Notes under the pieces: model-generated
Databases searched by the model: none
The model's input: only the letters and a program-made list of their open reading frames with translations
Told to the model about the DNA's origin: nothing
Source of the DNA: Haplodiscus bocki
Lineage: Eukaryota
NCBI GenBank assembly: GCA_965655095.1
Contig: OZ296650.1
Span: forward strand, 71,362,001-71,426,000
Direction of reading: 5' to 3'
Length of the DNA: 64,000 nt
Translations under genes and position numbers: made by a program
Part shown: one piece after another, positions 1-64,000 of the stretch
How positions within the stretch are numbered: the first letter of the stretch is position 1
How the letters are laid out: each line of letters opens with the position of its first letter

Positions 1-184
1 ACACCGAAGAAGCTTTTCTCCGTAGAATGGCAACAACGTTTGCGACTGTAGTTTCGGCTTCCGCTTCAGATGTGATAGTAATTTGTGCTTGTGCGTTCAT
101 CCCTTTGCCGCCTCCTTTACAGGTGACACCTTCTGCAGCCAGAGCACTCATCCATTGATCAGCTGTTAACTTATTGTGATGCGA
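1..184 (-). CDS. AARS1: AlaRS exon: C-Ala domain (last exon visible, truncated by window)
   Basis: ttttag acceptor then [34 protein letters not shown]... Confidence 0.9.
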
Positions 185-3100
185 CTAAAAATGAAAATGT
201 TTATGCAAGAGCTTTTCATTGAAACAGTTCTACTGGATCCTATACGCTCGAAATCTATTCACATCAAGGTTTTGACAAGGAACCAAAAAATTTGCGGCGT
301 AAAAACTGCGAAATTTAACACGGAAAAAAAATTAGAAACTAAATCGCGCGAAAATTGATTACCTGGTTTTAAAAACCACGTTTTCTATAAAAAATAGTTC
401 AATCTTCGATTAATTGTAGCAAGTGAAAAAATTTGATACTTTACACATTCAATTAATTACTTATTGTTTATGGATAAAAATTCGCTTAAAATAACGCGAT
501 TGCTTCTCTCGGCACGATTTTGCATTGATATGTCTGAGCTCGAAAACATACGCGAATTTTGAAGAACTTTCCCCCGAATTTTTTCGACTTCTGGTTTCGG
601 CGCCGCTATTCAACCATTTAATTAGCTGTTCAAGTTAGTGCCAGTTATTCATAAATTCAAAAATACCCAGTTTCACAACTATTTCAACGGATATGAGTTC
701 TAGCGAAATTTATCAAAATAACGAAACGAGAACTGTCGAAATTTTCTCTACAGTGGGATGCTTTGTCGAAAACTGGAATTCTGTTATTGTTTTCTGAGGA
801 CAAAGTTTCTGCGTGCTTTCAAAAATACCGGTTGAGCGATTACCGAAAAATTAGCAATGTCAAAACCCTGATTCAGAGGAATTGAATGCATTTTGAGATT
901 TCTCTACACTCTGAATATATTGTGACGTCCGAACATAGCGATGACTATTGTTATCAATACAAATGATTAATTTTTGACAACAAATGAAACAGCAAAATCG
1001 GATGAAATTATTTAAGTTATTGAAGTATGCATAAATTGAAACAAATCAAGGTTTTGTACAAATAAGTGTCGAATAAGGGGTCGTTGCTCCATACGCGCAA
1101 CAATACACAAATTTTTGCGGCCATTTCGAAAGTAAAATGCTTTTGCGACTACTGCTTCTGACCGAACAGTTGACTATAATAGGACACAGGATGCTACATA
1201 CAGCTTCAGAAATTTACCTTTTTGATCGGAAAGTTTTTTGAAAGTTTTCCGTGGCGTGAAAATTCTATCTATGCAAATGAATGATTGAAAGCTTTGTCGA
1301 AAGTTCAAATTACATGAAACATTAACACTGATCGGATAAAACGGGTCATCGCTCTAAAAAGATTCCCAAAAACTATTCGTAAAACAAGAATGAATGATGA
1401 TTAACCTTTGGAACGAAAAACATGCACTTTATGATGCTCTTCTCCGTTTGGTTTGAAACCAATGTCACTGGCTTCTCATTGGATTGAGCGGCTCTGTTGA
1501 GAGTCTGCAAACATCAGTGAACTGCATTACGTAACTTGCTTAAAATTTGTCTCGATGAAAATTAGGTCAATTAGAAAGTAGGCTCATTCAAGGCTTCATC
1601 ACCATAGAAGCAATAAAAATAGTTCACTCCCACTACATTTGTTCTTTGTAGCGAAACACAGAAAATATTCACTTTTCGTAGCTCTGACACAGTCCGAAAG
1701 TTTTTGCCGAAACAATTTTGTACATCGCTAAGTAAAAAATCCTATTTTCAAGGGGAAACCAGAGGCGCAACGGGGCACTGTGATATTTTCCGTCAAAGGG
1801 ACTCAGAAATGATTGATCGAACATACATAAAAAAATTGACAGCGGCGCAGCACTTAGGATGTAACGGTTTCGAAAAAAAACAATACGAAGAGCATTTTTT
1901 GGCAGTTTCAGATTGTCGGTTTTCCAATGCGAGTAAAAAAAACCAGACTTAATAGCAATGCAAGTAAATCCACTAACATTCTACAAACAGCTGTCACTAA
2001 GGAACGAGCTGCAAGAAACCGAAACGTTGTTTTGCAGAGATATGACTTTCAATGTTCACAAAACCTAATCCCAATTAACATTTTCGTTTTTTCAGAATAT
2101 CAAGAATCTGATGCAGTATCAAAAAAACGAAGCTGTTATGATCGGAAAACAAAACTGTCGATTCGTACTCGGAGGTATAACAGAAGTCACTTTTGCACAT
2201 TTTCAGAGAAGCGATTTTCAGAAACAGAATAATCACGATACCGAGACTCTTGAATTTTCGGTATTATCGGCTGTCAAAAGCAAGTAACAGAACCGGCGAA
2301 AATTTATTTTAATTATCTTCTACAACAAAATCTGACCAAAGAGACGCTGTTGACTACTTTAAAAGGGGAATTTCAGGGAACAAAATTGGAAAATTACAGA
2401 AAATCATTTCGGTTTTTTTTCGGTACCTTCGGCCTAACACTTTGATTCAGGGAACAAAATCCAATAATGATTTCTGGACAACAGAGTTTGTAAACAGAAC
2501 GTGGTAGAATTGGATTTAAGAAGAAATGCATCCGGTAGTTCAGGAACATTGAGTTTGAATACCACGCACAAACATTACGAAACGCCTCCTTCAGTATTCA
2601 GTACTTTCGGCCAATCGGGATTTCGATGCGAAAAACAAAAAAGGTAATTTGTTATCGATTCCTTCTCTGAAAAAAAAAGAAACCCGTCAATTAAGATCTT
2701 GATGGAAGAAATACAGCGTAGTTTCGGAGAAAAGTGAGTTTGAAACAGAGGAAAATCATTTATTGACAACTTTAGCAGGTTTGGTCTTTCCGCATTGCGA
2801 TGTCAGGAGCCACAAGCAAGATACTAATGTCGAATAAAACTGTACAGATAAAAAGCTGTTCATTGAGACCTTCATGGGACACAAACTGGAAGTTTTGGTA
2901 TTATATGAAATTGATTATTGAGCTACGTCAAACTTAATAGCACTATCTGACGTCTTCGGCTCATCAGGATTCTGATATGGGCACCTAGCCGCAAAAACCA
3001 TTTGCGGAAGTCTTCAGCGAATAGAAAACTTTTGATTGACATTGGTGGAAGTAATGAAACTCGTATTTTTGGATAAATGAGTTTTGAAAATAAAGACATA

Positions 3101-6100
3101 AGGAAACCAATTGCACTTTCTGGCAATTCTGAATTGTCAGATCTTCTATGACTAAAACAGAATTGATGAAACCTCTTGAATATTCGTTAGTAGCAGAAAG
3201 CTGTCGATCTAAACAGCTGCTTGTTTCAGCAAAAGTGAGTTAGCGGAAAAAAACAATTTACATTTTTTTGCAATTTTGTTCAATTACGATTCCGATGTGA
3301 GGTATTATTCCGATGCTCGATTCCGAAGATAACCGAATTATCATCTTAAAATACAAACCTTTTGATTCAGACCCTGTTGGAACAAATCAAACTAGTTTGG
3401 GAGATATATCAGTTTGAATATCGAGACATGTTAATAAATGCACTTTACGGCAAAATTTTGGCGATCAGATTTCCGATGCCCGGAGCAAAGTATATTTTAT
3501 GTTTCTAATCATCGACAACAAGTAGAAGGCTGTCGATTGAGACCCTGATGGAAGAAACGGAGAGGATGATCCGGGAGAAGAATTTCAATGGAATGAAAAA
3601 TCATCATTAGCACTTTTTGGCATTTTGGTCCCATCAGGTTTCTGTTGCATTTTCGCCTTTCACGCACAATAGGGATCGCACAAACAATTAGATGTTCACG
3701 AAACCTATTCGGTTCCAAAATTTGCTTCCAGAGACTAAACCACGGTAGCGAGAAGGCGTACCGCATAACGGGGAAAAGTTCATATTTTGATAATTTTTCA
3801 ATTAATTTACCTTTTCATTTGGAATAAAATTGAAATTCTTTCTCGCTATTTCAAAAATCGAAATTTTTTTCCCCAGTTCTACCAAAATATTCTGAAAAAA
3901 AAACGAAAAATTTCAGTTGCTCATGAAAATGACGAATTTTTGAGAAAATATGAACCATTTGTTTATAAATCCTAAATATTACCAAAAAAAAACAGTGTTC
4001 GCTGTAAAAGTTGGAAAAATATATTAAAGTTTCCGATAACATGAAAAAGTGGCTAGCAGAAGGATTCGAACTCATCACCTGCGTGTCCTACTTCAGCGCG
4101 ATGATGATGCACAAATGTATTGTGTAACGTACTGCGCAGTCAGCAACAATCTCCGCTGATATCGGCAAATTCTGGACAAGGAAAATTGGTTACTGAATTG
4201 AATATTTTCCTTTCGATTTTTTTTGGAAAGATGATAAACTGCGGGCAGCTCAGCACTGATATGCCAGACTAGAGCAATTTCAAAGCAAAATTAACTCGAA
4301 AAGAGCGAAAGTTGGAAAAATTCTTCAGGGGAAAATATCAAAACTTTTCGATCACAGCCAGGGTGTAGTTAAGTACACTGCTGAAATTGGACAAATGAGA
4401 ACCTAAACGCCAAGATAAAGTACTTCAAATATGAAGAAGCATCATAAAAAGAGCAACAAAACCTCTCGAATTCCAAGTTAATTCGCAAAGCCCTACTGGA
4501 AAACTATCGGAATGCAAAAAACCTAGTATGTGACATATTGGAGTCTCCCTGTTCTACCAGTATGAAAGATAGGCATATTGAAGCCAGTCACCACGATATA
4601 GCAATCTTGATTTGAAGAGACGTCATGAAAAGTGCCAGAAACCGCTCCCTTTACAACAGTAGCCTTTAAGACTTGGAAAAAATTAGACCGCGTACATAAA
4701 TTAATTTTCGACAAAACGGAGGTTACTTGCTGTGCACATTTAAACTTTAGATAATTTAGAATCCTGGATGCCAACAAATGATACATCAAAAAAAGACTTA
4801 AAATTGCTTGCTTTTCACGTTCCTTCCACAAAAAAAAAGCATCAGAGAAGTTTCTGTCCATCCCAGAAAGTTATCACATGAAGTACTGAGGTCAGAACTT
4901 CAGCAAATCACTAATTGGTCCAAAACTGACTTTTCGGTGAGTAATTAACAGGCCCCTGTACCAACACAAAATTCAGAAATTTCGATTGAAAATCATGATT
5001 TTTCAACTTCTTTCGCAAAAAAATAAAGTTTCGGAAGATTACCAAACTGCAATAAAGGAAGGTGCAAAGCTTGGTAATAGTGGGCATACCAAAACGCATA
5101 AAATATTGCCTGACATTTTTCTACTAAAAACCTACCAGACATTTTAATTTACATAAACTTCTTCCACAAACCTACTGAAAAAATTCGCATCACAAAACAA
5201 ATGGACCCATTTTTATTCCATTGTAAAGTACACTCTTATCATAATGTAATCGAAATTTTAAGTAGGTGTCACAGCAAGAGTATAAAAATCACAACGCTCG
5301 AATTCGGACAAGCAATAGGCTTCCAAACACCTCTGCTCACCTAAAATCCTAAAACAGTAACAACTAGCCTGAAATAATTCTCGATAGATAAAAACGAGAC
5401 AAACATATTCAAAAATGCCCGAAGAATGCCTCCCTGATTTGTGGCCCTCTAGCAACTCAAAGTGGAAACCACTGAACGTGAATTCCTGGAGTCTATTGTA
5501 AGTGGAACCTAAAGAACGTGGGAACAAAGGAGCAACAGCTGACGTAAAGTAAAATCAGTGGATTCTCACATATCCACATAGCCAGGTCTGGAAAAAACAG
5601 ACACGCCCGCATTTTAAGAATATCTTCACCTGCGCTTTCGATATTTAAAACTAAATATTGATTCAATTTCTTCCCGACCATTGTCGTCTCGCATCATCTG
5701 AACGTCGAAAGTACGCTTACAGAATCAGGGGTAGAAATTAGGTAATAGTCTTTTATCCGGTGAAATGTTAGATGCGGTTTCAGCCGTTCAGACTACTTGT
5801 TTCGATCTCGGGAGATTCAAAGGCCAGATCCATCATAGCTTCCTCATGATTGAAACTTGAAAGCACTAAACGTTTCTACTTTCTGCGAAGGACTCAAGTG
5901 ATAAAACCCACCTTGTCGTCCGTCGAATTAGGTGCCACATGAACTAAAAAGCAGCAGCTGTCCTCCTCCAACGTTGTTTTGATGGTGGCGCTCAAACAAG
6001 ATGCCGCTTCCTGGGAACTTTTTCTATCCATTTCGGCCAATTTTTTCCGTCCACTTATCACCTCTTTCCCAATTTCACGTTTCACACATTGCGATATCGT

Positions 6101-9100
6101 CAAAGTATCAATGTCCTAAAATGAACCATTAAAATACACGTCAAACCAAAATAGCGCCTCCGGTAATAACATGGCTGCAAGGTCATGAAGCAAGAACAAA
6201 ATTCAACGTTTCACACTTGAACCGTCAAACCAAGCTTGGTTGAAAATTGATGAAAGTTCACATATTTTCAGCGAACAATGTTCATCACCCTAAATAGACT
6301 CGCTCTTCATGAATGAAATTAAGATCTTCGAAACTATTTCAATGCCATCAACCCAAGATTTAAAACGAACACCAACCAGTGATGAATGATTTTAACTTGA
6401 CCCTCTAGAACATTCAGAAATCAGAAAATGATATATTAAACGAGTTTTTCCTCACCTGTTTGAGTGCTACGAACTCGCAATCCAGTTGTTTTATTCTGCC
6501 CAAATCATTATACTGATCCTGTGGCAGTCTTTTTTCGATGTCTTTTAGACGTTGCATTAACGTTTCCCCAGTAACCAAAGCCTAAAATGACTCAATATAC
6601 TGAACAAGCCAAGAATAAGCCGGCGCCTCCCAATGCTCAAAATACTCGTTGGGGAGCCCCTGTGTTCAATAGTTTTTCTTTTCAAGAATAGTCTGCATAC
6701 CAAACGGAAGTTTAAAAGTCTCTAGATTTTCTACCAGCATTCTCGTAGCACTTTTGGGAGGATAGTTGAGAGTGGGCCCTAGTTCAATTATCTTATTTTC
6801 AACAATGAAGCGTCCAAAGTATAATCAACTCGTTGAGGTTGTCAGATAATCGAGGGACAACTGGGCACGCAGATTTGGTAGTTTAAGTTAGGTTTATCAA
6901 ATGAAAACTTTACCGAAGACTGGAAAAAAACGGTCGGTTCGAAGCCAGAAGTCTCACAAAAAAATTACTGCAATGGTCGGCCTCTTCTTTGTGTTAAGCG
7001 CCGACTAAAATCATCCAAAAAAAAATTCATAAAAGTCAGTAGGAATGAGGAAAATTCAGCTAACCTCTCTGGCTCGGTTACCAGTGACGGCAAGGATTCT
7101 TCTTACTCCTTTCGAAATAGCTTCTTCCGATATCAGAACAAATTGCTCAATGTGACCTATGTTTCTCACATGTCTTAAAAAAATTAAACAACTGAGAACA
7201 TCCCAGAAGTACACCTACAATGCTTACGCAACATGCATGAAGTTACGAGGCTCATCGACATTTTCCTGAAGAGACCGGGTTGACTGCCATGGTCAAACAT
7301 GACGATCATGCTATGACATGGTATGATCATGGTGATTCATACTCCCCATGGTATGATCATGGTAAGATCATGTCATGGTCATCATCAAATATAGCATGAT
7401 CATGGCATGGCCGTCGTAGAAACTAGCATGATGATGCCATGGTGACCATGCTCATTATTATAACGTAGTCAGGATGCTAATTATTCAGCCAACTTTGTTA
7501 ATTAGTTATGATCATGGCAAGATCATGGCATGGCGGCCATGTTTTTCCAACCCGGTAAGTCATGAGCCAAGTCATATACTCATTATTGCCTCTATTCAAA
7601 TATTAATCCTAAATGAGACTTACGTTCCACCACAGAACTCGACTGAGTTTTTAAAAGCGTCAACATCTCCAGTTTGACTCACAAGTTTGTCAATCTCTGC
7701 ACCAACGGAGAGCACTCTAACTGGGTCAGGATAAGTCTCGCCAAACATAGCTCTGAGACCCTAAAAATAAAGCCTCCAAGACGGCTGGGCATTTGGGTAA
7801 ACCAACGACTTATTAAATGTAATCGAAAATCTCATTTCGTAACTTTCTGCCAATATATATTCTATTGCATCAGCGGGCAGAGGAAATCAAGTTGTACTAA
7901 CCTGAATAGCTTTGCCCTTAGCCAGAGGTACAACTTGAGCAAAAACGGGCAATTTGTTCTGAATTAACTTGTTCACAATGAGCTCGACCTCTGCAACTTG
8001 TTCGTCTGTCATAGCACCTTTTGCAGTGAAATCAAATCGAAGATACTCAGGGGCAACCAAAGAACCCTTCTGGTCTGATTCAGCCCCAAGCACCGTCCTC
8101 AAAGCGAAGTTTAAAAGATGAGTAGCGGTGTGGTTATTCATTGTGGGACGCCTCCTTTCCTATGAAAATACACTAATATTTTACGAAATACGCATCAAGA
8201 CTTGGGAAACGTTCGGCAACGCTGAGATGGCAATAGCCTGAGATGGTAATAGATTGCAGTCAAATAATTTGGGATAGAAAAAAATTCAAGAAAAAGTGCT
8301 TCACACTAAACACAACTTTTTTACACGCTGGCACAAGTTTAAGTTACGCTCCTCAGATAAATAAATGTCAACCAAACAATCTCTCTCATCATTATGAAGC
8401 ATTTCTTGAAACAAAAACATTTTCGACAGTCCACGCATAGATATATCCTACCCCCCCCCCCCCCTGAATACTTCTGAAGAGTTACTTTTGAACTAACTTC
8501 GTCAATGAGTGTTTTGACTCTGTCTCCGATTGACAAAGTTCCTGATTGCACCTGACCCACATGCAGAACATAACCAGCATGAACTTGCACGTTAGATACT
8601 CTGAAACTTGTCCCAACTCCTTCAGCGCAATCGACAAAAAGGAGGCCCTGGTCAAAAATTTGACCTCCTGACTCGGCGTAGAAGTTTGTAGAATCAAGTA
8701 AAACGCCGCATTCATCTCCAGTAGCAGCACATGCGCACATATCTTTATTCTTAATGATTGCCAACACAGTGCCTTCACTGGATGCAAAATCTGAAATCAG
8801 CACCGGCTTGCATAAACGCAGGTAAGTCATTTTTTGCATTATTAAACCAATTTTTGATGATGATAAGAGGTATTATCTAGAGTAGGAACATCGGAGACTT
8901 TATGGGAGACAACGCTGAAACGCGAAATTCGTTGAAGTGTGTGTTAGAATTCGTCGCGGATCATTTAACAATTCCACTCTTAATTGGAAGATTTTTGAAT
9001 CATATAAGATCGCCATACTTCTGAACATACTAACCATAAATTCCATCCATGTCAGCGGAATAAATATATTTTGGACTGTCGTCGGTTTTTACGACCTTCT

Positions 9101-12100
9101 TGAGCTCCAACTCGCTAATGGCGTGAACGTCTAAAGTTATTGTTTCTCCTTCGGTTTTTCCTTCCCCTTTGCTTACAGCCTAAAATCAATACTTTGATTT
9201 TTCATCACATCAAACTTTGGGTTAACGAATGAATAAATTAAACTTGACCTCAGCTGTTTAAAGTTTTTGTGATCTTTAATTTTCAATCACATTCTGCATT
9301 TCCTATTCCATTCAGGTCATTTTATTACTTTCAAAGTATTAGCCTCGAAGTCAATTTCACTACCTACGAGAACAAAGAAGCTTGGACATTTCTTATGTCT
9401 TCTTGGATTTTGAGCGGAATTTATTTCTTGTTAAGTAGTGTATTGTATTGATCGGTACTAAAAAATCGTGTATAGTCCAATCGAGAAATCGTGAGAACGA
9501 GATCCTATCCGGTAATCCTGAATATCTTTGATCAGTCGGTATTTTCCGGTATGAAAATTTTATGGAAGAATATCACTTATGTTAGTCGTTGGCGGTCAAC
9601 GGTACGTCGTAATAATCTCTTCCAGTTGATACCGTGTCCGGGCATAATACAGGAATTCAGAAAAGTCAAGCCAAAATTTGGCGAAAATTTCGAAAGGATA
9701 GCTTCTGGTTTGCCTTATTTAGTACCTTATTGTTTGATTTGCTGGATAATTTTTTTTTGTAATCCGTGTATTTTATCATGCCTTTTCCATTAATAGTGTA
9801 CGATAATTTTCGTGTATTTGTTCCGGTATCGCATATCGGTGTAATACATTGTTTCCAACGCACAATTGACATCAGCAATGATCAAAAGTTTGTTTCCTAG
9901 GTGTGATCATCTATGCAATTAGCGGCGAAGTACTAGACAACTTTTGTATTTGAATCCTTGAATGTTCGTATCTGAAATGGGAGAAACTCTCTAAAGAAAT
10001 AAAGTTCAAAATAGTCCGATTTAATTTTAAGCTTTAAGCAGACCACGAAACGTCAAGAAAAAATAAGAATGAGTTTTGTTATACTCTTTTCAACTAAAAA
10101 ACGATTTTACGTGACAAGTATGTCAATTAGAGTTGACAATAGCTACTCGATTTTCGACCTCCTATTAAAATGAAGTTTCAGTTAAATTCATGACTTAAGA
10201 ATAAATAGCAAGCAAGTTAAAATAGAAACATGATTTTTTGACACCCTAAGCAGCTCTACTTGGCTTGTTTCAAATTTTTTTAGGCAATCAAAACTGTTGC
10301 AACAATCTAATATTCGCGGAAACCTACAAATTACAAAAAACATTTGCACCTATAAAAAACGTCTGAAAATTGTTTACGGAATTTGTTTGTGCATGTAATT
10401 TCCATCATGCACTGATCTGCTTGCTACTTAAGCTATTCTGGAACTGCTCCGTTCAAATCTGACCTCTGAAAAGCTCTCGATATGCTGAATATAATTGAAA
10501 CGCATGTTGTTTAAACTTCAACATTTATATGAACGTCTACTAATGTTATCTCAAGCTTCGATGCTGAAGAAAGAGTCTTGATAGTTTTAATACATTGAAA
10601 TTCTGGCAGTAACCTTGCATTAGAGTTTCAATAGATTGTTAAGAAATTTCATTTCGAGATGCACCCCAAGTGCCTCGATTCAGACGCAGTAAAATTTCAA
10701 CTATGGTGAAAATATTCAAACTTCGACTGCGCACGCCATATTTGGCAGTATATTCTTGCAAAAATAGATAACATTCAGTAGAAAACTCTGATTATTCGTG
10801 AAAAAATATTATTTCAAAAAACGACTTTTTGATTTCAAAACTCCTTTCAACGAAACCGCTGCTGAAAATAGTGCACTTCTTGCTGTGACATGCATATGCA
10901 ATGCAATTTACTAAAAACGTATTCAAATAGAAATGTCGACTCACGATGGAATGGTTCTTGGCTTTTTCGAAACCTTCCTGGTCAATTGCTAAGCCCTTTT
11001 CTTCAGCCATCAGTGTCGTCAAATCAACAGGAAATCCATAAGTCTCATAAAGCCTCCACACAAGGTGACCTGCAACAATTCACAACGCTGTCAGAGACAC
11101 TTTCCGAAAAAATGATCTGAATACTGAGAAAACTAATGATCATAGTCATATCCTAACATTGGCACGGTTGCACAAAAACATGAGCGTGTTTCAAAGCAAA
11201 ACGTGTCCACTTCAATTTCAACAATCCGACTATAATTGAACGGTGTCGAAACTGAAAAACCAAGGAAAATTAATCAGAAGGCAAATTTTTATCGATTGCT
11301 AAATTAATTGTCTTAATTCACTTCTCAAAAGTATGAGCAAAGTACGTGACATCTTTGTGAAAAGGAGGCGTTTATTTTACATTTAGAACCTAAACTTCCG
11401 CGCGATTCGACCACAAAATTACATTAGTTGAAAATGAAGCCCGTCTGGATATCAAAGTCAACAATTTTTGGCAGTCACGATTCAGCCGGACGAACTTCGA
11501 CGTCAGAACATGCCCAAAAAATCTCTAAGAAGCCTGCAAATACAACGAAGGTTGTCAAAATTAAATATGAAGATTTTATTGAAGCTGAAAACAACATCTT
11601 TTTTCTTCGCCACCACAGCAGCGGACCTTTCGCCACTCAAAGGTTTGGAGTTTTAGATCGTAGAAGTGCACCGTTGAGCGGCGAAAGCTGTGGACAGATT
11701 TTTTTATAAACTCACTTTAAAACTCGCAATAGCACTCTTTTGGGTATACCAAATTTTTCTAAAATACATAACTTTATAAACATAAAAGAGGTCCTAATAC
11801 GATTATTTTGAGTATTACAGTCGTCGTTTGCAGATTTTCTCATCTTTCTATCATCTTCACCATCCTTTATCAATTATACTGCATCTTTTTCCTGATTCCC
11901 CACTTTTTTACAAGGGGTGAATGTGCTCGTTATATTGACAAAAAGACTGCAACGTGCAGCGTATTGGAGTCTGAATTTTTTTTTGTCTACGGCTTAATTT
12001 ACTAAGCTTTCAGAATTTTTATTGCTTGCTCGGCTTTCCAACGATAATGAAAAAATAACCAGAACCGGCTCTGCCCGCAAAGCTCAAAATATGTGTTTCT

Positions 12101-15100
12101 GGGACCTGTGGATGTTTCGGTTATTGGTTATTTCTCAAGAAAGGCAGCACACTCAAGGAAAATACAGTAAGAACTTGAACTTCAGCCACCATTTGCGCAA
12201 AATTTCTTGGATGTATAATCGAGAGCGATCATTGGCCGAGAGTGGCCCCGACTTCCATCATCTTATTTTTAACAATGAAGTGTAATCATTTTCTCGAAAT
12301 TGGCATATAACCGAATTTGTCGGTTATTTACTCCAGCTAAACATAAGTTGGCAAAAGTTGCGTATAATCGCGGGATAGCTGGGGTTATCATTATCGTGCT
12401 TACAACATACGAAATCAGAATGTGCAAGAGGGGGGAATCAAGAAAATTTTCATAGTTTCCCTGTCGAAACTTTTCTGTCTTTACTCAAAAAGGTGTATCA
12501 CGAGCATTCTGGCATTTGAGACGTTCAATGTTGCATGGGAGGAACAGATTACCGCAAAATTGCAACTCTAAAATTTAATCGATTCGAAGTGGCATCTGTT
12601 GTCCTACGAAAAGTAATTGCAATAGTTGGCATCTTTATTTTTAGTAAAGGGAGCCGGAAATTCCATTACCAAAAAGCACAGAGGCAAAGCTGCGTCTCGC
12701 ACAGATTTGCTCCAAACAAGGCAAAGCTTGCATCGATAGACGGCATTCCGAAAAGGATAAAAAGTTCTTGAAAAAATTGTTCCACAAAAGCCCAAAAATT
12801 GGATATAGTAGCTGCACATTGGGAATCCAACGTAAATTTCGAGCAGAAGGGTAATTGAATAAGCACTACATGGTTGTACTCCGATTAAAAGTTTCAGCGG
12901 AAAACAGGTTTTAACACAGAGGCGAAGCGGAACTTCGCAACACAGTTTGACTTCTCAGTTGAGATCAAAGATAAAGTTCACAAATCAAAAGTCCTCAGAA
13001 ATATTTGCACCTTGATGGGATACCTGATTGACACATTTAGAAATACTACACCAGATGTCTGTCAAAAAGTTGTTCCAAAAAATCTAAATGAAATAAGAAC
13101 TTCTCACATTATCTGATATTCGAAAAGTTGATTTGTCAGTTATGGTTTTATAGATTCGCTATTTTGCAGCCAATGTTCAAGTAAGACTTGACAGTAAACA
13201 ACGCCAAAAAGAACAAAACTACAGGTCCTAAAAAACGTTACATGAAAAAAATTCAGCTCTCAAAACGGCTAATATTAGTCAATAAGACGTCAAAGCAACT
13301 TCAAAGTTCTTTCTATCTCCGATGTCTTGTCTACTAATATTAACCGTTTTGAGGTCTAAAATTATACATGTAACAAATTTTGGGGACACTTTTTACATTG
13401 CACACACCCTCTCAACCAAAACATTGTTATGTGAAACAATACCTTTTAGAACACTGTTGTTCACTTTTCAGAAAGCCAAAATTAACAAGTACCTGCAAAG
13501 ATTTTCAAAAAGGGCCCTTTTTGACCGTTTAGACTAGATGACTAGACTCTCTGATGACGTCAAAGTATGCAAAGTTTTGGAGAGGATAAAAAAAACTATG
13601 CATAAGTCGGTTTCCAATACACATTCTTACTTTCACTCAGATTGTGTACAAACAGTAGCGAGTAAAACCTTTTCAAATTCCGGAACTCAAAAAAAACACA
13701 GAGGCAAAGCGGAACTTTGCAGCACGTTCTGACTTCAGTCAAGATTACGGATCAGGGAAGACAATTGAAACAAAGATCGGAGAGGTGATTGACATCAGCT
13801 CTCAAGCAAGAGTCAAACTGGCACATATACCTGTCACGGTCTCTTACTTAGAAAGTTGGTATCTCAATCATGTGTCATCACTTACACCATTTCGTTGCCC
13901 AATGTTCACAAAGTTTGTACAGTAAACAATGCGAAAATGAACAAGTAAAAATGACAGTGTCATTCAAAAAATACATATTTTCACCGTATCTTTTCAGTTT
14001 GCGCCATTCTGCTGTCAATGTTTAGGAAGTTTGCACAGAAAGGAACGCGTCAATGAACAAGTACCTACTTTGGGGTCTCATTCGAAAAACTGGTCATGTC
14101 AATCAATTTTCTCTAAAGTGAAGCCAATTTGCAGTCCAATGTTTGATAAATGCACTGTACACAACGCAAACAGCAGAGCATCCGGCCAGCAGAGCACACC
14201 TTGTTCTTGTCATTAACCACTACCTACAACCTCGACCTTACCAGAAGCGGAACACCTCCTATTCAACTTGAGCAAATTGTTTACACCATATCAAGACAAA
14301 AACAAGAATCGACCGTAACAAGTAGGCGGTTTGCAAACTTAATGATTTTTCGGAAAATAGAAAACAGGATAAAAACAAGAACTGGTCATAAGCCGGTTTC
14401 AATACGCATTCATCCTTTCAGTCAGAATGTGCATTTAATTACCAAAACAAGAACCGAAAAAAAGCTCCCGCTCGTCGGCAAAAATTCCAGCAAACGCGTG
14501 ATTTAAAAAGCATAGGGTGGTACCAAAACAAATACCAAAAGATGGCGACCAAAAACCTTTCGCAGCTAAAAAACAATAAAATTCGTGAGGAAAACGTGAA
14601 AGAAAAAATTTTCTCCCAGCGACAGATTGATAAAAAAGTATTGCATCGCTGCACTTTGGTCAATATCTTCCTGAAAACACGTTTGAAAAAAGAAGCATGC
14701 ATTTTGTTTTGAAAATTCGAATTACCAGTCACCATGATTTGCGGACAAAAGATAACTTGGTCCTCCCAGCTACTTAGTGATATCTCCACTTCGCAATCGT
14801 GGACTCAAAACGCACCCGGCGAATTCTGCCGAACAATTTGGAAAAGGCAGCGTGAACAAATTTTGCGACGGCTGCGGAACGGCATGAAATTTAGGGGACA
14901 AACTATGACATAGCATGAACAAATTGGCAACACCGCTTGATTCAATAAGTTGCTGGAATTGCGCGTTGTCGAAATTCGGGAAAAGTAAGCCTGATTGCAC
15001 AACATTTGGCTGTGCAACAGAAACAAAAGCTGAGCTGCGTTTCACAAACACTTGCCGAGACATTTGAAAAATGATAATTGAACATGCTGCAATGAGAGAT

Positions 15101-18100
15101 TGGAGATAATTTATTGTGACAAGACTGATAGCATAATGTTCATTTGAAATTTTCATGCTTGTTGGCGCGCAAACCTTTTATCGCTGTTTAATTAACTGCA
15201 AAGCGTGACAGTTCTGTATGATGTTAAAAAATTCGAAACAATTGCCTGGCGTCATTCTTTATACAGTATAATCAAAAGAGCCCAGGATCCAACAAACTGT
15301 GGATTCCAACAAACTTCCCTCACCGCACAGTTTCCCATGTCCATCAAGGACTTGGATCTGCCTGGCTGACGGTTGGATCATGTTCGATAAGTTGGCACCT
15401 ATTCCGTGAAGAAAGAAACCATCCTGCTTCCGAACTATCAAAAAGCACCGTAAATCTTGGCATGGTTCCTTAGCATTAGATCAGATACTTGAGCATCAGA
15501 GTTTCCCAAGAAAAGTTGACAGCAAGATCACTCACTATTTTTTTCTAATAAGCTCTTGAGGCCAGACTAGAAGTGAGCATCTTGGTGCCCAAGGTTTGAT
15601 CGCCAAAAAACCTTCTGGCGGAGACTAAGTATTCGTACATTATAAACGAGCCTTTAATTGCCATATGAGAGTAAAACTCGCAAACTACAAACAGAGCTGT
15701 CAAGTTAAACCATTACAGATGAACTTTGTCGAAACCGACTCATTCTCTACCAGTAAACCAAAAGTTTTGGAACCCATTCAAAACACAACGTAAAACTAAT
15801 CGAGTTTTTGCTGTCCTGATCATGGTGGATGAAATTTTTTTATTGTTGCTTGCACACAAAATGCAGGTGGTGAGCAGGACTAAGTGACAATAGGAATTTC
15901 CAACAAGTAGCATCATTTCCAATTCATTTCACAAAAAAAACTATAAGCATATCCGATCTGATAAGCAAAAAGATGTTATTCTAGTCACGAGTCCTGCCGT
16001 GACGTCTGTGCAATCTGACGATACTGTAGATACATATGTGCCAAGAAGTAAGAGTCCGAATGTCACTAAAGGATGAAAAATTCGCTCGATGATTTATCTT
16101 TCAGCAGAGACCTATTAGAAAAAAATTGAATCTCCAACATAAATATGCTGTAGTGGAGGTCATTTAGTCAATTCTATTTGAAATTGGGACGTTCCTGAGG
16201 GCTATTTGTCGTTGTATAAAGCTGCCAGTATGACAAAAAAAAACGTCAAAGTGACCTAAAGTCTCTCAGTTTCTGTTGAAGAAATTCCGACCGCCAAGTA
16301 CATGGCAGATTTTTTCAACTTTGCTCCGCAGCATCCGATATTTAACAGCCCCAAATTACGAAGAGAGATTAGTGATGATTTTTCTCTCTTCACAGGCATG
16401 TTTTTCTGAAACTATCGGCCGGACTTCTTCCATTAACGTGTCATTCAACAACTTTCTCTTTTCAAATAAGTATATATTTCGAAAGTTTTCGTTTGTCAGC
16501 TTTAAGCTGAAAAGGTGATGGGCCAACAACGCTGAGAAAGGCAATTAGTATTGATTTTCCAGATATTGAAGCTCATGTTTCTCCGAAGCTACCAGCTGGA
16601 TTTCTCCTATCAAGGTCCATTTCGCCACCTCATCATTTGTGGAAAGGCAAGTAATTGGTGTTTTCGATATTCCTACACTTTTCCCTCGAAACTATTGCAT
16701 GGATCTTTTCAATCGCTGTCACAATCCACATTTTTTTGTACATAAGGTCCTCCGATTATCTTATTTTCAATAGAGTGACATGCAAGGAAAATTTGGTAAT
16801 TATTTTACGAGGTAACAACTTTACGAGGTAACAGTAAAAGCAAATTTTTGGATTTCTCTTGAGATTATATTGGTGTTTTTTGTTTTGAAATCGGGGCAAT
16901 AGTTGAAAAGTTTGGCATCAAAATTTTTCGAAAATCTATTTCGTACACAAATTCTAAGAAAAAATATTAGATTTTGAAGCTTTGAATCTCTTCCAAAACT
17001 TTCGGCAGTTACAATTTCCTGGAAAATTAAGTCCCTAAAAGTCCACGTTACTCAATAGAAGTGATTTTTCCATACATTCAGTTATGAAAAATTTTGACGT
17101 TTTTCGGAAATGAGATCTCAGAAAAATATTGAATCCAGAAGTTTTAGGGGACATTCAAAGCTTTAAAACGGCGCATACTGTGTTCTTCTACCTCTTTTGG
17201 AGTTTTAAATTTGGAAGTTCTAACGCAAGGATACGAAGACATCGCAAACTTGGAAGAACGGCCGTTTTTATGAGAAAAGAAACTTGGGGCAAATTTGCTT
17301 TTCATGGCTTGGTGTAGACTGTCAAGTTTCAGTTGAGCCCATCAAATCTAGATTTTTCATCCATTTACTATGCGGTTTCCATGAAGAGTCACCACCCCCC
17401 CCCCCCGCATTTGTACTCTCTGAGCCTCAAAATTTGCAGTCCCCTCTGATTTTAATCCCTCTGGTATGGATTTTTAAATTTTTTGACCGCGTAAGAATCG
17501 TTTCGCTTTTTTTGCATTTGCTTTCCATTGCACTTTGCTTAATCCACGACTCACAGTCTACGCTTTCACGACCTCATTGATACAAATGTTGGCAGAAACC
17601 TGAGTAAATTCCAAATTTGGGACTAGAAAAGCTGATGAGTCTGAAACCATTTTTGGACCCCACCCCCTCTTTATTAAAACTTCTCCTCTTAAAAATCAGC
17701 CACTTTCAATCAGACCCCACTCTTAATAGGAACTAATAGTCAATCAAAATCTGAAAAAGTCCAAAAATGATGACAATGACCAAAAATGGGGATCTCAAAC
17801 TCTTTGAATATTGGTCCGACTTTCATCGAACAAAAAGCTTTGTGATCTTATCAAAATTCTGATTTTTACAGAACAAAAACTTTGCGATCTTATAAAAATT
17901 CCAAGAACATTCAAATTTTTGTTTCTACGACTCTTTCTAGTTTTGAGCTTCAAAAAGATCAATTTTTGCTCAGAAGTTAACTTAATTGAAATCAATACTG
18001 TACACTTGTCAACTCGCTTCTCTCGCATGGCAAGTGTAATAACGCAATGGATGGTTCTCAATGTTGGCATAGTCTCACACGGTCTTTTGGAATTAAATTT

Positions 18101-21100
18101 TTTGTTCACTTGGAAGTGAATGTTGATCAATTAATATCAGATTTTCTATAGGAATCTGATTGGCTGTTCAATTTATCTGGGACTGGCGATAGTTTACTCC
18201 AAAATGATCTATAAAGGTTCATTCAAAATTTAAATCTTGCAAGACTCAAATCAGATTTGCACTTAGTTATCGGAAAAATACTCAGTCATCCGAAGAGAAG
18301 CAAAATTTATGAAGACCATCAAGGTCTTAGTACCTGGAAGCACTTTCGTATCAAGCTGTGATATTGTCTTCTGAAAAACTTTCTGTCCATGGATTAGAGT
18401 TTTCAAAAACTGCTGCTCTTCTTCATTAATGATTCTTTTCACAGAATTTATAGAAGTTGTCACTTCCGGGAAGAAATCTTTCAGAGAATCCACTGTCTCA
18501 TCCACGATACTGGCCAAAAATCCTGCCTTGGCTTTGAGAATTTCAGTTGAAAACCTAACGGCTCGCCTCAAAATTCGTCTGAGAACATAGCCGCGTCCCG
18601 TGTTATCTGGTCTCCCGCCGTCTGTAATGGCAACTGTTAAGGTTCGAACGTGGTCTGCTAGCACCCGGTAAGCCATGTCAATAGAATCTGCGTCTTCAGG
18701 TCCCAATTTCCCAGTGTAAGGTCGCACATCGGCTTTCTGAATTTTCACGACAAAATGATCAACTTTTCAAGTCTAAAGATTCAATGGATCGGCTATTTAA
18801 TTGTTTACCTTTTCGATTGCTTTGAAAATTGGGTCGAAGACATCGGTGTCATAGTTGGACATTTTATTTTGGATGACGGAAACAACGCGCTCAAAGCCCA
18901 TTCCTGTGTCAACGTGTTTTTTCGGTAATGGTCTCAAATTTCCTCCAATTTCTCTGAAAAAAGAACATTTGTCTCAATCAGTTAAAGAGAAGGTATTGGC
19001 GGCCATTTGTGTATGCTGATGCTGACTCATGCAACCCAGTTACTGATGCAAGAATGCTATGTATTAATCTCTTGAGAATGGAGCGAATTAGGAAAAATTG
19101 GCTGATAAATTGGAAAACAAGATGCAAATTAATTTGGCAACTTTGAAAATATTTGAATCAATAACGAGTATACTTGAAATCGAAAAGCCAAGACATTTTC
19201 GCTCTAGCTGGGGACAGAAAAATAATATAAATGAATGAAAATAAATACCAACAGAAATGGCTCAACCGGCCAGTCACATGGATTTGCGAAGTGCAGAGAA
19301 AAACAGTAAAATCTATAGGCCTCAAGTCTATCAGCTTAATGCCTAATTTTTTCAGCTCTAATTCTTTGTAGCACTGCCTGAATTTGATCAGTTCTAGCTC
19401 AAGCAATTTTATGTCCTATAAAAATTGAACTATAATTAGAGATGCACCAACCTGTTGAATTGGATGAAAACAAGATTCCAAATTTCAACAACTTCCGGAT
19501 CGTCCATGTTCACTAAACTAGCAGCGTTTCTGCCACCAACTCTGTCATAATGAATTTCGCTGCATGGACCACATGGGCCAGTATCACCCATCTCCCAAAA
19601 ATTGTCCTTCATGCCAAACGGAAGGACTCGATCTTCAGGAATGCCCAGCTTGATCCAAATCTGTCTGCATTCCTCGTCAGGCTCTAAATTTGATGGTTCA
19701 TAGCCACCGAAATATGTGAAGTAAAGCCGATCTCGTTCAATCCCGTAATAATTTGTGAGTAAATCAAGAGCCCACTCACAAGCTTCTTTCTAGAAATACA
19801 GTAACAAGGTGGAGATAATTTTAAGAAAAACATTGAATTCCTTTGATCAAAAAGAACATACCGCATCATGTTCATTCGTGAAAAAAAGAAGCGTAAAATT
19901 TTGACAAAACAATTTGAAGGATGAAGAAGGGGTTAAGAAATGAAATGAGGGGGGCAAAATTATTTGAAACGAAAGTCACTCCATTATCTTTTGCCATATT
20001 CCGGTCCGTTTACTTCGTATACAAACTTCTCAGAGAACAATTTTATTTTCTTCTTGAGTTTCATAAGTGCGTTTTTTTCTGGTTTTTTATATTTTCAGGC
20101 ATGGTGTTCCACAGTGAGACCACTGTCTCGAAAAAAAACATTTGCGTAGGAACTCTGAATTGGTTCAGATCGAAATATTCTTCATTCCTTCTACTTTGCC
20201 TCCTTATTTTAGCGGTAGGAAGTACAATTTTCCCTTTGAAAGCTGGAATAAGGTTCTTGAGCTTCCAGTAGCAGTTAATCTCTTCGATGTCAAGAAAATA
20301 TCGCACTGGCAAGAAGTTGTAGTTTAGTTTCAAATCCAAAGAGTGATCATATTTACTTCTATTGAAGCATGCTGTAACGCCCCAGTTTAATTGTTTTTCC
20401 AGTGTTGTCAGTAAATTTTCCGACATTCCATTTAATAAAAGTGTTGGATAATGTAAATAAATAACAAAGGACTAAGACATTGAGAAGTAGCGGATGTGTT
20501 TTGATTGGAAAGAAATCGCGTATAGCGTAAATAGTTTTCATTCCGCCAGCCAATTTCCGTGAGATATTTTTCACGTCATCTTGATATCTTAGGTTTTGGT
20601 CAAGGAAAACCACAAAATACTTTATAGATTTCGAGACATTGATTTCTTGATCTTTGACCGATAATCTGATTTTATTAAACTTTGGGTTGTTGTTTGAGTT
20701 GCAAAAAAATAATATATTCAGTTTTGTCTGTATTGGTGGCTAGTCTATGGCTTCAAAAAACTCAATCAAACTTTTAGCACTGGTACTTAATTTTTCAACC
20801 GCTTGTTTTTCATCCGAGTGTGACGAGAATATCATTGTATCATCGGCATATTTTATTAGAGAACAATTCCCAGTAACAGTTTATTGCATATTATTGACGT
20901 GAATAATAAACAGAAGAGGCCCGAGGACGGCAAACTGTGGAACACCTTAGTACAATTGGATCCATTCCAAATACCAAGTAGACAATGTCACTTTTCGATG
21001 TATTTCTGTGAGATAATTTTCCATCATGGATATAGCTTTTTCATCAAAATTGAGATTTTTGAAATTTTGCAGAAGGATTTTGTGTGAAACTGAATCAAAC

Positions 21101-22309
21101 ACTTTCGATAAATCAAGGAACGCTGTAGCTACTGTTTCATTTTCGTCTACATTTTCCTTATGCTTTCAGTCACAAAAACAAAAGTGCATCTGTTGTCGAA
21201 AATTTTTTTTGGAATTCAAACTGCAGTGGGTTCAGTAAGCTACTTTGAGATATTCATGTCGTCATTTTTTCTCTTATTACTTTCTCAAAAACTTTGGATA
21301 GAGCAGAAGTAATTGAATTTGGTCAACAAATATTCGGATTTTCAGAAAAACCTTTATTGAAAATTGGTGTTACGAACTCTTGCTTCAAACGGTTAGGGAA
21401 TTTTCCTTCATAGAAAAAAGCATTAATCAGGTAACAAAGTGGTTCAACAATGATGTTCATGAAATCTTTTAGTGCCCACGCTGGGATTTCGTACGGACCC
21501 AAAGGTTTGTTGATATTCAAGCTTTTGACATACTTCCGGCATTCAAAGAGGCTTATGGGCCGAAAGCTGAAGGTTTTTCTGGTTAACGATACTTCATCAA
21601 ATGATTGATCAATATAGGCCAAATTACTCATTTAATTCTGAAAATCGATAATTCAGGAGATCTGCAATTCGTTTTTGGTCAGTGATAATATCTCTGAACG
21701 AATTTTTTACATGAAAAAAAACACGTTACTATGGAAACATTGAGTCTCAAACATTTGCTACCTAGACAAATTGAAGTTCATCGTGCAATACGACGTATCA
21801 AAATTTAGTTTATCAAATCCCTGCACTTTCAAACTTTTTGGTTCTCGAGTCATGAGAAAAATACTATACAAGAAACTTCGAAACACTGAGAGTCCCTATA
21901 TCTCGAATTTAGTTGCAACTGTGAAAATGAACTTGGTTCTTAGAAATTGGAGCTAAACATTTGCAAAGAGAGCTAACCTTGAAGTAATCTCCAAACGACC
22001 AATTTCCCAGCATTTCGAAGAATGTGTGATGATAAGTATCTTTGCCTACGTCATCTAAATCATTATGTTTTCCACCAGCTCTAATACATTTCTGTGAATT
22101 GCAAGCCCGTTTCAATTTGCCCAAACTACTGTTGGTGTCAGCGGTTCCAAGAAAAAGAGGTTTGAATTGATTCATTCCGGCATTAGCGAACAACAAAGTT
22201 GGGTCTTCGTGTGGAATTGTGCTAGAAGACGCCCAAAATGTGTGTGCATGTTTCGCTGAGAAGAAGTCAATGAAACATTGCCTTATCTCCGCACTGGTTG
22301 TTGGTTTGG
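1..22309 (-). CDS. AARS1: Cytoplasmic alanyl-tRNA synthetase core (aminoacylation, tRNA-recognition, editing and C-Ala domains), 14 exons
   Basis: Motifs: [131 protein letters not shown], editing HTATH and EFCGGT|HV, C-Ala KGGGK. About 966 codons, matching typical AARS1 length. Confidence 0.97.
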
Positions 22310-25300
22310 CTAAAAATATACCTGTATTGCATAGCCCATACTACACTTTTCAAGTCATAAACCAGAAGTATTCAATTTTGATTGTTAAAATATTCCTTTA
22401 TAAATTGTATAGACGAGCCCAACGGATCTACACAGTTTTAAGAAGCTGAAGTTCACATCCAAGCTTTTACTGATTGGAACAACATTAATTTATGAGTTCA
22501 AACGGAAATAACCGGCGTACAGGGACCATACATGATGAGTGAAACTTCACTGGCCAAGCAGCATTTTTTTGAAGCAAAACGAAGACCTGTGTAATTTATT
22601 CATTTTGAAAAATTATAATTTTCAAAAAATACTCACAGTTTTTCATTTTGCAGGAAAATTCCAGTTTTTTAACTCTGTCTTCTAAACTCTGCATTTGATT
22701 CTGTATTTTTTCAAGACCTGAAAATCAGGTTTAGGAATTATAGAAAAGACTATAATGTAGTTTTACGAAAAATACGTAACTTGCAGTTCACTCACTCTCT
22801 TTCATTGCCTGTTGTCCGGATTCCACGTTATCGATTCGAGCAACTGACCTCGACCAATTGCCCTGAAATCAATTATGAATTATCAAAATTGCGCTTCAGA
22901 TTTCTGCGAAGAATCCTCAAGTGATCTGTTTGCTCATTTTAATCAACAATGCCAAAGTCAGACACGGCTTCAATTTATGGTTTCTTTCTTACGCCGCCTT
23001 AATGAAGAGAATCGTAAGATTCTCGACAAAATGACAACTCATATTATGTTGACAATTTCGGAGCGTAAATTACTATTGTCCGCATATTCAACGTCAACGA
23101 AATGGGGCAACAAAACAGGAGACAGAACACTAAACACGGAGATGTGCGATCTATTATAAATGATTTCTAGAGATGCCAAACATTTTCCCAAAAATTCTTA
23201 TTTCTGTACCTCGATACTAAAATCAAAACGAAACGTAGCAATCAATACTTTCCACTAAATGTTTATTTTTTAACCCCTTATTTTATATGGAAGGAAAATT
23301 ATTCGATCGGTATGGGCGTTTTTTTTTCAGACAAATTTTGCCAATTTTAATCTCAGTAAAAAATTAAACCAAGAGGGTTTCGAACCACCAAACTTCGACT
23401 TCGCAAACTCAAGACATTACCACTAGACCATAGCACATAAACCATGACACATTTCTCATATAAATATTGATAGATTTAATATACATATTGGGCGAAAAAT
23501 ATTCCGGTGTCAGTCGTCCGTCTTGTTTATATTTGCATGTTAGAAGAATTCATCGGGAGTCACGCACCTGAAATTTTGGATTTTCGAAATAACAAGCTAC
23601 CTTGCCATTTCATAACGTGCCAAAGCGTCCCTACTAAGAAAACTTTTGGCACTGAGACTTTTTGGACAAAAATTGTGATACCCTCTTTGATATAATCAAT
23701 TCTTTTGGAGAGCCACTCAGCAAAAAGTTGTTTATCGAGTTAGCGCGCTTACCAGGCAGTGAAAAAGATACCAGAGAGCCCCCACGAACGCTTGTGGCAC
23801 TAAAAGAAAATTCGACAAAACATTGTGAAGCCCATTTTTTGGATATAGAAGATTGTTCCAAAAACCAAAAACTACAACACGCCGGGAACAGCCTAAGTCG
23901 GTGCTATCTGTAGGGGCGAAAACATCCATGGAGACCTTCTGTTGAAAAGACCCTGGACTTTCTGACAAAAATATGTTACGATCACGTTTTTTATCGTAAA
24001 AATTTTGTCGCGCAGCGACGAAAATTAACTAGAGGGACTTTGTGGTACAATATTTACTGCCTGATAAATTCTATTTTTTTTTCAACCTTCTTAGTAAAGG
24101 CTTTTCCATTTTTTTGTAATATAAAAAGGGGATAGGAGTTATCACGAAATTTTTGGAATATAAAGATTACGCATTTCTGGCCGGTCGTCCAGAATTGATG
24201 TTCACCTAAAAATGTTAAACTCGGAAAAATGTTTAACAATTAGAACAGGTCGTGATAACACGGTAAGAAAAGCCACTGTGATAATCGGGCACTTATCAAA
24301 AGCACCGGCTAAAAACATCACCAGAGTCCCCTCTACAAATATTTTGAGCCTGAAGGGCCGAGCTGACTTTGGCTGTTCTCGTCTTGTTAGGTCTTGAGGC
24401 AATTTATGGACACACTTATGACTAACCGTTGTCAATTTTTTGAGGTATAAAATTTTTCCTTTTGAGTCAACGCCGAAAACTAGATCATTCAGAAGTGGCA
24501 CTTTCAGCCGCATTTTGCAAAAATGGAAGGCTGAAATTACCCCGCAGATAACCGGTCGTTTTGTTGTTGTACTGTTCTTAATTCAAATTTTTCTTGTTGT
24601 TAAAATAATTAACATTTAATACTACTTGACATTTATGCACTTGAATGAGCACCGGATGTGAAAATTGAACAACAAGCCGAGCACAGCTCAAAATTGGAGC
24701 CACTCACAGCTCAAAGTCGGCGCCGTCCATTGGCCGGACGCAAAAACTTGGACAAAGCATTTTTGTCAAAAAATTTAGCCTCACAGTGCCCAAAAACATC
24801 TTAGGCGGGACACTGAAGTATTTTAAAAAATATCTTCCCAAAATTTTCGGTGGAGCAAAGGGAGGTATCACGATTTCAGTCTGAAAATTGTCTTCAAATA
24901 CCGAAGAAATTTCGTACAGGGACGCCTTTGTCACTCAGCGAAATTTGGTCCACCGTAGGAAAGCTTTTCCAACTTTTCCAGAAATTCGTGCAGTGTGCAC
25001 TAAAATTGGATTGATTATTCGAAGCTAGGAAAAGCGCCTTACGGAAAAAAGAGCAATAATCGGGCACTTTTTCTTCCAAAGAGCACCGACTAAAAATGCT
25101 ACGGAGACGAACGAAGTTGAAATGGAAAAGAATTAAAAGCCAAGCCAGCGTATTAAAATTTCATAAGGAGTGGATTCGGCCCTTTGTTTAATCTATGATT
25201 TTCATGTTAGTTTATTCTAAAAAGGGACTGAAATATATTTATTAATTTAGCTTCGCATGCTTTATTGTGAGTTCCACACGTTTTCAGTTTAGTACCACAC

Positions 25301-27491
25301 GCAAAAAGAAGAACTCTGAATTTCTAATCTAATTTCTATTCATTTGTAGCTATTCTTAAGCTACCTGCGACAGAGCTTCTTGTATGATCTCTCTGGCTTT
25401 TCTGAGCTCTTCGCGAATGCTTCCAGAGTTGGCCAGCAACTCTTGATCACTACTGTCATTACCAGCTCCGTTTTCTCCATTCCCCGCACGAGTTTCCCTT
25501 CTCCACTGCTTCTTGCCAGACCCACGCTCACTGGCACTCGAGTAATCACGTTGGTTGTCTCTCTTCAGCGGTGTTGATTGATTTTTGGGAGCAAATGCTT
25601 CAGCACCACAAACGCTTCTATCATTATGTCTGCTGCCATTTTTAGAAGCCTTTGGCCTTGAGCCAGAATTATTCAAATTTCTCTACAAAACACGAATGGC
25701 GTGAGTGGTAAAATTGTTTATTTAGATGATTTCATGCTTTGGTCATTCATAGGCATGCAGGATCTGAATTGTTGCACAGAGCACAACGAAAGTCGTGATC
25801 AGAAGAGGAATTACAGAAACAGAAAAAGGAGAAAAGCCAAAACACGATGATGGAAAGATGCACATGCCAGAAACAAACAACTAAGGAGACACTTTATAAA
25901 AAACAACAGACCTCAAGATCAATTTGACTAGATAATCGTTTCCAGTACAAAGATTCGCGCAGCTGTGAATCCAGTTGTTTTAACCACACGCTGCTGACGT
26001 CTGCCAAAACAACTGAGCCAACTACACGCGTATTATTTTCTGAACGCTTATCAGGTGCTGTGGTTTCCTGTTACAACAATGCAGAAATTAGGAGTCTTTC
26101 AGAATTGATACTATGATTGTAATACTCTGCAATTAACCTTTTGAGAGGAAACCAATTTTGGTGATTCACTTTGCGATTTACGTGTATTTTTGATTGTTTT
26201 CGTTGGAGATTCATCATAGGTGCAAGAAGGGGGCCTTGCACCATTAATATTTGAAAGCTTGAGAAAGTAATTGCTCTCTTCTTCAGCAAATTTAAGCCGG
26301 TTGAAGTTACAGTTGCATCTAAATGCCTCGACGTCCACTCTTAAACAATTTAGAGGTTCCCTCTCCACAGTCTCATCTTTATCAAACGTCTTTGCTTCAC
26401 AGACTTGCTTGGCAACTGGGTATTTTTCTTCCTACAATGAATAACATCAAACTTGAACCTTCATTTATGCACCAACGAAGATTATCAAAAAAAGGAAGTT
26501 TGACAGATTGGACGGGAAAGAACCGATATAGCTACCACAGCTTTACCTTGGGCTTAGCTTCAATTTCATTGACGTCTAGAAGTGAGCCAACAGTGGCCGG
26601 ATCAAATTTTAACTGCTTTTTGGGAGTAGCAGTTTCAGAAATGAGAAACGTTGATTCGTCAGCACTGAAGCTCAATTGATCCATCCAAACAGATTTCGCC
26701 AGGTTACACAGAATGTCCTGAAATTTTGAGCTTCATGAGAACATAATCGTCAAAAAAAAAGAACAAGTAACTCTGAGACATGCTTCTACAAGTCTACACC
26801 AAGCGAAACGCACACTGAACTATGGACTAAAGTAGTGCCAAATGAAACTTTTGATAGTGCTGACATCAATGAATGGTGGTTTTCTCAAGCGTTATAAATG
26901 AGCTGGATAAAATGACATCAGATCGTAAGAAAACCACGCATAATACAGATAAAGGAAAGAAAGATCATGCATTCGTTATTCAAGACTTTCTACCTTGTTT
27001 ATTCCAGAAAAATTCAAGGCAGCTTCCTTGCCCGGAATATAAGATTCGCTTTGATCATCCCGAAGAGCAAATTCTTTGTCTGAGACTCCATTTTTCACTT
27101 TCAGATTAATGCTTGCTTTCCATGCATTCACTGTTTCGGGTTTAATGTTATCGTCACTTGGGACAAGGATATCCGTTTCGAACGCTATATCTTTCTCTTT
27201 CTCTTCTTCAAATTTCCCAACTTCATTAGATGATTCTTCGGATGGATGCGATTGTTTTTGGGTCGACAGTTCTTGCAAGCTAGGGCTTGGCCTTACAGTA
27301 TTTGACGAGGTGGCCTGCTTGTTCAAACTCTCACTTGTTACAGATTTGGGAATGGAAGTTGCGCTAGAGACGGCTTCTGTGTCCACGCTATTTGCATTTT
27401 GCTTGGCTGATTTCTGCTTGTTCTGCGGCTTTCTCTTACTAACGCCCTGCTGATTTTGGTTCCCTCCACTTTTTGGCTTCTTCCGAGCCAT
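1..27491 (-). CDS. AARS1: Alanyl-tRNA synthetase with long eEF1B-delta-like N-terminal extension; 21 coding exons, ~1494 codons in window, 3' end runs off the window
   Basis: Minus-strand exons: 27491-26994, 26717-26547, 26431-26138, 26067-25912, 25682-25365, 22862-22796, 22717-22637, 22309-21978, 19789-19452, 18953-18809, 18736-18334, 11069-10945, 9179-9035, 8790-8498, 8159-7902, 7760-7624, 7173-7065, 6581-6456, 6115-5912, 1504-1406, 184-1. All 20 introns are GT..AG with matching phases and no in-frame stop. Confidence 0.75.
1406..1504 (-). CDS. AARS1: AlaRS exon (C-Ala)
   Basis: ttgcag/gttaat boundaries, 33 codons TLNRAAQ...CMFFVPK, phase 0-0. Confidence 0.8.
4050..4100 (-). repeat. tRNA-derived repeat fragment
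   Basis: B-box AGTTCGAATCC on the minus strand in an intron; no full cloverleaf. Confidence 0.4.
5912..6115 (-). CDS. AARS1: AlaRS exon (C-Ala helical region)
   Basis: ttttag/gtgggt boundaries, 68 codons [14 protein letters not shown]...STDDK. Confidence 0.85.
6456..6581 (-). CDS. AARS1: AlaRS exon
   Basis: ttttag/gtgagg boundaries, 42 codons [16 protein letters not shown]...ALKQ. Confidence 0.85.
7065..7173 (-). CDS. AARS1: AlaRS exon (editing domain end)
   Basis: [31 protein letters not shown]; tttaag acceptor, gttagc donor. Confidence 0.92.
7274..7556. mobile_element. CATG-rich MITE-like element
   Basis: Perfect 9-bp terminal inverted repeat ACCGGGTTG/CAACCCGGT enclosing many CATG/GATCATG words. 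Confidence 0.7.
7624..7760 (-). CDS. AARS1: AlaRS exon (editing domain)
   Basis: [20 protein letters not shown]...SVEFCGGT; gtaagt donor. Confidence 0.95.
7902..8159 (-). CDS. AARS1: AlaRS exon (editing domain, HxxxH)
   Basis: [21 protein letters not shown]...[15 protein letters not shown]. Confidence 0.95.
8498..8790 (-). CDS. AARS1: AlaRS exon
   Basis: [21 protein letters not shown]...GYVLHVG. Confidence 0.95.
9035..9179 (-). CDS. AARS1: AlaRS exon
   Basis: [40 protein letters not shown]; phase 0-1. Confidence 0.9.
10945..11069 (-). CDS. AARS1: AlaRS exon
   Basis: [31 protein letters not shown]; gtgagt donor. Confidence 0.95.
18334..18736 (-). CDS. AARS1: AlaRS exon
   Basis: [42 protein letters not shown]. 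Confidence 0.96.
18809..18953 (-). CDS. AARS1: AlaRS exon (motif 3)
   Basis: [34 protein letters not shown]. Confidence 0.96.
19452..19789 (-). CDS. AARS1: AlaRS exon
   Basis: [12 protein letters not shown]...[22 protein letters not shown]...[11 protein letters not shown]. Confidence 0.96.
20150..21640 (-). mobile_element. 5'-truncated decayed LINE RT fragment in an AARS intron
   Basis: [14 protein letters not shown]...[40 protein letters not shown] at ~20835-20850, [11 protein letters not shown]. Confidence 0.88.
21978..22309 (-). CDS. AARS1: AlaRS exon (motifs 1 and 2)
   Basis: [13 protein letters not shown]...[15 protein letters not shown]...[18 protein letters not shown]; phase-1 acceptor, with no in-frame ATG upstream before a stop. 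Confidence 0.96.
22637..22862 (-). CDS. Two exons (22862-22796, 22717-22637) encoding an eEF1B-delta-like leucine zipper joined in frame to AlaRS
   Basis: [22 protein letters not shown]|[27 protein letters not shown]. Heptad pattern aligns by eye to EEF1D [36 protein letters not shown]. tttcag acceptors and gtgagt donors. Confidence 0.85.
23371..23432 (-). repeat. tRNA-derived SINE-like sequence
   Basis: A-box TGGTCTAGTGGT and B-box GGTTCGAAACC; imperfect anticodon arm with 8-nt loop. Confidence 0.6.
25365..27491 (-). CDS. Five phase-0 exons encoding an eEF1B-delta-long-like N-terminal region (basic start, low complexity, repeated W-D-F-E motifs, ARE-IQ helix)
   Basis: MARKKPK...; [17 protein letters not shown]; [17 protein letters not shown]; [17 protein letters not shown]; [19 protein letters not shown] (cf. 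EEF1D [19 protein letters not shown]). Exon lengths 498, 171, 294, 156, 318 nt, all multiples of 3. Confidence 0.75.
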
Positions 27492-27706
27492 TTACGCTGA
27501 CGTGTTATATAAAATGTATATATCCCAGTGTTTCTTTTGCGATAGAGGCTTCTTCAATTCTGGAAAATCAGGAACTTGATACTGATTGCACAAGAAAACT
27601 TATTAACCTTCCACTATTACCAATTCATAGCTGTTCCAAATTAGGCAGTCCAACTTTAATTTCTTACAAGAGATAAAACTCCTTTAATTAGACATTTTGT
27701 ACTAAC

Positions 27707-27838
27707 AGTGTTGCTGTTCTTGCACGAAGTAAAGCCAAGAGGCAAATAAAACGAAGATTCAGCACTATCGTATTTTAATTTGTCAATCCAACATGTTTCC
27801 AGATCACTCTTGAATAAGTAGAAGTCTTCAACTGTCAT
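27707..27838 (-). CDS. Putative alternative first coding exon (or uORF) carrying the best-conserved eEF1B-delta N-terminal motif
   Basis: cttttag|ATCCA ATG, then MTVEDFYLFKSDLETCWIDKLKYDSAESSFY... (cf. EEF1D [18 protein letters not shown]). Phase-0 donors gttagt after 27707 or gtaaga after 27668. Confidence 0.65.
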
Positions 27839-28306
27839 TGGATCTAAAAGTGATTTATTATTTGCCGCCCAATATTTAATATATGGAAAGAAAATCATTC
27901 GTTCAACATTCAGCATTTTTATTTTCCACCAAAGTTCAATATGGGTGGAAAATCATGCACTCAACGCTTGCGCTTTTTTACGTTTATCAGCCAATTCATG
28001 AGATATAAAGAATTTTGAAAATTTTTAATGAGCAAATTATAGAAAATTTGTTGTAGAATGCGAATGACAGTAGGGTTTCTTAAAAACGTATAAAAATGGG
28101 TTTTTGGAGTCAAAAAGTTGAATTTTTGTTGAAAAGACATGAATTTTTTCAAAATTGACGAAAACGCAGCATATGTGATATAGAACGCAAATAGGAGGTT
28201 ATTATTTTTCGCAGTATATGTAATATACAAGAAAATTATTCATTCAGTAGGGTCGTTTTTCTTTTTTTTTCAGACCAAAACTGCCAACTTTTTATTCAAA
28301 AATAAA

Positions 28307-28376
28307 TGACAGCAGTGGGGCTAGGACAACAAGGTTCTCAAGTGGTAGGCTCGGGGTTCGAGTCCCTCTCGTGTCA
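28307..28376 (+). repeat. tRNA-derived (SINE-like) head upstream of the tandem array
   Basis: TGACA...TGTCA terminal pairing and B-box GGTTCGAGTCC; no canonical D or anticodon arms. Confidence 0.6.
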
Positions 28377-28399
28377 AACTTTTTTACGATTTATCCTTA

Positions 28400-29830
28400 A
28401 CAGTTTTTGATACCCGAATTAGTGAAACACTAAAGGGTTCCTTTAGGAAGTTTTTCGGCACTGTGAGACAAAAAATTTTCGACGGAAAATCTTGATACCC
28501 CCCCCCCCCCACCTCTTATCCAAACTTTTTCGATACCCGAAATTAATTCACCAGTAAAGGATTCCCCTACGGAAATTTGCGGCACTGTGAGACAAAAAAT
28601 TTTCGACGGAAAATCTTGATACCCTCCTCTTATCCAAACTTTTTCGATACCCGAAGTTAATGCAACAGTAAAGGATTCCCCTATGGAAATTTCGGCACTG
28701 AGACAAAAAATTTCGACGGAAAATCTTGACACCCCCCCCCCCCCCTCTTATCCAAACTTTTTCGATACCCGAAATTAATGCAACAGTAAAGGATTCCCCT
28801 ATGGAAATTTCGGCACTGAGACAAAAAATTTCGACGGAAAATCTTGACACACCCCCCCCCCTCTTATCCAAACTTTTTCGATACCCGAAATTAATGCAAC
28901 AGTAAAGGATTCTCCTACGGAAATTTCGGCACTGTGAGACAAAAAATTTTTGACGTTAAATCTTGATACTCCCCCCCCCCCCTCTTATCCAAACTTTTTC
29001 CCTACTGTAAATTTTCTGAAACACAGCACAGAACAGTTCACCTACGAAATTTTTCGGCACTGTGAGACAAAAAAAATTCGACGGGAAATTGTGATATTCG
29101 CCCCTTCTCTTGTCCATAACATTTTTCGATACCAGAATTTTTCGGGAACACAGAAGGGTTCCCCCTACGAAGTTTTTCGGTACTGTGAGACAACAAATTT
29201 TCTATAGAAACTCGTGATATGCCCCCTCTTATCCATAAATTTTTTTCGATACCAGAAAACTTCCGGAAAACAGAAGGGTTCCTTTACAAAGCTTTCCGTT
29301 TCGGTCCTGTGAGACAAAAAATTTCGGCAAAACCAAGATGCCTCCCTCTTATGCATGAAAATTTTCGATAAAAGAAGTTTTCTGAAACACCAAAGTGTTC
29401 TCCAATGAAATATTTCGGTACAGTGAGACAAAAACTTCGACGGAAAATCGTGATACCCCCCCCCCCCCCCCTCTTATCCATAAAATATTTTTCCCTACCA
29501 GACATTTTCTGAAACACAATGGTTCCCTGGCGAAGTTTTTTCGGTCCTGTGAGATAAAAAATTTTCGACAAAACCGTGAAACTTCCCCCCTCCTTTGCTT
29601 GAAAATTTTCGATACCAGAATTCTTTCGAAACACAGAAGTGTTCTCCTACGAATTTTATCGGCACTGTGAGACAAAGATTTTTCAACGGAGTTTAGTGAT
29701 ATCCCCTTCTTATGCATAAAATTTTTCGCTACCCGAAATTTTCTGATTCACCGAAGTGTTCCCCAACGAAATTTTTCGGTACTGTGAGACAAAAAATTTT
29801 GAACGAAAAGTCGTGATACCCCCTCTTTTG
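28400..29830 (+). repeat. Tandem array of ~12 units of ~113-128 bp (core GGCACTGTGAGACAAAAAATTTTCGACGGAAAATCTTGATACCCCC...CTCTTATCCAAAC)
   Basis: Anchor motif recurs at ~28458, 28582, 28695, 28813, 28929, 29057, 29180, 29305, 29417, 29544, 29662, 29779. Degenerate copies near 23640-23700 (+) and 24760-24930 (-). Confidence 0.92.
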
Positions 29831-30259
29831 CATAGAATATAGAAATCAGTGGTGGAATTGATGTTTGTAGAAAACTTTCGCAAACCAGATTTTAAACAGT
29901 AGTCTCGTTTTTACCTGTGGGTAAATATGTTGATCAAAAAATTTGTATTCCTGCGAAAAATATGCCGGTGCTAGCCGGCCGTCTTGTTTCTTCCTCAAAA
30001 CGTATCTGTAACAAACTTGGAGCGCGGAAAACATCCCGGTGGTAGCCGAGTGTCTAGTTTACATGAGATTTGAAAATGGCATGAACGTGCACTGTTACTA
30101 TAAATAGAATGTCATTGAATACTCGATTCTAATTGGACGACACAAAAGCGCTGGAAACCTATTACTATAAATAGCATGACGTCTCCAAATAATCGATTCT
30201 GATTAGACGAGAGAAAAAAAACGGGAAATTTTTAAGAGCAGGAAAAAAAGCGGGAAATA

Positions 30260-30416
30260 CAGTCAAATCTCGATAAGGTAATTTTTCAGGCGCAAATCAA
30301 AATTACCTTAAATGGGAAATTACGCTCTAGGAAATCTAGGAGTTGCAACGGGGAAATGCTGAATGCAGAGAAAATTACCTCATATATCGATAACATCTTA
30401 TATCAAGATTCGATTG
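30260..30416. mobile_element. Tc1/pogo-type MITE
   Basis: TA|CAGTCAAATCTCGATAA ... TATCAAGATTCGATTG imperfect TIRs; internal AAATTACC inverted motifs. Confidence 0.6.
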
Positions 30417-31687
30417 TTGCATGACGCCGTATGACTCAATGATGTATTCGAAGCAGAGGGCATGCGCGGTATGGAAGAACAAAATACCTGACAGTATCCG
30501 TCATGAAAATATATCATTTTGGTTCTAATTGAAACAATGTTCTATTTTTAAGATTTTGATGATGTACAAATTGTACAAAAAAGCTTTTCCCCAATTTATT
30601 TTTACTATTTGTTATAATTGGAAATTGCTTTAAAATGTTGCTTTGGTGAAATAATACTTGAAATCATTCAAATGTGGTATTTTTCTTGGGAACAGAAAAA
30701 ACCCTTCAAAAAATCATCACTGCCATTAAGTTATCAGGTACCACGAAATTAGGGTTTTCGTCAAATCACTCGACCCAACACTCTGGCAAAAATTGTAAAT
30801 TGAGAATTACGCTAAAATCATTGTTCGACAGCGTTTTTTTTTCAAAATTACCTTAATTAGCAAACCCTTCTGCCAGATGAGCAGATTGATTTTTTAATGT
30901 CCAAGACCATTCAATCCATTTTTTTCGATCGGCTTTAATAATACTACTATCACGCTGAATGAATAAAGCAGGCCATGAATGTAGGGAACGATTTGATGAA
31001 CTCACTCGCTTTCTTCCTTCGGCATGATCAGTATGACAGTATAAGCGAAACGCAATCACCGAGTCATATTTACTCACGTTTATTGATTGGCTCGCTATTA
31101 TCACTTGCCTACTTCGGTCTTTCCGCAATGACGTCAGAAAAATTTTGATAGTTTTGAAATATCGAGACACGAACTACTATCTCCATTTGCTATAGGACAA
31201 ATTCAACAAAAATTGATTGTTCTCAGGTCTAAACTTTGATAGTCTAGTTTTCGTTTCTGTTTTCTAGATTTTTTCATTTTTCAAATTTTGAAATTGATAG
31301 AGGAAACAATATTTATGCTCCTGAATCCCCCTCAATTTTAATGGAAAGCACTGCCTACCACTTTGTCATTCAAAATCTTCTGATTTTGAATGCTAAGCGC
31401 AGATAATTGTGACGTGGAAATTCGGATTAGTATGGTTACGCTGTGAATACGTATTCACTGTGTATGAGCCGCATAATTTTGCAGATATTGTACATTTTTA
31501 GACAGCTCACAAGATTTCTTTGAAAACTAATTCAGGCTTGTGAAGATTGCGAATTAAGCAGTGTTTATTCAACTCGAGCGTTATAAATGTCATTACATTC
31601 ACTTCGAGATACAACAACGAATACATCGAGTCAACTAAATATCATACCGTACAAAATCTATCAATTTTGTAAAAATTACACGTTGAA

Positions 31688-32725
31688 CTAATTAATTGCT
31701 TCAACTTTGGGTACCCTCTGGACGTGTTTTCGAATTTCTTGAGTAATTTCATCAGGTAACTTGCAGTTGTCGAGATCCTGGATATCTTTCGCAATACTGT
31801 CAAGCTCTAAAGTTACAGTTTTCCAAGTTTTAGCTCCACAATGCACTGACTTCATCCAAGATAGGAAGAATTTTATTGAGAGCAGCAACTTCTTGCATTT
31901 TTTTGAACCAAAAACATTTTTCAATCTTTGACAAACTGAATATAAATCTGAGAAAACATACTGGCGAAACTCTGAGGAAGATACGATAGTCCGTATATCG
32001 AGTAAAATTTGAGACTTTGACACCATTTTAAGGTAGTCTAAATGATGGTTCTCCATTCTCAATATAGTCCCCCAAATAGCCTCAGACACACTAGAGAATT
32101 TAATACTTGGATTACACAGCACACAACAGCTGTTGATTAGGTTGCACACTTCATCAGGGAGGTCAAAGAAATCTCCACAAAAAATTCGATAGGCCACACA
32201 ATACACGAAAACTATATTGCAACAATGAAAAGGTATGCAATCGGATGGTTTTCCACTGTACAGGCAGTCAAAACTTGTGACTTCAACGGAAGCACTGCAA
32301 ATTAGATTTTCTTCAGATGATCGCCACCAAACTTCCAACTTTGGTAGGAAAAGAGAAGCTTTGCCTGTGTTTAATAACTCGGAGAAAAGTTCCTTGTCTT
32401 TGAGACTCAGTTGATCGTAAATAGGAACTCCGGAATCAAGATCAATGATCCCTGTTTCAGCTCCCATTTCAGAGCGATTGTCTTCCATAGTACTTTTGTC
32501 GACAAAACTCAGTTCATTTATAAGTTTCTCCAGAGATTTGGCAGATTCAACAGTGTTGTCATTTCTTATTTCATTCAACACTTCATTTTTATAAAAATCT
32601 TCTGAACATCTGCGGTGTCCTGGCTCCTTGTAACACACTAGGGAGCAATACTCAAGATTGCATCGAGGGCACTTATAATTTGCTTGCTCTTTCAAACAAA
32701 ATTTACATATCGAGAAACTTTCCAT
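31688..32725 (-). CDS. ZNHIT2: Zinc finger HIT domain-containing protein 2, 345 aa, no intron in CDS
   Basis: N-terminal zf-HIT CKFC...YKCPRCNLEYCSLVCYK...H..CSEDFYKNEVL matches the ZNHIT2 pattern; also WW motif and KFFLSW near the C-terminus. Confidence 0.9.
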   Translation of the reverse strand: MESFSICKFCLKEQANYKCPRCNLEYCSLVCYKEPGHRRCSEDFYKNEVLNEIRNDNTVESAKSLEKLINELSFVDKSTMEDNRSEMGAETGIIDLDSGVPIYDQLSLKDKELFSELLNTGKASLFLPKLEVWWRSSEENLICSASVEVTSFDCLYSGKPSDCIPFHCCNIVFVYCVAYRIFCGDFFDLPDEVCNLINSCCVLCNPSIKFSSVSEAIWGTILRMENHHLDYLKMVSKSQILLDIRTIVSSSEFRQYVFSDLYSVCQRLKNVFGSKKCKKLLLSIKFFLSWMKSVHCGAKTWKTVTLELDSIAKDIQDLDNCKLPDEITQEIRKHVQRVPKVEAIN

Positions 32726-32889
32726 ATCTGAACCTTAAAACGCATATCACCCTAAAACTCTGATCACCAAAAACCTTAAAATAATGATCATCAGTTGTAG
32801 TCATAGATTTAGGGATTTATCAACGGGTTTCAAAACACTCCGTCCTGTCTATTCTGTCAGTTTCAACCCATCAGAATATTTTGTTTCTC

Positions 32890-34500
32890 TAGTTCGTAGC
32901 AGTCACCACAATTGCATATATCAGTTGCCGTGTACAGGGTTTCTCTTCACAAACTTTTCACCATTTTCCAGCACAGATTACTGACACTTCCTCACTACAA
33001 AAACGCGGCTCCACCTCTAGAACTTTACTTGAGATCGGTCAGTCTTCACTCTAAGGTACAAGTTCAATTCGGTCTTTTGTAAACAGATCTTTGGCAACAG
33101 ATATTCCTCCCCAGGATCCTTGTCGGGTATTTTTGTTCGAATCAGTTACATTTACCACATAAACGTCGTATTTTCATTTTAGAAGCGATACAAAGTACAG
33201 TAGGTCGTTCAACTCGAGGTATTGATAGATCGGCAGCAATTCAAAATCTTCCAGTTTTTCTTTTGAGGTTTTCCCGTTGCCCATTATCAATTCTGGAGCC
33301 CTTTTCACAAGCTCCAGTTCTCTCTGCTGTGTTCTGTTCGGTGCCCAAGCCAGGAAGCCGTTCACAAGGGTTGTAATAACGTAGCCAACATGAGCATTTA
33401 GCCGTGTGTTGTCTAGACGTGTTCGAGAATTTTTATTTGGCGGCGGGCCATTGTAACTGCCTTTTTCTTTGGTGATTGTTATCCTTCCAGGACACGCTGC
33501 TAACAATTTTCAAGCTGAGGTCCTTTCAAGTTGGATGACATGCCACCTCTTTTTCTTTAATGGAAGCAGGTTACCTCTGATGTTCAGCAAGTTGCATTTA
33601 CGAACATTCAGAGCTATTTTGTTTTCGTCGCTGCGGCTTTCGATGACATTCAAACACTGCTTTAGTGGTTACGTCGAGCAACCTATATTCAGGAAGTCAT
33701 CTGCATAGATAAAACATTAAGACAGTTGCATTCTTTCTGGAAGCTCCGTGACAAAGACCAAGAACACTTAAGGGGGTGGAATGGAGCCTCTGGGAACCCG
33801 CTCACATCGAATTTTTGGCCATAGCAGTGACCAACTATTTCCGATTCCCGACGTAAGAGGAACAAAATTCCGGCAATATCCTTCGAAGTTCTGACCTTCC
33901 AGCGTTTTGATTAGTCGTTCTTGTGGTACCCTGCCAAATACTCTACCAAAGTTTAGGTACAGCACCCTGAGCACCTTGGAGGAAGGTTCAACCACCCTCC
34001 TAGACAGGACGCCGCAGAAACTCATCAGTAGTATAGTTGCATATCTAGCTTTACAAAAACAGGACTGGTTTGGTTACACAGTTTCCTCTAGGAAGCTTTA
34101 GAGGCGCTGACTGATCACTTATTAAAACAACCTGCTGAAGTTGCTAATTCTAAAGGTCATGGTACGTTCCGGCAGAGCAGTTTCAAAGATTTAGGTAGGG
34201 CTCCACTGCAGCTTTCGAGGAGCGAGTTATCGATTGCTTCTGGCCCGGTTGCCATGTTTTCCTCCAGTTTTAAAGGACAAAGGGCGACATCATTTTCTGT
34301 TGTCATCAGGAATTTCAGCTCATTCATACTGCGTACTCATGATGGTTCTTCGTGTCGTGATTCGCGCTTTCGTTAATAACGGCTGATTGTATGGTGACAA
34401 AGCACTGGCTTTTTTTAACTCGCTCGTCATTTTAACCCTTTTTTAACGCTTGGCTACAGGAGAAAATGGCTTGCGTGGTACCTCTGGATTACGCTGAATG
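32890..34500 (-). mobile_element. Decayed non-LTR retrotransposon (LINE) ORF2, linker and RT portion
   Basis: Minus-strand fragments: ATGPEAIDN.LL (KAxGPD-like), YLNFGRVFGRVPQERLI (DFxKAFD-like), YADD near 33700, AW.P...RELELVKRA (LExVQRRA-like). Confidence 0.8.
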
Positions 34501-34512
34501 CTGAAAAGTCAG

Positions 34513-34681
34513 TATAGTCTATTGAATGTAAACTGGTAATCTAGATGGATTCGCTTGATTAGTGTTATTTGTGTCTTTCAGGCTTATATGTCTTATATGA
34601 TGTATCTAAGTAATTCACAACTATTTTATGTTACATTTGTTTTGCTGAGATACCATCTTACTTGTGGATTAAGATACAACA
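34513..34681 (+). repeat. LTR copy 1
   Basis: Direct repeat of 38787-38955 (~14 mismatches in 169 bp), followed by PBS-like TGGCGCG. Confidence 0.9.
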
Positions 34682-34716
34682 TTGGCGCGGTCAGCAACTG
34701 ATCAGAGAACCTGGAG

Positions 34717-37700
34717 AAGGCAACAGCGCTCAATTATTCCGGTCCTATTCCACCCGCCAACATGGAATGTTCCACCATGAAAGAAGAATGGCAACGTTGG
34801 ATCGATTCGTTCGAGATGTTTTCAACTGCATACAAGTTAGACAACGAAGATGATGAAGTCCAACGCGCAACCTTACTTCATCTCGCAGGTCCAGCAGCTC
34901 AGACGGTTCTTAGCAATCTTAAGGGTGACAAGACTTCCACAAAGAGTGTAAAAGTTCATCTGACCGAATTCTTTGCTCCCAAAGGAAACAAATGTGCAGA
35001 GCGATATCGATTCAATTGTCGCGTCCAACAGCCTCACGAAAGCACTGACAAGTTTGTGTCTGACTTGAGAAAATTGGGGTCAACATGTAGTTTTGCCGAC
35101 CTGGACGAGCAGATTATCAGCCAAATTTTCGAATAATGTCATAACCCAAAGATCAGAGAGAAGCTCTTGACAAAAGGAGATGGTCTAACTTTAGAAGAAG
35201 CAACGACGCTTGCTCGTACATTCGAAAAAACACAAGAAAGTGCTGCAATGATGAATTCAAGCTCTTCATCTGTATTAAAAAATATTCACAAGCAATCTAA
35301 GAAGCCATCAAGTCCTAAGTCCAAATCAAAGAAGGGCAATAATGATCAAAAATGTTTTTCCTGTGGCAAGACAGGACACTTCCCTGGTGCCCCTGAGTGC
35401 AAGGCCACGAACGTTACCTGTCAATTCTGCACGAAGAAAGGACACTTTGACCCAATCTGCAGGAAGAGGCCTGCACAAAAGTTGACTGACTGTTCAAGAT
35501 CCTGGTCATGCTTCGACGAAGCATAATATATCGGGTCAGCAGCTTTTACGAAATGGTTGGAAACATTGGCGACTTACATTCCGATTCATTGCTTGTACCA
35601 AATCGAACAAATGGAGTTGACCTACAAAAGCAAGTCGATACCAGATCAAAATTTTGTATTATACCATTATCATCCCTGATCGTAATTGGCAAGTCCAAGC
35701 ATCAAATCAAGCATGCAATGAATTACAGAGGCTATGGACAGAAGCTGCTGTCCTGTATTGGCATGTTTACGGTTAAATTAGGTTTATCTGGAAGCCACAT
35801 TAAAATCGACTTTTACGTTATGGATGAAGACGACACTCCATTAATGGGATTTCTAGCAGCTCGCGATTTGGGATTAATAGATGCAAAGATCAATTCATTG
35901 AGTATGTCTTCTGAAGCTACCGTACAAGGTTCTGAAAGCGCAACAAGGATGCCCGACATATATCAGAAGTATCCACAGTTGTTTAGTGAAACTCTTGAAC
36001 CAAGCAAAAGCTTTCGTTACGATATACAAATTGATCCGAATGCTACACCTATTGCGCAGAAAGAACGAGTTCCGGCTTATGCAGTGAAATCTTGGACGAA
36101 CGATGAAATCCAAAAGATGTTGTCTCCGGGTGTTATAGAAGAATGCACCGAAAGTTGGGGGATCAGTCCGATCCATGTAGTCGTCAAGGAATCAGAAGAA
36201 CCACGTTTGACAATCGATATGAGATTAGTTAGCAAATTTATGATCCGTCATCATTATCCTATGCCGAAAGTTCAAGATCTGCTGGCTCAATTTTCCGACA
36301 GCAAAGACTTTTCAAACCGGGATATGAGGAAAGGATACTGGCAAATCGAATTAACAGACGAAACACGTCATATTACGACATTTGCTGTTTTTGGGCGTCT
36401 CCTCAGATTCCAAAGACTACCATTTGGAACTAAAGGCGTATCTGATGCTATGGATTTACTTATCAATCTGGTACTACAAGGTTTAGACGGTTTCGCAAAG
36501 TTACAAGATGAAGTCGCCGTTCATGGAAGAACACACGAAGAACACGATAAAAGACTCTTTGCTGTTTTGGATCGTATGGCAGTATATTGCGTAACGTTGA
36601 ACAAAAAGAAAAGTGAATTCCTGAAACACGAAATTAAATTTCTAGGCCATATCGTTGGCGACACTGGTGTGAGTGCTAATCCAGGTAGAGTAGAGGCCAT
36701 AACTGATATGCCGAGACCTACAACCGTAAGTCAATTACGCTCATTCCTCAGTTCGATTAATTAGCTTTTTACAGCAGTACACCCCAAATATTGGATCTCT
36801 TCTGGAACCATTACAAAAGCTCAACAGAAAGAACACGAAGTGGACGTGGAACACAGAGCATGAAATTGCCTTCCGAAAAACAAAATCGGTCATTTGTAGT
36901 TCACCCTGTCTTACACTTTACCGAGCCGAAGCCGAGCATAGATTAGTAGTTGATGGATCACCGTGCGCATCTGGTGCAGTTCTTTTGCAAAAAGAAGGCG
37001 AAAAATGGCTACCTGTATTTTATTGTTCCCAGGTTTTCTCGGAATTGGAACAACGCTACGCGCAAATCGAACGAAAAGCATTAGCTATATATAATGGACT
37101 AACGAATTGTCATAACTACATATATGGAAAACACAGTTATGACCGACCATAAACCTTTACTTGGAGTCTTCAACATTAAGCTACGTCTAATCGTTTACAG
37201 CGCATAGTTGATCGCTGTGCCGATTACGACTTCGAGTGGATTATCCGCCCTGGTCCAGTAAATATTGCATATGCTCTTTCAAGACTCCACAAATCAGCTT
37301 CAAGCAACGTTTCAGAAAATGAAAGTGAAATAAAAGTTTTCATTAGTACGATTATGTGGTCGAAATACCTTTACGACGATTTGAACCGCAAAATTGACAG
37401 CTGAAGAATTACAACTTTTGACTGCAGCAATTCACGATGAGTGGAAAAAGCCAATTCATAAAAATAATCCTAAAACCTGGTGTCGTTTCGAAGACGAATT
37501 GACAAAATTTGAAGATGTCATAGTTAAAGACGGAGCTATTATCATTCCTGAAAGCCTTCGTCAAAATATTCTTGCCAATGCTCACAGTAAGCATCAAGTA
37601 ATTGTCCGCACCAAACAATATCTTCAAAATGCAGCATACTGGCCTGGTATGTCATCCGAGATTGAAGAAATGTGTAAGGATTGTCGCATTTGGAGACATC

Positions 37701-38770
37701 ATTTGCCACAGGAAGAATTTCACTTGTCTCCAGTTGAGTGACCCCAAGGACCATGGATATAAATCGGCATTGATATATATTCCTTCAAATTTGATCAATA
37801 CCTGACTGTACAAGAATATTATTCAAAATGGCCCGAAGTATATATATTAAAAAAAACAACTACTAGAGCTGTTATCGCATGCCTTAAGGATTGCTCTTTA
37901 CGTTTTGGAAACCCACAAAACCTTGTTTCCGACAATGGACCGCAATTTTCAAGCTTTGCATTTCGTGAACTTCATGAAAAAGTTATTATCGAACATGTTC
38001 GTTGTCCACCTTTACAAGCGCAATCAAAAGGTCAAAATTTAAGATTCCATCGCTATGTTAATCATTCATTGCGTGCTGCTAAACTGCAAGGTTTTGTTAT
38101 ACGTGAACGTTTGCCAGAAATTTTGCACATATTTCGCGCAGCACCTCACGCTGCGACTGGTAGAACACCTGCATATTTACTACAAAATCGAGAAATCACG
38201 AGAGATATTCCAACTTTCCGCTTTAAATGCTCAGATGTCGACCATGAGAAGCACCAGGCGTATATGAAAGATACACACGAAAAAAAGTTGAAATCGCCTG
38301 CACCAACTTTATCTCAAATTAAAGTAGGAGATCTGGGTTGGTCGTTTGTTCCTCCGTCAACCAAAAGTGATCCTATATTTCCTGATACAGTTTGGGTAGT
38401 AATTGGAATAAAAGGCGAGCGAGCGTACGAAATTGTTAATTCTGCAACAGGAAATAAAGTAATCGGAAATGCCTCATACTTGCGACACGTATCATTCAAT
38501 ACAGCATGCATTCCGAAACAAATCGAACCAGCTTAAAATTCTCAAGAGTTGATTCCGCCTATAACGACTGCAAGAACGAATGACGACAAAAAGCTTATCG
38601 ATGAAGTATCCAACAATCAACCAATCGACGAACTTTTATTATCTAGTCCAGTCGATCCAACTAGTGTTGAATCAGATGTTCAGACAGTAATTCCAAGTGC
38701 CGAACAACCGATTCGAAGATCTACTCGAAATAAACGAAAGCCAACTCATGTGAATGATTATGTTCAATAA
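34717..38770 (+). pseudogene. Gypsy gag-pol pseudogene
   Basis: ORF fragments 34762-35136, 35167-35526, 35508-36764, 37394-37741, 38069-38536 carry gag, PR, RT, RH and IN motifs in Gypsy order. Confidence 0.9.
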
Positions 38771-38786
38771 GATTAATTTCGGGAGA

Positions 38787-38955
38787 TATAGTGTATTGAA
38801 TGTAAACTGATACTTTAGATGGATTCGTTTGATTAATGTTATTTTTGTCTTTCAGGCGTATATGTCTTACATGATGTATCTGTGTAATTAACAACTATTT
38901 TATGTTACATTTCTTTTGCTGAGATACCATCTTACTTGTTGATTAAGATACAACA
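38787..38955 (+). repeat. LTR copy 2 (shared internal LTR)
   Basis: Preceded by purine tract GGGAGA; followed by a second PBS and a second gag start. Confidence 0.9.
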
Positions 38956-52900: not shown

Positions 52901-54900
52901 AAAATGCGTGAGCGCTAACAGTACAAAAATTGGCAAGGTTGTCTTACTTTTTTTCACTTGTTTTCATAGGTAGTTTTCAATGGGGAGTAAAAAGCAAAAG
53001 TGTGTTTCTTCATGTATTGATAATGGTTCTCCTTGGACACGGATATCTGTTTCTTCTGTCAGTATGTCAATTGTGACGGATACTCCACATTGGGTAATAA
53101 GGATGGATAGACTGAGTACAAACGGAAACTGAAGTTTTCATGTTTTTCATAGGAAAAGTTTTGTGAAATCTGATTGGAAAATCGTGAAAAGCATCCTCAA
53201 TATCTTCAAACAAAACACTGCAGAGCTGAAACTTCTGAATTTTCTGTGCTTTTTTTTGAGGAGCATCGCCTGAACGTTGTCGTATCAATGCATGTGCAAG
53301 AAAGAAAAATAAGCTTTCAAATACCATAAGTGCAGGCATTGAATTTTGTATTGTTCCGAGCTACAATGGTGTTGTTTCATAATATGATAACTGTATAGTT
53401 TGATATCACAAGTTGGAGATACAGAAAAGTCTAAAAAGTTCTTTATTTTGTTTCCGAATAAGGATGTAAAAACCAAATGTGTTCTGGTTTTCATAAAGAT
53501 CCTAAAACCTTGCACGTGAAACAAAATAAGGATTTTATGGGTGAGATAATGCCCAAGATACTGGTGATTGAACTAGAAATATCAAACCACTGAAATCATG
53601 CTTTTGTCGTCTTTTTGATAGTTGAACAGTAACATGAGAAAGTTTCACGAACAATACATGATACCAAAATTGATCAAGTTGATAATTTGCATCAATACCA
53701 AAACTTTTGCTGAAATGTAACAATTCCTATTGCACTATGGATTGCGGCTGGTGAAAAATAACTGAAGGGGATCTTTTTCAATCGGCTTGGGGATTAACCA
53801 AAAATGTTCATCAAAAATCTTGCAAGGAGCAGTTAGATCGTCGGGATTATCATTACATGCGAATGGATTTGCTTCATCAAAAAGTTGTCAAGTATTTGGG
53901 TTGACATAACGGACGGTTTCTTGGTTGAATTTGGGCGCTTCGTTAAAGTAAATATCACTGACGTAGAAGGGATGCAATTGACGAAAGAATACATAAAAAG
54001 AAGTCACAAAAATTTAAATTCATCGAGATCTTCAACAACTTCCAGCTCAATAGAAACCTAAAGCCCAGTGGTTTTCAACTGACGTTGCGAGAAATCATGA
54101 AAGCTGGGATATTTCTAACACAAAAATTATATGTTAGCATTGTGCTTCGTGTTTTTTTCAAGGCTTGTGGACAATCAATTTTTGTAAAAAGCTGCAATTT
54201 AAACTCGACCGTGGCGAATTGCGTGTTGTCTACAAGCACCGTTGAAAGGAAAACGGTAAAAATTTCAGAAGATCCCACAACTCAGTGAAGGCCCTAAACT
54301 GATCAAAATTTTGGTTGTATGATCAAACGCAACAATTGTTTTATTCAGAGGACACTATGAAACCCCTAGTAAATGTCACAAAGAGAACAGTGTTTTGAGT
54401 GCTGATAACAGGGTCACATTTTTGACCAGGGATTTGGTTAGATAAAAAACTTGCAAAAAGGCCATTTTTGTTCAAATTTACTAACGGGTGTTTTTTGATG
54501 ATATGCATAGCGCCTAACTTGATTCAAACTAGGATGTGATTGTGTGTCTGAAAGAGAAACAGACTGTTTCACAACAATCACAGGAGTGTAGTTAAGTCAG
54601 TTGGACAAAAACTACTTGAGACGGAAACATATAGCGGAGAGCTCATGCAAACCTACATTGTTGAGAGGAGTTTGTATTTAGTTTGCAAAATCCTTTTCCA
54701 CGGAAACATGGAAGAGTCTTACAATCGCACTCAAGCCAACGTTTTCTTTGGTTTCAAAATAAACTTCTTGAGAAAACTTCAAGTCACGGGTTTAAGACCA
54801 ACACTTCATTTTACACAGCAAGTGTTTTTTGAAAAACGAATTTTTCGAGGTTAGGAAACCAGTCATTATCAGATGGCAGTTAGGTGAATAATCAAGCAAA

Positions 54901-55242
54901 TCAACAGTTAAAGCGTGAACGCATAAAGGTCCTTGAGCTTGACCAAGATATCATTGAAGTTGAATATTGTGAAAGTAAGAAAACACAAGTGATTTGAATT
55001 AGTTTAAATTCAATGGTAACATTTAGAGGACGAATTATGCCTTTACTCTCAGCAGGGTCGAGTGTAAAAGGTGTTGCCATAGAACTATCATAACGGGACT
55101 TTCGGTCTACTCTCACATAAATGGTGAATGAATTCAGATTACAAACGAATTGTTCAGCACCAACTGTAGCTTCAAGTTTCCAAGCAAACAAACGACTATT
55201 GTTTGCAGAAACCTGGTAACATGCGGAAGTGTTGTAGGTCAC
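54901..55242 (-). pseudogene. Possible Polinton major capsid protein C-terminal remnant
   Basis: KGIIRPLNVTIEF...CVFLLSQYSTSMI resembles the C-terminal strands of double jelly-roll capsids; weak, by eye. Confidence 0.3.
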
Positions 55243-58200
55243 TGGTTGCTTGGGTACGTTAATAGACGCGTGTTAAAGGCTATTTTGTCAAAATTTTCAG
55301 CGAGTGCAATCACAGTGAGATGCAACTAGTTGTGAAGCAACAGAATTTTTGTTTGGAATACGCTAAGGAACTTAAAAAGGTAGACATGCAGGAAGGTGAG
55401 AACAGGAAAACAGTTTTTCGATGGGTTTTGGACATGTGTTTTTGTTTTATTTCTTAGAGTGTTGTGAATATGAGTAATAGCGTTTTTAAATTAATAAATT
55501 ATTTTTTTGAAAACAAGCAACTATAGAGATATTGTTGATTTTGATCTGGGATTATTCACAATATCGTTGCAATTGGCAGTTTTATGTGCAATAGACTAAG
55601 ACCTAATTTCGTGTCGAAGATTTTACAACTAATCTTTCCTTCGTGAAGATCAAGTCTTACCAAAAAATAGCGTATAGAGGATTTTCAGAAACCAAAAAAC
55701 AGAAGCGTGTGGACAATAAAATCTTTTGTGTTGTTTTTTGAAAATTACGATGCAGTATCAACTGGGTGAGGACCAAAACAGACTCTGGTTGAGTTCAAGA
55801 TTTTCAGGTTGCAATCTTTTTAATGGCTTTTGTCCACGAGGGATTAAAAGTCCTAGAATATAATCACTTTTAGGGGCATATAATCAATTTTAGGGGCATC
55901 TATTGAAAGAAAATGCGCGTCCTTTCCAGAACGGTAAAGTCTTTTTTTTGAATATCACAAAGATACTCGTACTCTGTTAGAGTTGGGGTTCAGACAGTTC
56001 TGAGAGTGTATAATGGAGCAAATCTGCACAAAAAGTTTGAAGGTTGGAAAAAGAGACCAGAAAAGATAATTTACCGGTTCCGCTTAGGTTATGAGTTATC
56101 AGAAACAATGCACTTGGAGGTTTTTAAACCAGTTGTCGTCAGTGAGAAGGATTTTATATTTTGGAAAGGAGGAGTACAGTCACGAGATGGTGGTATATTC
56201 TCAGAACTTAAAGCAGAATTGGACGCAGAGCTAACAGGTTGTTGGTTTAATGAAAATGGTTCTTTCTTTACGAGGTATATCTGCGAAAGTTCCTGGTTGT
56301 CATGTCGGATGGGATTTCGCCATTTCAGTATCTTCTTTGGAACGGATGGATGAAAGGCGGTAAAAAGAGAGTTCCACAGAATAGGAATTACAATAGGATT
56401 CTGTTTGAAGCTTTATATTTGTGTTTATGGAAAGGCGTCTCTCAAAATTCAAGGAGAAAAAGTAATCAGGTGGTGTGGTAGGACGGAATTTGGATGGACT
56501 CGGAGCAGATAGATGTATGAACTCCAAAATTACCGGAAGAAAATACAAGAAGTTTTTATCTTTTAGGGGTGTGGATAAAGTTTTTAAAGGCTAATGTGTT
56601 TGCGTTTACGTTTGAATGGCAGTCTGATTTGGAGTTGTTCCAGCAGAATCAGAATCCGCAATACGACCATGGGATTGAGTTGGTAGTAACAAAAGATTTT
56701 CTATGGAAACGTGTACAAAGTAGGGTTAGTTTGAACGTCAAAAATTCAGGTAGTAGTGTGGCTTGTAAAATCTAAATCGGTTATTAGTGAATCAAAAATT
56801 GTAAAATCAAAGAACATCCAGTATCACAAAAAAATGTTTTGTGTAACTGGTTTGTTGAATTTTTATGTTTCTTGTTACAAAGTTAGTTTGTTGAATGGGT
56901 TACACTATTTTTTGATGGAGAGGTTTTGTAGTTTGTCAACACTGGAATGAGCAGATTTTGATACGGTGTCCTTGTTTGTGGAAAAAATCACCAGATTATC
57001 GGTATCAGAGAATAATAGTTGGTAAGCGGTAAGCGGCTGTAGTGATTGAAGGCAAATAGTGGAAGTGACAGATGAGTGATTGTGCTGACTTGTTGTATAA
57101 ACTGCACTATGGCTGTTATATAGAAAACAATGAAAATCAAATGAAGATTGGCTGTTTAAAGACATGTTTCACTCAAGGATTTCATTAAAAAAAACAGGTA
57201 AATCGCGGTCAAGGTTGACAAGATTTGATTTTCAAAAAGTTGCGAATGCACGAAAAATTGTTTTGTTTCCTTTCGGATGTGTCGATTTGTTATTTTGGTG
57301 ACGTTTCTTTTCTTCTAGGGTAGATTCACTTGACAAAGATAACAACAACCATGGCTTAATTTGTTTCCAATGAGGGTCTCACGATAAGAGTGAGGATCGT
57401 CAGGTTTTGAAAACAGCCCAAAATCTGAAAGACTGCCTATCGGGGTGTCACACGTAGAGAAAATATTTCACATGGTTTTCGGTAGACTCTGTTGCGAAAA
57501 TTCATCTTTTTCGATTGCTGCCTGAGATTAATGTTCATCAGAGATGAAATGCAAACGTTCAATTAAAGGAGGTGAGAAGGAAACGTAGAACTTTGACACT
57601 GGAGATAAGCTTCTAAAACGGGTTCTCTTTAAATATTAGTGGTTATACGATTGAAATGATTTTGAACGGTGGAATCTTCGTGGGACAGACATTTTTAATT
57701 AACAGTAGGAATTATTTGTTTATTTTGTTTTAGCTATGAGGAGCGGTTTCTCTCTGTTGGAAAAATGAACACATTCAGAACTCTTTTGTGGCACAAATGA
57801 ATTCATTAATCGTGTACCTACAAAATGTCCTGGAGAAGGAAAATGGACTATTTTCATTTTTGTCACAGTGTAGATGGAAAATGGAAGAGGTGAGATATGT
57901 TTCAAACATAGACAAGCAAGAATGGGTTGTCACACTATACGGGAGGGAATGGAGATTTTTTTTTCGAATTACGCGAACTATCTGGAAATTCGGAACAAAA
58001 TTGAGATACACATGTGCTTTTGCTGTCTCCAACTGAAAATGATTAAAAATATAAAGGAATTAGATGCTATAAAGGGAAAACTTTGTAAAAAAGGCTGACA
58101 GTAGTGGACGGACTAATAATATATTTTATGGACATGAGCAAGCGTTTGGTTTAAACAGCCTAAATGAAATTGTTTTGTGATGGAAAAAACTTCTCATGTG

Positions 58201-59369
58201 AGTATTCTTTTTTCCACTTTGGAGCTCGACAAATCCAATTTTCTGTATAAAATCTGATGTACGTGGTGCATGATAGATATTGAAAAAACTGCGAAACATT
58301 GAAAATTGGAATCAGGACCTCGATCACACACAAAAATTAAAGAGAAACCAAAAATAGGAATCCACTTGGTCATTGGTGTCAGTGTACCAGCAGTCTTTCT
58401 TAGTTGTCGTTTTTGAGGATGAAGACAATGAAACTACTGTTACCTCCAAAAACGACTTGAAATTAGCGGTATCCTCAGACGATGTTAACGGCCGGCCTTT
58501 GTATCGAAGAACTTTTCAAAAATGAAATTTGGTGCTTTTTCAACAAAAATTAGTTATGGGGCTGTTTCTTTTCATAAAACAGTGAGCACTTCGGTTTCTA
58601 GAACAGTGAGGATTACAACACTCCTATTTTGGAAATTTAGAATTGTCAGTGAGAATTTAGTTTCTAGTATTTGAGGTATGGGGTTGATTTTGGTAACGTT
58701 CTTTCCTATCTCATTTTCAATGAGATGTTGGGTGAAAAATTAAGAAAATTCAGACAAAAATGGGTTATCAAAAAGATCAGAATCTATTCCATCAGACTTG
58801 CAGTCAAAATTATTCTAGTGAAAAGTGTTTGTGATACAGATTTTTTTCTGTTATTAGAATAATTTCGAAACGCATGTTGAATACTTAAGGTGTGCAAAGC
58901 TTTCAAAAAACTTTACATCTGAAAAATGGTGAAATATGTAAAGCAACTTTGTCAACATTTACATCTGAAGAGTTTGGGCTTGTCTTTGGTATTTTGCTTA
59001 AAAATAACGTCAACATCATCGCCTTGAACATCAGTTCCGTTTTGCAATGCAGATTGTTGAAGTGATCTTTTGTTATTTCTTTAATGTTTTTTTTTCTGTT
59101 TAAACTCTCAAACAGAGCTACAAACAAACATCAACGAAGTTCGTGGTGTCGAGTCTGGAATTCTTTTCCATTGTTATTGCTACGAATCAAAAAGCGATCA
59201 CTTCCGCAGTCAGCTGGGACTAGAGGCAGTCTTTTTTTGTTTTGGTGTATTTTATTCAATTTTTTCGGGCTGAATCTGCAATAAAAAATGTTTTTTGATT
59301 TTACAAACGTTTCTGTTTACTTTGGCGAGTAACACAAACTTCATTCGCATACCTGCCTTTTTCAAGCCT

Positions 59370-62000
59370 TAAAGGCAAAATGTTTTTGAAGGTGTCCATA
59401 CGTTTTTCAAATTAAAAGGTTTCGTATTTGGCATTTCGGTATCGATTAACTCTGGGATCACGATCACCATTACGACTAAAGGGATATAATAGTTTTCGAT
59501 TGTCAATAAAAACAGTGCTGCAGAAACCACGGTCTTTAAATTTGACTTCATGGCATTTGTATAACCAGCAAGGGCAGGTTATGCTCTATGTCTGATTGGT
59601 TCTTTTGTCCTTGAATAGATAGAAGTCGAGAATTGAAAGTTTTAGTTTTCATATTCGGTTCATTGTTTAACTAAATTTTTCGGGGCATCTGTAAACAAAA
59701 CACTTTTGCCCCCAGTTAGGTAGTCACCCAATATAATATAAATTGTCTATTATCTTACGTATTGTTAATTTGGTGTCTGCCGCAGTAAACAAGTGTTTTT
59801 TGAATTACTGCACTAATTCGCCCATCTTCTGAAACGTAGCATCATTATGAAAATCATGAAAGGGTTGAAGTAGCGTTGGACGTCTTTTTAGACTTCGTAA
59901 AAAAATTCCTGGGACAGACAACTTTCAAAATACTTCTTTCTATTTGAGGTTGATGATAAAAAATGCATTGTGGCAGCCTTGCATTGGGTTGGCCCAATAA
60001 TGTTAGAACCTTCTTCATGTACAAAAAAATCGCATTCAAAAACTCAGAAAAAGACTGATTGGCTCACTTTTCAAGTTTTCTTTATCTTTTTTGCTTAATT
60101 TTGTGACACGAATGCATTTGATTTTTCGAATGAGCCAAATTTTGGCTGTCAGTATTATAAAACTAATGCCCTGCTGGACCTTTTAAATGCTTGAGAAAGA
60201 ACACTTTTGCTTAGAAAAGGAAACCTGCAAGTTTTTTGACAAAATGAAAACCAAGAAACAGAGCAAGAAAAGTTTCACCTGTAGAAACTCCTGCTATTTC
60301 AATTGTTTATTCATCATTAAGAACGATTATCTATGCATACAAAGTTAAACTTCTAGTTTGTTTTTTTTTCACGAGCTGTTGGTAAAACTATACTTTTCGG
60401 GGCCAGGATCGAAAATTTGTTAATTGTTTGAGTCGGGATGTCGAGCAATCAAAACAACTTTGATAGTTTCCTCCTGGGATAAAAGTAGGAAAACGTAAAA
60501 ACGTGGTCCCATAAGCGTTAGCTTAATCATTCGATTAGCCTCTTGGACAACAAAATCCATTTTTTTTTCATTTTTCAAAGGAGATAACTTCTTTTCGCGT
60601 TAATGAATTGGAACTTTTTTTAAGCGTAGAGTTAATTCTTCAAGCGTACTTTCATAAACCAATTGCGAGAAGTTGGATGTCTTTCCCCATGTCATCTCGG
60701 TGGGTAGCGTAACAAATTCTGTTGGTGATTTGAAGTTGAAAAAAAATTAAGTAGTTATCATCAGAAAGATCTAAGAAATTGAATTTGCTTAGTCCTACAA
60801 ACTGGACTCTTTTGGGAAGAGTTTGTTCGTTTTGGAAAAACTTGTGTTTTTTACTGATGTTTTTTTCGAACAAAGATTAAAACTGAAGGGTGAATGATTT
60901 TTTTTTTCTGGAAAATTGAGTACGAAGAACTTTACATTTAATATCGGCAATTGCAACAGGAAATGTGAAACATCTAGATAATTCTTCGATAGGTGTATAG
61001 GAAGTTTAGTTGAAATAGTGTATAGAAGATGTTTCAGTTCCAATCGCAACTATTTTCCAAGGGTGATATTCAAAAGTTAGGAAAAGTGGAATTTGAAGCT
61101 GTCAGTCATGGCTGTTTAAGTTTGTCAGCTCAACAAATAGGTAGATGCAGCGCTACTTTTCACAAAAAATTACATCGTTTCCTGAAACTAAGGATGAGAA
61201 GTTTGTTTGTATTATTAGTAAAGCGTGGGCAGACTAATCTAAAAGGCAGTTTGCAGCAGGTTCAACTGATTTAGAGAATGATTTTGGAATTAGTTGAATA
61301 TTTATAACATTGTTTATGCTATTCTCACAGCTGAATTTCAAAAGTTTGCGTAGGTAAAGATTTGTCAAGATTCATTACGCCAGCCCTTTTTGACACTTGT
61401 TATATACTGGTGACCATAGTTATTATTTTTTTGATAAGTGTATGCACTTCTTTTTGAGAGTGATGTGAATTTTTTCCAGAAGAAGAAATTTGTTGACAAA
61501 ATTGAGCAAATAAACTCCAATAGCATATAAAACTTTCGTGAAGACGTGTTTACTAGCGTGATGGTGAAATTTTCAGGGAAGGAACAATCTTTGAAAACCA
61601 TACATATTGTTTGCAAAATTAAATATTATCATTGAAGTCGTTTGGTGGGCCCAGTTGAAAATAATTTTGAACGCCAATACTTTTTATATAAACGTCTATG
61701 GGATTTTTTACAAACTAAACAAGCAAAACTTTCGAACGGTTCGTAGATAGAAGCATATGGTTTGGAACTGAACCAGAGACTGGGTTCGGAACAAAAACGT
61801 GGACGTGAAGGAGGCGTGAAATCCATTTTGGGATTCGGTGTCGAAGTTTTAAAGGAACTGGGCTTGTATTTTGGGAGTCATGGTTTTTCGTACAGTGTTG
61901 ATAAAGTTGAGAAGGGCGATGCATGGAGAGATTGGTTTGAAAAATTTCTGTTTTAAACTTTTGAATTGTTTTCATTTTCTTTGTTTTTTTACTTTTGGTG
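59370..62000 (-). pseudogene. Second decayed Polinton-like block: pPolB remnant (~60300-62000) followed by penton/minor-capsid-like remnant (~59370-59750)
   Basis: IYEPF...(GGPSIVF-like), HRDDMG (SRxDIG-like), IARHPDSN...FTNSS (ARR.GD.N...LANSSYG-like), YLTGGKSVLF and ELIDTE...PF (penton-like). Confidence 0.38.
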
Positions 62001-64000
62001 AAAAATCAACGTGATTCGGTATGAAGATATGGAATTCATTTGGTTTCGCATATATAATTCAGATTTGTGAGTTGGGCCTGTTGACAGATTTGGTTACACT
62101 GGGGGCTAGGTAAAATTTCGGGTTTGTTTGACTGTTTCATCTGAAGTTTGTGGAAAATTTCTAATAAAGCTCTGTATTTGTCTTGATTGTAACGGGGTAA
62201 ACTGACTCGTAGAAGAAACAGTAAATGTTGAATGTTGGTATCCTGTTTAGCAACAACGTAGAAGTGGAAACTATGGAATTACGGGAGACTTCTTGACTCA
62301 CATTTTCAGTTCTATCCCACGAAGAAGTTGGAGAAGTTAAGGATGAAGTGAGAGCATGAAATGCGACCATGCCTGTGTTTTTCAATCTGGCGACCATGCC
62401 TGTGTTGTAATTGTATTCCAAGGTAAAGTTTTGATTGACACACTCAAAACATTTGTGAATTTTTGAATAATTATGTGTATGTGGAAGGTAATCGAAGTTG
62501 GGTGATTTCTATCGTGTTTTTGGTGGAAGACTGCATAAAAATTGAGTGTTACTGGCAGTCAAATGTGTTGGAATTCCAATTTGGTTTACATTCTAAGCTG
62601 TTGCAGCAGTTCAAAGTGGAGAGCGTAATGTAGTTTGTAGAAAAGTTTTCGCTTGTGGGTTTGAATCTGGAAAACTCCGCCATATTTCAGACAATTTGCT
62701 GACGCCAACGTATCGGATACACTTGAAATCTTGTCAGTTGGAATTGTTGCTTCTCAAAGATCTGAAGAGACCTGAACATACATTGGTTTAGACTGAACGC
62801 AATATAAACATTCTGTGGTGTTTTCAGAAACTTATAGATGACAGGAATGTATGATTTTTTTGTCTATGAAAAACATTAAGATTAGATCTTGTTCAAAAGG
62901 GGATAGCAATTGTGCAAAACCTTGTTAATATTGTCCCATACTTAAAACTCCAAAAATGAATAGAACAACTTCCTTTATAAAAAAGGTAAAAAACTTGATT
63001 TGGTGAATTGTCTCTTGGATGAGGGTGGCATGCGAAGCTAGATTATATTCGAAAAGTTGGAGTTCAAAGGATCTATTTTGTACCAGATTTGAAGAATATT
63101 GTCATTTTTGACACTGTTTTCAGTTTTGGGAGGCTCAAAACATTTTTCCTTGTTTTTGTTCCAATAATATTCAAACTAATATTAAACGGTCAGTCAGTAC
63201 AAAAATACATTCACCTAAATGATGAAAGAAAATGGTAAATTCTTGGAAAAATCGAACATAAACCTCAATTGGGCTCACTTCTTTATGTACAGGGGAGTCA
63301 AGACCATTGGCATTCTCGAAAAACAAATGATTTTGTTGGTTGCTTTGATACCGAAGCATAAAAACGGTGATTTTTTAAAAAAACAAGCTTTAATGTCATA
63401 GTTTGATAGAACAGCGCGGGTTGAATTTCAGGAAACATTGCACCTGGCATGTTGAAATGTAAATTTTGTGCAAAAGGTCAAGCATTCGAAGTTGAAGCTG
63501 TTCGATGTCACTGGGTTCTTGTTAGTTCAAAAGGAAGAATGCTTGACGTATGCTCATGGTACGGTCTATCGACCATCCTTGCTAGAAAACAGAAAAAATT
63601 TCATTGGAATTGAATTGATAAAATATATGGCCGAATTGTTTCAAGTTAACAAAAATGGCATATTGAAATGAAAGTGGTAGAGAAATCTCCAAACGACTTT
63701 TGACGATATATCTTGATTCCAGGAGAAAACTGCCGATATGACGATGAGAGGGTAGATACAAATGTCAATGCCGAATGTAAAGGAACTAAATCAAATTATA
63801 TTTTGGGGAGGGTTTGAATTTTAAGTGAATACAGTTTTGAGAAATTGTTCGCAGAGCTCTGAAATTTCATCGATGGGTGAAAAAATCTGCTGAAATTGGA
63901 TAGGAGGATTTTAGTTTTACGTTTCACAGGACAAGAGATCGGCAAATGTCCGAACGTGATTCGGTGCTTATACCAGAAGTTTCTGAGATGACGGCTAAAC

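What the first reader, a model, noticed from the sequence alone, without database searches (positions are those of the whole stretch)
21978..27838. Apparent fusion of the eEF1B-delta N-terminal/leucine-zipper module to alanyl-tRNA synthetase
Seen in sequence: the first AlaRS core exon has a phase-1 acceptor and no in-frame ATG of its own. Seven upstream exons join it with GT-AG junctions and matching phases, adding ~525 stop-free codons. In order, these encode repeated W-x-D-x3-Y/F-x2-(A)E-x2-F/Y motifs, [17 protein letters not shown] and [36 protein letters not shown]. Established knowledge: metazoan EEF1D has the same three elements in the same order ([68 protein letters not shown]). Its N-terminus contacts eEF1B-gamma and its zipper oligomerises. 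Among vertebrate synthetases ValRS, not AlaRS, is the one known to dock on eEF1B. Inference: AlaRS replaces the acidic/GEF half here, which could tether it to the eEF1B complex (tRNA channelling) or oligomerise it. I know of no described AlaRS with this architecture.
Basis: partly seen in the sequence, partly recalled or inferred. Interest (0 to 1): 0.93.

Follow-up and report, generated by a model that had tools for sequence, protein, structure and literature searches.

The report
AlaRS fused to eEF1B-delta scaffold half
In this animal the enzyme that loads alanine onto tRNA is made as a natural fusion with the docking-and-zipper half of elongation factor eEF1B-delta, an architecture I found no description of for this enzyme, which could wire tRNA charging directly to the elongation machinery.

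Summary
On the minus strand, seven GT-AG exons (27491-22637) run in frame into the first AlaRS core exon (22309-21978), which has no ATG of its own.

Run X6 behaves as RNA from the same organism. Its contigs join G>H>AlaRS in one unbranched 2.3-kb contig and B'>C>D>E>F>G in another.

A distantly related species (L001) keeps every exon, phase and the open frame. Synonymous sites are saturated, and dN/dS of the extension is about 0.2.

A profile of the four window repeats, searched against 1.84 billion proteins, returns mainly vertebrate EF1-delta long isoforms. Exon A's only PDB hit is the eEF1B-gamma-binding peptide of EF1-delta (5JPO). The zipper also scores above heptad-preserving shuffles.

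No acidic or GEF region lies in the 64 kb.

Most likely the module docks and/or oligomerises AlaRS on the eEF1B complex. That part is inference. Whether a canonical eEF1D or a second AlaRS exists elsewhere in the genome was not testable here. I rate this a new variant of a known kind, of high interest.

The parts
27707..27846 (-). Exon A, the 5' exon. ATG at 27838, 44 codons, carrying the eEF1B-gamma-binding-type motif (CWIDKLKYDSAESSFY). An AG acceptor sits at 27845-27844. The RNA contig carries 21 non-genomic bases upstream of it, a candidate spliced leader.
   Evidence: RNA contig covers 27707-27846 at depth 165 with a loose 21-mer. The 21-mer is absent from the window and from L001. Only PDB hit is 5JPO_E, EF1-delta residues 11-29, E = 0.019. 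The ortholog in L001 is also 132 nt.
26994..27559 (-). Exon B'. Acceptor at 27559; the exon A frame stops here (AAT TGA). The main ATG of the long ORF is at 27491 (MARKKPKSG, a basic, NLS-like start). 166 codons.
   Evidence: Joint 27707>27559 and the 1565-nt RNA contig. The ATG and the first 8 residues are identical in L001, which has the same N-stop arrangement, AAC TGA.
26547..26717 (-). Exon C, phase 0-0. Motif copy [16 protein letters not shown].
   Evidence: RNA joints; 69% amino-acid identity to L001; part of profile A3.
26138..26431 (-). Exon D, phase 0-0. Degenerate motif copy [16 protein letters not shown].
   Evidence: RNA joints; the ortholog is found as P0121.
25912..26067 (-). 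Exon E, phase 0-0. Motif copy [17 protein letters not shown].
   Evidence: RNA joints; P0121; dN/dS 0.13.
25365..25682 (-). Exon F, phase 0-0. Low-complexity linker ending in the helix [18 protein letters not shown].
   Evidence: RNA joints. The helix is 100% identical in L001 while its flanks diverge. It lies between the motif and the zipper, as the alternative helix of EEF1D does (PMC13231004). On its own it scores only 4.8 bits, p about 0.02.
22796..22862 (-). Exon G, 67 nt. First half of the leucine zipper ([16 protein letters not shown]). It accepts splices from both F and A.
   Evidence: Joints 25365>22862 (depth 101) and 27707>22862 (depth 151). Also 67 nt in L001. dN/dS 0.10.
22637..22717 (-). 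Exon H, 81 nt. Second half of the zipper ([19 protein letters not shown]), ending in MKN plus one base. Phase-1 donor into AlaRS.
   Evidence: Lies in the same unbranched 2324-nt RNA contig as G and AlaRS, depth 474. Also 81 nt in L001. Zipper HMM scores 16.3 bits; 0 of 1000 heptad-preserving shuffles reach it.
21978..22309 (-). First AlaRS core exon. Phase-1 acceptor, no usable ATG of its own.
   Evidence: Pfam tRNA-synt_2c 2e-51, profile positions 1-99. Joint 22637>22309 with 79 nt on the shorter side. 96% amino-acid identity to L001.
5894..21977 (-). Remaining AlaRS exons: the rest of the catalytic domain, the editing/tRNA_SAD domain and the C-terminal part. Exact exon borders were not worked out.
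   Evidence: ORFs. Pfam tRNA-synt_2c profile positions 152-550 and tRNA_SAD on exon ORFs.

Best explanation
This is one gene. Its 5' half descends from the scaffold half of elongation factor eEF1B-delta (EEF1D): the eEF1B-gamma-binding motif, an optional helix and a leucine zipper. Its 3' half is a complete cytoplasmic-type alanyl-tRNA synthetase, which stands where EEF1D has its acidic region and GEF domain.

Shown. Two mRNA forms are made.
- The short form is A>G>H>AlaRS. It encodes one gamma-binding motif plus the zipper, about 94 residues, ahead of AlaRS.
- The long form is A>B'>C>D>E>F>G>H>AlaRS. Here exon A becomes a 45-codon upstream ORF. The main ORF starts at 27491 and adds about 529 residues: a basic start, three more motif copies, the helix and the zipper. 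This mirrors the vertebrate eEF1B-delta long isoform.
- Both ORFs have no stop before AlaRS, so translating them must give fusion proteins.

Inferred.
- The motif docks the enzyme on the GST-like domain of eEF1B-gamma.
- The zipper homo-oligomerises it, or co-assembles it with eEF1B-delta.
- AlaRS would then sit in, or form, an eEF1B-type complex next to the eEF1A recycling site, as ValRS does in vertebrates.
- Alternative splicing would change how many docking motifs, and which helix, the enzyme carries.
For: - Gene model and phases.
- RNA contigs of run X6 (same organism, another sample) cover exons only, with zero depth in the H-AlaRS intron. They carry GT-AG joints for every junction, including A>G and A>27559. 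G, H and AlaRS lie in one unbranched 2324-nt contig.
- The RNA allele differs from the window at 27 listed sites within the gene model: 11 synonymous, 14 non-synonymous, 2 in the untranslated 5' part of exon B', and none making a stop.
- The orthologous locus L001 in a divergent species has the same neighbour (a zf-HIT gene), the same exon order, identical lengths for A, G and H, length differences in B to F that are multiples of three, and an open frame of 654 codons into AlaRS.
- dN/dS is 0.21 over 542 codons with saturated dS; G is 0.10 and H is 0.13.
- A second assembly of the same species is collinear at 99.95%.
- Homology to EF1-delta. Profile A3 of the four window repeats gives 17 significant hits among 1.84e9 proteins. 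Of the ten scanned against Pfam, five carry EF1_GNE and EF-1_beta_acid. The significant hits have 2-6 motif copies and several are named EF1-delta.
- The only PDB hit of exon A is the EF1-delta 1-32 peptide of 5JPO, aligned to residues 11-29. This is the segment protected on eEF1B-gamma binding (PMC9458455).
- An EF1-delta N-terminal HMM scores the short extension at 37.4 bits in the window and 25.9 bits in the relative, with 0 of 1000 shuffles reaching either. The zipper alone scores 16.3 bits, with 0 of 1000 heptad-preserving shuffles reaching it.
- The full-length alignment is collinear: repeats, then helix, then zipper.
- The human LZ forms a trimer (PMC9458455).
- EEF1D has, in this order, the EEF1G-binding domain (1-43), an alternative helix that binds KTN1, and the LZ (80-115) (PMC13231004).
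Against: - No protein-level evidence exists, and no binding was tested.
- The mean depth of the AlaRS contig (474) exceeds the sum of the two upstream junction depths (151 + 101). A third 5' end, such as a spliced leader joined to exon G, cannot be excluded. That form would start at the conserved ATG in G or at MKN/T in H, and would carry only part of the zipper or none.
- In the long mRNA the main ATG lies behind a 45-codon upstream ORF, so its translation efficiency is unknown.
- The helix match to EEF1D is weak on its own.
- The zipper score of the relative is only modest: 8.5 bits, reached by 15 of 1000 shuffles.
- Contigs, not reads, were laid. Full-length connectivity of single molecules is inferred from unbranched unitigs.
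- Whether eEF1B-gamma of this species has the matching cleft, and whether a canonical eEF1D exists, is unknown.
Confidence: 0.62

Rival explanations
1. The fusion is real, but the module does not work through eEF1B. It acts as a self-oligomerisation or localisation device. Examples are zipper-driven AlaRS trimers, ER anchoring through the helix as with EEF1D and kinectin, or nuclear import of the long form through its basic N-terminus, as with eEF1B-delta-L. The gamma-type motifs would bind some other GST-fold protein.
For: - The long form starts with a basic, NLS-like stretch and has several motif copies like eEF1B-delta-L, which acts in the nucleus (PMC4346937).
- In mammals the helix position corresponds to the KTN1-binding alternative exon (PMC13231004).
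- P0129 shows the same motif pair plus a coiled coil attached to an unrelated MATH domain, so the module appears in another protein context.
Against: - The best-conserved copy (exon A) matches exactly the residues of EF1-delta that contact eEF1B-gamma (PMC9458455).
- The helix similarity is weak.
- No localisation data exist.
Confidence: 0.22
2. The working AlaRS is canonical. It would start at the conserved ATG at the end of exon H (MKN/T-S-KPTT) or in exon G, from mRNAs whose 5' end is a spliced leader joined at exon G, or by internal initiation. The upstream ORFs would then be mainly regulatory, and the fusion proteins minor.
For: - The ATGs in G and at the end of H are conserved in both species, and MK(N/T)[10 protein letters not shown] looks like an ordinary AlaRS start.
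- The AlaRS contig is deeper than the sum of the upstream junctions.
- The gene seems to use a non-genomic leader at exon A. Other first-stage notes suspect spliced-leader trans-splicing in this genome.
Against: - The unitig is not broken at the 5' border of H or of the AlaRS exon, so no abundant leader>H or leader>AlaRS form exists.
- Exons B to H are under purifying selection in the fused frame, and their indels preserve it. This is not expected of a mere leader.
- An out-of-frame ATG inside exon A is conserved, which argues against leaky scanning to G or H.
- A form starting in G would still carry half the zipper.
Confidence: 0.12
3. The arrangement is an artefact. Either two adjacent genes were joined by misassembly, or chimeric contigs were created by the assembler.
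For: - Only assembled contigs, not raw reads, were available.
- The F>G and A>G joints have 29 nt on the shorter side, below the tool's 31-nt bridging rule.
Against: - 29-30 nt is what unitigs with 31-letter words (the word size of the run index) would leave at a branch point. I assumed Logan's contigs use the same word size.
- The H>AlaRS joint has 79 nt on the shorter side and G>H has 69 nt.
- A second assembly of the species is collinear.
- An independent species has the same order and phases.
- DNA contigs of X1 and X4 span 22671-27900.
Confidence: 0.02

Closest known systems
eEF1B-delta (EEF1D), short and long (eEF1B-delta-L) isoforms
   Same: - An N-terminal W-x-D-K-x-K-Y-D-x-A-E-x-x-F-Y motif, matching the eEF1B-gamma-binding residues 11-29.
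- An optional helix between the motif and the zipper.
- A five-heptad leucine zipper with the same register.
- A long form with several extra motif copies and a basic N-terminus, produced by alternative splicing (PMC9458455, PMC13231004, PMC4346937).
   Different: - There is no central acidic region and no GEF domain. AlaRS follows the zipper instead.
- The canonical motif exon lies upstream of the long-specific exons and is out of frame with them, whereas the vertebrate long isoform contains the canonical motif.
- The long-specific part is split into five phase-0 exons.
Vertebrate ValRS-eEF1B (eEF1H) complex
   Same: An aminoacyl-tRNA synthetase is physically coupled to the eEF1B scaffold. 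The presumed benefit is handing charged tRNA to eEF1A.
   Different: - ValRS binds non-covalently through its own GST-like N-terminal extension. This is established knowledge; VARS as an EEF1B partner is reported in PMC13231004.
- Here the synthetase is AlaRS and itself carries the delta-type docking motif and zipper, so coupling would arise by gene fusion and through the opposite face (as a gamma ligand, not as a GST-like domain).
Appended domains of eukaryotic aminoacyl-tRNA synthetases (GST-like, WHEP, EMAPII, the leucine zipper of ArgRS) that build the multi-synthetase complex
   Same: A non-catalytic N-terminal protein-interaction module added to a synthetase, with isoforms that differ in that module.
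   Different: - AlaRS is described as keeping its prototype structure throughout biology (PMC8887476).
- None of 120 nearest AlaRS N-terminal fragments carries the motif or the zipper.
- I did not find the eEF1B-delta module described as a synthetase appendage.
P0129, an unnamed transcript-derived protein (713 aa)
   Same: Two copies of the same motif, followed by a coiled coil.
   Different: Its C-terminal domain is a TRAF-type MATH domain, not a synthetase or a GEF. Its organism is unknown.

Membership tests
eEF1B-delta (EEF1D) | N-terminal eEF1B-gamma-binding motif (human residues 11-29) | tested here: met
   The only PDB hit of exon A is 5JPO_E residues 11-29, E = 0.019. The repeat profile retrieves EF1-delta long isoforms at E down to 1.6e-8.
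eEF1B-delta (EEF1D) | Leucine zipper following the N-terminal domain | tested here: met
   The zipper HMM scores 16.3 bits; 0 of 1000 heptad-preserving shuffles reach it. The N-terminal HMM scores 37.4 bits against a shuffle maximum of 12. In the relative the zipper is weaker: 8.5 bits, reached by 15 of 1000 shuffles.
eEF1B-delta (EEF1D) | Central acidic region (Pfam PF10587) | tested here: not met
   No Pfam hit on any extension exon. No D/E-rich DLFGS-type motif in any frame of the 64 kb.
eEF1B-delta (EEF1D) | C-terminal guanine-nucleotide exchange domain (Pfam PF00736) | tested here: not met
   No GEF motifs in six frames of the window. The spliced mRNA runs from the zipper into AlaRS. The rest of the genome was not searchable.
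Alanyl-tRNA synthetase, cytoplasmic type | Class II AlaRS catalytic domain (PF01411), complete | tested here: met
   Exon ORFs cover profile positions 1-99, 152-208, 215-424 and 460-550. Positions 100-151 and 425-459 lie in exons not submitted.
Alanyl-tRNA synthetase, cytoplasmic type | Editing domain / tRNA_SAD (PF07973) | tested here: met
   window:7059-7214 (minus strand) hits tRNA_SAD at 3.4e-7.
Alanyl-tRNA synthetase, cytoplasmic type | C-terminal C-Ala (DHHA1-like) domain | tested here: inconclusive
   The ORFs at 6417-6578 and 5897-6103 gave no Pfam hit at 0.01. By eye they resemble the C-terminal region. The 3' end of the gene was not modelled.
Synthetase-eEF1B complex (eEF1H-like) | Physical association of the synthetase with eEF1B subunits | not testable with these tools
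   Needs co-purification or a multimer model. The spliced protein has no reference, so the remote fold tools could not take it.

The most novel reading that the evidence does not exclude
In this lineage the scaffold half of the ancestral EEF1D gene has become the N-terminus of the cell's cytoplasmic AlaRS. AlaRS would then be a stoichiometric, zipper-assembled subunit of an eEF1B-type complex, taking the place of the delta GEF. An EEF1D-like splicing switch (one motif plus zipper, versus a basic start, three motifs, a helix and the zipper) would move the enzyme between a cytosolic elongation complex and an ER or nuclear pool. It would also mean that the multi-motif 'long isoform' architecture predates vertebrates.
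Probability: 0.3. Interest if true: 0.9.

Novelty: new variant of a known kind. Interest (0 to 1): 0.8.

Why it matters
- AlaRS is the textbook synthetase that never acquired appended domains, and ValRS is the only synthetase known to sit on eEF1B. A conserved, expressed AlaRS carrying the eEF1B-delta docking motif and zipper is a natural experiment on two questions: whether coupling a synthetase to the eEF1A recycling complex (tRNA channelling) is useful, and what the delta N-terminal half does when separated from its GEF domain.
- It shows that the gamma-binding motif plus zipper appears in other protein contexts. A second context is the MATH-domain protein P0129.
- The repeat-rich 'long isoform' layout has been described as restricted to mammals and birds (PMC4346937). 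Here it is found in fishes, amphibians and a shark, and, attached to AlaRS, in this non-vertebrate-looking genome.

Tried and rejected
- Pfam on each extension exon gave nothing meaningful. PDB phmmer with exon F gave only noise.
- The search for homologous proteins with the AlaRS exon gave a best identity of 80% to assorted eukaryotes, no close relative and no taxon signal. With the neighbouring zf-HIT gene and with an exon B profile it returned only this species and L001. The breadth of the fusion beyond two species is therefore unknown.
- The first search for runs returned only runs that hold the introns too. A second search with an exon-rich AlaRS stretch was needed to surface X6.
- I looked for an alternative small first coding exon for AlaRS. 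Chance candidates exist, such as 23613-23601, but no RNA joint supports them.
- I looked for a stop or poly(A) route for a separate upstream gene. Read-through of the H donor would stop at about 22599, next to an AATAAA. However, RNA depth in that intron is zero and the contig is unbranched.
- Leaky scanning to internal ATGs is not favoured, because a conserved out-of-frame ATG lies in exon A.
- The Atlas search gave no taxon. No tRNA genes lie in 21-32 kb.
- The spliced proteins could not be given to the remote search or fold tools, because they have no reference. Those comparisons were done locally.
DNA-run depth of zero over 21950-22347 probably reflects the tool's filter on conserved genes and is not a finding.
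Full report
**Anatomy**

The gene lies on the minus strand. Reading the sequence and translating the three frames gives these exons:

| Exon | Coordinates | Notes |
|---|---|---|
| A | 27838-27707 | ATG, 44 codons |
| B | 27491-26994 | Own ATG directly after an in-frame TAA, 166 codons |
| C | 26717-26547 | Phase 0-0 |
| D | 26431-26138 | Phase 0-0 |
| E | 26067-25912 | Phase 0-0 |
| F | 25682-25365 | Phase 0-0 |
| G | 22862-22796 | 67 nt |
| H | 22717-22637 | 81 nt, ends in phase 1 |
| AlaRS exon 1 | 22309-21978 | Starts in phase 1 |

All borders are GT-AG. B through H add 528 codons plus one base, with no stop, and run in frame into AlaRS.

The AlaRS exon matches Pfam tRNA-synt_2c from profile position 1 at 2e-51. 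It has no in-frame ATG before the catalytic core. Further AlaRS exons, covering the rest of the catalytic domain and tRNA_SAD, follow down to about 5.9 kb.

No acidic or GEF motif of the eEF1B family occurs in any frame of the 64 kb.

**Transcripts**

The first search for runs gave only runs that hold introns as well. A second search with an exon-rich AlaRS stretch surfaced X6. This is an 82-Mb run of the same organism, from another sample.

Laid on 21950-27900, its contigs cover exons only, and depth in the H-AlaRS intron is zero. They carry these joints:

- 22637>22309 and 22796>22717, both in one unbranched 2324-nt contig of depth 474. That contig starts exactly at the first base of exon G and runs on into downstream AlaRS exons.
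- 25365>22862, plus all of E>F, D>E, C>D and B>C, in one 1565-nt contig of depth 101.
- 27707>27559, joining exon A to an acceptor 68 nt upstream of the B ATG.
- 27707>22862, joining exon A directly to exon G, at depth 151.

The F>G and A>G joints have 29 nt on the shorter side. That is what unitigs with 31-letter words (the word size of the run index) would leave at a branch point; I assumed Logan's contigs use the same word size.

There are therefore at least two mRNA forms.

- **Short form, A>G>H>AlaRS.** The exon A ATG is in frame, since both A and G are phase 0. It gives about 94 residues (motif plus zipper) ahead of AlaRS.
- **Long form.** The exon A frame stops one codon into B' (AAT TGA). 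Exon A is thus a 45-codon upstream ORF, and the main ORF begins at 27491.

The RNA allele differs from the window at 27 listed sites within the gene model. Eleven are synonymous, 14 are non-synonymous, 2 lie in the untranslated 5' part of exon B', and none creates a stop.

A 155-nt contig of a run of a second, closely related organism (X5) matches the 3' end of exon B at 96% and ends at its donor.

The exon A contig carries 21 bases upstream of an AG acceptor (27845-27844). These bases occur nowhere in the window or in L001. That fits a trans-spliced leader, which other first-stage notes on this genome also suspect.

**Conservation**

The repeat-profile search (below) found P0121, an ORF from an ENA contig of another species. 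Its locus, L001, has the same neighbour (a zf-HIT gene) and the same exon order A through H and AlaRS.

- All borders are GT-AG.
- A, G and H have identical lengths in the two species (132, 67 and 81 nt).
- B to F differ from the window only by multiples of three.
- The long ORF is open for 654 codons into AlaRS.
- The A>B' stop is in the same place, as AAC TGA.
- Synonymous sites are saturated (dS about 1.7).
- dN/dS is 0.21 over the extension, 0.10 for G and 0.13 for H. The AlaRS exon is 96% identical in protein.

A second assembly of the window's own species (L002) is collinear at 99.95% over 11 kb. No further relatives were found in 5.8 billion clusters.

**Homology of the extension**

*PDB.* Exon A has a single PDB hit at E up to 10. 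It is the 32-residue EF1-delta peptide of 5JPO, aligned over residues 11-29. That is the segment that becomes protected when eEF1B-delta binds the GST-like domain of eEF1B-gamma (PMC9458455).

*Repeat profile.* A profile of the four window repeats (A3) was searched with HMMER against 1.84 billion representatives.

- It gave 17 hits at E up to 1e-3.
- Apart from the ortholog P0121 and two or three unrelated repeat proteins, these are proteins of 310-716 residues with 2-6 motif copies.
- Of the ten scanned against Pfam, five carry EF1_GNE and EF-1_beta_acid.
- Several are named elongation factor 1-delta, in paddlefish, a frog and a cyprinid. One EF1-delta cluster includes a whale-shark member, and the newt hit is unnamed.

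*HMM of vertebrate long isoforms.* An HMM built from eight of these long isoforms aligns the long extension collinearly: repeats to repeats, helix to helix, zipper to zipper.

*Local significance tests.*

| HMM and target | Score | Shuffles reaching it |
|---|---|---|
| Last motif to zipper vs short extension, window | 37.4 bits | 0 of 1000 (max 12) |
| Last motif to zipper vs short extension, relative | 25.9 bits | 0 of 1000 |
| Zipper alone, window | 16.3 bits | 0 of 1000 heptad-preserving |
| Zipper alone, relative | 8.5 bits | 15 of 1000 |
| Helix alone | 4.8 bits | p about 0.02 |

The helix [18 protein letters not shown] is fully conserved between the two species. It sits where mammalian EEF1D has its alternative, kinectin-binding helix (PMC13231004). 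As the last row shows, the match is only weak on its own.

*Other AlaRS.* None of the 120 nearest AlaRS N-terminal fragments from other organisms has the motif or the zipper.

**What it is**

This is a single gene. Its 5' half is the scaffold half of an EEF1D-type gene, including an EEF1D-like short/long splicing choice. Its 3' half is a complete cytoplasmic-type AlaRS in place of the acidic and GEF regions.

It fails membership of eEF1B-delta because it has no acidic region and no GEF domain. It passes for AlaRS.

**How it probably works (inference)**

- The motif would dock the enzyme on eEF1B-gamma.
- The zipper is trimeric in human eEF1B-delta (PMC9458455). It would homo-oligomerise AlaRS or co-assemble it with eEF1B-delta.
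- This would place AlaRS in an eEF1B-type complex, as ValRS is in vertebrates.
- Splicing would alter the number of docking motifs and add a basic N-terminus and the helix.

**Open points**

- AlaRS contig depth exceeds the sum of the two upstream junction depths. A leader>G form starting at the conserved ATG of G or H is therefore possible. The unbroken unitig argues against abundant leader>H or leader>AlaRS forms.
- The long ORF sits behind an upstream ORF.
- Whether a canonical eEF1D or a second AlaRS exists elsewhere could not be tested.
- The organism's identity was not available.

**Novelty**

Literature searches found no AlaRS with such an appendage. AlaRS is described as keeping its prototype structure throughout biology (PMC8887476).

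I rate this a new variant of a known kind: a synthetase with an appended interaction module, and synthetase-eEF1B coupling. Interest is high.

Noticed in passing
window 27843-27846 (minus strand), 5' end of exon A: The RNA contig carries 21 non-genomic bases (transcript sense TGTTGTGATAAACTTATTAAA) directly upstream of a ttttag acceptor that lies 5 nt before the ATG. The 21-mer is absent from the 64 kb and from L001. L001 has a tcag acceptor at the same place. This is a candidate spliced leader of about 21-24 nt.
   Followed up: partly
window 27707-27838 plus 27554-27559; L001 7865-7996 plus 8441-8446: In the long mRNA, exon A becomes a 45-codon upstream ORF that ends N-stop just inside exon B' in both species. 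It encodes the eEF1B-gamma-binding-type peptide on its own. Whether it is a conserved regulatory uORF or a micropeptide is unexplained.
   Followed up: partly
window 31688-32725 (minus strand); L001 6558-7601: A single-exon zf-HIT protein gene (345 aa) lies immediately upstream and is syntenic in the relative at 57% identity. Only these two sequences exist for it among 5.8 billion clusters, so the lineage is very poorly sampled.
   Followed up: partly
P0129 (Logan transcript contig, 2494 nt; organism unknown): A 713-aa protein has two copies of the same W-x-[DN]-R-L-[DE]-Y-E-E-A-E motif, then a long coiled coil, then a TRAF-type MATH domain. The eEF1B-delta N-terminal motif seems to occur in other protein contexts too.
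   Followed up: partly
P0123, P0124, P0126, P0130, P0132, P0134 and P0137 (vertebrate hits): Multi-motif long EF1-delta forms of 630-716 aa are annotated in ray-finned fishes, paddlefish and a frog, and sit in a cluster with a whale-shark protein; an unnamed 409-aa newt protein also carries the motif copies. A 2015 review stated that the long isoform is restricted to mammals and birds (PMC4346937).
   Followed up: no
window 23144-23541, 24935-25133 and 28400-29720: High-copy repeats lie in the 2.5-kb F-G intron and upstream of the gene. DNA-run depth there is 10-40 times the flanks. There are tRNA-like SINE fragments near 23400-23470 and 28330-28380, but ARAGORN finds no intact tRNA. 28400-29840 holds tandemly repeated units of about 120 nt.
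   Followed up: partly
window 21323-21631 (minus strand) and 34762-38536 (plus strand): A reverse-transcriptase fragment of a non-LTR element lies in the intron after the first AlaRS exon. A gag-protease-RT-integrase LTR retrotransposon lies upstream of the zf-HIT gene.
   Followed up: no
window 44801-45000: A run of 200 N (assembly gap or masked), flanked by very AT-rich simple repeats. Left untouched.
   Followed up: no
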